DNA of 64,000 nucleotides from a virus. Positions 1 through 64,000 of the stretch are shown here, in pieces; within the stretch, counting starts at the first letter, position 1, and every line of letters starts with the position of its first letter. The translations under genes were made by a program, and so were the position numbers. Where the stretch lies: IMG/VR virus record IMGVR_UViG_3300034060_000182, positions 4,049 to 68,048 of that record; one strand, given 5' to 3'. The notes beneath the pieces were generated by a model that made no database searches, had not been told where the DNA came from, and saw only the letters and a program-made list of their open reading frames with translations.

Positions 1-67
1 GATGGAATCGAACCATCGACGTAACTCCGTTGTCAATAACGTCATAACCATATTTATCCGCCGCACT
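1..67 (-). ncRNA. tRNA-like element, truncated at window edge
   Basis: Minus strand AGTGCGG...GATGG-TTCGATT-CCATC is a perfect T-arm. The anticodon arm is replaced by a longer GACGT...ACGTC stem. The 3' acceptor half lies outside the window. Confidence 0.5.
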
Positions 68-92
68 ATGTCAAAGTGTGTATAGCAAGTCG

Positions 93-203
93 CTAAGACT
101 CGTCTGGTTCTGTTTCAAAATCACAATGTTCTAAACAGTCAGCACATAATTCATCAAATATGTAGTGTCTACCAGCACCACAACAATCACTATATTCTTC
201 CAT
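93..203 (-). CDS. Small Cys-rich (Zn-finger-like) protein, 36 aa
   Basis: Hand-translated MEEYSDCCGAGRHYIFDELCADCLEHCDFETEPDES; below the ORF-track cutoff. Confidence 0.6.
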   Translation of the reverse strand: MEEYSDCCGAGRHYIFDELCADCLEHCDFETEPDES

Positions 204-215
204 AATATTTATTAT

Positions 216-488
216 TTAGTTTACATATTGTGTATTATTTAGTTTACATATTATTATCATTTCATCTTTTGTAGGTACACTTTCAAATTCCATACCTAAT
301 GACTGTAACAATGGTTCATAGTCTTTGTAATTTTTTACTAATTCCAATGAAGCAAACGTATTTTCACCGCTGTCAATAGGTTCTATGTTTATAAAACCTA
401 AATATCCTTCATTGTTCTTGTCAAATTGATAGTCGTTTACAACAACTCCAATATACTTTAATACTTCTCTACTTAATAATCTACTCAT
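216..488 (-). CDS. Hypothetical early protein
   Basis: 90-aa ORF with an AT-rich leader, in the minus-strand early cluster. Confidence 0.7.
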   Translation of the reverse strand: MSRLLSREVLKYIGVVVNDYQFDKNNEGYLGFINIEPIDSGENTFASLELVKNYKDYEPLLQSLGMEFESVPTKDEMIIICKLNNTQYVN

Positions 489-506
489 ATCTATTTGTTT
501 TAAATG

Positions 507-695
507 TTACTTTCTACGCCACGACTTGTGAACCGCCGCACTTAATTCTTGACTTACAATCTGAATTGTATTACCTGTTTTATGTTCTATAATAGGTATA
601 TAACTATATGTTTTCATAGTTGAACAGTTTACACATGTCTTATAACCTAACTCTATCCTAACAGGATGCATTTGACTTCCACATCTACAGTACAT
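507..695 (-). CDS. DksA/TraR-type C4 zinc-finger protein
   Basis: CRCG-x4-P-x-R...TCVNC pattern. ATG at 695 preferred because the track start (716) abuts the promoter. Confidence 0.6.
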   Translation of the reverse strand: MYCRCGSQMHPVRIELGYKTCVNCSTMKTYSYIPIIEHKTGNTIQIVSQELSAAVHKSWRRK

Positions 696-717
696 AATGT
701 TTGTTTTTAAATTCAAA

Positions 718-750
718 TATATTATCTCACTATTTTATTAATAAGTCCGT
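718..750 (-). promoter_or_regulatory. Class-1 (early) promoter ACGGACTTA-N15-GATAATATA
   Basis: One of seven copies with an invariant 15-nt spacer. Confidence 0.8.
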
Positions 751-879
751 AAGGCATTTAGGGAATTCTTCTAATCTATATAATTCAATTATCACTTGCT
801 GTTGGTACATAGTTAAAGAATCATAATTTACTTCGAAATACTCTTTAGATAAGGAATCTAAACTTGCCATTATACTCAT
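730..879 (-). CDS. Hypothetical protein, 49 aa
   Basis: Hand-translated MSIMASLDSLSKEYFEVNYDSL...; its 3' end overlaps the promoter. Confidence 0.5.
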   Translation of the reverse strand: MSIMASLDSLSKEYFEVNYDSLTMYQQQVIIELYRLEEFPKCLTDLLIK

Positions 880-900
880 ATCTATATATTTTAAAGTTAG

Positions 901-966
901 TAGTCAGGCGAGGACTCGAACCTTATCCACTTTATCAGCGTGGCGCTTCCATTCAGCTACCTGACT
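901..966 (-). tRNA. Short atypical tRNA-Ile(GAT)-like element
   Basis: Acceptor AGTCAGG/CCTGACT-A, D-arm GCT/AGC, anticodon arm CCAC..CTGATAA..GTGG, T-loop GGTTCGAGTCC. Only 66 nt, with a weak T-stem. Confidence 0.55.
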
Positions 967-1009
967 CCTTAGTAAGAGGCTTTACCAAGCAAAACACTTG
1001 GTTACATTA

Positions 1010-1507
1010 CTAATTTCTTCTTAAATCTCTCATTAAATCGCTAAACAAAGCGTGTATAGCAGCCATTTCTGGCATGTCATCATTAGCAGTTTGTTTTGAC
1101 TTAAGAGGTTTAATCCATTTACCATTTTTAAACACCTTGATGTTATGATAAAAGAAATGATATTCACCTTCAAAACTTAATAACTCATGCTCTTGATATT
1201 CTGAAGTATGTGGGTTCTTATCTAGTATAAGACCATGTTTAGTATTGACGCCAATAGCAAACCCACGTCTTTCAGCTTCCGCAACGAACTCCGCTAATTT
1301 AGCATCGTCTTCTGCCGAATTCCTGTTCTCGTCTATATCGTCCCAAAACCTTTGGCCTTCAGGTGCTTCACGCCAACTAAAAGCCATTGCTAGCGAAAGA
1401 TCTTCTTCAACGCATCTAAGAGTATCTAATGGACCTCTTTGTTTTAGCATGTTTAATACTACTTTTTCTTTGTGCTCATTTGGCACTTGACTAATTCTAA
1501 TTCCCAT
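1010..1507 (-). CDS. Hypothetical early protein
   Basis: ORF track 1010..1552; ATG at 1507 (MGIRISQ) follows an AT-rich leader. Confidence 0.7.
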   Translation of the reverse strand: MGIRISQVPNEHKEKVVLNMLKQRGPLDTLRCVEEDLSLAMAFSWREAPEGQRFWDDIDENRNSAEDDAKLAEFVAEAERRGFAIGVNTKHGLILDKNPHTSEYQEHELLSFEGEYHFFYHNIKVFKNGKWIKPLKSKQTANDDMPEMAAIHALFSDLMRDLRRN

Positions 1508-1538
1508 GATAATATAATTTAAAGTTAATGATACAAAT

Positions 1539-1763
1539 TTATTCTTCGCCACGTCTTACGTGTCTATGATTCCACAATCTAGTACAAGAGAATTTCTTGC
1601 TTTTACTGAATGTAGACTTCTGCCTAATTATTGTACTGTTGTATTCTCTGTTTGTTAAACCGCTACACTTTTTCTCGTTAGCGTTATTAACTAGATGTTG
1701 ATCTATTCTTTGTCTACGAATATTATTACAATACTGCATAGCTACTATTGCTGCTGCTTCCAT
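1539..1763 (-). CDS. Hypothetical protein
   Basis: 74-aa ORF tightly packed in the operon. Confidence 0.65.
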   Translation of the reverse strand: MEAAAIVAMQYCNNIRRQRIDQHLVNNANEKKCSGLTNREYNSTIIRQKSTFSKSKKFSCTRLWNHRHVRRGEE

Positions 1764-1765
1764 AT

Positions 1766-1933
1766 TTAATTATTTATTTCTAAGTTCAATTCACTAGTGG
1801 TCATATATTCTACGTGTCTCATATCAAAGTTATCTGTAATATAATCTTCTACATATTCTTCAATATCTAAACCATCTGGTATCTTATGTATTAATACCTT
1901 GCCATCACGGTAATCTAATATACTTAAATACAT
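1766..1933 (-). CDS. Hypothetical protein
   Basis: ORF track; ATG at 1933 (MYLSILDY) likely. Confidence 0.65.
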   Translation of the reverse strand: MYLSILDYRDGKVLIHKIPDGLDIEEYVEDYITDNFDMRHVEYMTTSELNLEINN

Positions 1934-2045
1934 AGTTATGTTCTTTGCACCCACGCTGCTGCGTTAGCTAAGTCTTTAAATACTACTTTGAACTTGAATA
2001 ATAATACACTAATAATGTTTGCTTGCTTCTTCATAATTTAATTGT

Positions 2046-2207
2046 TTAAAGGGTTATTTCTTCTACTATTTCATTGTAATCTCTTAATATTTCTTCTATT
2101 GTAAAAGAGTCTAGGTATTCCATTATCTCTATTACATCTGACTCATATATCTTATTATGAAACAGACAAAAGTTTATTGCTAATGTTATTAAATACTGTT
2201 TAGTCAT
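2046..2207 (-). CDS. Hypothetical protein, 53 aa
   Basis: Hand-translated MTKQYLITLAINFCLF...; overlaps the stop of the upstream ORF. Confidence 0.5.
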   Translation of the reverse strand: MTKQYLITLAINFCLFHNKIYESDVIEIMEYLDSFTIEEILRDYNEIVEEITL

Positions 2208-2379
2208 TGTACACTATATTAATTAATTCTTCTAATATAACACTTCTATCATAGTTTGTTTTCCAAGTACATTGAGTGTAAATATACTCTGATATTTCTC
2301 TGACTACCTGGTCTCTGCTTCCACCACATTTGATGAAAGCCTTGAAACCATCGATAGCATCATTAACTTGTTGACTCAT
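2200..2379 (-). CDS. Hypothetical protein, 59 aa
   Basis: Hand-translated MSQQVNDAIDGFKAFIKCGG...; starts 1 nt after the previous stop. Confidence 0.6.
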   Translation of the reverse strand: MSQQVNDAIDGFKAFIKCGGSRDQVVREISEYIYTQCTWKTNYDRSVILEELINIVYND

Positions 2380-2380
2380 A

Positions 2381-2587
2381 TTACCAACCAGTTTTTAAAT
2401 CATCTTCTAGTATGAAAGTCCAACCTTTGTGGTTAAACCATGAGGTTATACCTTCTTGCTCTTTATCTTCGTTATAAATGAAGGCAAATCTTTGTGGTAG
2501 ATTACCAATTAAAAAACCACGGTATTCTCTTTTATTCAACCATATAGTTGAACCTCGTCTTTTGTAAGTTTGAACTGTTGTTGACAT
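2381..2587 (-). CDS. Hypothetical early protein
   Basis: 68-aa ORF directly downstream of a class-1 promoter. Confidence 0.7.
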   Translation of the reverse strand: MSTTVQTYKRRGSTIWLNKREYRGFLIGNLPQRFAFIYNEDKEQEGITSWFNHKGWTFILEDDLKTGW

Positions 2588-2630
2588 AGTAAATAGGTAT
2601 TAAAGATTAATGTTATAATTTAATTTCGAA

Positions 2631-2663
2631 TATATTATCACACTATAATATTATTAAGTCCGT
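2631..2663 (-). promoter_or_regulatory. Class-1 promoter
   Basis: TATATTATC-N15-TAAGTCCGT on the + strand. Confidence 0.8.
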
Positions 2664-2798
2664 ATAGATAATCTAGTTAGTTCTAAGGTGTGAAAATGTT
2701 TATTAGAACAAAACAGTTGAGAGGTATATTACTACATCTCTCATCATCTCTATGCACTTTTAACCACAATATTGGTAGTATGAACGTTTAATTTCATA

Positions 2799-2831
2799 TA
2801 TATTATCTGAAGTGAAACAAAATAAGTCCGT
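2799..2831 (-). promoter_or_regulatory. Class-1 promoter
   Basis: TATATTATC-N15-TAAGTCCGT on the + strand. Confidence 0.8.
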
Positions 2832-2895
2832 GAAGTGTATAGCAAAAGCTACTAAACAGGAAATAATGGCACAACAAAGTCGTTAATTTAAAAAC

Positions 2896-2941
2896 TGTGA
2901 CATTAGGGTCTTATATTATATAGTAACAGGCTATTGTCACA
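2896..2941. repeat. 46-bp inverted-repeat site, copy A
   Basis: TGTGACATTAG-N24-CTATTGTCACA; second copy at 63201-63246. Confidence 0.85.
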
Positions 2942-2974
2942 CTTTTGTAGTGCTTACTATTGCTTCAAAAAGAT

Positions 2975-3000
2975 AAAAAAAAAGACCACCGAAGTGGCCT
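2975..3000 (-). terminator. Intrinsic terminator
   Basis: AGGCCAC-TTCG-GTGGTCT followed by a T run. Confidence 0.85.
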
Positions 3001-3010
3001 TATTTAATAA

Positions 3011-3304
3011 TTATACCAATGTTGGTAAATTTCTTACGAAGACTGGTAAATCTTTCGAGTTAGTATAACTTCCATACTTGTCGAAGCAAGGCATTAAGTC
3101 AAATTTTGCTCGCAAAGCGTTATAAACTAAGTCGTGGTTGTAAACTTTCAACTCGTTCTTATGATTAGTAAAACTTATAACAGTATTACTTCCAATTAAT
3201 GACTTGCGAATAACAAATCTTTTTGTAGTTAATTGATTTGTAGTTGATACTACTGCAGGAGCTGCCACTGGCGCTACAACTGCACTTGATTTTTTTGTTG
3301 ACAT
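3011..3304 (-). CDS. Early protein, paralogue of 4006..4272
   Basis: Shares LTTKRFVIRKSLIG...YNHD.VY..L.AKFD.MPCF.KYGSYTN...LP.FVR; ATG at 3304. Confidence 0.8.
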   Translation of the reverse strand: MSTKKSSAVVAPVAAPAVVSTTNQLTTKRFVIRKSLIGSNTVISFTNHKNELKVYNHDLVYNALRAKFDLMPCFDKYGSYTNSKDLPVFVRNLPTLV

Positions 3305-3348
3305 AGTATAAAATATTAAAATTATAAAGATTAAAATCAATCTTCGTA

Positions 3349-3381
3349 TATATTATCAATAATAAAATGTCGTAAGTCCGT
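3349..3381 (-). promoter_or_regulatory. Class-1 promoter
   Basis: TATATTATC-N15-TAAGTCCGT, flanked by GTGCTATAC. Confidence 0.8.
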
Positions 3382-3464
3382 GAAGTGCTATACATAATGG
3401 ACCTTAAAACTAGCTTTAGCAACTAAAGTCGGCTCTGCCTGCCCATTCCACCAATAGGTAGAGT

Positions 3465-3488
3465 AAAAAACCCTATTTCTAGGGCTTT
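3465..3488 (-). terminator. Intrinsic terminator
   Basis: AAAGCCCTA-GAAA-TAGGGTTTTTT. Confidence 0.8.
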
Positions 3489-3494
3489 ATTTAG

Positions 3495-3719
3495 TTATAT
3501 GTCATAATACTTATCTACTACAGATCCTAAGAACTCTAGTGTTGCATCTGGTGCTGTAAATTCAACTAAACTGTTATCAGAGTTAGATATTGTAGCATCA
3601 AATGATGCTGTTATAACTCTCACTAACACATCATCTTCATAGATAAATGTATTTGTGCCATCTGTGTATTCTGTGTACACTGTGCCAGATTCTTTGCTGA
3701 CTGCTTTAAGTAATTTCAT
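3495..3719 (-). CDS. Hypothetical acidic early protein
   Basis: 74-aa ORF with its own promoter and terminator. Confidence 0.75.
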   Translation of the reverse strand: MKLLKAVSKESGTVYTEYTDGTNTFIYEDDVLVRVITASFDATISNSDNSLVEFTAPDATLEFLGSVVDKYYDI

Positions 3720-3740
3720 AAGATATAATTTAATTTCAAA

Positions 3741-3773
3741 TATATTATCCTAATAGAAAACTTGTAAGTCCGT
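3741..3773 (-). promoter_or_regulatory. Class-1 promoter
   Basis: TATATTATC-N15-TAAGTCCGT, flanked by GTGCTATAC. Confidence 0.8.
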
Positions 3774-3796
3774 GGAGTGCTATACACATTAATGCT

Positions 3797-3822
3797 AAAA
3801 AAAGACCACATATAGTGGCCTT
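3797..3822 (-). terminator. Intrinsic terminator
   Basis: AAGGCCAC-TATAT-GTGGTCT plus T run; same stem as 2975-3000. Confidence 0.8.
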
Positions 3823-3841
3823 GTTTAGTTGTTATGATATG

Positions 3842-3943
3842 TTACACTGACATCATGAATTGTAACGCGAAGTATACTCCGATGTATAATGCAAGTACTA
3901 TTAGCGGTTTGATCTGATTGATTGTATTAGATATGTGTCTCAT
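3842..3943 (-). CDS. Small membrane peptide, 33 aa
   Basis: MRHISNTINQIKPLIVLALYIGVYFALQFMMSV, one hydrophobic helix. Confidence 0.5.
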   Translation of the reverse strand: MRHISNTINQIKPLIVLALYIGVYFALQFMMSV

Positions 3944-4005
3944 GATTATATGATTTAGTTAGATTAATAAAATAAGCAGTTTAACGATTTGCTTAGATCG
4001 ATGCA

Positions 4006-4272
4006 TTATACTATTTCTTTTAAAGCTCTTACGAATGCTGGCAGATTATTAGTATTAGTATAACTACCGTATTTAGCGAAGCATGGCATTGCATCAAACT
4101 TAGCTTTTAATTGGTCATATACTTTATCATGATTGTATATGCATTCAACATTCTTATTGTTCATGAATGTTATTACTGTATTAGTTCCAATCAGCGATTT
4201 TCTGATTACGAATCTTTTAGTAGTTAATGCTACTTGTGGTGCTGCTGCTGCAGCTGCTGTTGATTTTGACAT
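4006..4272 (-). CDS. First early gene, paralogue of 3011..3304
   Basis: Near-identical core to the paralogue; Ala-rich N-terminus. Confidence 0.8.
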   Translation of the reverse strand: MSKSTAAAAAAPQVALTTKRFVIRKSLIGTNTVITFMNNKNVECIYNHDKVYDQLKAKFDAMPCFAKYGSYTNTNNLPAFVRALKEIV

Positions 4273-4314
4273 AGTTATTAAATTAAATTATAAAGATCTT
4301 AATTAATCTTCATA

Positions 4315-4347
4315 TATATTATCAACATCATATTCTTGTAAGTCCGT
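4315..4347 (-). promoter_or_regulatory. Class-1 promoter (degenerate tandem copy at 4351-4383)
   Basis: TATATTATC-N15-TAAGTCCGT; neighbour CATAACATC-N15-TAACTCCGT. Confidence 0.8.
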
Positions 4348-4720
4348 GAACATAACATCTTATTAAGATCGTAGTAACTCCGTGCGAGTGCTATACATAC
4401 GCATAAGGTAAAAGCTAAATCCTATTACGACATCACGCACGTATGACTCACATCATCAACCCAAAAGCTAAAAAGTTGGGGGACCCGGCAAAATGAAAAG
4501 CGTTTTCCTTTTCGAAAATAAAAATAGAAATTAGGTAGTAACACAATAATTCTCTACATCTCATCAAATTCACCCAGGCCCAAAAAATTTTTTTTAATAT
4601 TTTTTTTACAACGCATAATATTATGGACAGAACAAGTCATATTGTCTATAATATAACACATAACCATTATAATGGCCATTTATGCTGTTTTAAGGCACTT
4701 TTAACCAGTATAGTGGCTAA

Positions 4721-4746
4721 TGTAAATATTTACTTTTTCGTGTGAT
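4721..4746 (+). promoter_or_regulatory. Class-2 promoter TGTAAA-N13-GTGTGAT
   Basis: Heads the structural arm; four more copies with the same spacing. Confidence 0.65.
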
Positions 4747-4781
4747 TAGAGAGAGTATATATTACTCGTTAAAAATTAGCT

Positions 4782-5072
4782 ATGGCATTTCAATTAAGAA
4801 GTCAATCTTTAGAAAATCAGTCACCTTTATTAAAGCAAAAACTTTCTCCAAAAGCGGCTAAGGCCAAAGCGGAGAGAGATCTTGCCTATGCTAAAACTGA
4901 CGACAGACGAAAGAAGAAGGCACACTCACAGAGAATGCGTAGAAAAGATCCTGCAGGAAAAGGTAAGGATTGGGATCACGAAGATGGAAGATGGGAAAGT
5001 GTAAAACAAAACCGTGGTAACGAAGGCGAAGGGACTAAAAAAGAGAGTGGCAAGAAATATATAATAAGATAA
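4782..5072 (+). CDS. Basic protein with degenerate HNH-like motif
   Basis: KGKDWDH...S.KQNRG resembles minimal phage HNH proteins; MAFQL start and SPLLKQ motif. Confidence 0.55.
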   Translation: MAFQLRSQSLENQSPLLKQKLSPKAAKAKAERDLAYAKTDDRRKKKAHSQRMRRKDPAGKGKDWDHEDGRWESVKQNRGNEGEGTKKESGKKYIIR

Positions 5073-5073
5073 T

Positions 5074-5562
5074 ATGGGAGTTAAAAAAGTAGAACCCACA
5101 GCACCTAAGTCTGGTGTTATGAGTAATAAATCTGGGCAAACACCACCAAAGAAAGAAATGATTAAAAGAAAAGATGGTAGTGTGTCTCAAAGAGGTTTAT
5201 GGGATAATATACGTGCTAATAGAGGTTCTGGAAACAAACCTACAAAAAACATGTTAAAAGAAGAAAAGAAGATTAAGAAAGAAAGTCCTTTAAGAAAGAC
5301 TGCTGCTTGGACTCGTAAAGAAGGTAAAGATCCTAAAGGAGGATTGAACGCTAAAGGAGTTGCAAGTTATAGAAGAGAAAACCCAGGTTCTAAATTACAG
5401 ACTGCTGTAACTAAGAAACCTTCAGAATTAAAGGCAGGTAGTAAAGACGCTAAGCGTAGAAAATCTTTCTGTGCTAGAATGTCTGGTATGCCGGGAGCAA
5501 TGAAGAAACCAAATGGAGAACCAACTAGAAAGAAACTTGCGTTAGACAAGTGGAATTGTTAA
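5074..5562 (+). CDS. Conserved basic phage protein
   Basis: AWTRKEGKDPKGGLN...RRKSFCARM...KWNC motif, recognised as common in aquatic phages. Confidence 0.7.
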   Translation: MGVKKVEPTAPKSGVMSNKSGQTPPKKEMIKRKDGSVSQRGLWDNIRANRGSGNKPTKNMLKEEKKIKKESPLRKTAAWTRKEGKDPKGGLNAKGVASYRRENPGSKLQTAVTKKPSELKAGSKDAKRRKSFCARMSGMPGAMKKPNGEPTRKKLALDKWNC

Positions 5563-5580
5563 ACAATTAATTATACATAC

Positions 5581-6192
5581 ATGTCTGGAATAATATCATA
5601 CCCAGTAACTACACCTGAATTAGACGATTTACTGTTAGGTACAGAAATAAAAGAAGATGGCAATACAACCAAGAATTTTCAAATGAATTCTGTTAGAGTT
5701 TTATTCGTAGAGAATACACCAATACAGTTTACAGAAGTATTAGTAGCGGCCGATGCTAGTGACAATATAGTGGTAAACGACGGAGAAGAATTGATTTTGC
5801 CAATTGGACCAGCTCAGGTAAATATAAATAACCCGGTATCTTTAGCAGCTGACGGAACAATAACTTTTAACGACGCTGGTTTATATACTATAAACGCTAC
5901 TGCTAGTTTTGGCGTAGGTGGTGATTTGGCATCTCCGCTCATATTGTTGTTAGCAGGATTTCACAATAATACACAAGCCACTCCAACTTACAGTGGATTA
6001 GCACAATACCGTTATACACCAAATGTACAACATTATAATATAACAAAAGCTTTTGATGCAGGTGATACATTTGATTTTAGATTAGGTAAAAACGGAACGG
6101 ACGACGGAGGATTATTTGCTTCTAGCGATACAAGCCCGTTTGAACCAATACCTACATTTAGCATAGTAGTAGAACAAATAAAATTAGTATAA
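5581..6192 (+). CDS. Structural protein with C1q/TNF-like C-terminal domain
   Basis: GTITFNDAGLYTINATASF...AGDTFDFR beta pattern; the IISYP N-terminus is shared with the next gene. Confidence 0.55.
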   Translation: MSGIISYPVTTPELDDLLLGTEIKEDGNTTKNFQMNSVRVLFVENTPIQFTEVLVAADASDNIVVNDGEELILPIGPAQVNINNPVSLAADGTITFNDAGLYTINATASFGVGGDLASPLILLLAGFHNNTQATPTYSGLAQYRYTPNVQHYNITKAFDAGDTFDFRLGKNGTDDGGLFASSDTSPFEPIPTFSIVVEQIKLV

Positions 6193-6193
6193 C

Positions 6194-6940
6194 ATGGCAA
6201 TAATCTATAGCTACCCAACGAATACGAATATACTAGCTACAGATCTTGTTATAGGTTCATCAACTAAGGTTGTAAACGGAAAAAATAGGAATGTAACTAA
6301 AAACTTTGAGATAGGTAGTATCGCTGAATTCTACAACGAAATAAGCGCTATTGCTATTGCTGGTCAAAGTAATTTCTTTTTTCAAAACAACATTGCTCCA
6401 GGTAGAAAAAACGGTTCAATAAGTTTTATAAATGGAGGAGGAACAAATACTTTATTTAATAACATAACAACATTAAGATTAAGTAAGTTTGCTACATCAG
6501 GTAATCTTATTATAGACTATATAAACACTTTAGTTAATCAAGCTATTATAATCGCACAATGTGACGACTTAAATAATTTCGGTATATATAAATTCATTAG
6601 TATAAGTCCAGTTTCAGGTCAACCTAATTTTGTAGACATCGTATTAGAATCTGTTGGTGCGCATGGAAGTATACTACAAGATAAATTCTATGCCATTGCA
6701 GTATATCCAGGTTTTGTTAATCCAGATATTGATCCTATTGTTGGTGATAAAACTTTTGTATACACACAATCGGTACCTTCTACGATTTGGACAATAACAC
6801 ATAATTTAGATAAATTCCCTTCAGTTAGTGTTGTAAACATAAACAATGTTACGATGTACGGAGATGTTGTTTATTTAAACGAGAACGAACTACAAATAGA
6901 ATTTTCAGCTGGGTTTTCTGGCAAAGCATATATGAACTAA
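6194..6940 (+). CDS. Fibre/virion structural protein
   Basis: C-terminal WTITHNLDKFPSVSVV...FSGKAY module typical of fibre-associated proteins. Confidence 0.6.
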   Translation: MAIIYSYPTNTNILATDLVIGSSTKVVNGKNRNVTKNFEIGSIAEFYNEISAIAIAGQSNFFFQNNIAPGRKNGSISFINGGGTNTLFNNITTLRLSKFATSGNLIIDYINTLVNQAIIIAQCDDLNNFGIYKFISISPVSGQPNFVDIVLESVGAHGSILQDKFYAIAVYPGFVNPDIDPIVGDKTFVYTQSVPSTIWTITHNLDKFPSVSVVNINNVTMYGDVVYLNENELQIEFSAGFSGKAYMN

Positions 6941-6959
6941 TTAATAAAAAAAATAGAAA

Positions 6960-8336
6960 ATGGCAATTAATTTTTTAAATAGCATAAACCTCAATCAAAA
7001 CGAGTTAATAAAAGCTAGGATTGAGAATCAACCAAATAACACAGCAGCTGGAACAGGTGTAGAGGGACAACTTTACTACGATACTACTTTAGATGTATTA
7101 AAAGTTTGGGCAAATGGTGCTTGGGTAGAAGTAGGAGGAGGAGTTACTTCTTTTACGGCTACAGATGGTACGTTTATAAACCTAACGCCTAACACCACAC
7201 AAGGTGGAGCAGCTACATTAACAGCTGATCTTAGTGCTACTGGAACTCCAGATAGTACAGTATATCTTCGAGGAGATAATACTTGGTCTCCTATAGCCGC
7301 AATTCCTGGTACATACACTTGGTCTATTCAAGGTGGAACTGGTGGACCAACTACTGTAAGCTCTGGAACAAACATAACATTTGCAGGTGGTACAAACGTA
7401 ACTACTTCTTTAGTAGGTAATACGTTAACAATAAACGCAAGCAACGCAAACATTACATTGACAGGAGAAGTAACTGGATCAGGTACAACTTCTATATCTA
7501 CTACTGTAGCTAATAATGTTTTAGACATTGATAACTTTACTACAGCTACAATCGTAACTGCAGCAGAAGGAATTCCAAACAACGATAACGATACAACGTT
7601 ACCTACTAGCGCCGCTGTTAAAGCGTATGTCGATGCTTCTGTAGCAGGTGGTTTAATATATCAAGGTGGATATAATGCTTTTACAAATACTCCAAACTTA
7701 GACTCACCTCCAACAATCGCTGGTATAAAAAGAGGTTGGACATATACAGTTACAGCAGATGGTCTTTTCTTTACAGAGCAAGTTAGAGTTGGCGATGTAT
7801 TAATTGCTGAGATTGATACACCTACAACATTAACTGATTGGACTGTAGTTCAAAGTAATATTGATCTAGCTAGTTTAACTCAAGTAGGTATTGGTAATGT
7901 GAATTCATTTGGCGGTGGAATTGGTGTTACTTATTCTAATGGTACGGCTTTTGTTTCAAACCTTGATGGAGGTTCTTCTCAGAACATATTTAAAAATATT
8001 GCAGTAGGTGGTCAAAACACTATTATAGCTGATTCTAACAACGATACGTTAACTTTCTTATCAGGAACAGGTATAACACTTACTACAAATGATACAACAG
8101 ACACAATTACGATTACAGCTACACCAGCCGTAACTAATTATGCTACTACAATATCAGTTACATCGACTGTAACACATAACCTAAACACAAAAGATGTTAA
8201 TGTACAATTATATGATACAGTTACATTTGAAACAATATTCACAGACGTTGCGCGTCCAACAGTTAATACACTTACAGTAACGTTCGCAACGGCACCAACC
8301 AACCCTATTAGAGTATTAGTAACGAAGGTTGGATAA
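6960..8336 (+). CDS. Tail fibre/whisker protein
   Basis: Thr/Gly-rich; PTSAAVKAYVD and VTHNLNTKDV motifs. Confidence 0.7.
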   Translation: MAINFLNSINLNQNELIKARIENQPNNTAAGTGVEGQLYYDTTLDVLKVWANGAWVEVGGGVTSFTATDGTFINLTPNTTQGGAATLTADLSATGTPDSTVYLRGDNTWSPIAAIPGTYTWSIQGGTGGPTTVSSGTNITFAGGTNVTTSLVGNTLTINASNANITLTGEVTGSGTTSISTTVANNVLDIDNFTTATIVTAAEGIPNNDNDTTLPTSAAVKAYVDASVAGGLIYQGGYNAFTNTPNLDSPPTIAGIKRGWTYTVTADGLFFTEQVRVGDVLIAEIDTPTTLTDWTVVQSNIDLASLTQVGIGNVNSFGGGIGVTYSNGTAFVSNLDGGSSQNIFKNIAVGGQNTIIADSNNDTLTFLSGTGITLTTNDTTDTITITATPAVTNYATTISVTSTVTHNLNTKDVNVQLYDTVTFETIFTDVARPTVNTLTVTFATAPTNPIRVLVTKVG

Positions 8337-8353
8337 TTTAATCCAAATTTAAT

Positions 8354-11300
8354 ATGAGTCAAAAATTTAAAAGTGACATAGAACTCCAAGCGGGTCTGAG
8401 GGATTCTTCAGGCTCCAATGGGACTTCAGGACAAATACTATCTTCGAACGGTTCAACAGTTAGTTGGATTGCTCAAGGTTCTTCAATTGCTAGTGATGTT
8501 CAGAACCTAGTCAAAGCGGGTGTCGCTATAAACAAAGGACAAGCTGTATATGTAACAGGTGCTGACGGAACAAATATAATTGTAGGTAAAGCGTCTAACA
8601 CGTCTGAAGCTACATCATCAAAAACTTTAGGTTTACTTAATGCAACTGTAGCTATTAATGGTATGGCTGACGTTGTACAGATAGGTAGATTAGCTGGATT
8701 AAATACAATCGGAGCTATAGTAGGTGATCCAGTATGGTTAGGCACAAATGGTAATCTTATTTATGGATTAATAAATAAACCTTATGCACCTGCGCATTTA
8801 GTTTTCCTTGGTATTGTTACTAGGGTAAACTCAAATAACGGAGAGATATTTGTAAACGTACAAAACGGATTTGAACTTAATGAAATACACGATGTTGACT
8901 TAAAAACAAATGTTCCTGTAAACGGAGATATACTTGGTTATAACGGCACACTGTGGGTTAATAAAACAATTGCTGGTTGGTTAGGGTATACACCTCAAAA
9001 CGCGGCAACAGCTATTACTACATCGAATATAGGATCACAATCTGTTAATTATGCTAATACAGCAGGATCAGCAGGTAGTGTTGATTTTAATAACTTAACT
9101 AACAAAACAGGAGGTACTGGAACATATCAAACTAGTGGTGACTTTAGAGCACCTATATTCTACGATTCAGATAACACTGGGTATTATGTAGATCCAAACG
9201 GAAGTAGTAATTTAAACGTAGTAACTGGAAATGAATTTTATAATTATGGTTGGTTTAGAAACTACAACAGTAATACAGGTTTATATAATCAAGCTAATGG
9301 AAATCATATATATTCAATAGGAGGAGCAAGATGGGGCATAACAGGCAATGGAGCTGGCTCAACTATTTATCTTGATTTTTATGGTAATTATCAAACAACA
9401 TACAGAGGTTCTATTCACGCAGATACTAATAGCTCAATTGGATTTTTAACAAATGATCAAGGTTGGGGACTTAGAGTAGAGACTAATAAGAATGTTCATA
9501 TTCATGGCACTACACTTTATATTAGTGCAGATGGGCAAAATTCTTCAAACATCATAATGAGAGATGGAGATGAAGGAGATAGACAAATACACTGCAACTC
9601 AAATAGAATTGGATTCTTAACGGCAGGCGGAAGTTGGGGTTCTTGGTGTGAAGACAATGGAGCCTGGAGCACACAGACAGCTATGTATTCTCCAATATAT
9701 TACGACTATGATAACACCGCATATTATGTAGACCCATCAGCTACTAGTAATCTTGTTGGACTAACTGTTACAAATACAATAACTGGCAATATATCTGGCA
9801 CTGCCGGAAGTTTACTTAGTTATCAAAGTAACTGGGCAAGTACACCAGCCAAAGATAATGTTGTAGGTTTATTAGGTTGGAAAAACTATGGTAATAGTCA
9901 TGTGATATTTGATGCTTCAGCATCCACTACACCAAGTGGAACGGCTTGTAATAATGCAAATGCACAAGTTGTTTGGTCTAGCACATATCCAACATTAATG
10001 GGTTGGAATGGAGCTAATACTTATGGAGTTAGAGTCGACAGCGCAAGAATAGCTGATAGTGCTACTTCTGCAGGAAGTGTTGACTTTAACAACTTAACAA
10101 ATAAAACAGGTGGAACAGGTACATATCAAACGTCTGGTGATTTTAGAGCACCTGTATTTTATGACAGTAATAATACTGCATATTTTTTAGATCCTAATAG
10201 TAATTCAAATATAACTACGTTAGCGTTAAACGGCAATGATAATCAATTAATGATTAATGCTCCAATTAATGGTGCTGCTGGCATTTTTTATAACGAAAAC
10301 GGAAACCTTAAATGGGAAACTTATCATTTCCAAGGAGCGTTTAGATTCTATAATTATACTACAGCTCAAGAAGAACTTAGTTTAAATAACTCTGGAGGTT
10401 TCTTAAGTGCTAGAACATCAATGAGAGCACCTATATTTTATGATTCTGACAATACAGGATATTATTTAGATCCAGCAGGTAGCTCACAATTAAGTACCGT
10501 AAGTCTTTCAGCTGGAGCTAAACTGCATCTTGTTAGTCTTTCTGATCCCAACCACTATTTACGATACCAAAATGCTGGATTCAGCGGGGTGACAATTGAC
10601 GGACCACAACTAAGTGGTCATCAAGGCGGAGAACTGGCAACTAATTTAGGTGGCGACAACTGGAGTCTGCGTTGGGACTACAGCGGTAACACGTTCTCAA
10701 GAACTAGTTCTAGGTCACCTATATTCTACGATTCAGATAACACAGCATATTACGTAGACCCATCAGCAACAAGTAATCTTGTAGGTTTAACAGTAGCAAA
10801 TACAATAACTGGTAATATAACAGGTTCTGCTAGTTTTGCTGACGATGCAAATTTTGCTAATGTCGCTGCAACTGCCAATATTGCTGAACAAGCCAGAAGG
10901 ATTGATAATCCAAATAGAACAAACTTTACAGTAGGAGGTAACGCAAGTACTTTTTACCCTGTAGCTATTTATACTGGAGCAAGCGCAACAGATAAACAGT
11001 ATGCTGAATTCATGATAGAAAGAGGTGGTTACGAAGATCCTGGATTTACTGGTGTTGGGTTTAGTACGTTTAATGCTAGATTCTCATTTAAACCTACAGG
11101 TTGGGGTTATGGAGCAAGTTATTTTAATTTAGAGCAATTAACATCAACAACAACCTGCCTTGGTAATTATATTGATCAATATGAATCTTCTCAAGCTATA
11201 ATATGGTTACGTGGCGGAACGACATATTGGATATATTCTATAGTAGGTAATATTACTATGGTGTATGCTAATTCAGCTGGAGGTGATTATGTGATGTCAT

Positions 11301-12277
11301 ACGGTACTTATACACCAATAACATCTCCAGTAGCAAAAGCACAATATGCTAAATATCAAGACAGTACTATGCTAGTTCAAGGTTCTTTATTGTCTGGTAC
11401 AGATATGAAAGCTCCTGTCTTCTACGATAGTAACAACACTGGTTATTATTTAGACCCAGCTAGTACATCTGTTTTATCTGCAATAGATACAGGTAACGTT
11501 GGAGCATATAATAGATTTAGAACTTGGACAGAATTAACCGGATCTCATGGATTTTATTCTAGTATTAACCAAGCACATATTTATCCAAACAACAGTAGTT
11601 ATGGATCTTGGAAAATAGAAGGAAGTAGAAATGGATGGGCAGGTATAGAAATGCAGTATGGATCAAATGGTAACGTTAGTTTTATGACTAATAGTACTTC
11701 TGGAGAATCTGGTATGCATAATAATTCTAACGGTTGGCAAATGAGATGGACTTCTGGTGGCTTATTTAGTGGCACTGGTGCTTATGGTGGTGGCGAACAA
11801 AGAGTTCTTAACGAAAATCAATGGATAAATAGTAAATACTTCGACAGTGGTGGAAGAATTTATGGTACAGTATTCATGGATGCTAATGACTCCGCTTTCT
11901 ATTTTGATGGTAGCGATACAGGTGATTCAATTAGAGTAGCAGGTGACATTGTAGCATATTACTCTGACGAAAGACTTAAAGACAAGAAAGGTAATATAGA
12001 AAATGCTTTAGATAAAGTGTTATCATTAAACGGTTTTTATTACGAACCAAACGAAAAAGCACAAGCTTTTGGATATAAGAAAAAACTAGAAGTTGGTTTA
12101 TCAGCACAGGAAGTTGAAGCGGTATTACCAGAGATAATTAAAGACGCACCAATAGGACACGGATATAAAACTCTTGATTATGGTAAATTAACACCTCTAT
12201 TGATAGAAGCAATAAAAGAACAACAACAACAAATAAACGATTTAAAAGAATTAGTAAATAAATTAATAAATAAATAA
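8354..12277 (+). CDS. Long tail fibre with C-terminal intramolecular chaperone (peptidase S74)
   Basis: Repeated APIFYDSDNTGYYxDP junctions; YSDERLK...GLSAQEVEAVLPE...LIEAIKEQQ. Confidence 0.9.
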   Translation: MSQKFKSDIELQAGLRDSSGSNGTSGQILSSNGSTVSWIAQGSSIASDVQNLVKAGVAINKGQAVYVTGADGTNIIVGKASNTSEATSSKTLGLLNATVAINGMADVVQIGRLAGLNTIGAIVGDPVWLGTNGNLIYGLINKPYAPAHLVFLGIVTRVNSNNGEIFVNVQNGFELNEIHDVDLKTNVPVNGDILGYNGTLWVNKTIAGWLGYTPQNAATAITTSNIGSQSVNYANTAGSAGSVDFNNLTNKTGGTGTYQTSGDFRAPIFYDSDNTGYYVDPNGSSNLNVVTGNEFYNYGWFRNYNSNTGLYNQANGNHIYSIGGARWGITGNGAGSTIYLDFYGNYQTTYRGSIHADTNSSIGFLTNDQGWGLRVETNKNVHIHGTTLYISADGQNSSNIIMRDGDEGDRQIHCNSNRIGFLTAGGSWGSWCEDNGAWSTQTAMYSPIYYDYDNTAYYVDPSATSNLVGLTVTNTITGNISGTAGSLLSYQSNWASTPAKDNVVGLLGWKNYGNSHVIFDASASTTPSGTACNNANAQVVWSSTYPTLMGWNGANTYGVRVDSARIADSATSAGSVDFNNLTNKTGGTGTYQTSGDFRAPVFYDSNNTAYFLDPNSNSNITTLALNGNDNQLMINAPINGAAGIFYNENGNLKWETYHFQGAFRFYNYTTAQEELSLNNSGGFLSARTSMRAPIFYDSDNTGYYLDPAGSSQLSTVSLSAGAKLHLVSLSDPNHYLRYQNAGFSGVTIDGPQLSGHQGGELATNLGGDNWSLRWDYSGNTFSRTSSRSPIFYDSDNTAYYVDPSATSNLVGLTVANTITGNITGSASFADDANFANVAATANIAEQARRIDNPNRTNFTVGGNASTFYPVAIYTGASATDKQYAEFMIERGGYEDPGFTGVGFSTFNARFSFKPTGWGYGASYFNLEQLTSTTTCLGNYIDQYESSQAIIWLRGGTTYWIYSIVGNITMVYANSAGGDYVMSYGTYTPITSPVAKAQYAKYQDSTMLVQGSLLSGTDMKAPVFYDSNNTGYYLDPASTSVLSAIDTGNVGAYNRFRTWTELTGSHGFYSSINQAHIYPNNSSYGSWKIEGSRNGWAGIEMQYGSNGNVSFMTNSTSGESGMHNNSNGWQMRWTSGGLFSGTGAYGGGEQRVLNENQWINSKYFDSGGRIYGTVFMDANDSAFYFDGSDTGDSIRVAGDIVAYYSDERLKDKKGNIENALDKVLSLNGFYYEPNEKAQAFGYKKKLEVGLSAQEVEAVLPEIIKDAPIGHGYKTLDYGKLTPLLIEAIKEQQQQINDLKELVNKLINK

Positions 12278-12282
12278 AAATT

Positions 12283-12660
12283 ATGGAATACACTTGGGCA
12301 GTAACAGATATGAAAACAATTGACGCTGATGGCGTTGAAAATGCTGTAGTACAAACTTATTGGACAAAAACAGGTACAGATGAAAATGGTGATCAAGGCG
12401 TGTTTGCAGGAGCAACACCTTTTCCTTTAACATCTATTGATCCTGAAAAATTTATCCCTTACGATCAATTAACAGAAGCTGAAGTTATCGCTTGGATTCA
12501 AGCAGTAGTCGTTGGGTCTTATGAAGAACATGTTAACGCTCAGATTGAAAAACAAATTGAAGCTAAAAACATCCATGATCCAGGTTTACCTTGGGGAACA
12601 CCTCCAACTCCAACACCTACTCCACCTGAACCAGTTGTTGAAGCAAAAGTAAAAAAATAA
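12283..12660 (+). CDS. Putative fibre assembly/accessory protein
   Basis: FIPYDQLTEAEVIAW motif; follows the S74 fibre. Confidence 0.55.
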   Translation: MEYTWAVTDMKTIDADGVENAVVQTYWTKTGTDENGDQGVFAGATPFPLTSIDPEKFIPYDQLTEAEVIAWIQAVVVGSYEEHVNAQIEKQIEAKNIHDPGLPWGTPPTPTPTPPEPVVEAKVKK

Positions 12661-12664
12661 TACC

Positions 12665-13099
12665 ATGGCTTTACCTACTAGCGGACCATTAAGTTTTTCA
12701 ATGATAGCAGGTGAGTTAGGAACTGAAACACCTAACTCATTGAGAGCTATGTCTAGCGCTGTTGGGTTTTCAGAACCTGACTATGTAAGTGAATTTTATG
12801 GGTATGGTCCAGGCGGAGGATTGACTTTATTTTATATAACTGATCAAAAGGGTAGTTCTGAGGAAATTTGTAATGACAATCCATCATGTTGTACACAAGC
12901 TTGGCATAATGGATCTAATCCTTTACCTGATGTTGGTGATTTTGTATATGCTGACGTAGCTGGAACATCACCATTAACGTACAACAGACGTAGTCCATAT
13001 CGTGGAATTCAAACAGGTGAATGTGATCCAGCATATATTTGGATGATAGTAAGTACTTTTAATAATGGAGAAGTAGCAGTTACTGGATCGTGCTTTTAA
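12665..13099 (+). CDS. Putative fibre-tip adhesin
   Basis: MALPTSGPLSFSMIAGELG N-terminus typical of distal fibre proteins; Cys-rich C-terminal domain. Confidence 0.55.
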   Translation: MALPTSGPLSFSMIAGELGTETPNSLRAMSSAVGFSEPDYVSEFYGYGPGGGLTLFYITDQKGSSEEICNDNPSCCTQAWHNGSNPLPDVGDFVYADVAGTSPLTYNRRSPYRGIQTGECDPAYIWMIVSTFNNGEVAVTGSCF

Positions 13100-13121
13100 T
13101 TAAAAAATAAATTAATAAATA

Positions 13122-13319
13122 ATGAGTAATAAAGAAAAAGTAGATCTGTTTTTAAATAAATGGGTTAGTAGAAAATTAACTGTGTTTGTAATTGCTTCAG
13201 CAGGATTATTTTATGGAAATCTTACATCTACTGATTGGGTTATTGTTGCAACTTCTTATATAACAATAGAAGGAGTTACAAATATTGTTGAACGTCTAAT
13301 GAAAACTAAAAATGTCTAA
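13122..13319 (+). CDS. Putative holin
   Basis: 65 aa, SRK followed by two hydrophobic segments, upstream of the endolysin. Confidence 0.6.
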   Translation: MSNKEKVDLFLNKWVSRKLTVFVIASAGLFYGNLTSTDWVIVATSYITIEGVTNIVERLMKTKNV

Positions 13320-13485
13320 CACGGATCTTAAACTTTACACGCTAAATAGTATAACTATGGCATTAAGCTTTTCAAACTTAGAAAATACTTTAAAAATAAT
13401 GTTGTTAATAACATCGATATTTTACACTATTCTAAAAACAGTAGAAACACTAAGAAACAAGAAAAATGACAACAAAACAGATTAA
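13312..13485 (+). CDS. Second small membrane protein (holin/antiholin), 57 aa
   Basis: Hand-translated MSNTDLKLYTLNSITMALSFSNLENTLKIMLLITSIFYTILK...; overlaps both neighbours. Confidence 0.6.
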   Translation: MSNTDLKLYTLNSITMALSFSNLENTLKIMLLITSIFYTILKTVETLRNKKNDNKTD

Positions 13486-13930
13486 ATCTAAATATGGTGA
13501 GCCTAATGTAATTGGAGAGAACTATTTAGTAACAATAATGTTACCTTATCCGATGCGTTTAGCTTGGGACAATGACACTGTTGTAACAAAGATGAGATGT
13601 CACAAATTAGTTTCTGGTAGATTTTTAGCAGTGTTTAATGAAATACACAGAGTATATGGTTATGCTAAAATAAAAGAACTAGGAATTGATTTGTTTGGAG
13701 GTTGTTTTAATTATAGAAAAAAACAAGGAGGCACAAGTTTATCTATGCACGCTTGGGGAATAGCCGTTGATTTAGATCCAGTTAGAAACCAATTGCACGA
13801 AACACATAAAACAGCAAGGTTTGCAAGGCCAGAATATAAAGCTATGATTGATATATTTTACAAGCATGGGTTTATATCTTTAGGTAGAGAAAAGAATTAC
13901 GATTGGATGCATTTTGAAATAAAAGAATAA
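13466..13930 (+). CDS. Endolysin, peptidase M15 family
   Basis: FNYR...SMHAWGIAVD...DWMHFE zinc ligands. Confidence 0.9.
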   Translation: MTTKQIKSKYGEPNVIGENYLVTIMLPYPMRLAWDNDTVVTKMRCHKLVSGRFLAVFNEIHRVYGYAKIKELGIDLFGGCFNYRKKQGGTSLSMHAWGIAVDLDPVRNQLHETHKTARFARPEYKAMIDIFYKHGFISLGREKNYDWMHFEIKE

Positions 13931-13934
13931 AACT

Positions 13935-14399
13935 ATGAAATATATTTTAATATTATTATCTACATTGTTTTTTGCCTGTGGTGCAAGAAAAGTAAACAAA
14001 CAAGAAAAAGTAGAAGAAAAAACAACAGTAGAAGTTGTAACGAAAAAAGACTCAGTAATTGAAGTTGTTAAAACAGAGATTAAATATGATGTAGAAACAC
14101 ACGAAATAGAAGTAACCGCAATTGATTCAACAAAAGAATTTGTAGTTGAAGGAAAGAAGTATTTTAACGCGCGTATTAAGATCAAAAAGAAAAAAGACAA
14201 CACTATATACTCTGAAGACAATAAAGTGTCTAAAACAAGCTTAGAACAGTCTAAAACAGTAGTTAAAGAACTTAAGAAAGATAAAGTTAAAACAGTTGAT
14301 AAAAAAGCTAGTTATGCTTGGATCTCGTGGTTATTGATTTTATTATTAATACTTTATACAATATGGAGAAATAGAAGAAGACTCATTGGTTTATTGTAA
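13935..14399 (+). CDS. Unimolecular spanin
   Basis: Lipoprotein signal ending FFA-C, beta-rich middle region, C-terminal TM helix and basic tail; follows the endolysin. Confidence 0.75.
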   Translation: MKYILILLSTLFFACGARKVNKQEKVEEKTTVEVVTKKDSVIEVVKTEIKYDVETHEIEVTAIDSTKEFVVEGKKYFNARIKIKKKKDNTIYSEDNKVSKTSLEQSKTVVKELKKDKVKTVDKKASYAWISWLLILLLILYTIWRNRRRLIGLL

Positions 14400-14420
14400 A
14401 AGTTACAAAAAACGAGTGAT
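14395..14420 (+). promoter_or_regulatory. Class-2 promoter
   Basis: TGTAAA-N13-GAGTGAT upstream of groEL. Confidence 0.6.
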
Positions 14421-14452
14421 ATATACAATATATAAATTTAATCAAATAAAAA

Positions 14453-15997
14453 ATGTCAGAAGCAATAGTTAAAAATCTAAGTTTCGGTACCGAAGCTAGT
14501 GAGAAAGTATTTGAAGGAATAAAGAAACTAACAATGGCTGTTAGTTCAACACTAGGTGCTAGTGGTAAGTGTGTTCTTTTAGAAGATCAGTTTGGAAAAC
14601 CAGTTATAACAAAAGATGGTGTTACAGTAGCTGACTCTATAATTCTATTAGATCCTGTTGAAAACATGGGAGCAACACTATTAAAAGAAGCTGCTAGAAA
14701 AACAGTAAGAGAAGCAGGTGATGGTACAACTACCGCGACTGTTCTTGCTCATGCTATTTTAAAGAACGCTTATGCTGTTGAAAATCCAAATGCTAGAAAA
14801 ATTAAAGAAGGTATAAACAAAGCTGTTGATAAAGTTATAAAATACCTTGAAGACATATCTATAACCGTAGAAGGTGATATGTTAGATCAAATTGCAACTA
14901 TATCAACTAATAACGACCCGGAACTAGGTAAGTTAGTTGGAGATGCTTTTAGATCTGTAGGAAACACAGGGATAGTTATGATGGAAACATCTGCTGATCC
15001 AGAGTGTAGTCTACAAGTAGTTGAAGGAGTTCAATGTGATATGGGATTAACAAACTCTCATTTCATTACTAATCAAAAAAACAAGACGGCAGAACTAGAT
15101 AATCCATTAGTATTACTAATAGAATCTCCAGTAGATAGTATAAGACAGATACAGTCTGTTTTAGAATACGTGATAAAAAATAATAAATCATTGCTTATAA
15201 TTGCAGATTTAGACCAAGTGGTTTTATCTACATTAGCTATGAATAAATCAAAAGGTAACATAAAGGTAAACGTTATAAACGCTCCTACTTTTGGTGTTAA
15301 TAGAAAAGAAATATTTGATGATTTAGCTTTGTTAACTGGAGCTACTTTAATCAACGAAGATCTAGGAGATGACTTAGATTTAATACAACCAGAATTACTA
15401 GGTACTTGTTTAAAGAGTATTACTAATCATGAAGAAACAATACTTCACGTGGAAGAGAGTTCTGAAGAAATATTAAATATTATAGATGATATTAAAAAAT
15501 CATTACTAGAAAAGAATAGTAGTAATACTGTTATTAAACTAGAAAAAAGATTAGCACGTTTAACAGCTAAGATTGCTGTTGTAAAAGTTGGTGCTAATTC
15601 TGAGATAGAACTAAAAGAAAAAGCAGATAGAATAGAAGATGCAATCTGTGCTACAAAAGCTGCTATTAAAGAAGGTATTGTGCCAGGTGGAGGAATCGCT
15701 TTATTAAACGCTGCTCATAGTATAGATAGTTTTTCTGATGGTGAAGAAATATTACTAAATTCAATTAGAGCACCTTTTAATACAATATTAGATAACGCTG
15801 GAATAGAATATGCACCATTAGAATCATTTTCAAAGATTGGATATGGTCTTGATGTAATAACAGGTAAAACTGTTAACATGATTGATGCAGGAATTATTGA
15901 CCCTTTATTAGTTACTAAAAGTGCTTTAAGAAACGCTGCTTCTGTAGCTACTACCATATTATCAACTGATTGTGTAATTAATAATTTAAGAGCATAA
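14453..15997 (+). CDS. groEL: Chaperonin Cpn60
   Basis: ITKDGVTVA, AGDGTTTATVLA, EGIVPGGG, GIIDP; no GGM tail. Confidence 0.97.
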   Translation: MSEAIVKNLSFGTEASEKVFEGIKKLTMAVSSTLGASGKCVLLEDQFGKPVITKDGVTVADSIILLDPVENMGATLLKEAARKTVREAGDGTTTATVLAHAILKNAYAVENPNARKIKEGINKAVDKVIKYLEDISITVEGDMLDQIATISTNNDPELGKLVGDAFRSVGNTGIVMMETSADPECSLQVVEGVQCDMGLTNSHFITNQKNKTAELDNPLVLLIESPVDSIRQIQSVLEYVIKNNKSLLIIADLDQVVLSTLAMNKSKGNIKVNVINAPTFGVNRKEIFDDLALLTGATLINEDLGDDLDLIQPELLGTCLKSITNHEETILHVEESSEEILNIIDDIKKSLLEKNSSNTVIKLEKRLARLTAKIAVVKVGANSEIELKEKADRIEDAICATKAAIKEGIVPGGGIALLNAAHSIDSFSDGEEILLNSIRAPFNTILDNAGIEYAPLESFSKIGYGLDVITGKTVNMIDAGIIDPLLVTKSALRNAASVATTILSTDCVINNLRA

Positions 15998-16257
15998 TGA
16001 GAGCGATAGGTAAAACACTACTGATAAAGAAAATAAAAGAAGGTACTACTGAAACAAAAGGAGGACTTCTATTAGCCGAAAACCATAGAGAAGATATTAG
16101 ATATGTAGAAGCTGTAGTTTGGAAAGTAGGAGACGAAGTAGTAGGTATAAAAGAAAACGATCATATATTCTTTGATAGACATGCTGGACATAAGATTGAA
16201 CCAGATAAAGAAACATATTATGTAATTAAGGTAACTGATGTAGTTGTAGTATTATGA
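15997..16257 (+). CDS. groES: Co-chaperonin Cpn10
   Basis: ETKGGLLL mobile loop and VGDEV motif; coupled to groEL. Confidence 0.9.
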   Translation: MRAIGKTLLIKKIKEGTTETKGGLLLAENHREDIRYVEAVVWKVGDEVVGIKENDHIFFDRHAGHKIEPDKETYYVIKVTDVVVVL

Positions 16258-16709
16258 CGAGAATAGAACCTACTGATATAAAGAAAATAGGTCTATTAAA
16301 GCATTACAGAATAATAAGAAAATGGGCTTGTAAAAACAATGGTTTATCCGACGCAGATTTAGAGTTATTGATTTACCTTGACTGTATGGAGTTTTTTACA
16401 AAACAAGATTTTAAAACAGGTACTTATACATATAGTTGGAATAATAGGCGCTGGAACAATTTGTTAAAAGAAGGTTGGATAACGGTTTGGAGAGAACGAA
16501 ACCATACAACTCAGAAATACAATATATATAAAGTTTCTTTCAAGTGCAAACAGCTAATAAGTAAAATGTACCGTATAATGTTAGGTATAGAAGATATACC
16601 AACAAGTCATAGAAACTCAATAATGAGTGGTAAAACATATACTGACACAGTAATGATTACTGCTATAGAAAATACAAACAAAGATAAAACAAGAAACAAT
16701 GGATTTTAA
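16254..16709 (+). CDS. Putative winged-helix protein
   Basis: GLSDADLELLIYL...LLKEGWI...YKVS, MarR-like pattern. Confidence 0.5.
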   Translation: MTRIEPTDIKKIGLLKHYRIIRKWACKNNGLSDADLELLIYLDCMEFFTKQDFKTGTYTYSWNNRRWNNLLKEGWITVWRERNHTTQKYNIYKVSFKCKQLISKMYRIMLGIEDIPTSHRNSIMSGKTYTDTVMITAIENTNKDKTRNNGF

Positions 16710-17043
16710 AACTAAAAATAGCCCAATGAAACAAAGTATTGTAGATCCTTCTATGATGCAACCAGACAATATGGATCCTATGCAAACTCCTTATGGTCAA
16801 GTTAGAAGTATGAAACCTGGATTACAATATAACAACATAAACCCAAAAGCCATTAGTAACCAAGACACAGTACAAGGTGTTATGGGTAAACCAATGATGA
16901 ATACTCCGTTTATGCAAATGACAGATCCTTTGACTGGGCAATCGATAGATCCTACTATGGATCAATCAACAAATCAACCTGTTATGCCACCAGCTGGAGT
17001 TCAAACGAGCATTACACCTGGTTACGGGTTAAACAACTACTAA
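16699..17043 (+). CDS. Low-complexity Met/Pro/Gln-rich protein
   Basis: SPMKQ and TPFMQ motifs. Confidence 0.65.
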   Translation: MDFKTKNSPMKQSIVDPSMMQPDNMDPMQTPYGQVRSMKPGLQYNNINPKAISNQDTVQGVMGKPMMNTPFMQMTDPLTGQSIDPTMDQSTNQPVMPPAGVQTSITPGYGLNNY

Positions 17044-17060
17044 CAGTAAAAAATAAGAAA

Positions 17061-17282
17061 ATGAATTTAAACGAAACAAAGCATCCTACTACGGTTTTTG
17101 ATAGAGAAGCTAAAATGTCTGGAGTTGGAGCAAACGCTCTTTGGAATGGTCCTTTTGACACAACTGGTTATCCAAAAGGAAAAGGATCTAGTTCTGGTAA
17201 AGACGGTATAAAACTTAGATTTGATGATCCTAAGCCTTGTGAATGTGGTGTTCCTATCACATCAAGAGCTAAAATGAGATAA
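17061..17282 (+). CDS. Hypothetical protein
   Basis: 73-aa ORF in the operon. Confidence 0.65.
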   Translation: MNLNETKHPTTVFDREAKMSGVGANALWNGPFDTTGYPKGKGSSSGKDGIKLRFDDPKPCECGVPITSRAKMR

Positions 17283-17284
17283 TC

Positions 17285-17704
17285 ATGTCTTTAGGTATTA
17301 TAAATAAAAATACTGGTTCTCCTTTTATGTTAAGGAGAAGTATTGTAAACCAAGGAGGTCAAGGTGGTGCTTACGAGTCTGGTGGTTTCAATCCTGAAGC
17401 AACTTACTCTGATGGTGGTGCTGCTGAAGCAATAGCTTCTGTTGGTAAAGTTGTTGGTGCGGCTATATCTTCTAGAACTGCTGGTGATGAAAACAAAAGT
17501 GATATTGCTAAGTCAGAAAGAATAAACAAGAGAACAGAAAAAATAAACAGTAAAATATCTGATTCTAGCACAGACGCTGAAAAAGCAAAAGCTAGTAAAA
17601 AAACAGGTAGATTAACTGAAAGAAAAAACAAAGTAGATTCAAGAATAAAAGAATACAATGAATTTGTAAAACCTACTTTGGCTTCTGACGTTAAAAAAAT
17701 TTAA
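17285..17704 (+). CDS. Hypothetical protein, possibly virion-internal
   Basis: SPFML motif, Gly/Ala helix, basic coiled coil. Confidence 0.65.
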   Translation: MSLGIINKNTGSPFMLRRSIVNQGGQGGAYESGGFNPEATYSDGGAAEAIASVGKVVGAAISSRTAGDENKSDIAKSERINKRTEKINSKISDSSTDAEKAKASKKTGRLTERKNKVDSRIKEYNEFVKPTLASDVKKI

Positions 17705-17714
17705 ACAAAGAATT

Positions 17715-18050
17715 ATGGCTTTTAAAATGTCTGGTCCACCTTATAATATCGATAATACTCCTATATACAGTACAGATATGGACGATAACGTTTTAGGAAT
17801 GGCACAATCAAACGGTACTATATTAATTAATAAGAATGTATCTCCTTTAGAGTTAAAGAAAAATAAAACTATATCCCACGAGAAAGTTCATATCGATCAA
17901 ATGAAGAGAGGTGATCTAGCATACGACGATAAAACAGTTACTTGGAAAGGAAAGAAATATCTTAGATCTAAAATGAAAGAAGGAGCTAAAAATTTACCTT
18001 GGGAAAAAGAAGCTTATGCAAAACAAGGAAAAAACATAAAAAGTAAATAA
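17715..18050 (+). CDS. Small zincin metallopeptidase-like protein
   Basis: HEKVH..Q plus PWEKEAY third-ligand motif; MAFKM start. Confidence 0.75.
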   Translation: MAFKMSGPPYNIDNTPIYSTDMDDNVLGMAQSNGTILINKNVSPLELKKNKTISHEKVHIDQMKRGDLAYDDKTVTWKGKKYLRSKMKEGAKNLPWEKEAYAKQGKNIKSK

Positions 18051-18060
18051 TACGTGTGAT
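18035..18060 (+). promoter_or_regulatory. Class-2 promoter
   Basis: CATAAA-N13-GTGTGAT. Confidence 0.55.
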
Positions 18061-18097
18061 ATATATATTAATACTAATCTAATTAAATACATACACT

Positions 18098-18442
18098 ATG
18101 AGAAATTTATTTATTATTACAATGTTAGCTTTTTCTTTATTTTCTAACGCTCAGAAAATTACACCTAAATTTTTAGAAGGAACTTGGGAAACAGAATTCC
18201 ACAATGTTGAATTTAAAATATTAGATAAAAAAGAAATTAAAATAACAATAACTTTAAAAGATTCTAACGAAGAAGTTAAAGTAGTTAGATACAAAATACA
18301 TGATAACGCTCTATACTTTGAAACTTATTATGCTAAAAATAACTGGAAATCTACAAATAAATTAGTAACAATGGACGATAACACTATGGTTGCCGATGTT
18401 TTTTCAGATTCTAGGGATATATTAATTTACGAAAGAAAATAA
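18098..18442 (+). CDS. Secreted beta-rich protein
   Basis: Sec signal ending SNA-Q, a Bacteroidota-style Gln at +1; LEGTW lipocalin-like start. Confidence 0.7.
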   Translation: MRNLFIITMLAFSLFSNAQKITPKFLEGTWETEFHNVEFKILDKKEIKITITLKDSNEEVKVVRYKIHDNALYFETYYAKNNWKSTNKLVTMDDNTMVADVFSDSRDILIYERK

Positions 18443-18460
18443 CTTAACAAAAACAAAAAA

Positions 18461-19162
18461 ATGGCTTACAAACAAACACCAGGTAGAGGCAATAGTAAAA
18501 AGACTGGATCAGGAATTTCTCCTATGTTAATGGGAGGTTCACCAATGTATCAAGAAAAGAAAAAAGATCCTTATTCAGGTAAAACTTTTAGAGAACTAGG
18601 TAGTGAAATCGAAAACTTTGCTGCAGAAAACAAAAAAAGAATAGCTTCTGAAATGGTTGCTAAATCAGACAGTACTTCGGCTGCTAATAACGCTATGAAA
18701 CTAGACAAAACATTATCTAAAAAAATGGCTGGTAGAATAGGTAACGAAGCTGCTAATAAAACTAGATCTGAGAAAAAAATACCAAGAGTAAACAGAGGAA
18801 AGTACACAGATGGTGGTTACATGACTCCATCAAAATTTGGAGACACATACGATAGACAGGGTCAATTAGAGCGTGATTTCCCAACTAGTTTAGTAACCGC
18901 TTTTAGAAAAGCTTCTCCAACTAGACAGATGTCAAAACTTAAATCTGGTAAATCTCCAGCTAAACAAGTTTCTAAGATGCCAAGTAAAAGTGCAGAGGGT
19001 GAAAAAACACATCAAGACAGAATGGGCAAAATGACGACTGCCGACCGTGAAAGAATTAAAACAGGTTCAAAACGTCCAGAAGGTAGAAGTTTAGATAAAA
19101 ACGGAACTGCCGCACGACCAAAAGCTGATAAAAAAGCTCCAATGAAAATGAAAAAATGCTAA
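18461..19162 (+). CDS. Lys-rich protein with SPxK/Q repeats
   Basis: MAYKQ start; SPMLM, SPMYQ, SPTRQ, SPAKQ, APMKM. Confidence 0.7.
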   Translation: MAYKQTPGRGNSKKTGSGISPMLMGGSPMYQEKKKDPYSGKTFRELGSEIENFAAENKKRIASEMVAKSDSTSAANNAMKLDKTLSKKMAGRIGNEAANKTRSEKKIPRVNRGKYTDGGYMTPSKFGDTYDRQGQLERDFPTSLVTAFRKASPTRQMSKLKSGKSPAKQVSKMPSKSAEGEKTHQDRMGKMTTADRERIKTGSKRPEGRSLDKNGTAARPKADKKAPMKMKKC

Positions 19163-19402
19163 ATGAAAAATATATCTACAAAAGGTTATAAAAGAAATAG
19201 TCCAGATAAAGACAACTCTTATAATATTATACCGAGCGGAGATATAACTATGGAAGATGTAGATTTTCCAGTATTAGGCATAGACAATAAAGGAAATAAA
19301 AAAGTAATGAAACCAGGAAGCAATTATAAGTTTCCTGGTGACGTTGTTTTAGAGGTACCAATGAAAAAACAAAGTTTATACAACAAAATATTTAAAAAAT
19401 AG
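19163..19402 (+). CDS. Conserved phage protein
   Basis: GYKRNSPD...ITM..V.FPVLG.DN.G...M.PG..Y.FPG..V.E.PM. Confidence 0.7.
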   Translation: MKNISTKGYKRNSPDKDNSYNIIPSGDITMEDVDFPVLGIDNKGNKKVMKPGSNYKFPGDVVLEVPMKKQSLYNKIFKK

Positions 19403-19473
19403 CAGGTGGGAGGTAAGGTATCTCACGAGTCTCATAAGCTCGCTTAAACTGGTTCGACTCCAGTACGTTGCTA
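19401..19473 (+). tRNA. tRNA with CAT anticodon (Met/Ile2), atypical acceptor stem
   Basis: D-stem GAGG/TCTC, anticodon arm CGAGT-CTCATAA-GCTCG, T-arm ACTGG-TTCGACT-CCAGT. The acceptor AGCAGGT/ACGTTGCT has a bulge. Confidence 0.7.
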
Positions 19474-19501
19474 CTAATACTAATAATTAAATTAAATAAA
19501 A

Positions 19502-19747
19502 ATGGCAAAAGCAAAAAAGATTACAAAAGAACAATTAGAAAAAATCGTTTCTCAACAAAAAGACTTAAACACCTTGTTAACAAACATCGGTGTATTAGAA
19601 GCTCAAAAACATTCTCTATTACATCAGGTTGCTGAAGTTAACAAAGAAGTTGAAGAGTTTAAAACTGTTTTAGAGTCTGAGTATGGAGCTATCAATATTA
19701 ATTTAGAAGATGGTAGTTATGAAGAAATAGAAAAACCTAATGAGTAA
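19502..19747 (+). CDS. Small coiled-coil protein
   Basis: Heptad pattern ending YGAININLEDG. Confidence 0.7.
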   Translation: MAKAKKITKEQLEKIVSQQKDLNTLLTNIGVLEAQKHSLLHQVAEVNKEVEEFKTVLESEYGAININLEDGSYEEIEKPNE

Positions 19748-19970
19748 TAATGTTATAAGAAAGATAAGCATTGGCGCAGATTACAAAAATGAAGCAATGC
19801 ATTATTCTATAGGACAATCTGTTTATGGAGGTCATGAAATTGCTTATATAAAACTAGACAATGAAGATCATTCGTATAACATATATATTAAAAAAGGAGA
19901 CGAGGTAATGCCGTGGAAGAAATTTAATTCAAACATGGCAATATCCGTTGAGTATGATTTAGAATACTAA
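19740..19970 (+). CDS. Hypothetical protein
   Basis: 76-aa ORF coupled to its neighbours. Confidence 0.7.
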   Translation: MSNNVIRKISIGADYKNEAMHYSIGQSVYGGHEIAYIKLDNEDHSYNIYIKKGDEVMPWKKFNSNMAISVEYDLEY

Positions 19971-20578
19971 TGAGAAGTGTATTTGATTTTATCGTTAAAC
20001 CAGTAGGTGATAGGTACGATAACAAAATTAAAGTAGAAGGAAAAGATCTTATACTAAATACAAAAATAGAAAGTTTTAAATCTGTGAATAATTTAGCGGA
20101 GGTTGTTGCAATCCCGCTAGCTTATTCGACTGACATTAAAGTTGGTGATCTAGTAATAATACATCATAATGTTTTTAGAAGATTCTATGACATAAGAGGT
20201 AATCAAAAAAACAGTAGATCATACTTCATGGAAGATTTATATTTTTGTAATGTGGATCAGATATATTTATATAAGACAGATAAGAAATGGAAAGCACTTG
20301 GAAACAGGTGTTTTATAAAACCATTAAGGAATAAAGATAAATTTGAGTTAGATAAAGAACAAAAGCTTATTGGTATATTAAAATATGGAAATAGTTCTTT
20401 AGAAGCACTTAAAATCAACGAAGGAGACTTAGTTGGTTATACTCCACTTGGAGAGTTTGAATTTATAGTTGATGGACAAAGACTATACTGCATGAAATCT
20501 AATGATATTGTAATTAAATATGAATATAAAGGAAACGAAACAGAATATAATCCAAGCTGGGCACAAAGCAGTACTTGA
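19970..20578 (+). CDS. Tandem double GroES-like protein
   Basis: Two Cpn10-like halves: FIVKP...AEVVA...IKVGDLV and LGNRCFIKP...INEGDLV...VDGQRLYCMKSNDI. Confidence 0.65.
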   Translation: MRSVFDFIVKPVGDRYDNKIKVEGKDLILNTKIESFKSVNNLAEVVAIPLAYSTDIKVGDLVIIHHNVFRRFYDIRGNQKNSRSYFMEDLYFCNVDQIYLYKTDKKWKALGNRCFIKPLRNKDKFELDKEQKLIGILKYGNSSLEALKINEGDLVGYTPLGEFEFIVDGQRLYCMKSNDIVIKYEYKGNETEYNPSWAQSST

Positions 20579-20795
20579 GTTAATAAAGGTTGCTGAAGAA
20601 GCTATTATAGAAAATGGCGAAGATGATTTATCTGCTGATAAATTAAAAAATGCAGCAGCAACTAAAAAACTAGCTATATTTGATGCTTTTGAAATATTAA
20701 GTAGAATACAAGAAGAAGAAAAACTATTACTTGATGTTGAAAAAGAAACTGAGACTAAAGTTTTTAAAGGTTTTGCAGAAGGGAGATCTAAGTAA
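20520..20795 (+). CDS. Putative terminase small subunit
   Basis: Small helical protein coupled to the large terminase. Confidence 0.55.
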   Translation: MNIKETKQNIIQAGHKAVLELIKVAEEAIIENGEDDLSADKLKNAAATKKLAIFDAFEILSRIQEEEKLLLDVEKETETKVFKGFAEGRSK

Positions 20796-23017
20796 TGTAC
20801 GAGCAAAGTTTATATAAAATAGTAGATGCTCATATAAAACCTAGTGTTTTAAAACAAAACAACCGTCTTAAAAAATGGAAATATGGGTATGATAAGGATT
20901 ATGACATGGTTGTTATTAGTAAGACTGGAAAGATTGGTGAGATACTTGAAATCCAAGACTTAAAAATAGCATTACCATTAGCAGAAGATACTTACTCTAG
21001 ATCTAATAAAAAAGAAGATCAATACTGGGAACAAATGGAGTTTCCAAAAGAAATAAGTAAAATAAAAAGCACATTCGATTGGAATAGACAGCCAGAGGTT
21101 TTTAAAGACAGATGGTATGACTACATAGACAACGAGTTTAAATACAGAGAAGAAGGTTTATTCTTTTATAACAACGGAAAACCTACTTATATAACAGGTA
21201 CGCATTACATGTACTTACAGTGGAGCAAGATAGATATTGGTGCCCCAGACTACAGGGAATCAAACAGGTTATTTTTTATATTCTGGGAAGCTTGTAAAGC
21301 AGATCCAAGATGTTATGGTATGTGTTACCTTAAAAACAGACGTTCTGGTTTTTCTTTTATGTCTTCTTCTGAACTAGTTAATCTAGCGACTATATCTAGT
21401 GATTCTAGATTTGGTATTCTATCAAAATCTGGAGCAGATGCTAAAAAAATGTTTACAGACAAAGTAGTTCCAATTTCAATTAATTATCCTTTCTTTTTTA
21501 AGCCTATCCAAGATGGTATGGATAGACCAAAAACAGAGTTAGCATATAGAGTTCCGGCTTCTAAGTTAACTAGAAAGAAACTAGATTCTAACGAATCTTT
21601 AGAAGAAATGGAAGGTCTTGATACAACCATTGACTGGAAGAATACTGGAGACAATAGTTATGATGGTGAAAAATTAAAACTATTAGTTCATGATGAAAGT
21701 GGTAAATGGGAAAAACCTGATAATATATTAAACAACTGGCGTGTAACAAAAACAACACTAAGGTTAGGTAGTAGAATTATTGGTAAATGTATGATGGGTT
21801 CTACTTCTAATGCTTTAGATAAAGGTGGTGAAAATTTTAAGAAATTATACTACAACTCTGATGTTACAAAAAGAAACCGTAATGGACAAACTAGTTCAGG
21901 ATTATATAGCTTGTTTATACCTATGGAGTGGTCCTACGAGGGATTCATTGATACTTATGGCTTACCTGTATTCGATAATCCAGAAAAACCAGTTAAAGGA
22001 GTAGATGGTAACTATATTGAATACGGTGTTATAGAACATTGGCAAAATGAAGTAGATGGTTTAAAATCTGATCAAGATGGTTTAAATGAATACTACAGAC
22101 AGTTTCCAAGAACAGAACAACATGCGTTTAGAGATGAGGCAAAGCAATCTTTGTTTAATCTTACAAAAATATATGAACAAATAGATTATAATGAAGATTT
22201 AAGAAATACAAACATTATAACTAGAGGAAGTTTCCAATGGGAAAATGGCATACCAGATACTAGGGTTATATTTAATCCAAATAAAGATGGTAGATTTTTA
22301 GTATCTTGGATTCCACCAGTTCATCTTCAAAACAATATTATAATTAAAAACGGTGTCAAATATCCAGGCAATGAGCATTGTGGTGCTTTTGGATGCGACC
22401 CTTACGATATATCAGGAACAGTAGACGGTAAAGGATCTAATGGTGCTTTAAGTGGTTTAACTAAGTTTTCAATGGAAGATGTTCCACCAAGTAGTTTTTT
22501 CTTAGAATATATAGCTAGACCACAGACTGCTGAGATATTCTTTGAAGAAGTATTAATGGCTTGCGTATTTTACGGAATGCCTATATTAGCAGAGAATAAT
22601 AAACCTAGATTACTTTTTCATTTTAAAAGAAGAGGTTATAGAGGCTACTCAATGAACAGACCAGATAAATCTTGGAATAATTTATCTATAACAGAAAGAG
22701 ATATTGGAGGCATTCCAAACTCAAGTCAAGATATAAAGCAAGCTCACGCAGCTGCTATAGAATCTTATATAGAAGAATATGTTGGATTAAAAGAAACAGG
22801 TTATGGTGATATGTATTTTAACAGAACACTTAATGACTGGGCAAGATTCAACATAAACGATAGAACAAAATTTGATGCTTCTATTAGTTCTGGTCTAGCG
22901 ATAATGGCGTGTAACAAAAGCAAATACACTCCAAATGCTCCTTTGGTAAGAAGGGTTTATGATTTAGGAATTAAAAAATATGATAACACAGGTTCTTCAT
23001 CAAAAATAAATAAGTAA
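20795..23017 (+). CDS. terL: Terminase large subunit
   Basis: KNRRSGFS Walker A, LLVHDESGK Walker B, MGST coupling motif, GCDPYD and LAENN nuclease motifs. Confidence 0.92.
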   Translation: MYEQSLYKIVDAHIKPSVLKQNNRLKKWKYGYDKDYDMVVISKTGKIGEILEIQDLKIALPLAEDTYSRSNKKEDQYWEQMEFPKEISKIKSTFDWNRQPEVFKDRWYDYIDNEFKYREEGLFFYNNGKPTYITGTHYMYLQWSKIDIGAPDYRESNRLFFIFWEACKADPRCYGMCYLKNRRSGFSFMSSSELVNLATISSDSRFGILSKSGADAKKMFTDKVVPISINYPFFFKPIQDGMDRPKTELAYRVPASKLTRKKLDSNESLEEMEGLDTTIDWKNTGDNSYDGEKLKLLVHDESGKWEKPDNILNNWRVTKTTLRLGSRIIGKCMMGSTSNALDKGGENFKKLYYNSDVTKRNRNGQTSSGLYSLFIPMEWSYEGFIDTYGLPVFDNPEKPVKGVDGNYIEYGVIEHWQNEVDGLKSDQDGLNEYYRQFPRTEQHAFRDEAKQSLFNLTKIYEQIDYNEDLRNTNIITRGSFQWENGIPDTRVIFNPNKDGRFLVSWIPPVHLQNNIIIKNGVKYPGNEHCGAFGCDPYDISGTVDGKGSNGALSGLTKFSMEDVPPSSFFLEYIARPQTAEIFFEEVLMACVFYGMPILAENNKPRLLFHFKRRGYRGYSMNRPDKSWNNLSITERDIGGIPNSSQDIKQAHAAAIESYIEEYVGLKETGYGDMYFNRTLNDWARFNINDRTKFDASISSGLAIMACNKSKYTPNAPLVRRVYDLGIKKYDNTGSSSKINK

Positions 23018-25414
23018 ATGAAAGTATACACAAATACAGATAGTTCGTTCCCAAGTCAGGTAGTACCTGATTCTGTAAAGGCTTCAGAAGATTATGGTCT
23101 GCAAGTCTCACGCGCTATAGAACAAGAATGGTTTGATCAAGGAAGGACTACACAGAATAGATACACTTCTAATTGGAATAACTTTCATCAATTAAGATTA
23201 TATGCAAGAGGAGAGCAATCAGTACAGAAATATAAAGATGAATTATCTATAAACGGAGATTTATCTTACTTAAACATCGACTGGAAACCTGTTCCTGTTG
23301 TTTCAAAGTTTGTTGATATTGTAGTAAATGGAATGTCGCAAAAAACATACGACATAAAAGCATACGCTCAAGATCCAGAATCTTTAAAAGCAAGAACATC
23401 TTATGCTCAATCTATTTTGAGAGATATGTATTCTCAAGATTTGATAAACAAAGCAAAAGATTTAACTGGTAAAGATTTTAATGCATCTCCATTACCTCAA
23501 GACGAGTTACCAGAGACTAAAGAAGAATTAGATTTACACATGCAACTTTCTTACAAACAATCTATCGAGATTGCTGAAGAAGAAGCTATTAATAATGTTC
23601 TTGCGAACAACAAGTGGGATTTAACAAGAAGAAGATTAAATTACGATCTAACAGTATTAGGAATAGCTTGCGTTAAAACAAACTTTAACACTAGTGAAGG
23701 TATTAGAACAGAATACGTTGATCCAGCTTATTTAGTTTACTCTTATACAGAAGATCCAAACTTTGAAGATATATACTATGTTGGAGAAGTAAAAGCAGTT
23801 ACAATACCTGAGTTAAAAAAACAATTCCCTGGTATCTCAGAAGAAGAGTTGCAGAGAATACAGAATATGCCTGGTAACAGACAATATATAACAGGTTGGG
23901 GTAACTACGATGAAAACACAGTTCAAGTACTATACTTCGAATATAAAACATATATGAACCAAGTTTTTAAAATAAAACAAGGTGAAAATGGTTTAGAAAA
24001 AGCAATAGAAAAAACAGATGATTTTAATCCTCCACCAAATGATAACTTTGAAAGAGTGTCAAGAAGTATAGAGGTTTTATACACTGGAGCAAAAATATTA
24101 GGTACAAATCAAATGATCGAATGGAAACTGTCTGAGAATATGACAAGACCATACGCTGATACTACTAAAGTAGAAATGAACTACGTTATATGTGCTCCTA
24201 GAATTTATAAAGGTAGAGTAGATTCATTAGTTAATAGAATTACAGGCTTTGCCGATATGATTCAATTAACACACTTGAAGTTACAACAAGTTATGTCTAG
24301 AATAATACCAGATGGTGTGTTCTTAGACGTAGATGGTTTAGCCGAAGTTGATCTAGGTAATGGTACTAATTATAATCCTGCAGAAGCACTTAATATGTAT
24401 TTCCAAACAGGTAGTATAGTTGGTAGATCAATATCGCAAGACGGTGGTTTAAATCAAGGTAAAGTACCTATCCAAGAATTATCAAGTTCTTCTGGTCAAG
24501 CTAAAATAGCAGCGCTTATACAAACTTATCAATATTATTTACAAATGATAAGAGATGTGACCGGACTAAACGAAGCAAGAGACGGTAGTGCTCCAGAAAG
24601 AGACGCTTTAGTAGGTATTCAAAAGATGGCCGCTAATGCATCAAATACTGCTACTAAGCATATTTTACAAGCGAGTTTATATTTAACTCTTAGAACATGC
24701 GAGAACATCTCTCTTAGAATAGCAGACTGTTTAGACTTTCCATTAACAGCTAAAGTATTAGAACAAAGTATAACAACATACAATACTTCTACTTTAAGAG
24801 AAATAAAAAGTTTAAATCTTCATGATTTTGGTATATACTTAGAATTAGAACCAGATGAAGAAGAAAAAATGATGTTAGAACAAAACATACAAGTTGCTTT
24901 ACAAAGCGGTACAATAGATCTGGATGATGCTATCGATATTAGACAGATCAAAAACTTAAAGTTAGCTAATCAACTTTTGAAACTTAGAAAAACTAAGAAA
25001 CAAAAAATGGTACAAGAGCAACAAATGGCAAATATAAATGCTCAAGCTCAAGCTAATCAACAAACCGCTCAACAAACAGCTTTATTTGAAGTTCAAAAAC
25101 AACAAGCTCTAACACAAGAGACTATTAACATAGAAAGAGCAAAAGCAGATTTCGCGTTAGAGAAACTTCAAACAGAAATGCAATTAAAACAACAATTGCT
25201 AGAACAAGAGTTTCAATATAATATGCAACTAGCTCAGTTAGATTCTCAAACAAAAACACAAGGGTTACAATTAGCAGAAGACAGAAAAGACGCTAGAACT
25301 AAAATTCAAGCAACACAAGCTTCAGAGTTAATAAACCAAAGAAACACAAACTCTCTGCCAGTTAATTTTGAATCATCAGGATTTAATGGATTAGAAGATT
25401 TTGCAATGCAATAA
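23018..25414 (+). CDS. Portal protein
   Basis: 798 aa after terL; DVTGLNEARDG motif; Gln-rich C-terminal barrel. Confidence 0.85.
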   Translation: MKVYTNTDSSFPSQVVPDSVKASEDYGLQVSRAIEQEWFDQGRTTQNRYTSNWNNFHQLRLYARGEQSVQKYKDELSINGDLSYLNIDWKPVPVVSKFVDIVVNGMSQKTYDIKAYAQDPESLKARTSYAQSILRDMYSQDLINKAKDLTGKDFNASPLPQDELPETKEELDLHMQLSYKQSIEIAEEEAINNVLANNKWDLTRRRLNYDLTVLGIACVKTNFNTSEGIRTEYVDPAYLVYSYTEDPNFEDIYYVGEVKAVTIPELKKQFPGISEEELQRIQNMPGNRQYITGWGNYDENTVQVLYFEYKTYMNQVFKIKQGENGLEKAIEKTDDFNPPPNDNFERVSRSIEVLYTGAKILGTNQMIEWKLSENMTRPYADTTKVEMNYVICAPRIYKGRVDSLVNRITGFADMIQLTHLKLQQVMSRIIPDGVFLDVDGLAEVDLGNGTNYNPAEALNMYFQTGSIVGRSISQDGGLNQGKVPIQELSSSSGQAKIAALIQTYQYYLQMIRDVTGLNEARDGSAPERDALVGIQKMAANASNTATKHILQASLYLTLRTCENISLRIADCLDFPLTAKVLEQSITTYNTSTLREIKSLNLHDFGIYLELEPDEEEKMMLEQNIQVALQSGTIDLDDAIDIRQIKNLKLANQLLKLRKTKKQKMVQEQQMANINAQAQANQQTAQQTALFEVQKQQALTQETINIERAKADFALEKLQTEMQLKQQLLEQEFQYNMQLAQLDSQTKTQGLQLAEDRKDARTKIQATQASELINQRNTNSLPVNFESSGFNGLEDFAMQ

Positions 25415-25441
25415 AAACAAATTATTTAATTATATTATATT

Positions 25442-26548
25442 ATGTCAGAAATTATTAAACAAGAAGGTGATTTTAAAATCCAAAAAAGAAAACCAAAAAA
25501 CTTAAATGCAGAACAAAGTTTAACTAAGGTAGATTTATCTGTACCTGCAAAAGAAGCAGATGTAACGAAAGTAGTAATACCTAATACATCTGAAGAAACT
25601 CCTGTTGAACAACCAGAAGTAATTGTTGTAGAAAACACCGATGAAACTGTTGTTATGGAAGAAATTCCAAATGAAGTTGTTGAAACTCCAGAACCAGTAG
25701 TTGAACCAGTTATTACTCAAAAAGTATTACCAGAAAACATTGAAAAATTAGTTTCTTTCATGGAGGAAACAGGTGGTACAGTTGAGGATTATGTTAGACT
25801 TAACACTGATTATTCAAATGTAAACGAATTAACGTTACTAAAAGAATATTATACAAACACAAAAACTCATTTAGATAAAGAAGAAATTGATTTCTTAATT
25901 GAAGATAATTTTTCTTATGATGAGGATTTAGAAGAAGAGCGAGATATTAGAAAAAAGAAACTCGCCTTCAAAGAAGAGGTTGCTAAAGCCAAAAAACATT
26001 TAGAGTCTATAAAAGATAAATACTACGATGAGATAAAACTTAAACCGGGTATGAATCAAGATCAAAAAGAGGTTTTTGACTTTTTCAATAGATACAAGAA
26101 GAACGAAGACGAAGCCAAACAGCGACACGACAAGTTCAAGAATGAAACTAAAAGCTTATTTACTAACGATTTCAAAGGTTTTGAATACTCAGTTGGTGAA
26201 AAAAGATTTAGATATGGTATTCAGAACAACGATCAAATTGCTGAAAAACAGTCTGATATTAACAATTTTATAGGGAAGTTCCTTGATAAAGATGGAAATG
26301 TTAATGATGCTGCAGGTTATCACAAAGCTTTATACACTGCTATGAATTCAGATAAAATTGCTCAACACTTTTATGAGCAAGGAAAAGCTGATGCGGTTAA
26401 AGAAGTTGTTAGCGGATCTAAGAACCAATCTATAAACCAACCAAGGCAAGCGCCTGGTGAAGTTTTTATTAATGGTTTAAAAGTTAAAGCTATCAGTGGT
26501 TTTGATTCTTCTAAATTAAGAATACAAACAAAGAAATTTAACAATTAA
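25442..26548 (+). CDS. Scaffolding protein
   Basis: Acidic and helical, between portal and capsid. Confidence 0.7.
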   Translation: MSEIIKQEGDFKIQKRKPKNLNAEQSLTKVDLSVPAKEADVTKVVIPNTSEETPVEQPEVIVVENTDETVVMEEIPNEVVETPEPVVEPVITQKVLPENIEKLVSFMEETGGTVEDYVRLNTDYSNVNELTLLKEYYTNTKTHLDKEEIDFLIEDNFSYDEDLEEERDIRKKKLAFKEEVAKAKKHLESIKDKYYDEIKLKPGMNQDQKEVFDFFNRYKKNEDEAKQRHDKFKNETKSLFTNDFKGFEYSVGEKRFRYGIQNNDQIAEKQSDINNFIGKFLDKDGNVNDAAGYHKALYTAMNSDKIAQHFYEQGKADAVKEVVSGSKNQSINQPRQAPGEVFINGLKVKAISGFDSSKLRIQTKKFNN

Positions 26549-26559
26549 AAATTACGATT

Positions 26560-28053
26560 ATGTCAGCAATGGTTAACTCGATTACAGGGACACCTTACGG
26601 TACCCTTAAACCGTCTCAAAAACAACAAGCTTTAGAGACAAATTACCTAAACTTCACGGATGGAAGTGGTAATGATTTCGCACAACAATACTTACCAGAA
26701 GTATACGAAGCAGAAGTAGAACGTTATGGAAACAGAACTTTATCTGGATTCTTACGTATGGTTGGTGCTGAAATGCCAATGTCTTCTGACCAAGTAGTTT
26801 GGTCTGAACAAAACAGATTACATATTGCATATAACAATGTTACTTGTGCAAGTGCTACTACTTTAACATTCGTTACAGGTGGAACAGGAATTAACTTTGT
26901 AAACAATGTTATTTCTGTAGGTCAAACTTTAGTAGTTATGAGTCCTTCTACAGGAAAAGAACTTAAAGTTTATGTAACAGCTTCTACTGCAAATGCTACA
27001 ACTGGAGCAGGTGGATCTACAAACCCAGCTGTAATCACAGTTAAACCTTACACTCAGTTAGATTTAACTACTGGTGCAGGAAACGCAGTTAACTTCGCTG
27101 GAGCAACAGACCTTAAAATATTCGTTTACGGTTCTGAATTTGCAAAAGGTACTACAGATGCTACTATTAACTCTGTAACACCTTCTTTCACTCAGTACAG
27201 TAACTCTCCAATCATCATCAAAGAAAGATACCAAATCTCTGGATCTGACACTGCTCAAATCGGTTGGGTTGAAGTTGCTACAGAAGATGGTACTAGCGGT
27301 TTCTTATGGTACTTAAAAGCAGAATCTGAAACAAGATTACGTTTTGAAGATTACTTAGAAATGTCAGTTATTGAAGGTGAATTAGTTGGTGGTGGTTCTA
27401 CATTAGGAAGCAACAACATCAAAGGTACTCAAGGTTTATTCTCTGCTGTTAAGCAAAGAGGAAATGTTGTGAACAACTTTACAGCTGCTGGAGGTTTGAA
27501 TGATTTTGATTCTATCTTAAAAGGTTTAGATACTCAGGGAGCAATTGAAGAAAACATGTTCTTCTTGAACAGAGCTACTTCTCTTGATTTTGATGATATG
27601 TTAGCTGGAGTAGGTGCTCCTACAACTGGAGTATACCAAGGAGGTAGTTCTTACGGTTTATTTGAAAACTCTGAGCAAATGGCGTTAAACTTAGGTTTCT
27701 CTGGTTTCCGTCGTGGATCTTACGATTTCTACAAAACTGACTGGAAATACTTAAACGATGCTTCTACTCGTGGAGGTATGGCTACTACTTCAATTGATGG
27801 TATCTTAGTTCCTGCTGGAACTTCTACAGTATACGATCAACAATTAGGAACAAATATCCGTAGACCTTTCTTACACGTTCGTTATAGAGCTTCTCAAGCT
27901 GACGACAGAAGAATGAAATCTTGGATCACTGGATCAGTTGGTGGTGCTTACACTTCTGACTTAGATGCAATGCAAGTACACTTCTTATCTGAAAGATGTT
28001 TAGTTACTCAAGGTGCTAATAACTTCGTGTTATTCACTTCATCTGCATCGTAG
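26560..28053 (+). CDS. Major capsid protein
   Basis: 497 aa after the scaffold, highly biased codons, GTQGLF motif, followed by a strong hairpin. Confidence 0.85.
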   Translation: MSAMVNSITGTPYGTLKPSQKQQALETNYLNFTDGSGNDFAQQYLPEVYEAEVERYGNRTLSGFLRMVGAEMPMSSDQVVWSEQNRLHIAYNNVTCASATTLTFVTGGTGINFVNNVISVGQTLVVMSPSTGKELKVYVTASTANATTGAGGSTNPAVITVKPYTQLDLTTGAGNAVNFAGATDLKIFVYGSEFAKGTTDATINSVTPSFTQYSNSPIIIKERYQISGSDTAQIGWVEVATEDGTSGFLWYLKAESETRLRFEDYLEMSVIEGELVGGGSTLGSNNIKGTQGLFSAVKQRGNVVNNFTAAGGLNDFDSILKGLDTQGAIEENMFFLNRATSLDFDDMLAGVGAPTTGVYQGGSSYGLFENSEQMALNLGFSGFRRGSYDFYKTDWKYLNDASTRGGMATTSIDGILVPAGTSTVYDQQLGTNIRRPFLHVRYRASQADDRRMKSWITGSVGGAYTSDLDAMQVHFLSERCLVTQGANNFVLFTSSAS

Positions 28054-28062
28054 ATTAAAAAT

Positions 28063-28107
28063 AGGTTATATTACCCTCGTTGAAACTACGGGGGTAATAA
28101 ATACCTT
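28063..28107 (+). terminator. Hairpin/terminator after capsid gene
   Basis: TATTACCCTCGT/ACGGGGGTAATA stem. Confidence 0.7.
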
Positions 28108-28136
28108 TAATTAGAAATATTAAATTATATTATATC

Positions 28137-29015
28137 ATGGCAATAAAAGCAAAAACACCAATAAAAAAAGAATTAGATACAGTTACAGAAGAAATTAATA
28201 TGGTTAATGAAATAGAAGTTAACGAACCTGTAGAAGTTGTAACTAAAATTATAAAAAATAAAGAAGCAAATCTTAAAAGTGGTTGGGAAATAAAAGATAG
28301 AACTTATGTTATATCTGATGTAGATTTACCAATAACATACACTTTACAATCAAGACACTCTTCTAGATACCCTTTACTTTGGTTTAATAAAGAAACCGGA
28401 GAACAAGAAGAAATAAGATATGCAACAAACCAAAACTCACCTCTGGTTAGAGATCAGAAAGGTCAAGTTACGTTAGGTCATATCGTATTTGAGAATGGTA
28501 TATTAAATGTACCAAAAGAAAAACAAAGTCTTCAAAAATTATTATCTATTTATCATCCTGGTTTAAACAACAAATATTATGAGTTTGATCCTAAAGAAGA
28601 AGCTATTGATGAATTAGAACACTTAGAAATAGAAATGGAAGCTATGAATGCTGCTTTTGAAATGGACATAGACCAAGCGGAAGCAATAGTAAGAGTAGAA
28701 GCTGGTTCTAGAGTCAATAAGATGAGCTCTAAGGAGATAAAAAGAGATTTATTACTATTAGCTAGGTCAAATCCTTATTTGTTCTTAGAATTAGCGAATG
28801 ATGATAATGTTCAACTTAGAAATATTGCTATCGTAGCAACAGAATCAAACATAATTAAATTATCTCAAGATAATAGAACTTTTATGTGGGGCGAAAACGA
28901 TAGAAAATTAATGACAGTGCCATTTGATGAAAACCCGTATTCAGCTATGGCAGCATTTTTCAAAACAGATGAAGGAATAAATATTCTAAGATCTATTGAG
29001 AAAAAATTAAAATAA
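28137..29015 (+). CDS. Conserved capsid-adjacent protein
   Basis: 292-aa ORF after the capsid gene. Confidence 0.7.
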   Translation: MAIKAKTPIKKELDTVTEEINMVNEIEVNEPVEVVTKIIKNKEANLKSGWEIKDRTYVISDVDLPITYTLQSRHSSRYPLLWFNKETGEQEEIRYATNQNSPLVRDQKGQVTLGHIVFENGILNVPKEKQSLQKLLSIYHPGLNNKYYEFDPKEEAIDELEHLEIEMEAMNAAFEMDIDQAEAIVRVEAGSRVNKMSSKEIKRDLLLLARSNPYLFLELANDDNVQLRNIAIVATESNIIKLSQDNRTFMWGENDRKLMTVPFDENPYSAMAAFFKTDEGINILRSIEKKLK

Positions 29016-29034
29016 AAGTATAATACTAGTACAT

Positions 29035-29060
29035 AAGCGGTAACTAAAAACTACCGCTTT
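29035..29060 (+). terminator. Hairpin, possible terminator
   Basis: AAGCGGTA/TACCGCTT-T. Confidence 0.5.
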
Positions 29061-29082
29061 AATACTATAATAAAGATAACAA

Positions 29083-30015
29083 ATGGCTATAAATGTAGAT
29101 ACAGTTTACAAAACAGTTTTATTAATACTTAATAAAGAACAGCGAGGATATATGACTCCTGATGAATTTAATAAAGTAGCAACACAAGTTCAACTTGAAA
29201 CGTTTGAAAGTTATTTTGAAGATCTTAATCAACAATTAAGAATACCAGAGAACGATAGTGAGTATTCTAATAGAATAAAAAACCTAGACGAGCAGATATC
29301 AGTATTTAAAACTATTGGTAATTGCACTTGGGACACGGTTAATAACCAATGGTCACTTCCTACTTCTTCAGGTTCTACTATTTATTCTTATTCTTTCCCA
29401 ACTGTAATAAATCAACAAGTTTATTTATTAGACAATAACCAGATAAACCAAGCAACAATACAAGACGGTTTAATGAAAGTATACTTTAATGGTGTGCTTC
29501 AAAACCCATCTCAATACTCTACAGTTAGTAATACTATAACATTAACAGATCAACCAAGCACGGTGTTTACTGTACTTGTTACTGTTACTGCTAATGACTT
29601 TTACAGATTAGGTACTGTAATATATAACGACTCAATAGAAATGCAGAGAGTGCAAAGAAATGATTTGTTATATGTTAATAAATCACCTTTAACAAAACCG
29701 ACTGAAAAATATCCACTATATATATACCAAGACGAAAAACTATACGTATATCCTGAAACAATAACTACAGGTGTTTCTGCTTCTTATATTAGAAAACCTA
29801 AAAATGTTATATGGAACTTTACAGCAACACCTCAAACGAACTATACTTATCTATACAACCCAAATACGTCACAACAATTTGAGTTAATGCCATCAGAGCA
29901 AACAAACGTTATAACAAAAATACTGTTGTATTCTGGTATTGTGATAAAAGATCCTCAGATAGTTCAAGCAGCCGCTCAACAAATACAAACTGAAAACATT
30001 AATTCAAAATCATAA
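29083..30015 (+). CDS. Tail ring/adaptor protein
   Basis: GYMTPDEFN...YIRKP; inserted KVYFNGVLQ Ig-like domain. Confidence 0.65.
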   Translation: MAINVDTVYKTVLLILNKEQRGYMTPDEFNKVATQVQLETFESYFEDLNQQLRIPENDSEYSNRIKNLDEQISVFKTIGNCTWDTVNNQWSLPTSSGSTIYSYSFPTVINQQVYLLDNNQINQATIQDGLMKVYFNGVLQNPSQYSTVSNTITLTDQPSTVFTVLVTVTANDFYRLGTVIYNDSIEMQRVQRNDLLYVNKSPLTKPTEKYPLYIYQDEKLYVYPETITTGVSASYIRKPKNVIWNFTATPQTNYTYLYNPNTSQQFELMPSEQTNVITKILLYSGIVIKDPQIVQAAAQQIQTENINSKS

Positions 30016-30021
30016 TAGAAT

Positions 30022-31224
30022 ATGGCGTTTCCTAATGGAGGTTTAATAACCGAAACAAATAGACAGTACTACGCTGGTTCACAGGGTTTTCAAGTACAAG
30101 ATTTAGCACAAACAAAGTTTACATTTGATTTTAATACAGACTTGTACTTAGGAAGTTGGGATCAAAACGAAGCAGATTATACTTTAAATAATTTTAAACT
30201 ATATAAAAGTGCAGATGGTATAGACTACGACGAGTACTTAACACCATACACGTTACTAAATAATACTATAACTTTTCCTACCGCAATTCCGATTGGTCAT
30301 GTTATTGTTGTTCAATTAAAATCACTAGAAGGTGGTAACTATGGTAATTACGATGCTTACGGTGAAGCGGTTGAAAATAACTATGGAGGTTATTCTTATA
30401 TATCTTTAGACGATATTATAAATAACTTTATAGTCGCTTATGTTGGAGATGGTAAATTAATATCAAACGTTAAGAGAACAGATGTTCTTTTCCACGCTAA
30501 AAGAGCTTTGCAAGAATTTAGTTATGATACTTTAAAAAGTATTAAATCACAAGAATTAACTGTACCTCCTAGTTTAAGTTTGATATTGCCTCAAGACTAT
30601 GTTAACTATGTTAAAATGTCTAGAATAGATCATCATGGTATAAAACATATTATATATCCAACATCGTTAACTATAGATCCTTACGAAACTCCGTTACAAG
30701 ATAACATAGGTCAACCAATACAAAGTAGTTTTGATGACAACATACAGGGTACTTCTTTGACTGAAGAAAGATATAAAGAAAACAATAACAACCTTTTATT
30801 TAACGAAGATTTTAATAACAGAAGTGAAAATGGTTACATTAATAGAGGAAATTACTACGGAAGACAATATGGAATGGATCCTCAGTATGCTAATTATAAT
30901 GGTAATTTTTTTATAAACGACAGACAAGGTAAAATATCTTTTTCTAGTAACTTAGTACATTCGTTATTAGTATTAGAATATGTATCAGATGGTTTAGCTT
31001 ATGAATTAGACTCTAGAGTTCCTAAGATGGCAGAAGAAGCAATGTATGCATATATATTACATGCTATTGTTTCTACTAGAGCTAATCAACCAGAATATTT
31101 GGTACAGAGATTAAAACAAGAGAAAAACGCTAAATTAAGAAATACCAAAATAAGATTATCTAATATCAAGTTGGAAGAAATATCTCAAGTATTCAGAGGA
31201 CAATCTAAATGGATAAAACATTAA
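30022..31224 (+). CDS. Second tail ring protein
   Basis: LPQDYVNYVK...LEYVSDGL; position in the tail module. Confidence 0.65.
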   Translation: MAFPNGGLITETNRQYYAGSQGFQVQDLAQTKFTFDFNTDLYLGSWDQNEADYTLNNFKLYKSADGIDYDEYLTPYTLLNNTITFPTAIPIGHVIVVQLKSLEGGNYGNYDAYGEAVENNYGGYSYISLDDIINNFIVAYVGDGKLISNVKRTDVLFHAKRALQEFSYDTLKSIKSQELTVPPSLSLILPQDYVNYVKMSRIDHHGIKHIIYPTSLTIDPYETPLQDNIGQPIQSSFDDNIQGTSLTEERYKENNNNLLFNEDFNNRSENGYINRGNYYGRQYGMDPQYANYNGNFFINDRQGKISFSSNLVHSLLVLEYVSDGLAYELDSRVPKMAEEAMYAYILHAIVSTRANQPEYLVQRLKQEKNAKLRNTKIRLSNIKLEEISQVFRGQSKWIKH

Positions 31225-31230
31225 AAAAAT

Positions 31231-34200
31231 ATGGCTGAAGTAAAAAATAGTTTTCTAAAATCTAAAATGAATCAAGATTTAGATGATAGACTTTTACCTA
31301 ACGGTGAATACAGATCTGCTTTAAATATATCTGTTGGAAAGTCTGAAACTGATGACATTGGTACTTTACAAAACGTTTTAGGTAACGAAAAATTACCTTT
31401 AACAGATTATGACAATCCAGATTTAGAATGCATAGGTGTGTTTATGGATAATCAAAATAATTGTATATATCAGTTTTTGACTGACTACAATGATGATGAA
31501 CCAAGCAAGATAACACCACCTACTAGTGGTACAATGATGATAACAATGTATGATCTTAATGGTGCTGGAACTTATTCAGTGCTTGTTGAGGGATTGTTTT
31601 TAAACTTTGCTAAAAATAAAGAATTTAAAGTAACAGGTATTAATTTAATTGAAGGTTTGTTGTTTTGGACTGATAATAGAAATCAACCAAGGAAAATAAA
31701 CGTTAACAAAGCATTAAGCTCTTCTAGTTATTATACTACGGAAGAGCAAATATCTGTCGCGAAATATGCTCCAGTTGATCCAATATCATTATATAGAAAA
31801 GTAACTGCAAAAGTTTCTAGTGTTACAAGTACTACTGTTTTCAATGTTCCAATTGGAACTAGTATATCAAAAGGAATGACAGTTATATCTGATGATATAT
31901 CAGGAAGTGAATATATTACTGTTACAGATTATAATATCGCTACAGGTGCTGTTACTTTATATAAAGCGCCTTTAAATAATATATCGACAGATGAAGTGTT
32001 GACTTTTTTAATTTCAACAATGTCAGACAAGTCAGATGTGCCTTCTTGGCCAGGTGATCCAGCATTTTTAGAAGACAAATATGTTCGTTTTAGTTATCGT
32101 TTTAAATATGATGACAACGAGTATTCTTTAATGGCACCATTCACACAAATAGCTTATGTTCCAAAACAAAAAGGTTTTTTTATAGATGGTAACGAAACAG
32201 ATGCTTATAGAAGTACTGTTATAAATTGGTTTGAAAACAATGTAAACAATATAGATTTAATTGTACCTCTTCCAGACAAAATAGGAAATTTAAGTAATAG
32301 TTATAAAATACAAGAGATTGACATTTTATACAAAGAATCAGATTCATTAGCTGTTAAGGTTTTTGAAACAATACCTGTTTCTTCTATAAATACTACAATT
32401 AACACAAACAACAATTACTACGTACAACCTTATCAATCACAAAAACCATATAAAACATTACCTGAAGATCAAACAACAAGAGTTTACGACAAAGTACCTG
32501 TTAGAGCTAAAGCTCAAGAATCAGCAGGTAATAGAATAATTTATGGTAATTATTATGATAAATATACTTCTTTGTCATCTATAAACTATAACGTATCAGT
32601 TCAACCTAAATCAGATATTGAAACTAGTTTTATAGAATATCCAAACCATACATTAAAAAAGAATAGAAACTATCAAGTAGGTTTTGTTATTGCTGATAAA
32701 TTTGGCAGACAATCGCCTGTGATATTATCTTCAGTAGATTTAACTGGTGCTTTAATAGGTGATGGAACTTATGCAAAAGGTTCGACCGTTTATTCAAGTT
32801 ATGAAGATACAACTCTTTTTACAGATGTTAGATCTTGGTTTGGTGATGCATTAATATTATATTTAAACGCACCAATAGATCAGTTAAGAGATATACCTAC
32901 TGGTCAACCTGGCTTATACGCTATACCAAAGTCAAGTTCAGGTTTTGCAATCACTGCATCAACAATAACAAACACAACATATACTTTTACATTAGATCCA
33001 CCAGCAGTTGGAGGAACTAACACTATACCTCTTCCTGGTGATATAATGAGAGGTTTTTATACAGATTATGTAAAAGTAACTAATGTATCACCAACCCCAA
33101 CTATTCCATACTCAGGTTCTTATGTAGTAACTACAGACGGAAGAGTTAATGATATTTATTTATATACACCTCAACTTGGGGGAGTTAAAGATATTAAGTT
33201 TTCTTATGAATATAATCCTATCGGATGGTATTCTTATAAGATAGTTGTAAAACAACAAGAACAAGATTATTATAATGTTTATTTACCAGGCATGTTAAAT
33301 GGTTATCCTAAGAATCAAACCTCAGGATCTCAAGTTGTATACTCAACTACTGGATCAACTACTACGCCTACATTACAAAACGGTATAAACACAACACAAT
33401 TTCCAGTAAGCGAAACTGGTAATACATCTCATATCGTATTAATTAACGATAACATTAATAAAGTGCCTAGAGACTTGTCTGAAGTAGGACCTGATCAAAA
33501 GCAATACAGAAGTAGTGTGCAATTATACGGTAGAGTAGAGAACACAAAAGACAATTTAACAATAACTGGAAATGATCCAGCTTTTTCAGCTAAAGTAACT
33601 ACTATAAGATATAGTACTTTAACGGCTGGTAATGAAGATTGGATATTTATAAAACCAGGTGACGGAATTCAATGTGTTCAAGCTAACGAACCTGTTCCAA
33701 ACACACCACCTTTAGGAGGAACTCAACCTAGTCCTTATAGATGGTTAGGTAATACTGTTGTTGTTTCTAATGTAGTTGTTGGAACTGCTGGTACCATAAC
33801 AATATCTTCACCAAACTGGGTTTTAAAATCAAGTATTTCAAATCCTGATTATGTAACTTTTATTATAACTAGAGCAGAAAATAGACAATATTTTCCTACT
33901 AGAAAAGCAGATACAGTAATATCAATTGCTTACGCTGATGAATTTAACTTTATTGATAGTTCTGAAGATAACTTAAGTGGAACTGCTGGATTAAACTTTT
34001 ATCAATTACAAAATAAACCTTTAATAGGTAGAGTTTCTACCGTTAATGATATAGGCGTTGTAGCATCTGATATGATACCATTTTTAAGCGTGTATGAAAC
34101 AAGACCTGAACAAAGTTTACTAGAGATATTTTGGGAAACAGCTTCCACTGGTTTAATATCTGACTTAAATGCTGAAGTCTTAACTGGCTTTTCAGGACCT

Positions 34201-36396
34201 ACTGGTTTTGCAGATTTTGAATATCTTCATTTTGAAAACCAAGATCCTGATGGTACAGATCTTAACGTAAACAACTTTGGACAATCAGATTCAAAATATA
34301 TAACAAGTCAATTTGTACCAATTGGTCAACAAGGTTTTCCTTTTGCTAATACAACGGTTACGTTGTTAGAAGTCGTAGATGATGCGGGTAATATTAGAAC
34401 ATCTGAATTTGGTATAGAAGCAGGTACTTCTGGTGGAAACGATGTATATAGATTGTTTATAGATTATACACCAACACCTGATAGTAATCCTTTTGTTTTT
34501 AATAACACAGCAAATACTGTTCAAAATTATACCTTTTCGTTTTTTGTTACAAACATAGCTGAACCTTCAACGGCAACTACTTTAACAATGAAAGGCAGAT
34601 TAAGTAATATTGCACCAACTATAACAACATCAATCGTTAATTATAGTATAACGCAAAATACAACGGCGTTCGCTACATTAGAAGCTAAAAACGGTTCTTT
34701 TCATGCACCTTCTCAGCCAGTTCCAACCTATGCAAAATCTAATTTAAAATGGAGCATAGAAAGTGGTAACACTGGAAACTATTTTACAATAAACCCATAT
34801 ACTGGCGTTTTAAGTTTACAAAACTCTTCAGTCCCTTTAAGTGTATATAACTTAACTATAAGAGTACAAGATGCTATTAATACAACCAATGGAAGCTCAT
34901 TACAACCTGAAAATACCACATTTGGAACTCTTTATAACGACATTGAGCTTACCGTTAACGTAGGTGACGCTCCGATGCCATATTGGTTAAGACCTAATTA
35001 TATTAGTTCAAATGTATATAGTTCTGGTTCATGTGGTGGTTCTGGAAGTAGTTTTGCAAACTCCTATGGTATGGCTTATATAGGTAAAAATCCAAACCCA
35101 TCAAATGTTTATCTTCCTGAAATTCCAGGTTCTAATAGTAATTACTTAGTAATTGAGAATGTAGAATCAGTTAATGCGGCAACATTTGGTGAAAACAATA
35201 TTATACCAGACGGCTTGGATCAAGGTGAATATAGATTTAAAATAAAATTAACAGTTAATGCAATTCCAATATGTCCTGCTGGTCCTGATGATCCAACTAC
35301 TAATTTTGCCAATTCAAGAGGAGAAGTTGAAATATATTTGTATAAAAGAAAATGGAATCCATCAGCTCCTTTCTCTTGGCAACTGGTAAATAACGAAAAT
35401 AATTTTGGAATACCTAATCCTCCAACTGTGCCTTCTTACAAAATAGGACCTTTAGTAGTAAATACAGCTTATGATGAATTTACTGGTCAAACAACCTATG
35501 GACAACCAAAATCTCTTACAACTTCTTTTACTATTGAAGCAGAAGACGAATTGCAAGAATATGCTGTTGGTGTTAGATTATTAGGCGCTTATCAAAGTGG
35601 GTTTGGATCTAGTGGACAAACTGTTACTTTCTTTGGAAATGACGCAAACTATTCTTATCCACAAGTACAACCGTTTTCTCCAGCTCAAACTAACGATTAT
35701 AAATATTACACAGGAGTAGAAACAATAACAGGTGATACAACAGGTGTACCTTACGATACACTAGATGCAATTAGAGGAATTATTTATAATTCACCTACAA
35801 ACTCAGTAGCGTCTGGAACAGTTACTTTGGGAGATATACCAGTTAGTCTTACATTGTCCAGCGTTAATAGTCAAATAGTAGCTGGTCTTAAATGTCAATT
35901 AACAAGTACTGCAAATCCAGGGTTTCCTTTTTCAGGTACTATAACTTATGTTGATCCAATTAATCCACTTCAAATACTTTTACAATTAGATTATGGTTGG
36001 CCATACGCTGGAACAACTAATTTAGTTAATTTAGGTGTTTCAACACAAGGTTCAAACGAAGCGATTGGTGTGTTGTATGCGAATACAGAAGAAGGTACTG
36101 AGATAAAAAGACTTTATGTAGATGAAAATTTCACAACAAAATGGATTCCACCAGTAGCAGACAAGTATTATAATTTTTTAACAGAAAAAAGTTACAACAC
36201 TTATCAAACAGGATTTTATAGTGAATTTCCATTCTACTGTGCTCTTATAGATGAAAATGGTGAGGTAACGCCTAGACAAGCACCAATTCCAAACGTACAA
36301 ACAGCTTGGATTGGACAAAACACAGCAAATACATTGCCTATTGACATTGCAAATTATAGTTACAACGTGTTGTATGAGAACCAACCTGTTCCGTAA
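31231..36396 (+). CDS. Tail nozzle/stabilisation protein, N-terminal part with cadherin/Ig-like inserts
   Basis: MNQDLDDRLLPNGEY..ALN, LFWTDNRNQPRKIN, FSYRFKY, NRIIYGNY; cadherin-like WSIESGN...FTINPYTGVL. Confidence 0.75.
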   Translation: MAEVKNSFLKSKMNQDLDDRLLPNGEYRSALNISVGKSETDDIGTLQNVLGNEKLPLTDYDNPDLECIGVFMDNQNNCIYQFLTDYNDDEPSKITPPTSGTMMITMYDLNGAGTYSVLVEGLFLNFAKNKEFKVTGINLIEGLLFWTDNRNQPRKINVNKALSSSSYYTTEEQISVAKYAPVDPISLYRKVTAKVSSVTSTTVFNVPIGTSISKGMTVISDDISGSEYITVTDYNIATGAVTLYKAPLNNISTDEVLTFLISTMSDKSDVPSWPGDPAFLEDKYVRFSYRFKYDDNEYSLMAPFTQIAYVPKQKGFFIDGNETDAYRSTVINWFENNVNNIDLIVPLPDKIGNLSNSYKIQEIDILYKESDSLAVKVFETIPVSSINTTINTNNNYYVQPYQSQKPYKTLPEDQTTRVYDKVPVRAKAQESAGNRIIYGNYYDKYTSLSSINYNVSVQPKSDIETSFIEYPNHTLKKNRNYQVGFVIADKFGRQSPVILSSVDLTGALIGDGTYAKGSTVYSSYEDTTLFTDVRSWFGDALILYLNAPIDQLRDIPTGQPGLYAIPKSSSGFAITASTITNTTYTFTLDPPAVGGTNTIPLPGDIMRGFYTDYVKVTNVSPTPTIPYSGSYVVTTDGRVNDIYLYTPQLGGVKDIKFSYEYNPIGWYSYKIVVKQQEQDYYNVYLPGMLNGYPKNQTSGSQVVYSTTGSTTTPTLQNGINTTQFPVSETGNTSHIVLINDNINKVPRDLSEVGPDQKQYRSSVQLYGRVENTKDNLTITGNDPAFSAKVTTIRYSTLTAGNEDWIFIKPGDGIQCVQANEPVPNTPPLGGTQPSPYRWLGNTVVVSNVVVGTAGTITISSPNWVLKSSISNPDYVTFIITRAENRQYFPTRKADTVISIAYADEFNFIDSSEDNLSGTAGLNFYQLQNKPLIGRVSTVNDIGVVASDMIPFLSVYETRPEQSLLEIFWETASTGLISDLNAEVLTGFSGPTGFADFEYLHFENQDPDGTDLNVNNFGQSDSKYITSQFVPIGQQGFPFANTTVTLLEVVDDAGNIRTSEFGIEAGTSGGNDVYRLFIDYTPTPDSNPFVFNNTANTVQNYTFSFFVTNIAEPSTATTLTMKGRLSNIAPTITTSIVNYSITQNTTAFATLEAKNGSFHAPSQPVPTYAKSNLKWSIESGNTGNYFTINPYTGVLSLQNSSVPLSVYNLTIRVQDAINTTNGSSLQPENTTFGTLYNDIELTVNVGDAPMPYWLRPNYISSNVYSSGSCGGSGSSFANSYGMAYIGKNPNPSNVYLPEIPGSNSNYLVIENVESVNAATFGENNIIPDGLDQGEYRFKIKLTVNAIPICPAGPDDPTTNFANSRGEVEIYLYKRKWNPSAPFSWQLVNNENNFGIPNPPTVPSYKIGPLVVNTAYDEFTGQTTYGQPKSLTTSFTIEAEDELQEYAVGVRLLGAYQSGFGSSGQTVTFFGNDANYSYPQVQPFSPAQTNDYKYYTGVETITGDTTGVPYDTLDAIRGIIYNSPTNSVASGTVTLGDIPVSLTLSSVNSQIVAGLKCQLTSTANPGFPFSGTITYVDPINPLQILLQLDYGWPYAGTTNLVNLGVSTQGSNEAIGVLYANTEEGTEIKRLYVDENFTTKWIPPVADKYYNFLTEKSYNTYQTGFYSEFPFYCALIDENGEVTPRQAPIPNVQTAWIGQNTANTLPIDIANYSYNVLYENQPVP

Positions 36397-36415
36397 CATA
36401 AAACACTATAGTTAA

Positions 36416-36441
36416 ACTAAAAACACTAAAAAACAAGTGAT
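36416..36441 (+). promoter_or_regulatory. Class-2 promoter (weaker)
   Basis: ACTAAA-N13-AAGTGAT. Confidence 0.45.
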
Positions 36442-36449
36442 TATAAAAT

Positions 36450-37991
36450 ATGGCTGCAATATTAGAATTAAAATACTTTAACTCTTTCTGGTTAAAGAAA
36501 CTAGATACAATAGTAGAGGTTGAAAAAGCAACGGCTAACTTAGTTACAGCCGTTGTTAATTCACCTAACTTAGAAATAACAACTCCTAATGGTGACATTG
36601 GAGTAGGACAACTTGTTACTTATGAAAACCAAGACGAAAGCGATGGTCCATATTGGATATACAAAATAACAAACTCCACGAATATAGTATTAAATGAACC
36701 TGTTAATATAGCTGTTACTGATAAAATTACTTTTGGTAAAATAGTTAATTTTGATTATATTCCAGCTGCTTACACTGCTACTCCTTTAACAGATTGGTAT
36801 GTAGAAGAAGCTAGAATACGAGGTGGTTATAATAACACAAATGTAGATCTTGGCGTTAAAGCTTATATAGTTGAAGATAATATTAATCAACAACATCGAA
36901 AAAGTTCGTTAATACATTCTGGTGTTTTTAACTCTAGAACAGGTATAAACCAAACAAACCAATTTTCTGTTGGTGAAGATATAACTAGAAGTTTAGATCC
37001 ATATAATGGTTCTATTCAAAAATTATATTCAGAAGACACTAACTTAACTGTTTTTCAAGAGTTCAAAGTAAGTAGAGCTTTAATAGATAAAGACGCTATT
37101 TACTCAGCGGAAGGTCAACCAATGACTACTTCTGGAACACAGGTTATTGGACAGATTCAAGCTTATTCTGGTAACTATGGTATAGGTACTAATCCAGAAA
37201 GTTTTGCAGTTTATGGTTATAGAAAATACTTTGTTGATAGAAACAGAAACGCTGTATTAAGACTATCACAAGATGGTATAACAGAAATATCCGAATATGG
37301 AATGATTGATTTCTTTAGAGATAATTTATCACTAATAGGTAACGATGGTTTTATATTAGGTTTTTGGGACATGCATAATAAACAATATGTTGTATCATTG
37401 CAACCTACAGATACAGAAGAATACAATACTCTTTCTTTTGATGAAGACGTTAATGGTTGGACTAGTTTCTTTAATTATAAACCAAACTTTGGAGACAGTT
37501 TAAGAAACAACATGTATACTTTTAAAAATGGTAATATATGGCAACATTATTCAAACACATCAAACTGGGGTAGTTTTTATAACTTCGACTATGATTCATC
37601 AGTTAACCTAGTATTAAATCCAAATGTTTCTACAATAAAAACATTTAAAACATTAAACTACGAAGGTAGTGATGGTTGGGAGATGGAATATCTTTACACA
37701 GATACAGATACTTCTGCTTCTATACTAAAATCAACAACTAATCAAGTTTTCACATTAGAAGATTTAGAACAACAGTTATTTGTAAATTCTTTCAAAAGAA
37801 AAGAAAACAAATATTTTTCTAACCTTATAAATATAACTCCTTCTGCTAGCACGGAAGTTCTTTGGGGAAATTCAGTTGCTGGAGTAAAAGGAGCTTATGC
37901 CACGGTAAGAATGAAATATTCTAATCTTAGTAATTCTTCAAAAGCAGAGTTATATGCTGTATCTTCAGAATATGTAGAATCTTCTTATTAA
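36450..37991 (+). CDS. Tail nozzle/stabilisation protein, C-terminal part
   Basis: GSIQKL, YGIGTNPESFA, VLRLSQDGITEIS..GM..FF, GWTSF, KTFKTLNYEG, KENKYF. Confidence 0.75.
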   Translation: MAAILELKYFNSFWLKKLDTIVEVEKATANLVTAVVNSPNLEITTPNGDIGVGQLVTYENQDESDGPYWIYKITNSTNIVLNEPVNIAVTDKITFGKIVNFDYIPAAYTATPLTDWYVEEARIRGGYNNTNVDLGVKAYIVEDNINQQHRKSSLIHSGVFNSRTGINQTNQFSVGEDITRSLDPYNGSIQKLYSEDTNLTVFQEFKVSRALIDKDAIYSAEGQPMTTSGTQVIGQIQAYSGNYGIGTNPESFAVYGYRKYFVDRNRNAVLRLSQDGITEISEYGMIDFFRDNLSLIGNDGFILGFWDMHNKQYVVSLQPTDTEEYNTLSFDEDVNGWTSFFNYKPNFGDSLRNNMYTFKNGNIWQHYSNTSNWGSFYNFDYDSSVNLVLNPNVSTIKTFKTLNYEGSDGWEMEYLYTDTDTSASILKSTTNQVFTLEDLEQQLFVNSFKRKENKYFSNLINITPSASTEVLWGNSVAGVKGAYATVRMKYSNLSNSSKAELYAVSSEYVESSY

Positions 37992-38007
37992 ATAAAAATC
38001 AAATCAA

Positions 38008-38415
38008 ATGGAATTAAAAACACGCGCATTAGAAGGATCAGACTGGGAAACTCTAACTTCATGGTGGAAATCATGGAGATGGCCAGAAATGAGCAAAGAG
38101 ATACTACCAATGAATGGAACTGGTGGCATTATGGTTTACAAAGATGATACACCAATAGTTGCAGGTTTTTTATATTTAACCAATTCAAAGGTAGCGTGGT
38201 TAGATTGGATAGTGTCTAATCCTTCTTACAAAGAAATCGACCGTAAGGAAGCAATAGTGTTACTTATAAATACATTAGAAGAGATAGGTAAAAACCAAGG
38301 TTATAATGTGATTATTAGTATTACTAGAAGTAAAAGTCTTATAAATATACATAGAGAACTAAATTATACGATAGATGAAAATCCATCGCACGAAATATCA
38401 AAAAAAATAAATTAA
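38008..38415 (+). CDS. GNAT-fold protein preceding the ejection proteins
   Basis: PIVAGFLY...AWLDWIVSNP; position analogous to T7 gp13. Confidence 0.55.
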   Translation: MELKTRALEGSDWETLTSWWKSWRWPEMSKEILPMNGTGGIMVYKDDTPIVAGFLYLTNSKVAWLDWIVSNPSYKEIDRKEAIVLLINTLEEIGKNQGYNVIISITRSKSLINIHRELNYTIDENPSHEISKKIN

Positions 38416-38416
38416 T

Positions 38417-39136
38417 ATGGCAGCAGTAACAGCAGCAGTAGGAGGAGCGGTCGCAATAGGCGGTTCTTTGATACAAGCAAACCAATCGAAACAAGCAGCA
38501 AAAAACGCTAACAACGAAGCAAATAGAAAAGCTGCGGAAATTGAAGCTATAGAAAGAAATAGACAACCAATACCAAACCCTTATGCAAACGTTAAAGATC
38601 TTAGTTATCTAGCAAAAGATCTTAGTGGTAGTATGAGTAATCCTTATGCAAACTTAGGAGTAGCTACTCAAGCAGCAGAAATGCAAGCAGAGGAAGCAGA
38701 TATTTCTTTAGCTAACACATTAGATACTCTTAGAGCAACTGGAGCAAGTGCAGGTGGTGCAACGGCATTAGCACAAGCTGCTTTACAAAGTAAGAAAGGT
38801 GTTGCTGCTAGTATTGAACAACAAGAAGCTAATAATGAAAAATTAAAAGCACAAGGAGAAGAAGGTCTTCAGACTGCTAGATTAGAAGAAAAGAAAAGAA
38901 TACAAGGTATCAAAATGAGTGAAGCAGGAAGAATGCAAGCTGCTGAAACTGAAGGTATACTTTTCAAATATGGAGAACAAGAATCAAGAGATATAGCTAA
39001 GTTGAATAGATTGTCTGGACAACAAGCTCAAGCTCAATCTAATTATAGTGCGGCTAAATCTGCTCAAAATGCTGCGATAGCTGGTGGAATTAGTGCTGTT
39101 GGTAGTATAGCTGGTTCTTTTGCAGGAGCAAAATAG
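38417..39136 (+). CDS. Ejection/pilot protein 1
   Basis: Ala/Gly hydrophobic ends and Gln/Ala coiled coil. Confidence 0.7.
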   Translation: MAAVTAAVGGAVAIGGSLIQANQSKQAAKNANNEANRKAAEIEAIERNRQPIPNPYANVKDLSYLAKDLSGSMSNPYANLGVATQAAEMQAEEADISLANTLDTLRATGASAGGATALAQAALQSKKGVAASIEQQEANNEKLKAQGEEGLQTARLEEKKRIQGIKMSEAGRMQAAETEGILFKYGEQESRDIAKLNRLSGQQAQAQSNYSAAKSAQNAAIAGGISAVGSIAGSFAGAK

Positions 39137-39162
39137 TAATAATAAAACAAAATATATAAAAT

Positions 39163-40947
39163 ATGGGATATTATGAAAATCCTCCAATGATAAACTCCAA
39201 TAGAGGGAGCGAGATGATTTCTTCTGCTATCGCAAACGCTGCTAGTTCTTTAGCACAGGGTTTACTTGATAAAGGAGAGAGAAGACGTCAGGAAGAAAAA
39301 GAAAGAAAACTTACTATTCAGAAGTTACAAGATAGAAAAAATGAAACAGATCTTTTCTATAATGATAAACTTACTGAATGGTCTTCTAAATATCAAAAAA
39401 CAAACGATGCTGTCGATGCTCAATTGGGTGAATTAGTTAATAGCAAAATATCTAAAGCCGCAGATTCAAGAATAGCTCTTTTAACAGAAACAGATCCTAC
39501 CGTTAGACAAGAATATTTAAAAAATATAAGAAATGCAGATTCTTTTTTAGTTTCATCTAGTAAGTTTGCTAAGTCTTTAGCTGAACAAACTGCTACATGG
39601 CGTATGTCTGCTAAAGGAGCAAAAGTTGGAGTTCCTGGAGGATATGTTATAAACGGTAAAGATGATAAAGAAATATTAGACAATACTGCTTTCGTAGAAG
39701 TTTTAGGCGGAATGGATGCAATGTATGAAAATACAGATATAAGTATTACAGACGATCCAAATGGTGATGGTTCTGTAGTTACTGTACGTGGAAAACATAA
39801 AGATTCTGGAGAAGAATTTGTTGTGTCTAAAAACTCTAAAGACTATGAAAAAGCAGAGGCAGAGGTTGAAGATGGTATATTATTACCAGTAGAAAGTTTA
39901 TCTACTTTTAACACTCAAGCAAGAGAAGTTGTTGCAGATAAGAAAGGTAATATATTTCCTGGATTCTTAGATGACACAAGACAGACTATTGATTTAGATA
40001 GTTCAGGTACTTCTGGTGGAGTAGGAAAAGATGTTTATCAGTTAAAAAATGCTCAAATACTACAAGAAGAAGCAATAAAAAAAGAAATTGGAAAAAAATC
40101 AGAAGTAACTGCTACTGGTTATATTTCTGCAGATAGTCCTTCTAGACTTAGAGTGTTACTAGATTACACACTGAAGAAAGGTCCTGGTTGGTATGATGAT
40201 AATTTTAAAAAATTAACTGTAGACGAGCAGAAAAAAACATTATCAGGAATATTAACAGACTCTGCGTGGGAAACACTAACTGAGAGTTTAGAAAGAAAAG
40301 AAATGAATGGTAAAATGGTTTATTTTAATCCTTCTGCTGATTTACAATTAAAAGATAAGGTATCTGCTGCTAGTTTAAGACAAAGTCAACCAAAAGAAGA
40401 AAAACCGGAAGAAGAACCATTGTACCAAGAAGAATACTTTGATGAAATTATAAATGGTTATAATCCTCCAGCTGGATCAAAACTATCTACAAGTGAAATG
40501 GAATTTAAGAATAGACAGAGTCTAGCAATAAACTTAAATAGACTAACTGGAGAAGGAGATAAGTATAGAACTAAAGAATATCTTTATAAAACATGGTTAA
40601 ATTCACCATACAAACAAGGTAGTTATGATACTGGATTAACAAGAGCAGAAGCATATAAAGAAGGAAAAATAAAAGGTAAACCAGAAGATGCTTTTAAAAA
40701 GAGTTTTAATGGTGAATTATTTGTAAAAGGAGACGGTGGTGTTTATAGACCAGTTCAAGGTTATAACCTAAAGACAGCTACAGGTAGAGTAAAACTAGCA
40801 TTAGATCAAGCAACAAGCTCTTCAGAGAAAAAAGCACTTCAAAAGAAATTAACAGGAGCTAAATTAGCAGACTGGATGCAAAAAAATCCAATCAAAAAAG
40901 GAGAAACACAACAACAATATGCTATTAGAGCTCAAAAATCTATCTAA
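39163..40947 (+). CDS. Ejection protein 2
   Basis: 594 aa, helical, between the pilot and giant proteins. Confidence 0.6.
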   Translation: MGYYENPPMINSNRGSEMISSAIANAASSLAQGLLDKGERRRQEEKERKLTIQKLQDRKNETDLFYNDKLTEWSSKYQKTNDAVDAQLGELVNSKISKAADSRIALLTETDPTVRQEYLKNIRNADSFLVSSSKFAKSLAEQTATWRMSAKGAKVGVPGGYVINGKDDKEILDNTAFVEVLGGMDAMYENTDISITDDPNGDGSVVTVRGKHKDSGEEFVVSKNSKDYEKAEAEVEDGILLPVESLSTFNTQAREVVADKKGNIFPGFLDDTRQTIDLDSSGTSGGVGKDVYQLKNAQILQEEAIKKEIGKKSEVTATGYISADSPSRLRVLLDYTLKKGPGWYDDNFKKLTVDEQKKTLSGILTDSAWETLTESLERKEMNGKMVYFNPSADLQLKDKVSAASLRQSQPKEEKPEEEPLYQEEYFDEIINGYNPPAGSKLSTSEMEFKNRQSLAINLNRLTGEGDKYRTKEYLYKTWLNSPYKQGSYDTGLTRAEAYKEGKIKGKPEDAFKKSFNGELFVKGDGGVYRPVQGYNLKTATGRVKLALDQATSSSEKKALQKKLTGAKLADWMQKNPIKKGETQQQYAIRAQKSI

Positions 40948-40962
40948 TTAAAATAAAAAAAA

Positions 40963-43900
40963 ATGGAAGAAATATATACTTTACCTGATGGTTCAACTGT
41001 AGACATATCTAGTTATTCTCAGTTTCAAAAGACTCTTTTTTTAATGAACAATGCTGGAGCAAAAAAGTCGAAAGGTACTGCGAAAAGTGCGAACGCATTA
41101 CCTACGAAGAAAGCACAGAATCAGGAGTTTCAAAAAGTTACGGAAGAGCATCGTCAAAAAATGGGTACGGTGTCCAAATCGGGAAGTGGTTCTTCGGGTT
41201 CAAAGAAATATAGACTACTTACAGAAGCAGATGTAGACAAAGCAAGAAAAAAAGGCGTATTGCCTCCTCCTTCTACTATACGTTTTTCTGAAGGAGAGTT
41301 AAACGCAGATAGTTATGAATATGACTTCAAAGGAAATCTAAGTAAGAAATTAAACAAACCTTTACCAGAATATAAATACGGTAAAGATTATAAACCTAAA
41401 CACGAAGAAACGAGAGAAGTTTACTTAGCTAACAAGGATAATATAAGTGTAAAAATAGATAAAAAACTAAATACTGAAACCGAGTATGAAACAAATCGTG
41501 TTGATGTAAATGGAGTGCCAGATCCGTTTTTAAATGACTTAAAAATAAGACAATTAGAAAGAGAGAAAGCTAAAACAGATTCTGCTTTAGAACATCCTTA
41601 TTTATATTATTCTTCTTACAATCAAGAAAAACCAGATTCTTTTGTTAAAGATAATTTTAACGAAATGGAATTAGAGGATCTTGGTATAAATGCTCAGGAC
41701 TTTGATGGTTTCTTAAACAAGAATAAATACAAAGAAGATTTTTTAGATAAAGAACAAAGAGGTTTATTTACAAAAGGAACTGGTGTTGCTGGATATGATG
41801 TAGAATTAGCTAAAGAATTACAGAAGAAAAAGTTACTTACTTTATACATGTCTAATATTCAAAGTAGAGATATTACTAGACAAACTATCAATCAAGATAT
41901 TGAAATAACTAAAGGACTTAGAGACAAGAGAGATATAAAAGAAAACGTTATATTTGATAGTAACAAGTTAATAAATTACGTTGAAAAGAATTTTCCTATA
42001 TATACTCAAAAGTTAAAAGAAAGCGAAGCAAAAAGCAGAAAAATATACGAAGAAGCTAAAACAGGTGGAACAGACTTTTGGAGTTGGGACACTGGTGCTA
42101 AAATGACAAACGCTACTTGGAATGGTTTTACAAACAGAGTGCATCAATTTAGTGCCACCGTTTACGACAAAATAGGCATGAAAGATGTTGCAGAATATTC
42201 TAGATTCATGGCGGATCAAGATGCTGTAGAAACTCCAGACGACAGATCTGTAGGATATGTTGGTGGTAAAGAAACTTATGTTGATGGTAAAAAATATTTA
42301 GTTAGTTCTAAAGGAGATGTTTACGATGCTGATTTAAAAATACGAATAACAGATATATTAGAACCTAAAAAGAGAGAAAAAATATATGAAAACTCTAAAT
42401 ATGGACAAAGTGGTTTTGTATTTAGTCCTCAAGGAGTAGCTATAGGAACATCTGCTGTAATAGGCGATATGATCTTACAAGCTGCTTTAACTAGAGGTGT
42501 AGGTGCTTTTGGTACAGTTGCTACTGAAACTAGATTAGCGTTAAGTGTTGCTGGAAAACAAACTCAAGCAAGTCAATTGTTTAATAGTGCTTCTTCTGCT
42601 TTAAAGATGATACCAATGAAAAGATCTACTGGATATGCAATGATTTCTCAAGGAGCATTAGGATATTCGCAAGGATTTGAAGAGACATTAAAAGCAGCTA
42701 GAGAAAATGGTATTAATGATAAGGAAGCGTTTGCTTTAGCTTCTAACGCTGCTCAAAGAATGGGTGCTTTATATGCCACAACAGGTGTAATAAATCCACA
42801 AACAAACGTTGTTGATAATTTATTCACTGCTAAAAACGTAGTAAAAAAAGCAATAGAACAATACACTAAAACTGGTAAGAAAGGTTTTATTCAATCAATA
42901 GACGACGTAGTAAGAAATACACCTAGAAACTTAGTTGAATTTGCAGAAGAAGGTGGTAAAGAAGTTGTACAAGAGAATGTGCAACAAGTTGGTGAGATTG
43001 GTTTAAATAAATTAACAAATCAAGAAGCTGGTAAAAAAATACTTAATGAAGAATATACTGCTAGTGATTTCATAAATACTTCTATATTATCTTTTATATC
43101 TTCTGGTTTAATATCTAAAGCAAAATTACCTGACTTTAAAGTAGAAGACAATGATGTAAACGATTTAATTTCTTTAAGTAAATTAGCTCAAAATAAAAAA
43201 CAATTCGTAAGTACAATAGATGGTTTAGTTGATAGCAAGGTATTTACCGTAGATCAAGCTAATAACTTAAAAGCAGACGTAGATATTTATTCTAATAATA
43301 TAAACAAACTACCTAAAGTTGTTCCTCCTTCTGCGGCGATGCCAATTATGAGGGAGTTGGACAATATTACTAAACTAGAAAACGAAAAGAAATCTACAGA
43401 TAAAGCATTTCATTCTCAAATAGATAGAAAAATAGAAGAAGTTAGGTCAAAAATGCTTGACATACAATATGAAGGTGAATTAAAAGAAAAAAATGAAGCT
43501 ATATCAAGAGCTATAAAAAAAGGAATTGCTAAAGGTATTGAAATGCAAACTTTTTCTAATAGAGAAGAAGTAAAAAACTATTTAGTAAACGAAGTTGGAA
43601 TGTCTAACGAAGATGCAGAACTTTATTATACTCAAACTGGTTTTGCTTTAAGTGCTGACACAATAAGAAAATATTCTAAAGATCCAAGTTCTATTTCAGA
43701 CAACAAACAGATTATAGTTGTAAATGAGGGAGCTTCAAGAGACGCGGGTGTTATACAACACGAATTTTTACATGGATTATTACAAAAAACATTAAAAGAT
43801 AATCCTGAAGCACAAAAACTACTTGGAGTAGCTTTAAACGACGAACTTTTTAAAATACAAGACAACATAAATAAAAATAAACTTAAAGGAACTGTTGTTC

Positions 43901-46900
43901 CAGCGGAGTTTATGGAAAAAATGGAAAAATATTTTAAAAGAAATCAAGAAGACAAAGCAAAATCTATTGGTCAATATCAAAAAGATGTTATGTTTGCTGA
44001 TGGAGACGTATCAAGAATAGCTCAAATAAAAGCAGAACATAACGACTATATGAAAAAGTTAGATGGTGTTATGTGGGAAGAAGCTATAACTGTTTTTTCT
44101 GATGCGGTAAGACAAGGTTATGTTACTTATGAAGAAAGTAAATTTACAAAACTAGGCGATGTAATAAGAAGAGTTTTACAGCAATTAGGTATAGTAAATA
44201 TAAAATTTAATAACGGAAGAGATGTTTATAATTTTATAAAAGATTATAATAAAAGCGTTGAAACAGGTAACTGGGGTAGAGCTATTACTAAAATGAGTAA
44301 CAAAGGCGCTAAGATTAACATTAAATCAAAAACAAACGCGCCTGTTCAAAACACAAAGCCAAAAGAAGGTTCTAAATTTTCTACCACTGCAAAATTTACT
44401 TTATCAGAAAGAAAATCATCTGAAGATATAAAGAAAGATGTAAATAAAAATTATGATAAAGATAAATGGGGAGCAGGTAGTATTTTAGGAAGAGATGAAA
44501 ACCCAGCTATTGAAAGAGTTCTTTATAACATACTTAGTGAATATGATTATATAATAAAAGGTAAAGCAAAAGTATTAAACTTTGCTAACACTCCAGGTTA
44601 TAATGACATGGATATGATTAGTGAAACGTATATACAGTTAATGCCTCATATTAGAAACTTTAATAAAGAGTTCCTACAAAAAAGGGAAGAGTTTAAAAAA
44701 GAACTAGTAAATAAAGGTTTAGACCCTAATAGTGCGGAATTTAAACAAAAAATAGAAGAACAAGACAAAAAAGGTTATGAAGGTAAAAAAGGCATTGTAA
44801 AAGAAAATGATGACTTAAACGCTTGGATAAACTCTCAACTTGTAAATAAAATGAATGCCGCTATGAAGTCAGGGAATGTTTCTGAAGAAGCATTTACAGA
44901 CGACATTGAAGGAGAAATGTTTAAAGAGTCTAGAATAGTAGATGGTTTCACAGGCGATCAAAGCTACCTAGAGGAAGAAGGTGATAGTATTTACGAAGCA
45001 GAAGAAGACTTTGCTCAAGAACAAAATCAACTAGCTGTATTACTTAGTGATCCAATATATAGATTTGTAGATGAAAAAGGTAAACCAATAGACATTGAAA
45101 CAGTGCCTTTTGGTGGTTTCTTTGTTACTGATATTTCAGATCCAAGTATTGCCGCTAATATAAAACTAAGAACAGAAACTGATCCTACTAAAATAGCGGA
45201 GCTTAATAAGGAATTAAAAGATTTAGAAAGAGGCTTAGAGTTACAGAATAAACAAGATATTACATTTGAAGAAAAAGAAGAACTTAAACAGTTAAAATCT
45301 TTTAAATCTTACGATCTTTCTACTGGAATGATGGTAAACACGTTTAAAGCTCTTTCTATTCAAGATACACCTGCTAAAATCATTACAGATGAGGTTGGTA
45401 GAGAAATATTAAGATCACCAAACATTCAAACATTAGAATATAGAAATTTTAAAGAAAAATTGTCTACATTGTCAAAAACAATGGCGAGAAGAATGACATT
45501 TAAAAATGGTCCAGAGATTGAATCTTTAATGTATAATGAATGGGCGTTGCTTTATGATGTGATAAACCACCCTGTAGATCCTGTTACAGGACAATCTAGT
45601 TATGCGTCAAAGAAGTTACCTCCTACATTAAAAGAAACAGACGAAAAAGGGAATTTTAAGAAAATAAACAATATAACTAGAGTTAAGTTTTTGCAAGCTT
45701 ATTACGGAGTTGAAGAAGCTAGTCGTATAATAAAAACATACGGAGGAATCGATGCTGAAAAAGAATTGCGTGAATTTGAAGATCCAGAATTAAGTGAAAA
45801 AGATCAAAAAGCATTAAGACCAACAACCTACTTTGATAGAAGAACAGCTTTAATGGAGTTGTTTGGAGATGTTTTGGTTTTACAAGAAGCCAGAAGACTC
45901 TTACGTAATCCTGAGTTCTTAGATAGAGTATCTGAAAGAAATGTGAACTTATACAACGAGTTAAAAGACGATGTTATTAGAGCTAGTGTTTTAAATGACA
46001 TGTCTAAAGGCAAAAGTGATATTGTTAAGTTCACTTTGTCTGACAACAAAATAATGTCTGGTTTAACTGATTCTGAAACTAGAAGATATAATTCTTTATT
46101 TGAAACAGGAACAAAGCTAAGAAACAATATAGCTGATAACGTTTTGTTTAGCTATGATTCTTCTCCTAAAACTAAGGATATTATTAAATTTAGTTTATCT
46201 GATTTAGAAAAAGAAAAATCAAATAAAGTTTCACCTTTTAAAAATACAAACAAAAAATACGAAAACAACTTTAAACCACCTTCTAGTATATTCGAAGAAA
46301 CTGATTACAGTGAAGAAGAATTAATTATAGCTAAAAACTATTATATAAAAGCTTTACAATACTCAGATATAACTGATACAGAACCCGGCACAAAGCTTCA
46401 TACTTTTAAATACTACGAAGATGTAGAAAAAGAAGTGATAAAAAGAGTAATGGAAACTCTAAGATTATTACAAATATTTCCTAGAACAGTAACAAACATA
46501 GAAGACTTTTTAGATCCAGAAACTGGAGAGATAGATTTTAATTTTAAAGAAAATAGTAATAATCCTTTTGTTATTAAAGATTACAAAGATGGTTACGTAG
46601 ATTCTATGATACAAAAATCTATAACACAACAAAATGAATCGTATGTAAAATATTGGACTGAAATAAAAAACAATCCTGTTTTTAGAGTTAAAGAAATAGA
46701 TAAATTATCTTACAATCAGTACTCTGCTTTAAAAGCTTTAGTTGATGCGGTTTATGATGAAGATAATTCTTATCATAATGGTGTTAAAATTGAAGGTCAA
46801 AACAAATTTGGACTTTATGAAGAAGGAAATAATAACAACTTAAAATTTAATCCTTTTTTCACATACTTGTTTTTAAAAGATGTTTTATCTAGTAGATATA

Positions 46901-49900
46901 GATCAAATCCAGATACAAATTCTTCTGAAAGAAAACCATTTAAGAAATCAGATTATTTTACTACATTAGAACCAATAGACACTTATCTTGATATAATTAT
47001 ACAAGATGTTCAAGACAACTTCAGCGATGTAAAATCGCAACCAGGAATGGTTTATTCTTTAATAAATATTGATTACGGAAAAACATTTTCTAAAGATTGG
47101 GAAGAAAATAGACTTGTTTATAGAGAAGATGATGTTTCTATATTTAAGTTTGAAGCAGGTAGTAAAGACCAAAACAAAGCATATTCTTTAAATAGATTAA
47201 CTGCAAACAACACAAATCCAAAAGGACTTTGGTGTACAGGTCAAAGCGTTTCTACAGCAGCTATGCAGTTAGGAGAAGGTGATTTTTACACCGCTACTGA
47301 TAACGAGTATAAACCTATCATAGCTATTAGAATGGATGCAAGTGCAAATTATTCAGTGGCTGAAGTAGACGGTGTTGGAGAAGAACAGGTTTTTAAAACA
47401 GAAGACCTGCCACTTGTTTCTAAAATATTCTTAGAAACAGATTTAGAAAATAAAGAAAGTTTTTCTAATATAGTAAACGAAATGTACAATATTGCTACTC
47501 AGAATAAAGAAGATTTTGAAGCAAGCAGTAATCCTACAGTAAATGAAGAATTGATCAGGAATGTAAAAAAAATGACTAAAGGAGGTTATTTTATTTTTAA
47601 ACTTGATGAAAAAGACAGAAATAAGGTTCTTAACAAAGCAGATGAATTAAAGAAGTTTTTAACAGAAGCAGGTTACCATGGTGAACAAGTTAGCTTAGGT
47701 GATTTCGTTGATACTGGAAGTAGACATGACTTAAACATAACTGAGGAATCTGCTGAATTACTAGCAGAACAAGCAATTATAACAGAGCAAGAGTTAAACT
47801 TAGACGAGGCAGATGACGGAGGAATTTTTATATATCGTGCTGATGAAAATAATAAACTAAAAAGTTCTAATTTTGTTCTTCCTTATTTACAAGAAATTGA
47901 TTATGTTTATTTTGAAGGTGCTGAAAGATTATTTGCACCACAGTTAGCTAAAGGAAATTTACTTTCTGTTAGTGGAAGACTAGACACGTCTTTTGATGGT
48001 GGTTATTTAGAACTTCCTGATTCCATAAACTTCGATGTTGATGTAATGGTAACACTTGAGGGAACAGCAAATCATTTTGTTTTATCTGATTCTGATACAA
48101 ACTTCGAAGGAAGACAATTCACTCTAACAACTAGTATCGAATTACCAAAAGAATTACTAGAAGAAGAAGGTACTAGTATAGATATTACGACTGTAGATAA
48201 TACTTCAGAAATACTTTTAAGAGGATTAGCAGATGTTATTTATTTACCTGACAATATAAGAAGTTTAGCTCTTCAAAAAGGAAGTATGCCTAATAGTACT
48301 AAACAAACTATGATTGTAGGCTCTATTGATATAGAAGAATTATATATAGAGTCAGGATATACAGACGAAGGTTTTGATCCAAATCAATTTAATTTTGTTA
48401 ATGAAAGAACTTCTATAAAAGAAACATTTTTTGCTTTAAACAAAATGCCTAACGAAGCTCTTGTTAAAAACATATTAAATAGTGATATTGGTTTAATGTC
48501 AGAAAAAATAGTTTTAGAAGGAACAGAAAGTTTTAGAGATGACAATGGTGTTCTTAATTTTAAAGATTTTGAAATAACAGTTAAAGAACCAAGTAAAGGT
48601 AAACCAAACATTGGTAAATTTACTTTAGCAGAAGAAGAAAACGGTAAATTAAATCCTTTGTTAAAAGGTCTTCCTTTTTCAAAACAATGGGTTGTTGCTA
48701 GAGATATAGACAATGCTATCAATAAAGGTAGAGCCGCTGAGGGAATAAGAATACCATTTAGCGTACCAAGTAGGTCTAAGTTCTCTGATGAACAAACAGC
48801 TTATTTTATAATACAAAAAGTAGCAGAAGGTTTTAATGATTTTGAATTTAGAGTAAAGAAAAATGCTAAAGGACCTTTGACTAAACAAGTGCTTGATGCA
48901 TTAGATATTAAATCTAAAGAATACCAAGACAGAGCAGAAAGAAACAACAATATAGAAAGAACTATAAACGAATTTATAGAAGAAAATAAAGGTGTGTCTG
49001 CCGCTGAAACATTTTCACCTGAAACTGCTAAAAACATTGGTAAAAATGTTGGTAAATATGAAATGTACTTACCACCAGAAGACGAAGATTTCTTAGGTTT
49101 GCTATACACACTCGCGGGTGCAAAAGGTAAAAAAGGTGATGATCAATTAAAGTTCTTAACAGATACTTTGTTAAAGCCATATAGTGATGCAATGCTTAAC
49201 TTAATGAAAGCAAGACAGACTATGTATAAAGACTGGCAAGACTTAATTAATAAAAAGCATAAAGGTATAAGTAAATTACTTAAACAAGATTCAGGATATG
49301 GAGGTTATTTAGTTGACCAAGCTGTTAGGGTTTATCTTTGGAGCGCTGCTGGTTACGATATACCTGGATTAGATAAAAAAGATTTATTCCATTTAAGAGA
49401 AATAGTAAGAACTAATCCTAAACTAAGAACCTTTGCTGCTGATGTATCTTTACTTTCTAAACAAGCAAATGGCTATACTGAACCAGATAGTAACTGGGGA
49501 TTTGGAAGTGTGGTAAGTGATATCAACGGAGTTATATCTAAATCTAATAGAAAAAAGTATTTAGAACAATGGCAAAATAATATTGATAAGGCTTTTTCTA
49601 AAGATAACATGAGTAAGATAGAAGCTGTATACGGAAGAAAGTACGTTAAAGCTTTAAGAAACACTCTTGATAGAATGAAGACTGGTAGTAACAGAGCAGA
49701 AGGATCAAACGATGCTTTTCTTAACTGGTTAAATGGAGCTACAGCGGTAACAATGTTTACCAACATAAGATCTGCTTTCCTTCAAACTTTAGGCGCTGTC
49801 AATTACTTAAATACTTCTGATAATAATATAGTTAAAGCTGGCGCTGCACTTTTAAACGTACCTCAGTTCCTTAAAGACTTTAAAACTATATGGAACTCAG

Positions 49901-51003
49901 ACTACTCTAAAGATAGAAGATCTGGTCTTACTAATGATATAGCCGAAGCTGAATTAGCGCAGATAATGAATGATCCTAGAAATAAAAGTGTTTTAGATAA
50001 ATTCAAAGCAGCTAATTACTGGATATTGAAAAAAGGTTATGGTCCTACTAGATTTGCAGATAGTTTTGCAATTGCTTTTGGTGGTGCTACTTTTTATAGA
50101 AATAGACTAGACGCTTATACTAAAAAAGGCATGAGTGAAGCAGAAGCTGAAAAAGAAACAATGCGTGACTTTTATGAAATATCAGAGTCTTCACAGCAAT
50201 CAGCAGACGTTTCTAAAATATCAATGAACCAAGCAAGTACTAAAGGACGTTTACTTTTATCTTTCTTAAATACACCATTTCAATATTCAAGAATAATAAA
50301 AAGATCTGTTATTGACCTAGCGAAAGGAAGAGGAGACGTTGCAAATAATATCGCTAAAATAGTTTACTATTCTGCTATTCAAAACATTATGTTCAACTTC
50401 CTACAAAATGCTTTATTTAGTATTATATTTGACGATGACGACGAAAGAGATGAAGCAGGTAAAGGTAAATTTGATCAAGCTAAGATCAGAGCAGTAAGTG
50501 GATCTTTAGATACGTTATTAAGAGGCTCTGGATTACAGGGAGTAATTATATCTACCGTTAAAAATATAATAATAAAATGGTATGAGAAGAGTGGTGATCC
50601 AAAAGGATATGGAGACGTATTATTAGAAGCTGCAAACCTTGCTCCTTCTATAGGTATTAAAACAAGAGCTTTGGCTAAGTCTTATAAAGCTGTTGAATAT
50701 AATAAAGATGAAATAGAATACAAAGGATTTAGTTTAGATAATATCTATGCGTTAGAAGCATTGACATCTTTGACATCAGCTGCAACGAACGTACCTGTAG
50801 ATAGATTAATGCAGAAAATTGAAAATGTATCAAACGCATTAAATGAAGAATATGAAGCATGGCAAAGAGTTGCTTTTGCGATGGGTTATAATAAATGGAA
50901 CTTAGGTATTAGTGACGAGAAAAACGTGTCAACAAATGCTGCAGGTGAATTGAAGATACCAGAGTTAAAACAAGAGGAATTAAAAATGCCAGAATTAAAA
51001 TAA
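40963..51003 (+). CDS. Giant multidomain ejection/polyvalent protein, 3346 aa
   Basis: EEGGKEVVQE motif, HEFLH zincin, KF[ST]L[SA] linkers, WCT...QL..GDFY...PIIAIRM module, hydrophobic C-terminal region. Confidence 0.8.
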   Translation: MEEIYTLPDGSTVDISSYSQFQKTLFLMNNAGAKKSKGTAKSANALPTKKAQNQEFQKVTEEHRQKMGTVSKSGSGSSGSKKYRLLTEADVDKARKKGVLPPPSTIRFSEGELNADSYEYDFKGNLSKKLNKPLPEYKYGKDYKPKHEETREVYLANKDNISVKIDKKLNTETEYETNRVDVNGVPDPFLNDLKIRQLEREKAKTDSALEHPYLYYSSYNQEKPDSFVKDNFNEMELEDLGINAQDFDGFLNKNKYKEDFLDKEQRGLFTKGTGVAGYDVELAKELQKKKLLTLYMSNIQSRDITRQTINQDIEITKGLRDKRDIKENVIFDSNKLINYVEKNFPIYTQKLKESEAKSRKIYEEAKTGGTDFWSWDTGAKMTNATWNGFTNRVHQFSATVYDKIGMKDVAEYSRFMADQDAVETPDDRSVGYVGGKETYVDGKKYLVSSKGDVYDADLKIRITDILEPKKREKIYENSKYGQSGFVFSPQGVAIGTSAVIGDMILQAALTRGVGAFGTVATETRLALSVAGKQTQASQLFNSASSALKMIPMKRSTGYAMISQGALGYSQGFEETLKAARENGINDKEAFALASNAAQRMGALYATTGVINPQTNVVDNLFTAKNVVKKAIEQYTKTGKKGFIQSIDDVVRNTPRNLVEFAEEGGKEVVQENVQQVGEIGLNKLTNQEAGKKILNEEYTASDFINTSILSFISSGLISKAKLPDFKVEDNDVNDLISLSKLAQNKKQFVSTIDGLVDSKVFTVDQANNLKADVDIYSNNINKLPKVVPPSAAMPIMRELDNITKLENEKKSTDKAFHSQIDRKIEEVRSKMLDIQYEGELKEKNEAISRAIKKGIAKGIEMQTFSNREEVKNYLVNEVGMSNEDAELYYTQTGFALSADTIRKYSKDPSSISDNKQIIVVNEGASRDAGVIQHEFLHGLLQKTLKDNPEAQKLLGVALNDELFKIQDNINKNKLKGTVVPAEFMEKMEKYFKRNQEDKAKSIGQYQKDVMFADGDVSRIAQIKAEHNDYMKKLDGVMWEEAITVFSDAVRQGYVTYEESKFTKLGDVIRRVLQQLGIVNIKFNNGRDVYNFIKDYNKSVETGNWGRAITKMSNKGAKINIKSKTNAPVQNTKPKEGSKFSTTAKFTLSERKSSEDIKKDVNKNYDKDKWGAGSILGRDENPAIERVLYNILSEYDYIIKGKAKVLNFANTPGYNDMDMISETYIQLMPHIRNFNKEFLQKREEFKKELVNKGLDPNSAEFKQKIEEQDKKGYEGKKGIVKENDDLNAWINSQLVNKMNAAMKSGNVSEEAFTDDIEGEMFKESRIVDGFTGDQSYLEEEGDSIYEAEEDFAQEQNQLAVLLSDPIYRFVDEKGKPIDIETVPFGGFFVTDISDPSIAANIKLRTETDPTKIAELNKELKDLERGLELQNKQDITFEEKEELKQLKSFKSYDLSTGMMVNTFKALSIQDTPAKIITDEVGREILRSPNIQTLEYRNFKEKLSTLSKTMARRMTFKNGPEIESLMYNEWALLYDVINHPVDPVTGQSSYASKKLPPTLKETDEKGNFKKINNITRVKFLQAYYGVEEASRIIKTYGGIDAEKELREFEDPELSEKDQKALRPTTYFDRRTALMELFGDVLVLQEARRLLRNPEFLDRVSERNVNLYNELKDDVIRASVLNDMSKGKSDIVKFTLSDNKIMSGLTDSETRRYNSLFETGTKLRNNIADNVLFSYDSSPKTKDIIKFSLSDLEKEKSNKVSPFKNTNKKYENNFKPPSSIFEETDYSEEELIIAKNYYIKALQYSDITDTEPGTKLHTFKYYEDVEKEVIKRVMETLRLLQIFPRTVTNIEDFLDPETGEIDFNFKENSNNPFVIKDYKDGYVDSMIQKSITQQNESYVKYWTEIKNNPVFRVKEIDKLSYNQYSALKALVDAVYDEDNSYHNGVKIEGQNKFGLYEEGNNNNLKFNPFFTYLFLKDVLSSRYRSNPDTNSSERKPFKKSDYFTTLEPIDTYLDIIIQDVQDNFSDVKSQPGMVYSLINIDYGKTFSKDWEENRLVYREDDVSIFKFEAGSKDQNKAYSLNRLTANNTNPKGLWCTGQSVSTAAMQLGEGDFYTATDNEYKPIIAIRMDASANYSVAEVDGVGEEQVFKTEDLPLVSKIFLETDLENKESFSNIVNEMYNIATQNKEDFEASSNPTVNEELIRNVKKMTKGGYFIFKLDEKDRNKVLNKADELKKFLTEAGYHGEQVSLGDFVDTGSRHDLNITEESAELLAEQAIITEQELNLDEADDGGIFIYRADENNKLKSSNFVLPYLQEIDYVYFEGAERLFAPQLAKGNLLSVSGRLDTSFDGGYLELPDSINFDVDVMVTLEGTANHFVLSDSDTNFEGRQFTLTTSIELPKELLEEEGTSIDITTVDNTSEILLRGLADVIYLPDNIRSLALQKGSMPNSTKQTMIVGSIDIEELYIESGYTDEGFDPNQFNFVNERTSIKETFFALNKMPNEALVKNILNSDIGLMSEKIVLEGTESFRDDNGVLNFKDFEITVKEPSKGKPNIGKFTLAEEENGKLNPLLKGLPFSKQWVVARDIDNAINKGRAAEGIRIPFSVPSRSKFSDEQTAYFIIQKVAEGFNDFEFRVKKNAKGPLTKQVLDALDIKSKEYQDRAERNNNIERTINEFIEENKGVSAAETFSPETAKNIGKNVGKYEMYLPPEDEDFLGLLYTLAGAKGKKGDDQLKFLTDTLLKPYSDAMLNLMKARQTMYKDWQDLINKKHKGISKLLKQDSGYGGYLVDQAVRVYLWSAAGYDIPGLDKKDLFHLREIVRTNPKLRTFAADVSLLSKQANGYTEPDSNWGFGSVVSDINGVISKSNRKKYLEQWQNNIDKAFSKDNMSKIEAVYGRKYVKALRNTLDRMKTGSNRAEGSNDAFLNWLNGATAVTMFTNIRSAFLQTLGAVNYLNTSDNNIVKAGAALLNVPQFLKDFKTIWNSDYSKDRRSGLTNDIAEAELAQIMNDPRNKSVLDKFKAANYWILKKGYGPTRFADSFAIAFGGATFYRNRLDAYTKKGMSEAEAEKETMRDFYEISESSQQSADVSKISMNQASTKGRLLLSFLNTPFQYSRIIKRSVIDLAKGRGDVANNIAKIVYYSAIQNIMFNFLQNALFSIIFDDDDERDEAGKGKFDQAKIRAVSGSLDTLLRGSGLQGVIISTVKNIIIKWYEKSGDPKGYGDVLLEAANLAPSIGIKTRALAKSYKAVEYNKDEIEYKGFSLDNIYALEALTSLTSAATNVPVDRLMQKIENVSNALNEEYEAWQRVAFAMGYNKWNLGISDEKNVSTNAAGELKIPELKQEELKMPELK

Positions 51004-51045
51004 CAGGAACAAGACAACTGAGCACCATACTCAAAGTTCCTATAT

Positions 51046-51082
51046 AAAGAAAGGGGATCACTTAATTGTGTCCCCTATTCTT
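51046..51082. terminator. Bidirectional terminator at convergence of the two arms
   Basis: AAGAAAGGGGATCAC-TTAATT-GTGTCCCCTATTCTT. Confidence 0.75.
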
Positions 51083-51143
51083 ATTCATAGTAAGTTCGTC
51101 GCTGTACTGTTTATTCTTTCGACTAAGATATAGCGTTGCACCT

Positions 51144-51356
51144 CTATATCGCGCTGGTACGATTTACTACTTCTTTTAGTTCTTTTTTAAGTTTACTGAA
51201 TAATTGTTTTTCTGTTAATTCTTTTTCTGGTTTTGGTATTGGAATTTCATTTACAATCCAACTCATTGGATCACTTGTTAGCACAGTATGACCTGTATAG
51301 TGCAAAAAAGCACTATCATAGCCAATAAGTCTTGACGGCATTCTACTCATTTTCAA
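51144..51356 (-). CDS. Hypothetical protein
   Basis: 70-aa ORF at the end of the operon; start uncertain. Confidence 0.5.
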   Translation of the reverse strand: MKMSRMPSRLIGYDSAFLHYTGHTVLTSDPMSWIVNEIPIPKPEKELTEKQLFSKLKKELKEVVNRTSAI

Positions 51357-51576
51357 CTATTTGACCCATTTCTAAACCATCAATTTCTTCTTTTTCTTTC
51401 TTAGCTTTCTCAGTCATAGACTTAATAGCTTCATCATAACCAGGCATTAATTTTAAAGTTTGAAATGTTCCAGCGGCTAATGTAGTTAAATTTTGCTGTT
51501 CATTCATTACTTGTTGTAGAACTCTTACTAGAGCTTCTACCTTATTCTTCATTTCAACTAAAGTTTGTTCTTTCAT
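51343..51576 (-). CDS. Hypothetical coiled-coil protein
   Basis: 77-aa ORF. Confidence 0.7.
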   Translation of the reverse strand: MKEQTLVEMKNKVEALVRVLQQVMNEQQNLTTLAAGTFQTLKLMPGYDEAIKSMTEKAKKEKEEIDGLEMGQIVENE

Positions 51577-51577
51577 A

Positions 51578-52150
51578 TTAAATTGTTTTATAAAACATTA
51601 CAAATACATATCTTCCTTTTTCCCAAGCAGTCGCTGGATATTTACTATGAAAATAATTAGAAGGATAACTAACTAATCTATTTTCATTATTACCTATAAG
51701 TGATCTTAATTTCCACTTTTTTTCTTCATTAGAATCTTCTAATATCATTCTATCAAATTCTTCAGCAGTAACATAATCAGGCAGTTTATCGCCATAGCGT
51801 TCATGTTCCCAAAAAGCAGTCCCATTTAAACCTTCTATTTCTGATTTAGACATGTATAAGACACAAGCTCTATCTGGTTTAACACCTTCAATTATATAGT
51901 CAGAGTGTATTCTTAAGTCATTATCTAATTTATCAGTAGCACATCTAAAAAAAGATAATATAGGTTGTATAGTTTTGTTTTCTTTTTCAGAAAGTATATT
52001 ACAAACTACTTCAATAAAATCTTCATCAGCTTTTTGAACATAGAAAGATTTTTCACCCATAACTACTTCAGTGTTTTCATTGTTTTGAATAGTATAAGAA
52101 TAAAAATCATAATAACTTTGTTCTAAGAAATTATCTACTACATATATCAT
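51578..52150 (-). CDS. 2OG-Fe(II) oxygenase
   Basis: VVDNFL, HSD, LYM...GTAF, NRLV.YP...FHS, R..FV.F. Confidence 0.85.
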   Translation of the reverse strand: MIYVVDNFLEQSYYDFYSYTIQNNENTEVVMGEKSFYVQKADEDFIEVVCNILSEKENKTIQPILSFFRCATDKLDNDLRIHSDYIIEGVKPDRACVLYMSKSEIEGLNGTAFWEHERYGDKLPDYVTAEEFDRMILEDSNEEKKWKLRSLIGNNENRLVSYPSNYFHSKYPATAWEKGRYVFVMFYKTI

Positions 52151-52231
52151 ATCTTTTCTTTTTTAATGTTGTTAACCTGCCACAAATCATTTATGTAGCA
52201 GGTATATATCCAACATTTAGTTCCTAAATAA

Positions 52232-54100
52232 CTATACAATTTCACAATTACCACCTCCACAAGCAGCAGAGTCTGAGAAATTAGTATTATCTTGTACTTC
52301 TACAACTTTAGATAAATCAACATCTTTTAATGTAGACATCATTTGCTCATAAACCTCTTTAGTACAATCTTCAAATGGCGTTTGTTTATAAGTACCTCCA
52401 TTATAGGGTAAAACAGATAAGCCATTATAATAATCTTTGTTTGCCCACATCCATTCACCAATGATTTTCCATTCATCATCTCTAACTGAAACAGTACAAG
52501 AAACATTATGAGTATTATTACCTTTAATATGACCAGGTTTAACCCAGTCTTTAGATATTAGTTTTACTCTTTCAAGAGCATCTAATGTAGACTCATGTCT
52601 TGTTATTGCTCCTTCTGGTGCTTTCTGAGGAACAGAAATTACAGATTGCAGTGTAGGATTAAAATATTCATCTTCTAACAGTTCTGGGTGATTAATTGCT
52701 AAATAAGAATATATAGCTTCGTTTTTCCCTAATCGCATGCGACGAATATAGTAATCATTATGCCAAGCATGAATACCAGAAGAGGTACCAAGAACCAAGC
52801 TAGTTGTACCTGCTGGTTTAACTGCTGTTGTTCTTGCTGCAACATTGATTCCAATTGATTTAGCGACTTCAGCATTTGTAGTCTTGACAACGTTTGCTGC
52901 TTCTTCATAATTTAAAGTTAAGTTATACTCTGATGCGATACCAGTCATTGATACACCTAATAACGCGTCTTTCTCTGTGTTTTTTCTCCATATATCACGT
53001 AGATAATGAAAATCAGAATATGACGCTTGTAATGTACCTAAGAACGATGCTGCTGATGATCTAGCGTTAAACTCTTCTTGACTATCTATATCAGACATAT
53101 TAATCTCTGTTAAGTTACAGAATTGATAAGGTCTTAAAGCAATTTCACAGCAAGGATTAGTTCCCCAGTCTTTGTCGTTAGTTAAATATATACCAGGTTC
53201 ACCAGATCCAGATGCCTCAATTCTTTCCCATACTTTATCAAAAGTCTTTTTGTTAATCTTATGACGTACTAAAACAACAGAATTATTAGCTCTACCTCTC
53301 TGTGGATTGTCTTCCCACCAATTACCTGCTTTACAGTTTAACATTGCTGTGCTGTCTAAATCAAACAAAGAAATCATTGCCGCTCTTCTAATTCCACCTG
53401 CTAATACAGCGTCTGCAATATGACATTGAATATCGTGGCATTCAATATCTGTTAACTTTGATCTGTCTTCTTTTTCTCTAAGAATAGCTTCAATTTTGAC
53501 TAAAGCTAATCTCAATGGTTCTGGACCAGGTGCTTTACCACCAGCGGTAACAAGCAGCGCTCCTTTCTGCCTAATATCTGATAAATCAAACTCTATATGA
53601 GATGTTAATCCTCCAGTATAAGACTTAAACAAGGTTTTAACTGCGTCTGCCCAACCAATAATACTGTCTTGAACTACATATCTTTTCTTTCTATCGTAAT
53701 TAGGTTTTCTAATTTCTGGTAATTTTTCTATTTGATGATTTTGGACTGAATACCCAACACCAGTTCCACCAAGTAACAAGAACATCGTCTCTGAAAAACT
53801 ATGTATGCTATCAACAGGTAGAAAAGCACAATTATAAATCCGTGCATTATTGAGCTCGATTGCTTTACCGCCGAATTGTAAACTACGCATTGATGGTAAA
53901 ACCTTTTTATTAAATACAAAATTTTCATAAATACCTTTTATACTTTCTTTTAGTTGAGGAAACTTCTCTATATGCATTTCCATATTCCTTGTTACTAATT
54001 CTTCCCAAGTTTCTCGCCTTTCTTTTTGCGGAAGATATTTAGCGTACTTAGTGTATACCGTAATTTCAGATAAAATCTGTTTGTCTAGTGTTAAACTCAT
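52232..54100 (-). CDS. nrdJ: Class II (B12-dependent) ribonucleotide reductase, monomeric type
   Basis: GGIRRAAMI, TNPCCEI, VKPAGTTS, C-terminal ACGGGNCEI; no beta subunit nearby. Confidence 0.92.
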   Translation of the reverse strand: MSLTLDKQILSEITVYTKYAKYLPQKERRETWEELVTRNMEMHIEKFPQLKESIKGIYENFVFNKKVLPSMRSLQFGGKAIELNNARIYNCAFLPVDSIHSFSETMFLLLGGTGVGYSVQNHQIEKLPEIRKPNYDRKKRYVVQDSIIGWADAVKTLFKSYTGGLTSHIEFDLSDIRQKGALLVTAGGKAPGPEPLRLALVKIEAILREKEDRSKLTDIECHDIQCHIADAVLAGGIRRAAMISLFDLDSTAMLNCKAGNWWEDNPQRGRANNSVVLVRHKINKKTFDKVWERIEASGSGEPGIYLTNDKDWGTNPCCEIALRPYQFCNLTEINMSDIDSQEEFNARSSAASFLGTLQASYSDFHYLRDIWRKNTEKDALLGVSMTGIASEYNLTLNYEEAANVVKTTNAEVAKSIGINVAARTTAVKPAGTTSLVLGTSSGIHAWHNDYYIRRMRLGKNEAIYSYLAINHPELLEDEYFNPTLQSVISVPQKAPEGAITRHESTLDALERVKLISKDWVKPGHIKGNNTHNVSCTVSVRDDEWKIIGEWMWANKDYYNGLSVLPYNGGTYKQTPFEDCTKEVYEQMMSTLKDVDLSKVVEVQDNTNFSDSAACGGGNCEIV

Positions 54101-54110
54101 TAATTGTTTT

Positions 54111-54272
54111 TTAATATATTATCGTTAGTGAAATTGATATAAATGGAATATATAAAGCGAAACATCTTTCTTGGTTTATTGGATCGTCATATACTCTAAA
54201 ACCTAATAATAAACCTGGATATAAACCCACTTCAAATTCCCATTCTTCATATTCGTTATTATTTAACGTCAT
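54111..54272 (-). CDS. Hypothetical protein, 53 aa
   Basis: Hand-translated ...WEFEVGLYPGLLLGFRVY...LYIPFISI. Confidence 0.55.
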   Translation of the reverse strand: MTLNNNEYEEWEFEVGLYPGLLLGFRVYDDPINQERCFALYIPFISISLTIIY

Positions 54273-54714
54273 AATTTCTATTTTTTAAGATTAATTCAAT
54301 AGTTGCATCACATTCTTTTTGACTTTGAGGTTTGTATAATTTTCTTTTATCTTCTTCTATTGCCATTAAATACTTAAACATTTTCCATCGTAGTGGAAAA
54401 GAATCATTAGCTCTACCTTTTGTTTCTATTATAAAATCATCTCCAATAAAATCAGGTGTATATTTTAGATTTAATACCTTTTTGTTTCCTCTATTTACAT
54501 AATCACCTTTACCGTTAGATTGTCTTTCATAACATTCATTACTAAAATGAAAAGCAGGTAGCAATTCAAATGTTTGACCTTCGTACTTAAACTTTAATCC
54601 AGCGTCTTTTAGAATTTTGTACATGTACTTTTCTAAACCAGAAGCGAAGGTGATACCGTCGTATACCACCTTCTTTGAAACCACTGGTCCTTTTTTTCTA
54701 ACTATTCTCTTCAT
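54259..54714 (-). CDS. T7 endonuclease I-like resolvase
   Basis: FASGLE...YE...YTPDF...IIETKG; ATG at 54714 likely. Confidence 0.85.
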   Translation of the reverse strand: MKRIVRKKGPVVSKKVVYDGITFASGLEKYMYKILKDAGLKFKYEGQTFELLPAFHFSNECYERQSNGKGDYVNRGNKKVLNLKYTPDFIGDDFIIETKGRANDSFPLRWKMFKYLMAIEEDKRKLYKPQSQKECDATIELILKNRNYDVK

Positions 54715-55054
54715 AATGTAAACCTTCATTACCATTCTGACCTATCACGTCCATTCTTTCTTCGTCTATAACAAATTTGTAGTTATGACCATCTGGAACG
54801 TCTTTGAATTCTTGTAACAAAGCTTCTTCTGTTAAATCTTGAATTTCTTCTTTACACGCTTGTATGTATAGCACAGCATCCATTAACTCTTCCTGAACGT
54901 CATTTAGATACTTAAAAAGACCTTTCATTTTTTTAGTACGCTCGTCGTGTAACGTATTGCCATACTTAGCATAACCTACATCTGATCTTGATACTAATTT
55001 GTCTACTACTCTTTCTACTATTGGATCTCTAAATGCAATTTTCTTTTCTGTCAT
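54698..55054 (-). CDS. All-alpha nucleotide pyrophosphatase-like protein
   Basis: G.AKYG.TL...QEELMDAVLY. Confidence 0.6.
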   Translation of the reverse strand: MTEKKIAFRDPIVERVVDKLVSRSDVGYAKYGNTLHDERTKKMKGLFKYLNDVQEELMDAVLYIQACKEEIQDLTEEALLQEFKDVPDGHNYKFVIDEERMDVIGQNGNEGLHYEENS

Positions 55055-55055
55055 A

Positions 55056-55880
55056 TTATAAAGTTGATTTTAAATGTTCGTTTACTTGTTTAACAAATGT
55101 TCCATTGACCATTTTGCCTTGTCTTGATTTAATTACATCATAAGCCGATACAACACAGTCTTCTACTTTTAATCCTTCTAACGCGGCTAAATTAGTTAAC
55201 ACAACCATCATATCGCCAATCGCATCAATAAATTCTGCTCTGTCATTCTTAAGAATTGCTCTGGCTAATTCACCAGCTTCTTCTTGTAATTTAGCAAACT
55301 GAGTTTTAGTATCACCAGACTTATATATACCACGATCATCTGCCCATTGTCTAATTAAGTCATATACATTAGGAGCTTCGTTAGTTTCGTCTAAACAAGA
55401 TGTGTCTTGCTGTTTTAAAAATTCACTCATTGCTTTATTGTATATGTAACACCTAGAAGGGTTATACATAGACGTTTTAGCGTTTTTAACAATCCATTCA
55501 GCTAATTCATAAGTTAAACCATATTTACCAAAATGAGTTTCTATTTCCATACCAATGTTATCCATTAGATTACCTTTTAACTTATTTACTGGAAAAGGAA
55601 ATGTCGTTGTTTGTTCTGTTACGTTTAATACCATTTGATTTGATTTTTTAGTTTTTCTACTAGTTATTAATTGTTTATAAGATTGCCTATCTACTTTGTA
55701 ACCATAGACAAGTTGAAGTTCTAATTCTTTTTCAGATATATAATCTATATCATCGCTAGAGTCTAGAACTTCATATTCGCCACAAGCATAACCTTGTTGT
55801 CTTGTTAACCTATCCTTAAGATCACACGTTACGCCGATCTTTTTACCAAAAATATGATATAAATAATACTTCATACTCAT
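55056..55880 (-). CDS. MazG-like pyrophosphatase with N-terminal GIY-YIG-like extension
   Basis: WADDRG...KLQEEAGEL...DAIGD...AYDVIKSRQG; N-terminal YLYHI..KKIGVT.DL..R. Confidence 0.8.
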   Translation of the reverse strand: MSMKYYLYHIFGKKIGVTCDLKDRLTRQQGYACGEYEVLDSSDDIDYISEKELELQLVYGYKVDRQSYKQLITSRKTKKSNQMVLNVTEQTTTFPFPVNKLKGNLMDNIGMEIETHFGKYGLTYELAEWIVKNAKTSMYNPSRCYIYNKAMSEFLKQQDTSCLDETNEAPNVYDLIRQWADDRGIYKSGDTKTQFAKLQEEAGELARAILKNDRAEFIDAIGDMMVVLTNLAALEGLKVEDCVVSAYDVIKSRQGKMVNGTFVKQVNEHLKSTL

Positions 55881-56314
55881 TTATTTACATTATTTTGATC
55901 TTTATCAACTTCTTTTTCCATTTGTTCATAATAAATTTTAATTATTTTATCATCTTTACATTTTTCACAATATAGTTCGTTTGTTTTTTCACCTGTAGAA
56001 ATTACTGATCTACACTTATTACATAACATAGCTCCATTACTGTTATTTAACTTGTATATTGGATTTACCTTGCTTTTTAAATAATCTTTTATATCTCCTA
56101 TAGTATATATGCCTTGTGCACTATTATCTAGTGGAAATACTCTCATATCTCTTGGCAACATTTCACCAAAAGGACTTAACCACCTATCATTTCTACCTCT
56201 AAAGAAAACGTTTTCAAAAAAAGAAGTATCTATATACTCGTGTAACTCACCATTTTCATCTAAAAGTCTATCTATATTAACCTGTGATTTAGGTATTCCG
56301 AAAGTTGTACTCAT
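55877..56314 (-). CDS. Hypothetical protein with C-terminal Zn ribbon
   Basis: CNKC...CEKC. Confidence 0.65.
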   Translation of the reverse strand: MSTTFGIPKSQVNIDRLLDENGELHEYIDTSFFENVFFRGRNDRWLSPFGEMLPRDMRVFPLDNSAQGIYTIGDIKDYLKSKVNPIYKLNNSNGAMLCNKCRSVISTGEKTNELYCEKCKDDKIIKIYYEQMEKEVDKDQNNVNK

Positions 56315-56516
56315 AATCTTCTTTTTTGTTTTTTAAAGTTTGTTTATACTCTATTATAAATCCTATTGCAACTATTATATTCATTCCTAACGATGCTATT
56401 ATCTCGTGTATGTCTTTATATACGTTTGTACTTAAATGTATATGACCAACCATCCAAAATGGTATTGATAAGTTGTTAGCTATCCATATTATTGTAAACG
56501 TTAAGAACTGTTTCAC
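56289..56516 (-). CDS. Small membrane protein
   Basis: Two hydrophobic segments; GTG start. Confidence 0.6.
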   Translation of the reverse strand: MKQFLTFTIIWIANNLSIPFWMVGHIHLSTNVYKDIHEIIASLGMNIIVAIGFIIEYKQTLKNKKEDYEYNFRNT

Positions 56517-56686
56517 TAGTCTAAGAATATTTTTAGAGTTTTACCGCCGTCTTGTACAGATATTTCTATACCTTCAAAATCACCAATTTCTTTATATAAA
56601 GTTAGTAATCTGCCTACGGTAAGATCATTATTAGCGTGATTAATTATCTCTAACCTGTTTATTTTTGTTTCGTCTATTTCTTTCAT
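56516..56686 (-). CDS. Hypothetical protein, 56 aa
   Basis: Hand-translated ...NRLEIINH...EISVQDGGKTLKIFLD. Confidence 0.6.
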   Translation of the reverse strand: MKEIDETKINRLEIINHANNDLTVGRLLTLYKEIGDFEGIEISVQDGGKTLKIFLD

Positions 56687-56687
56687 T

Positions 56688-56930
56688 TTATTTATATTTT
56701 CTTATTATTTCAAATGTTTTTGATATATCAGTTATTTCCATTTTTTTACCAATTTTATTCGGCAAAAAAGCAATAGTAAATCCGTGGTTTCCAAAATAAT
56801 AATCTTCTTCTTTTATTTCATTACCATTTACTTTATCAAGATATATCCAAGGATAATTTCCTGATAACTCTATATTAATACCAATTTTATTTAATCTTAA
56901 AGTTAGTATAGTTAAAACATTATCTTCCAT
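56688..56930 (-). CDS. Hypothetical protein
   Basis: 80-aa ORF, GNYPWIYLDKVNG. Confidence 0.7.
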   Translation of the reverse strand: MEDNVLTILTLRLNKIGINIELSGNYPWIYLDKVNGNEIKEEDYYFGNHGFTIAFLPNKIGKKMEITDISKTFEIIRKYK

Positions 56931-56941
56931 ATTACAATTTT

Positions 56942-57136
56942 TTAATAAGGTCCTGAGTTTAAATCTTCTTTTAAAACACTAGCCATTTCAATTATATGTT
57001 GGTCAATAGTCATAGGATGCCAACCAGTAGCAACTAACATACCTTTAAAAGCATCAAATATTTGTTCTAAATCTACATCAAAGTTATGAAACTCTGTTGT
57101 AATTTGGTCGTGTTGTCTTTCTATCCTTATTATCAT
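56942..57136 (-). CDS. Hypothetical protein
   Basis: 64-aa ORF. Confidence 0.65.
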   Translation of the reverse strand: MIIRIERQHDQITTEFHNFDVDLEQIFDAFKGMLVATGWHPMTIDQHIIEMASVLKEDLNSGPY

Positions 57137-57771
57137 AGTTTATCGTTGTATAAATGTAAGTTATGTGCAAAGTGATAATATGTACCAACTTCTAATTGTA
57201 AAATATCAGCAACATCTTTTTGTAACATTGAAAAACAGAATTGATCGTTACAGAAACCATACCAGAGATCATTAGAACGCATTAGAACAGACATGTTTAA
57301 TTTTCCGTCTAAGATTGTGAATTGAACTGCGTATGTGCAAGGAGTGTCATTAGAATATGTGTCTATTTCTTTACCATCGTATATCGATATTGTTGCTTTT
57401 CTAGTATTTGGATTATCTTGTAATAGTTTTATAACTTTACCTATTTGATCGTTTCTTCTCCATTGCCAACCGTAATTAGACCTAACGTTGCCATCAGCGT
57501 CCATCATGTTTTTCCACATTGGTGCATACTTAGATATTTCAACACCAGAAGGATCACCAGATAGATACCATTGCCATTCCCTCATAGCATAAGTAGGATT
57601 CCATTTTCTTTCAGTGTATTCTATGTGATTGTCTTCAGGGTTTTGAATCTCGAAACCAATATTGAACAAAGCTTTTGTATTATCGAAATCAACACCATCT
57701 TGTCTTATTTTATCTAAAAAATAAACAAATGCTTCATCGGCATTTTTAAAACTATTTTTTGTATTTTTCAT
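57133..57771 (-). CDS. Thymidylate-synthase-fold enzyme, dCMP-type
   Basis: DTPCT catalytic Cys, MRSNDLWYGFCND, HNLHLY. Confidence 0.85.
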   Translation of the reverse strand: MKNTKNSFKNADEAFVYFLDKIRQDGVDFDNTKALFNIGFEIQNPEDNHIEYTERKWNPTYAMREWQWYLSGDPSGVEISKYAPMWKNMMDADGNVRSNYGWQWRRNDQIGKVIKLLQDNPNTRKATISIYDGKEIDTYSNDTPCTYAVQFTILDGKLNMSVLMRSNDLWYGFCNDQFCFSMLQKDVADILQLEVGTYYHFAHNLHLYNDKL

Positions 57772-57997
57772 AATAGTAAATATAAAATTCGTACATTTTT
57801 TTCCATATTTCCATTTTCCTATAAGACTCTGGACTAATACTTGTTTTTTTATTCATTTCAATACATATATACCATTCTAAAGTTGATTTTGCTAATGGAG
57901 ATATATATATTCCATTTTTAATACACCAATCTCTTGCTTCTTTTTCTTTAGTAGAGTATAAGTAATTACCCATATCTATAACAGTTCTTTTTGCCAT
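57752..57997 (-). CDS. Hypothetical protein
   Basis: 81-aa ORF coupled to the primase-helicase. Confidence 0.65.
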   Translation of the reverse strand: MAKRTVIDMGNYLYSTKEKEARDWCIKNGIYISPLAKSTLEWYICIEMNKKTSISPESYRKMEIWKKMYEFYIYYYEKYKK

Positions 57998-59718
57998 TAT
58001 TCCCAGGGTAGTTTGCTATTACTAGTGTCTATAGGTATATGAGGTATAAAACAACCAGATCTTGGTTCCCATTTAAAATGTGCTTCAGCTCCATTCTCAC
58101 CTAAGTTTTGGAACTTAACTTTTAATACTTTACATTTAACTGTTTTTTGTTCATAATCTCTATGCACTAATAAACCATGATAAGATGCATCATACCATTC
58201 ACCACCACCTTTAATGTTATACATTGTTGGTTCTTCTATTTTACCATCTTTGTCTTTATACATTTTAGTTGGGTGAGCAACTACTATAACTAACACATCG
58301 TATTTTTTAGCAAATATCTCTATCTGTTGTAGATATTCTAATGTATAAACATTAACATCTCCAGAAGCATCAGTTGCTCTAACTTTGTTAAAAGGATCTA
58401 TAACTAAACATTTAATACCTTTTCGTTTAACTAGCTCAGCGCCTTTTCTAAGAACAGATTCTAACGTATATCTTTCCATGTCTATGAAAAAATAACTGTC
58501 ATTAACGTGACTAGCTACTTGATTCCATTTTTCACCGTGTATTTCTTCTGGCGAAGGCATATCTCCCCAGGTTTTACGCATTAACTTATGAGCATGTAGA
58601 TAAGTTGGTTGATTCTCAGGTGAAGCGAAAGCAGCTTTCCAGCCATAGTTATTGTTATATCCAACAACCATTTGGTCAACGAAGTCAGATTTACCAGAAC
58701 TAGGTATTCCAGTGACTGTAATGAATTGGCCAGTATATGTAGAAAATATACTATCAAAATTGTCCAACCCAACTTGGAAACCAGGTTTAAAACCATTTCT
58801 AACGAAATCTGTAACATCATCTTCTATGTCTTTAAATGTTTTTACGTTTTCTAATGGAACAGGTCTTGATTGAGATATTCTTTGCGATAACTTTTCTTTA
58901 CCATACTTTAATAAGTATTCATTCGCATCTTTACAATCTTCAAACGATGCTAAATAGCATACTTCTGAACCTAATCTACGTATTAATTCTGTTTGTAATG
59001 CTTGACCAGCGGCATCAGAATCTACTGCTAGTATAATCTTTTCTTTATCATCAAAGTAATCAATACAACTGTCTAGGTAATCTAAGTTATTTGTATTCAA
59101 AGTAGCACCGTTTGGAACAGATATAACATTTGTTATACCAGCTTCGTGTAAAGCTAACACGTCCATTTCACCTTCTACTATTACACAATACTCGTAACCT
59201 ACAATACTGTTTATGTTATAGAATACTTTTTCCGCGCCTTTATATAATTTAAAATGCTTATGACCATCTCTATATTTTATGTTGACTAATTCATCGCCAA
59301 CAAAGTAATTGAAGTGTATAGCATTCTCTTCTTTGCCTGTTTGAGGCATAAATTCTTTTCCCTCTGATATTTGTAATTCATAAAGAGTTTCTTTTGAAAT
59401 ACCACGATCGTTAAACCATTTTATCACTGGTTCACTTATTTGCATTTCTTCAACATGTTCTTTAACTGGTGGTTTAACATAAACCTTTTCACTAGAACCT
59501 TTACGTTGATAAGTATGTAACTGAAATGACTTATTACAATTATGACAAGTTCCAAGACCACGTTCCCAGTCGTAAGATGCGCATTTTGCTTTCTCATTCT
59601 TGGGTTTTCTATCAGAAGAACACAAAGGGCAAATACCTTGTGTTTTACCTTCTTCAAGACCATACTTATTGAATGTATCAATCAAGAAACCATTGATCTC
59701 CGTGTTGTTTACTTGCAT
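57997..59718 (-). CDS. T7 gp4/Twinkle-like primase-helicase
   Basis: CPLC...CHNC Zn finger, VEGEMD and DSD TOPRIM motifs, GIPSSGKS, VIDP, VAHP. Confidence 0.93.
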   Translation of the reverse strand: MQVNNTEINGFLIDTFNKYGLEEGKTQGICPLCSSDRKPKNEKAKCASYDWERGLGTCHNCNKSFQLHTYQRKGSSEKVYVKPPVKEHVEEMQISEPVIKWFNDRGISKETLYELQISEGKEFMPQTGKEENAIHFNYFVGDELVNIKYRDGHKHFKLYKGAEKVFYNINSIVGYEYCVIVEGEMDVLALHEAGITNVISVPNGATLNTNNLDYLDSCIDYFDDKEKIILAVDSDAAGQALQTELIRRLGSEVCYLASFEDCKDANEYLLKYGKEKLSQRISQSRPVPLENVKTFKDIEDDVTDFVRNGFKPGFQVGLDNFDSIFSTYTGQFITVTGIPSSGKSDFVDQMVVGYNNNYGWKAAFASPENQPTYLHAHKLMRKTWGDMPSPEEIHGEKWNQVASHVNDSYFFIDMERYTLESVLRKGAELVKRKGIKCLVIDPFNKVRATDASGDVNVYTLEYLQQIEIFAKKYDVLVIVVAHPTKMYKDKDGKIEEPTMYNIKGGGEWYDASYHGLLVHRDYEQKTVKCKVLKVKFQNLGENGAEAHFKWEPRSGCFIPHIPIDTSNSKLPWE

Positions 59719-59754
59719 TTGTTATTTGATTTAATTGTTACTAATTATAGATAG

Positions 59755-59777
59755 AAAAACCCCAATTAATGGGGTTT
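59755..59777 (-). terminator. Intrinsic terminator
   Basis: AAACCCCA-TTAAT-TGGGGTTTTT. Confidence 0.75.
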
Positions 59778-59790
59778 AACTAACTACTAA

Positions 59791-59881
59791 AGGTGTTGTT
59801 GGGCGATGGTTCAAAAACCGTCACAGCACATAAAAGCCGATTCTTATTTGTAACCTCTGCAGTGGTGTCGGCTAACGACCT
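59791..59881 (+). ncRNA. Structured intergenic element
   Basis: GATGGTT/AACCGTC, GTGTTG/CAGCAC and AGCCGAT/GTCGGCT stems; G-T pairs favour the + strand. Confidence 0.45.
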
Positions 59882-59886
59882 ATTTA

Positions 59887-60207
59887 TTAAAATGGTAAAT
59901 CATCTTCTGGTGCAGATACTTGTTTCGCAGGAGCACTACGTTGTTGTGGTTGACCGTCTCTAGGTCCAACATCTACATTATTACCATTAGTCCAAGACAC
60001 TTTAACATTACCTAAGTAAACTTTTGCTGCCTTAGATTCTCTTTCTTCTTTACTTTGACCAACAGTGATTGGACCTTGATTACCAAAATTATCTGGTTCA
60101 TCGTTTAAGACTATAGTTATGGGCAGGTATTTTCCTTTTTTACCGTCTATAATCTTGTGCTTTGGAATTTCATTAAGATTAATGCTTGCATTGATAATTG
60201 ATGCCAT
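59887..60207 (-). CDS. ssb: Single-stranded DNA-binding protein
   Basis: GKKGKYL...YLGN core and acidic EDDLPF tail. Confidence 0.8.
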   Translation of the reverse strand: MASIINASINLNEIPKHKIIDGKKGKYLPITIVLNDEPDNFGNQGPITVGQSKEERESKAAKVYLGNVKVSWTNGNNVDVGPRDGQPQQRSAPAKQVSAPEDDLPF

Positions 60208-60340
60208 ATTAGAATATATTAAATTGGTTTAAAAATTGTTTAACTTTTTGGTAAATACTAAGTTGTTGTTTTGTTTCTTTATAGACTTTTAAGTCTGGTG
60301 GTACAACAGGTGTTGTCTTCTTTGGTCTCGTCATAAATAA

Positions 60341-61072
60341 TTAAAGTGTTAAATTGATAAAATAGTTTTCAGGTTTAAATTCTGGGTTATTATAAAAAAG
60401 ATTATATGCTTCTACTGCTTTTTCTACTTTCTCTTTTCCTCTGTTTAAGAATTCATCAGAGCAATCATAAACACCTATTTGATGTGTATTCTTATCTATT
60501 GCCATAAATACTAAATCATAGCCAAACAGTTGTTTGTATATATAAGCTTGACTATCATAATTATATTTCTTTGCAGAATACTTAAAGTCTAATATGTTAG
60601 ATGTTGTTTTAAGATCTATAATTAGTTTTTCTGAATGATTTAATATATCTGCTTTTCCTTTCCACATAGCGCCACTTATTTCAGCAATACCAGGAACTTC
60701 ATAATCTACATTGTCTGACCTTATTAAACCACGACATACTTCATTTGAAAGTACTTTGTCTATCATTAACTCTAATTGATCAACTTCGTGCTGCAATAAA
60801 CACATTTCACCTTCGGATATTTCTTTATATATGTTAGTGTTTCTTGTTGATGATTGTATTACTTTGTATTTCTTAAGTTTGTCTGGTTCCAATATAGCTG
60901 TATGAAAATAACCACCAACTAAAAAGTTTACATTAGGTTGCTGTGGATCTTTTAAAGCCAAAGGATTTGTAAGCAATGTAGCTATATTTGAATTACTAAG
61001 AAATTGTTTACCAAAGTCACCATAGTATTCTGCATCATCTTTTAACTTTTCTAATATAAGTTCTTTCTTCAT
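60341..61072 (-). CDS. RecE/exonuclease VIII-like PD-(D/E)xK nuclease
   Basis: LSNS, G..FHTAILEP, KGKAD, IDLKTT, Y..QA..Y. Confidence 0.85.
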   Translation of the reverse strand: MKKELILEKLKDDAEYYGDFGKQFLSNSNIATLLTNPLALKDPQQPNVNFLVGGYFHTAILEPDKLKKYKVIQSSTRNTNIYKEISEGEMCLLQHEVDQLELMIDKVLSNEVCRGLIRSDNVDYEVPGIAEISGAMWKGKADILNHSEKLIIDLKTTSNILDFKYSAKKYNYDSQAYIYKQLFGYDLVFMAIDKNTHQIGVYDCSDEFLNRGKEKVEKAVEAYNLFYNNPEFKPENYFINLTL

Positions 61073-61073
61073 A

Positions 61074-61634
61074 CTATAGTTTTGATAAGATTGTTACTGC
61101 TTCTTTGCTTAAGTCATATTTACCTTTAATAGTATCAATAGAACCTCCATTAGCCACGAATTGTTTTGCTTTCTCAAAAGCATCATCTTTAACATCTAAT
61201 TTTGTTTTAACAACTGGTTCTTTACCATGCGTATTTGAAGCGTCTGCGTCAGCAGTATCATCAATAAGTAATAAATTACCTAAAGCATATTTTTTACCGT
61301 AAGAAGATGCTGAACCAAAAGCTTGAGGCGTTTGCATACCTTTTTGTTGTAAGTCTACACCGACAATTGCTTTTACTTCGATAACAGCATCGCTATTTAC
61401 ATCGTGTATAGCAGCTTTGCTGATAATAACTGGTAATTCATGCGAATACAGATAATCTTCGTTAACTGTAAAGAATACGCCATATTGTGCATTAAAAGGT
61501 TTTAGACCTTCAAGTATATCTTCTGCAGAACGGAAGTTGTACTTACCAAAGGAATTATACCTACTTTTGTTTGCTTTAAATTCAATTTGAATTTTAGACA
61601 ACTTTTCAGATAAACTCATTTCAATTTTACTCAT
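61074..61634 (-). CDS. erf: ERF-family single-strand annealing protein
   Basis: YNFRSAEDIL, QAFGSASSYGKKYALGNLLLIDD...DAD. Confidence 0.88.
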   Translation of the reverse strand: MSKIEMSLSEKLSKIQIEFKANKSRYNSFGKYNFRSAEDILEGLKPFNAQYGVFFTVNEDYLYSHELPVIISKAAIHDVNSDAVIEVKAIVGVDLQQKGMQTPQAFGSASSYGKKYALGNLLLIDDTADADASNTHGKEPVVKTKLDVKDDAFEKAKQFVANGGSIDTIKGKYDLSKEAVTILSKL

Positions 61635-61672
61635 TATATTTGATTTAATTAGTTTAAGTTGTTATATATATA

Positions 61673-61698
61673 ATCACACATTTTTGACATAACTTACA
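61673..61698 (-). promoter_or_regulatory. Class-2 promoter
   Basis: TGTAAG-N13-GTGTGAT upstream of erf and the replication operon. Confidence 0.6.
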
Positions 61699-62476
61699 TG
61701 AAGTCAATTACTTGTGAAGCATCGACGTTAGCTATTAATTTTGAAATAGCAAACTTTTTTAATTCTGAAACCCTTACATAAGCACTTGGACCTTTGAAGT
61801 CTAAAATTTCTGCAATTGCATTTGCTGAATGCTTATCACAGTCTAAACCATAACTAAGTCTTAATACGTTTGCTTCAACATCTGTTAAATGTTTCTTAAA
61901 TATACTAAGTAAATAAGCATTTAGTAGATCTATATTATATTCAGTTGATTTGTCTTCATATTGATACATACCTTTTTCTGAATTAGGATAGAAGTCTGAA
62001 GAGTCAGCATCGTTAAAACCGATATCTATACTTTTAAATATACTATTAAAAAACATTTCAAGTATCTGTTTGTCTTCAGGATTTTTACGTATTTCATTTA
62101 TTTTATATTCAGGGATTCTCATTGTCCCTCTATATACATTTATCGCATATCTAATGCGTCCTTTAATACGTTTAGATAGAAATGATTTGATTGTCTGTTC
62201 TTGGTTCTCAGATGTGTTTATTTTGTCCCAGTCTATTTTATCTACTGACATTATTAATCCTATACTACCTTCTTGTATTAAGTCGTTTATATCTAAAATA
62301 CCAGAAGCTTGGTCTGCAGTTGAAAACTTTTTAGCTATATTTTCTACTAACGGAAGAAACATGTTTATCAGATCGTCTCTTGAATACTCGTTGTATTGCT
62401 TTTGTTCTAATCTACCAATAGTCTTTTTTACATCGTTTTTATATATTAGATGGTTTTGTAAGTTATACTTTTTCAT
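61694..62476 (-). CDS. Sigma70-family sigma factor
   Basis: Region 2 LVENIAKKF...DLIQEGSIGL, MRIP; region 4 EANVLRLSYGL...IAEIL...RVSELK..AISKL. Confidence 0.9.
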   Translation of the reverse strand: MKKYNLQNHLIYKNDVKKTIGRLEQKQYNEYSRDDLINMFLPLVENIAKKFSTADQASGILDINDLIQEGSIGLIMSVDKIDWDKINTSENQEQTIKSFLSKRIKGRIRYAINVYRGTMRIPEYKINEIRKNPEDKQILEMFFNSIFKSIDIGFNDADSSDFYPNSEKGMYQYEDKSTEYNIDLLNAYLLSIFKKHLTDVEANVLRLSYGLDCDKHSANAIAEILDFKGPSAYVRVSELKKFAISKLIANVDASQVIDFM

Positions 62477-62590
62477 ATCCTGTTATTTTTAAGAATGCTT
62501 TATTCATTTGTTCATTGTCTGAGTAATATAGATTACGCATGTTTTTCATCCATTCGTTAAATTTAATAGCTTCTTCCATGTTGTTTAGTT

Positions 62591-63208
62591 TTAAATATTT
62601 TGATTTAATAATTCTTTTTCTTTTTTAAGTTCATTACTCATGTTTCTGTATATAGTTCTTGTAGAGCAATTTAAGTAACTAGCTAATTTGTCAACCGTTA
62701 TTTTATTGCCTTCATCATGAGTGTATAGCATAGCATCATAAATCTCGGACTCTGAAAGTTTTTTACGACCAATAATTTGACCTACGATTTGTAGTTTTTG
62801 TTCCGCCGTTAATTGACATGTGTCTTTAAAAATTATCTTACGTACTTTGTTTTTCGGTGGCCGTTCTAAATCATGCATGCTAACATCATGAAGTATTGTT
62901 TTTAATATGTGCTCTGAAACATTAAAGGTAACAAAGTTATTTGACTTATCACATATAAATCTAAATAAATTTTCTAATTTATCTTGATCTAATTGAGGAT
63001 TAAGATACCATATAACTAATATATGCCACTTTAGACTTTTATAAGTATTTATCTTAGCTTTGCTTCTAAACAACTCGTAATATTCACTAGTACCATTTTC
63101 ATAATAATCACCCCAATCAAACCTCGCTGATGGTTGGTCATTAATAGGTGCTCGTCTATATATTATACGCCTATCTGTTAAATACTTTATTTTTCTATCG
63201 TGTGACAT
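62591..63208 (-). CDS. DNA-binding protein with C-terminal HTH (possible initiator/regulator)
   Basis: ITVDKLASYLNCSTRTIYRN. Confidence 0.7.
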   Translation of the reverse strand: MSHDRKIKYLTDRRIIYRRAPINDQPSARFDWGDYYENGTSEYYELFRSKAKINTYKSLKWHILVIWYLNPQLDQDKLENLFRFICDKSNNFVTFNVSEHILKTILHDVSMHDLERPPKNKVRKIIFKDTCQLTAEQKLQIVGQIIGRKKLSESEIYDAMLYTHDEGNKITVDKLASYLNCSTRTIYRNMSNELKKEKELLNQNI

Positions 63209-63246
63209 TAGCCCCTTACTAGTTATATATACAGCCTATTGTCACA
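63201..63246. repeat. 46-bp inverted-repeat site, copy B
   Basis: TGTGACATTAG-N24-CTATTGTCACA. Confidence 0.85.
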
Positions 63247-63343
63247 GTTCTGTATAATTATTAATATAATATTCTTCTTCGCAATCACATTCATTATTCA
63301 TTTCATTTCTTGTTTCTTCGAAATATTCTTTTGATTTACCCAT
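63242..63343 (-). CDS. Small acidic protein, 33 aa
   Basis: MGKSKEYFEETRNEMNNECDCEEEYYINNYTEL. Confidence 0.45.
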   Translation of the reverse strand: MGKSKEYFEETRNEMNNECDCEEEYYINNYTEL

Positions 63344-63364
63344 ATTTAAGTGCCTATTTTCATC

Positions 63365-63640
63365 TTACGTTCCATTTAATATATTTTCGATCTCTTTAAT
63401 ACGTTTTACACATAATCCAGCTTCTTCGTATTGCTCATTTACTTTAAACGCTTCCAACATAACTTTTAATTTACTTAGTTCCATTAAAAGCTTTTGGTCA
63501 TCTTCAACTCTTTGATGAACCTCTATAGGTATACCACTGCTTTCAAGGTCTTTAATAAACTCTTTGTCTAACTCTTTTTGTTTATTGTACATTTTACCTA
63601 CAATAACATCGGCTAATTCATTCATCTCTTCTTTCGTCAT
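63365..63640 (-). CDS. Protein with C-terminal UVR (UvrB/C)-like motif
   Basis: EQYEEAGLCVKRIKEI; first gene after a class-1 promoter. Confidence 0.6.
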   Translation of the reverse strand: MTKEEMNELADVIVGKMYNKQKELDKEFIKDLESSGIPIEVHQRVEDDQKLLMELSKLKVMLEAFKVNEQYEEAGLCVKRIKEIENILNGT

Positions 63641-63661
63641 ATATATTTGTTTAATTGTTAC

Positions 63662-63694
63662 GATATTATCTACAAACTTTTCTATTAAGTCCGT
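63662..63694 (-). promoter_or_regulatory. Class-1 promoter upstream of the sigma operon
   Basis: GATATTATC-N15-TAAGTCCGT. Confidence 0.8.
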
Positions 63695-63806
63695 GTAGTT
63701 TTTATATTCTACCTATTTCTTTCATCTTCAATACTAAGAAGATAACAATGATAGTAACATAAAATATTACTAGTTTTATTAAGTTTAATACATTTTTTAT
63801 CATAAA

Positions 63807-64000
63807 TTAATCTAATAAAATCATATATGCTTCAGGGTTATTTTTAATGAACCAGTCAATAGACATGTCAAAGTCACGTATTATGCCTTTACTTAATATT
63901 CCTGAATTAGAAAATTCTTCACAACCTTTTATAAAGTCGTATATACTTAGACTAATTGGATCTAGAAACACTGATTCACCTGAAAAAAAGTTTGTAACTT
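63807..64000 (-). CDS. Hypothetical protein, partial
   Basis: Open frame from the window edge: ...NFFSGESVFL...IYDFIKGCE...WFIKNNPEAYMILLD*. Confidence 0.6.
   Translation of the reverse strand, partial: VTNFFSGESVFLDPISLSIYDFIKGCEEFSNSGILSKGIIRDFDMSIDWFIKNNPEAYMILLD

What the first reader, a model, noticed from the sequence alone, without database searches (positions are those of the whole stretch)
44480..44900. Possible sigma-region-2-like module inside the injected giant protein
Seen: right after a KFTLS linker the protein reads ILSEYDYIIKGKAK...DMDMISETYIQLMPHIRNFN-[charged insert of about 45 aa]-ENDDLNAWINSQLVNKM. This loosely follows sigma region 2 (LV..IA..Y...DLIQEG..GL..A..KFD...F..YA...IR). 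No RNA polymerase catalytic motif is visible in this protein. Inference, speculative: instead of a virion RNAP as in N4 or crAss-like phages, this phage may inject a sigma-like factor that redirects host core RNAP to the class-1 promoters.
Basis: inference. Interest (0 to 1): 0.75.

Follow-up and report, generated by a model that had tools for sequence, protein, structure and literature searches.

The report
Sigma-like domain inside giant phage protein
A huge phage protein that probably travels inside the virus particle contains a divergent copy of the part of bacterial sigma factors that grips RNA polymerase, which hints that these marine phages deliver a ready-made transcription starter together with their DNA.

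Summary
The quoted residues are present: aa 1190-1297 of a 3346-aa ORF (40963-51003). The sigma idea holds up. The window's own domain (aa 1145-1316) hits no curated sigma model. A profile of it finds compact relatives in other giant phage proteins that lack the ~45-aa insert. These relatives hit Sigma70_r2 (10 of 28; one whole protein above Pfam's cut-off) and TIGR02937 (12 of 28). In the AlphaFold model, 22-26 of the 50 best PDB matches are sigma domain-2 chains (Z 5-7). The adjoining 350 aa give none. A complex prediction puts the region-2.2-like helix on the beta' clamp helices (0.64; controls 0.00). I found no sigma-4 domain and no RNAP motif. An ordinary sigma gene lies at 61694-62476. 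Early promoters CGGACT-N17-GATAAT recur in 6 of 6 genomes of this clade. The compact clade uses AATAC-N11-GATAAT. The shared -10 and different upstream box mirror the conserved sigma-2 and the unrelated downstream domain. Packaging rests only on synteny with crassvirus cargo genes. Verdict: a real sigma-2 homologue. An injected initiation factor is plausible (~45%) but untested.

The parts
40963..51003 (+). Giant ORF, 3346 aa (P0001). It is the last gene of the rightward structural block and the presumed virion cargo/ejection polyprotein.
   Evidence: no Pfam or PHROG family; 108 homologues of 1892-4238 aa
44395..44910 (+). Sigma-70 region-2-like domain, aa 1145-1316
   Evidence: AF2 pLDDT about 85-90 over most of it. 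22-26 of the 50 best VIA rows are sigma domain-2 chains. Relatives hit PF04542 and TIGR02937.
44605..44664 (+). Region-2.2-like helix DMDMISETYIQLMPHIRNFN (aa 1215-1234), the most conserved stretch. It is the predicted contact with the beta' clamp helices.
   Evidence: Invariant R87 N88 F89 N90 of the domain. hhalign pairs it with DLIQEGSIGL of the phage's own sigma. Interface residues 72-84.
44665..44805 (+). Insert of about 45 aa (aa 1235-1281), a helical hairpin specific to this clade. It sits between the 2.2-like and 2.3/2.4-like helices.
   Evidence: Absent in 18 of 20 distant relatives in alignment A4, which are shorter than 145 aa over the domain. Helices H91-106 and H114-126 in the model. 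No insert residue lies in the predicted beta' interface.
44806..44868 (+). Region-2.3/2.4-like helix NDDLNAWINSQLVNKMNAAMK (aa 1282-1302). Its family consensus L.GWINSQL.NK is kept in both clades.
44899..44997 (+). Acidic, low-confidence linker (aa 1313-1345)
   Evidence: pLDDT below 50 at model residues 169-201
44983..46032 (+). 350-aa alpha/beta domain of unknown fold that completes the module (aa 1341-1690). It is conserved only in the insert-bearing clade.
   Evidence: AF2 pLDDT 79, pTM 0.71. VIA best Z 5.6 with 0 of 50 sigma rows. Foldseek found nothing. Its HMM finds none of P0234-P0263, only P0232 and P0233.
44392..44406 (+). KFTLS boundary motif before the module. Further copies lie at 46027-46041, 46186-46200 and 48616-48630.
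   Evidence: [KR][FY][STA][LIM] recurs at module borders in 33 of 33 homologues examined; the border just before the sigma-2 domain carries it in most but not all of them.
43759..43773 (+). HEFLH (HExxH) motif in the N-terminal part, nearly invariant in the family
61694..62476 (-). Conventional phage sigma factor, 260 aa (P0111), with DLIQEGSIGL
   Evidence: PF04542 at 26 bits, cut-off 24; 27.1 bits in the six-frame search; thousands of relatives
721..4346 (-). Six of the seven class-1 promoters CGGACT-N17-GATAAT (721-749, 2634-2662, 2802-2830, 3352-3380, 3744-3772, 4318-4346). The seventh is at 63665-63693, upstream of the operon that holds the sigma gene.
   Evidence: 7 exact matches against 0.23 expected; extended consensus
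36450..37991 (+). Protein with a crassvirus muzzle C-terminal domain, three genes upstream of the giant ORF
   Evidence: PF25729 at 34.5 bits, cut-off 27. Same arrangement in the distant clade, L012.

Best explanation
Residues 1145-1316 of the giant protein are a divergent homologue of sigma-70-family domain 2 (regions 2.1-2.4). A clade-specific ~45-aa helical hairpin interrupts it between the 2.2-like and the 2.3/2.4-like helices. Together with a 350-aa domain of unknown fold it forms a discrete module bracketed by KF[ST]L motifs. The giant protein sits where crassviruses encode their virion cargo and virion RNA polymerase. Proposed mechanism: the protein is made late and packaged, then ejected with the DNA. 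The module, possibly cut out at the KF[ST]L sites, binds the beta' clamp helices of host core RNA polymerase through its 2.2-like helix. It then acts as a pre-made initiation factor for the earliest promoters (CGGACT-N17-GATAAT). The sigma-2 part reads or melts GATAAT and the downstream domain stands in for sigma-4 on the upstream box. One of these promoters drives the phage's ordinary sigma gene, which would then take over. What is shown: homology and fold of sigma-2; the module boundaries; the promoter classes and their conservation. What is only predicted: the contact with beta'. What is inferred: packaging, ejection, cleavage, promoter recognition.
For: Sequence. A profile of the window clade's domain (A2) searched against 1.84 billion representatives gave 40 proteins at E<=1e-3. 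About three quarters are giants of 1400-3300 aa and the rest are shorter proteins of 87-936 aa. Distant ones align as two adjacent stretches without the insert. 10 of 28 members of A4 match PF04542, best E 1.7e-6, and the next family matches 3 of 28. Whole P0241 scores 26.3 bits against a cut-off of 24 over model positions 1-67 of 71. Five further proteins score 13-20 bits among the 14 scanned whole. TIGR02937 matches 12 of 28 (best 3e-7), and 20 of the 25 families listed are sigma models.

Fold. In VIA-align against 48,161 chains, 22 of the 50 rows name a sigma factor and 4 more are chain F of RNAP initiation complexes. All lie on model residues ~1-176, for example 7d7d_F (Z 6.9, rmsd 3.4, 97 aligned), 8hkc_E (Z 6.7, rmsd 4.9, 107) and 4x8k_A (Z 6.4, rmsd 2.8, 94). 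The neighbouring 350 aa gave 0 of 50.

Complex. With RPOC_FLAJ1 200-380 the score was 0.64, and the best of 3 controls was 0.00. That mark was reached by 58 of 80 solved complexes and 2 of 110 mismatched pairs; the counts hold only roughly because my own alignment was used. Runs agree in >=78% of contacts and the partner's pLDDT is >=77. The interface is beta' 285-319 with domain residues 40-47, 66-69, 72-84 and 160-162.

Context. A muzzle-domain protein lies upstream, both here and in the distant clade. In PhiCrAss001 the order is muzzle gp44, cargo gp45/46, RNAP gp47/49/50, all found in virions by mass spectrometry (PMC10172136, passages).

Promoters. There are 7 exact class-1 sites against 0.23 expected. 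6-8 sites per genome, on one strand, occur in 5 of 5 other genomes whose sigma-2 domain is 39-94% identical, with controls 0. The compact clade has AATAC-N11-GATAAT at 6-8 per genome in 4 of 4 genomes, with controls 0, and none in G000. The sigma-2 helix GWINSQL.NK is shared by both clades but the downstream domain is not. The stand-alone sigmas of both clades are 55-61% identical with nearly the same 4.2 helix, which fits poorly with unrelated upstream boxes. The host sigmaA box TAnnTTTG is at chance level, 106 against 100.9. Flavobacterial sigmaA reads TAnnTTTG and ECF motifs carry CGT (PMC9723704, passages).
Against: The window's own domain matches no sigma model, in Pfam at E<=10 or in NCBIfam at E<=1. 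The link is therefore transitive. hhalign against the phage's own sigma family is weak: E 0.11, 0.11, 0.016 and 0.04, probability <=3%. Foldseek found nothing. The VIA Z scores of 5-7 are in the range the tool calls common for helical models. The complex pass may be memory of solved sigma-2/beta' structures. It also used a stand-in beta' from Flavobacterium johnsoniae, because the true host is unknown. No sigma-4 or other DNA-binding fold was recognised in the module. Nothing here shows that the protein is in virions. The syntenic giant of MW202828.1 shows no BLASTP similarity and no profile hit. The module never occurs as a gene of its own: 2 fragments only. So release by cleavage is conjecture. 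In 2 of 7 class-1 sites GATAAT overlaps a perfect TAnnTTTG. The promoter-to-module correlation rests on two clades, that is, one evolutionary change.
Confidence: 0.45

Rival explanations
1. The domain is a true sigma-2 homologue that binds core RNAP, but it does not choose promoters. It could be a decoy that blocks host sigma from the beta' clamp helices (host shut-off). Or it could tether RNAP at the DNA entry site so that transcription pulls the genome in. In either case class-1 promoters are read by a host sigma or by the phage's ordinary sigma.
For: The predicted contacts use only the 2.1/2.2-like helices. No sigma-4-like domain was recognised. A normal sigma gene is present in 6 of 6 genomes examined. 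2 of 7 class-1 sites overlap a perfect host-type TAnnTTTG.
Against: The 2.3/2.4-like helix (L.GWINSQL.NK) is as conserved as the 2.2-like helix across both clades. A mere clamp-helix blocker would not need that. GATAAT, not TTTG, is the invariant part of the early promoters in both clades. The stand-alone sigmas keep the same 4.2 helix while the upstream boxes differ.
Confidence: 0.25
2. The giant protein is not delivered into the next cell. The sigma-2 domain acts late in the producing cell, for example as a late-transcription or RNAP-sequestering factor, or it has a structural role.
For: The gene lies in the late, rightward block behind class-2-type promoters at 36418 and 38289. No proteomic evidence of packaging was available. 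T4 gp55, which by recall is chain F of the top fold match 7d7d, is a sigma-2-only late factor.
Against: The position directly after muzzle-type tail genes matches the crassvirus cargo/RNAP slot. The domain always sits inside 1.4-4.2-kaa multi-module proteins with a hydrophobic, highly conserved C-terminal part. Feature neighbours of that C-terminal part are viral clusters; the nearest with a Pfam family carry LPD38/LPD39, which is a lead only. The GATAAT promoters head early, not late, genes.
Confidence: 0.12
3. There is no homology. A helical bundle with a sigma-like pattern arose by chance or convergence.
For: The window's sequence has no direct curated-model hit. Z scores are moderate. hhalign is insignificant.
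Against: Independent libraries both put sigma families first for the relatives: 10 of 28 and 12 of 28, with one above Pfam's curated cut-off. The fold list is dominated by sigma-2, while the control domain gives none. hhalign, Pfam and the complex model all use the same register.
Confidence: 0.05

Closest known systems
Sigma-70 family domain 2 (Pfam PF04542 Sigma70_r2; NCBIfam TIGR02937 sigma70-ECF)
   Same: Same order of helices. Relatives of the domain match these models. The fold matches are sigma-2 chains. The predicted contact with the beta' clamp helices runs through the 2.2-like helix.
   Different: The domain is embedded at residue ~1145 of a 3346-aa protein rather than in a 20-70 kDa free factor. 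A ~45-aa hairpin is inserted between the 2.2-like and 2.3-like helices. No sigma-3 or sigma-4 was recognised. The window's own sequence falls below every curated threshold.
Phage T4 gp55 (late sigma consisting essentially of domain 2)
   Same: Sigma-2-only architecture. Chain F of 7d7d is the best sigma-type fold match: Z 6.9, rmsd 3.4, 97 of 137 residues aligned. That chain F is gp55 is recalled, not shown by a call.
   Different: gp55 is a small free protein made after infection, and it needs gp33 and the sliding clamp (recalled). Here the domain is part of a giant late protein, and the promoters have a conserved upstream box.
Virion RNA polymerases of crassviruses (PhiCrAss001 gp47/49/50) and of N4-like phages
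   Same: A giant protein encoded after the tail-tip (muzzle) and cargo genes. The presumed purpose is the same: start early transcription without new protein synthesis (PMC10172136 passages; PMC13434306 abstract).
   Different: There is no polymerase motif or polymerase family match. Instead of bringing a polymerase it would bring only a specificity subunit for the host enzyme.
Injected RNAP modifiers and polyvalent proteins (T4 Alt; Iyer et al. 2017, PMC5512222)
   Same: A multi-domain protein with an HExxH motif that is proposed to be delivered with the DNA to jump-start transcription (abstract and passages). Feature neighbours of the C-terminal part include clusters with LPD38/LPD39, a lead only.
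   Different: The word 'sigma' occurs 0 times in the main text of that paper; its supplements could not be read. Alt modifies RNAP enzymatically, whereas this would act as a subunit.

Membership tests
Sigma-70 family (domain 2) | Homology to regions 2.1-2.4, as recognised by curated models, for the protein family to which the domain belongs | tested here: met
   PF04542 matches 10 of 28 members, best E 1.7e-6. P0241 scores 26.3 bits against a cut-off of 24. TIGR02937 matches 12 of 28, best 3e-7. The members are linked to the window's domain at library-wide E 1e-10 to 9e-4.
Sigma-70 family (domain 2) | Direct match of the window's own sequence to PF04542 or TIGR02937. This is a detection criterion, not a structural one. 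| tested here: not met
   There is no sigma family among the hits of member 1 at E<=10 in Pfam or at E<=1 in NCBIfam. The whole protein has none either. The insert splits the model's span.
Sigma-70 family (domain 2) | Sigma-2 fold | tested here: met
   22 of the 50 best VIA rows name a sigma factor, plus 4 chain-F rows, at Z 5.0-6.9 on model residues ~1-176. The control domain gave 0 of 50. The Z values are moderate, and Foldseek found nothing.
Sigma-70 family (domain 2) | Binding of the beta' clamp helices through region 2.2 | tested here: inconclusive
   This was tested in silico only. Score 0.64 against a best control of 0.00; the mark was reached by 58 of 80 solved and 2 of 110 mismatched pairs; contacts agree >=78%; partner pLDDT >=77. 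Like complexes are solved, so the pass may show likeness only.
Sigma-70 family (complete sigma factor) | Domain 4 (region 4.2 helix-turn-helix) that reads the -35 box | tested here: inconclusive
   No r4 family was found in the 14 relatives scanned whole or in the giant itself. No sigma row appears among the 50 for aa 1341-1690. Absence from such lists does not exclude it.
Sigma-70 family (complete sigma factor) | Promoter-specific initiation with core RNAP | not testable with these tools
   Only correlative evidence exists: GATAAT is shared by both clades while the upstream box differs with the downstream domain.
Virion RNA polymerase (crassvirus DPBB type or N4 T7-like type) | Catalytic metal-binding motif or polymerase domain | tested here: not met
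   No DxDxD or DxDGD motif. No Pfam or PHROG family. No PDB sequence match by phmmer or by profile. Only aa 1145-1690 were folded.
Virion RNA polymerase (crassvirus type) | Gene position after muzzle and cargo genes | tested here: met
   The crAss_MUZ_C protein is three genes upstream here and two genes upstream in L012. Order in PhiCrAss001 from PMC10172136.
Polyvalent proteins of phages (Iyer et al. 2017) | Many unrelated domains in one delivered polypeptide, with a zincin-like peptidase | tested here: inconclusive
   HEFLH is nearly invariant but no peptidase family matched. The module structure and boundary motif are conserved. LPD38/39 appear only as neighbours in the atlas.

The most novel reading that the evidence does not exclude
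A widespread group of ~60-70-kb marine podophages related to Flavobacteriia phages has filled the crassvirus 'virion RNA polymerase' slot with a polyprotein. One module of that polyprotein is a pre-made, injected sigma factor: a sigma-2 domain that reads GATAAT, fused to a clade-specific non-sigma-4 domain that reads the upstream box. The first phage promoters would then fire on host core RNAP with no phage protein synthesis and independently of the unusual Bacteroidetes sigmaA. The module would be released at KF[ST]L sites.
Probability: 0.35. Interest if true: 0.9.

Novelty: new variant of a known kind. Interest (0 to 1): 0.8.

Why it matters
Known ways for a phage to start transcription at once are to use host holoenzyme, to inject a whole RNA polymerase (N4, crassviruses, phiKZ-like phages), or to inject an enzyme that modifies host RNAP (T4 Alt). 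An injected specificity subunit would be a fourth, much cheaper way. It would explain how phages of Bacteroidetes, whose primary sigma reads unusual promoters, can carry sigma-70-style early promoters. It would also give a natural example of sigma domain 2 working with a non-sigma-4 partner domain, which would be useful for understanding and engineering promoter recognition. It would add a transcription factor to the repertoire of giant 'polyvalent' virion proteins. The prediction can be tested directly with two purified proteins and one promoter.

Tried and rejected
Searches that gave nothing or too little:
- Whole giant protein against Pfam (E<=1) and PHROGs (E<=0.01): nothing relevant.
- phmmer of the giant and of the module, and hmmsearch with the family profile, against PDB sequences: nothing meaningful.
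- Foldseek against PDB for both models: no match at E<=0.001, TM about 0.1.
- hhalign of the domain alignments against the phage's own sigma family: right register but insignificant.
- megablast and tblastn of the giant against the phage collection: no match.
- tblastn of P0253: one unrelated partial hit in Maribacter phage Panino.

Relatives and architecture:
- The syntenic 3859-aa giant of MW202828.1 has no BLASTP similarity (best E 0.14) and no hit to the A4 profile. Only the first 50 kb of that record were searched.
- Crass-type or N4-type virion RNAP was rejected: no motif, no family.
- Sigma-4 in the rest of the module: not seen among 50 VIA rows (best Z 5.6) or in Foldseek. This does not exclude it.
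- Stand-alone versions of the module: only 2 fragments, on contigs of 2.8 and 1.8 kb.

Promoters:
- The class-2 pattern TAAR-N13-RWGTGAT gives 6 matches against 0.94 expected here. In the compact clade there are only 0-1 per genome, like the controls. A relaxed version was uninformative. So I could not assign class 2 to the stand-alone sigma by conservation.
- The class-1 pattern is absent from the first 4.1 kb of the record, outside the window, and from the compact clade: 1 one-mismatch hit in 5 genomes.

Literature: five searches for a packaged or injected sigma factor found none. One search for the elemo phages found nothing useful. Only listings and abstracts were seen, except passages of PMC5512222, PMC7318152, PMC10172136 and PMC9723704. 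Supplements were not readable and might list further domains or virion proteomes.
Full report
The object. The window is bases 4049-68048 of a 68,048-base virus record with direct terminal repeats, rated 100% complete. Its terminase and portal match PHROG families. Its nearest named relatives by terminase are podophages of Flavobacterium, Cellulophaga, Tenacibaculum and Maribacter (87 records; best is MW202828.1 at 64.5%). A rightward block (4782-51003) holds the structural genes and ends with a 3346-aa ORF, 40963-51003. Three genes upstream lies a protein with the crassvirus muzzle C-terminal domain (PF25729, 34.5 bits). In PhiCrAss001 the muzzle gene gp44 is followed by cargo genes gp45 and gp46 and by the RNA-polymerase proteins gp47, gp49 and gp50. 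All of these were found in virions by mass spectrometry (PMC10172136, passages read). So the giant ORF occupies the slot of a virion cargo/RNAP gene. That is the only basis here for calling it 'injected'.

The observation. The quoted residues are at aa 1190-1297 (nt 44530-44853), 41 residues after KFTLS at aa 1144. The protein has no DxDxD or DxDGD motif and no Pfam or PHROG family. It has no relative among PDB sequences. KF[ST]L[SA] occurs four times, at aa 1144, 1689, 1742 and 2552. A [KR][FY][STA][LIM] motif recurs at module borders in all 33 homologues examined. The border just after the module carries it in every one, typically as GKSDIVKFSLAE; the border just before the sigma-2 domain carries it in most but not all of them. 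The stretch aa 1145-1690 is therefore a discrete module.

Relatives. The module has 108 homologues of 1892-4238 aa at 41-96% identity, many on contigs of 61-74 kb. A search restricted to 300-956 aa found only two fragments on short contigs. The module therefore always lies inside a giant protein. A profile of the first 172 residues of the module (A2, 17 sequences) was run against 1.84 billion representative proteins. It found 40 proteins at E<=0.001; about three quarters are giants of 1400-3300 aa and the rest are shorter proteins of 87-936 aa. In the distant ones the match falls into two adjacent stretches, profile positions ~8-84 and ~128-164. So the 'charged insert' is an insertion peculiar to the window's clade. 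The compact core reads ...LP.FS.EDFI.ET...LIPHIRNFNP..N.SL.GWINSQL.NK....

Is it sigma region 2? The window's own domain hits no sigma model. The family does.
- PF04542 is matched by 10 of the 28 members of A4 (best E 1.7e-6). The next family is matched by only 3.
- Scanned whole, P0241 reaches 26.3 bits (cut-off 24) over model positions 1-67 of 71. P0262, P0260, P0257, P0245 and P0261 reach 20.3, 18.4, 15.3, 14.7 and 13.0 bits. The other 8 of the 14 scanned gave no sigma hit at E<=0.1.
- In NCBIfam, TIGR02937 is matched by 12 of 28 (best 3e-7), and 20 of the 25 families listed are sigma-factor models.
- Profile-profile comparison with the family of the phage's own sigma is insignificant (E 0.11 to 0.016). 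It always pairs DMISETYIQLMPHIRNF with DLIQEGSIGLIMSVDKI, and the following helix with region 2.3/2.4.

Fold. The AlphaFold2 model of aa 1145-1690 (34 sequences) has mean pLDDT 75 and pTM 0.63, with about 85-90 over most of the first 165 residues. Foldseek gave nothing. VIA-align against 48,161 representative chains gave a list in which 22 of 50 rows name a sigma factor. Four more rows are chain F of RNAP initiation complexes. All of these lie on model residues ~1-176, with Z 5.0-6.9. Examples are 7d7d_F (Z 6.9, rmsd 3.4, 97 aligned), 8hkc_E (Z 6.7, rmsd 4.9, 107), 4x8k_A (Z 6.4, rmsd 2.8, 94) and 1h3l_B (Z 6.4, rmsd 3.1, 78). These Z values alone are in the range the tool calls common for helical models. 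The composition of the list is what carries weight. As an internal control, a separate model of aa 1341-1690 (pLDDT 79, pTM 0.71) gave a mixed list with best Z 5.6 and no sigma row, and nothing in Foldseek.

Contact with RNA polymerase. I ran a complex prediction of the domain (with alignment A4) against residues 200-380 of Flavobacterium johnsoniae beta'. This is a stand-in, because the host is unknown. The verdict was that the model supports binding but does not show it.
- The score was 0.64 and the best of 3 controls was 0.00.
- That mark was reached by 58 of 80 solved complexes and 2 of 110 mismatched pairs. These counts hold only roughly, since my own alignment was used.
- The runs agree in at least 78% of contacts, and the partner's pLDDT is at least 77.
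- The interface joins beta' 285-319 to domain residues 40-47, 66-69, 72-84 and 160-162. These are the 2.1-like and 2.2-like helices. No residue of the insert takes part.
- Sigma-2/clamp-helix complexes are solved, so the pass may only restate the likeness.

What else the phage has. A conventional 260-aa sigma (61694-62476, minus strand) passes PF04542 and carries DLIQEGSIGL. It has thousands of relatives, the nearest on contigs of the same phage group. Local profile searches of all open frames of the window found only these two sigma-type sequences. Five complete genomes of the compact clade each also have a separate 250-256-aa sigma above the cut-off. These are 55-61% identical to P0111 and have nearly the same 4.2 helix. 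In one of them the giant gene again follows a muzzle-domain gene. So the pairing 'free sigma plus giant with sigma-2' holds in 6 of 6 genomes examined.

Promoters. CGGACT-N17-GATAAT occurs 7 times exactly, against 0.23 expected. All copies are on the minus strand, at 721-4346 and at 63665. The last one heads the operon with the sigma gene. The conserved block extends to caCGGACTTA-N15-GATAATATATwyGAA.ATTAA.
- Five other complete genomes, whose sigma-2 domain is 94, 67, 63, 43 and 39% identical to the window's, carry 6-8 copies each (one mismatch allowed) on one strand. Controls were 0.
- Four genomes of the compact clade carry instead 6-8 copies of AATAC-N11-GATAAT, in the context ACAAAC.AAATAC-N11-GATAATATA, with controls 0. 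G000 has none. The class-1 pattern is essentially absent from that clade.
- So the -10-like GATAAT is common to both clades, as is the 2.3/2.4-like helix of the giant's sigma-2.
- The upstream box differs, as does the domain that follows sigma-2: the HMM of aa 1340-1690 finds none of the distant proteins.
- The free sigmas keep the same 4.2 helix across the clades. That fits badly with unrelated upstream boxes.
- The flavobacterial sigmaA box TAnnTTTG is at chance frequency in the window, 106 against 100.9. According to passages of PMC9723704, sigmaA reads TAnnTTTG and the ECF-type motif carries CGT.

Caveats on the promoter argument: two clades mean one evolutionary change. In 2 of 7 sites GATAAT overlaps a perfect TAnnTTTG. 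I could not tie the second promoter class to the free sigma by conservation.

Reading. Shown or well supported: a real sigma domain-2 homologue with a clade-specific insertion, inside a conserved module of a giant late protein. Predicted: binding to the beta' clamp helices. Inferred: packaging, ejection, release at KF[ST]L sites, and use as a pre-made initiation factor for the GATAAT early promoters, with the 350-aa partner domain replacing sigma-4. I put this full mechanism at about 0.45. A core-binding decoy or tether gets about 0.25, a purely intracellular late role about 0.12, and no homology about 0.05.

Comparison and novelty. It works like a sigma-2-only factor such as T4 gp55, and it serves the purpose of the N4 and crassvirus virion polymerases. 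It is not a complete sigma factor by the features tested, and it is not a polymerase. Five literature searches found no packaged or injected sigma factor. The main text of the polyvalent-protein survey never uses the word sigma; its supplements could not be read. I class the finding as a new variant of a known kind. The first-stage notes on the same window about the class-1 promoters, the class-2 promoters and the KF[ST]L polyprotein idea were used as leads and were re-tested here.

Noticed in passing
window 44392-44406, 46027-46041, 46186-46200, 48616-48630: The boundary motif [KR][FY][STA][LIM], typically ..D(I/V)VKFSLAE.., recurs at module borders in all 33 homologues examined. The number of modules varies. 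About 2450-aa forms have only a ~100-aa piece where the window has the ~810-aa module aa 1742-2552. This suggests a cleavage or docking signal.
   Followed up: partly
window 61694-62476 (-): A conventional 260-aa sigma factor lies downstream of a class-1 promoter (63665-63693) and is directly followed by a class-2-type site (61673-61696). Orthologues in the compact clade are 55-61% identical.
   Followed up: partly
L064 (G001:1-8000), L065 (G004:1-10500), L066 (G003:1-6500): The compact-clade phages have their own early promoter class, ACAAAC.AAATAC-N11-GATAATATA. It occurs 6-8 times per genome on one strand.
   Followed up: partly
window 36450-37991 and 31231-36396: A crassvirus muzzle C-terminal domain and PHROG 14478 'virion structural protein' pieces are split over two adjacent genes. 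So this non-crass podophage group shares tail-tip parts with Crassvirales.
   Followed up: no
window 14453-15997: A phage-encoded GroEL-type chaperonin (Cpn60_TCP1, E 2e-56). MW202828.1 also annotates groEL and a chaperonin 10 subunit.
   Followed up: no
L001 (MW202828.1) 741-12320 (-): The syntenic giant protein of the nearest named relative (3859 aa, two HExxH motifs) shows no BLASTP similarity to the window's giant and no hit to the sigma-2 profile. The giant slot evolves by wholesale module replacement.
   Followed up: partly
window 48619-51000: The C-terminal ~790 aa are the most conserved part of the giant protein and include hydrophobic stretches and an acidic DDDDE run. Atlas feature neighbours are viral clusters; the nearest with a Pfam family carry LPD38/LPD39.
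   Followed up: partly
window 714-721 and 3737-3744 (-): In two class-1 promoters GATAAT runs into a perfect host-type TAnnTTTG box (GATAATATATTTG). The other five deviate at the TTT positions.
   Followed up: partly
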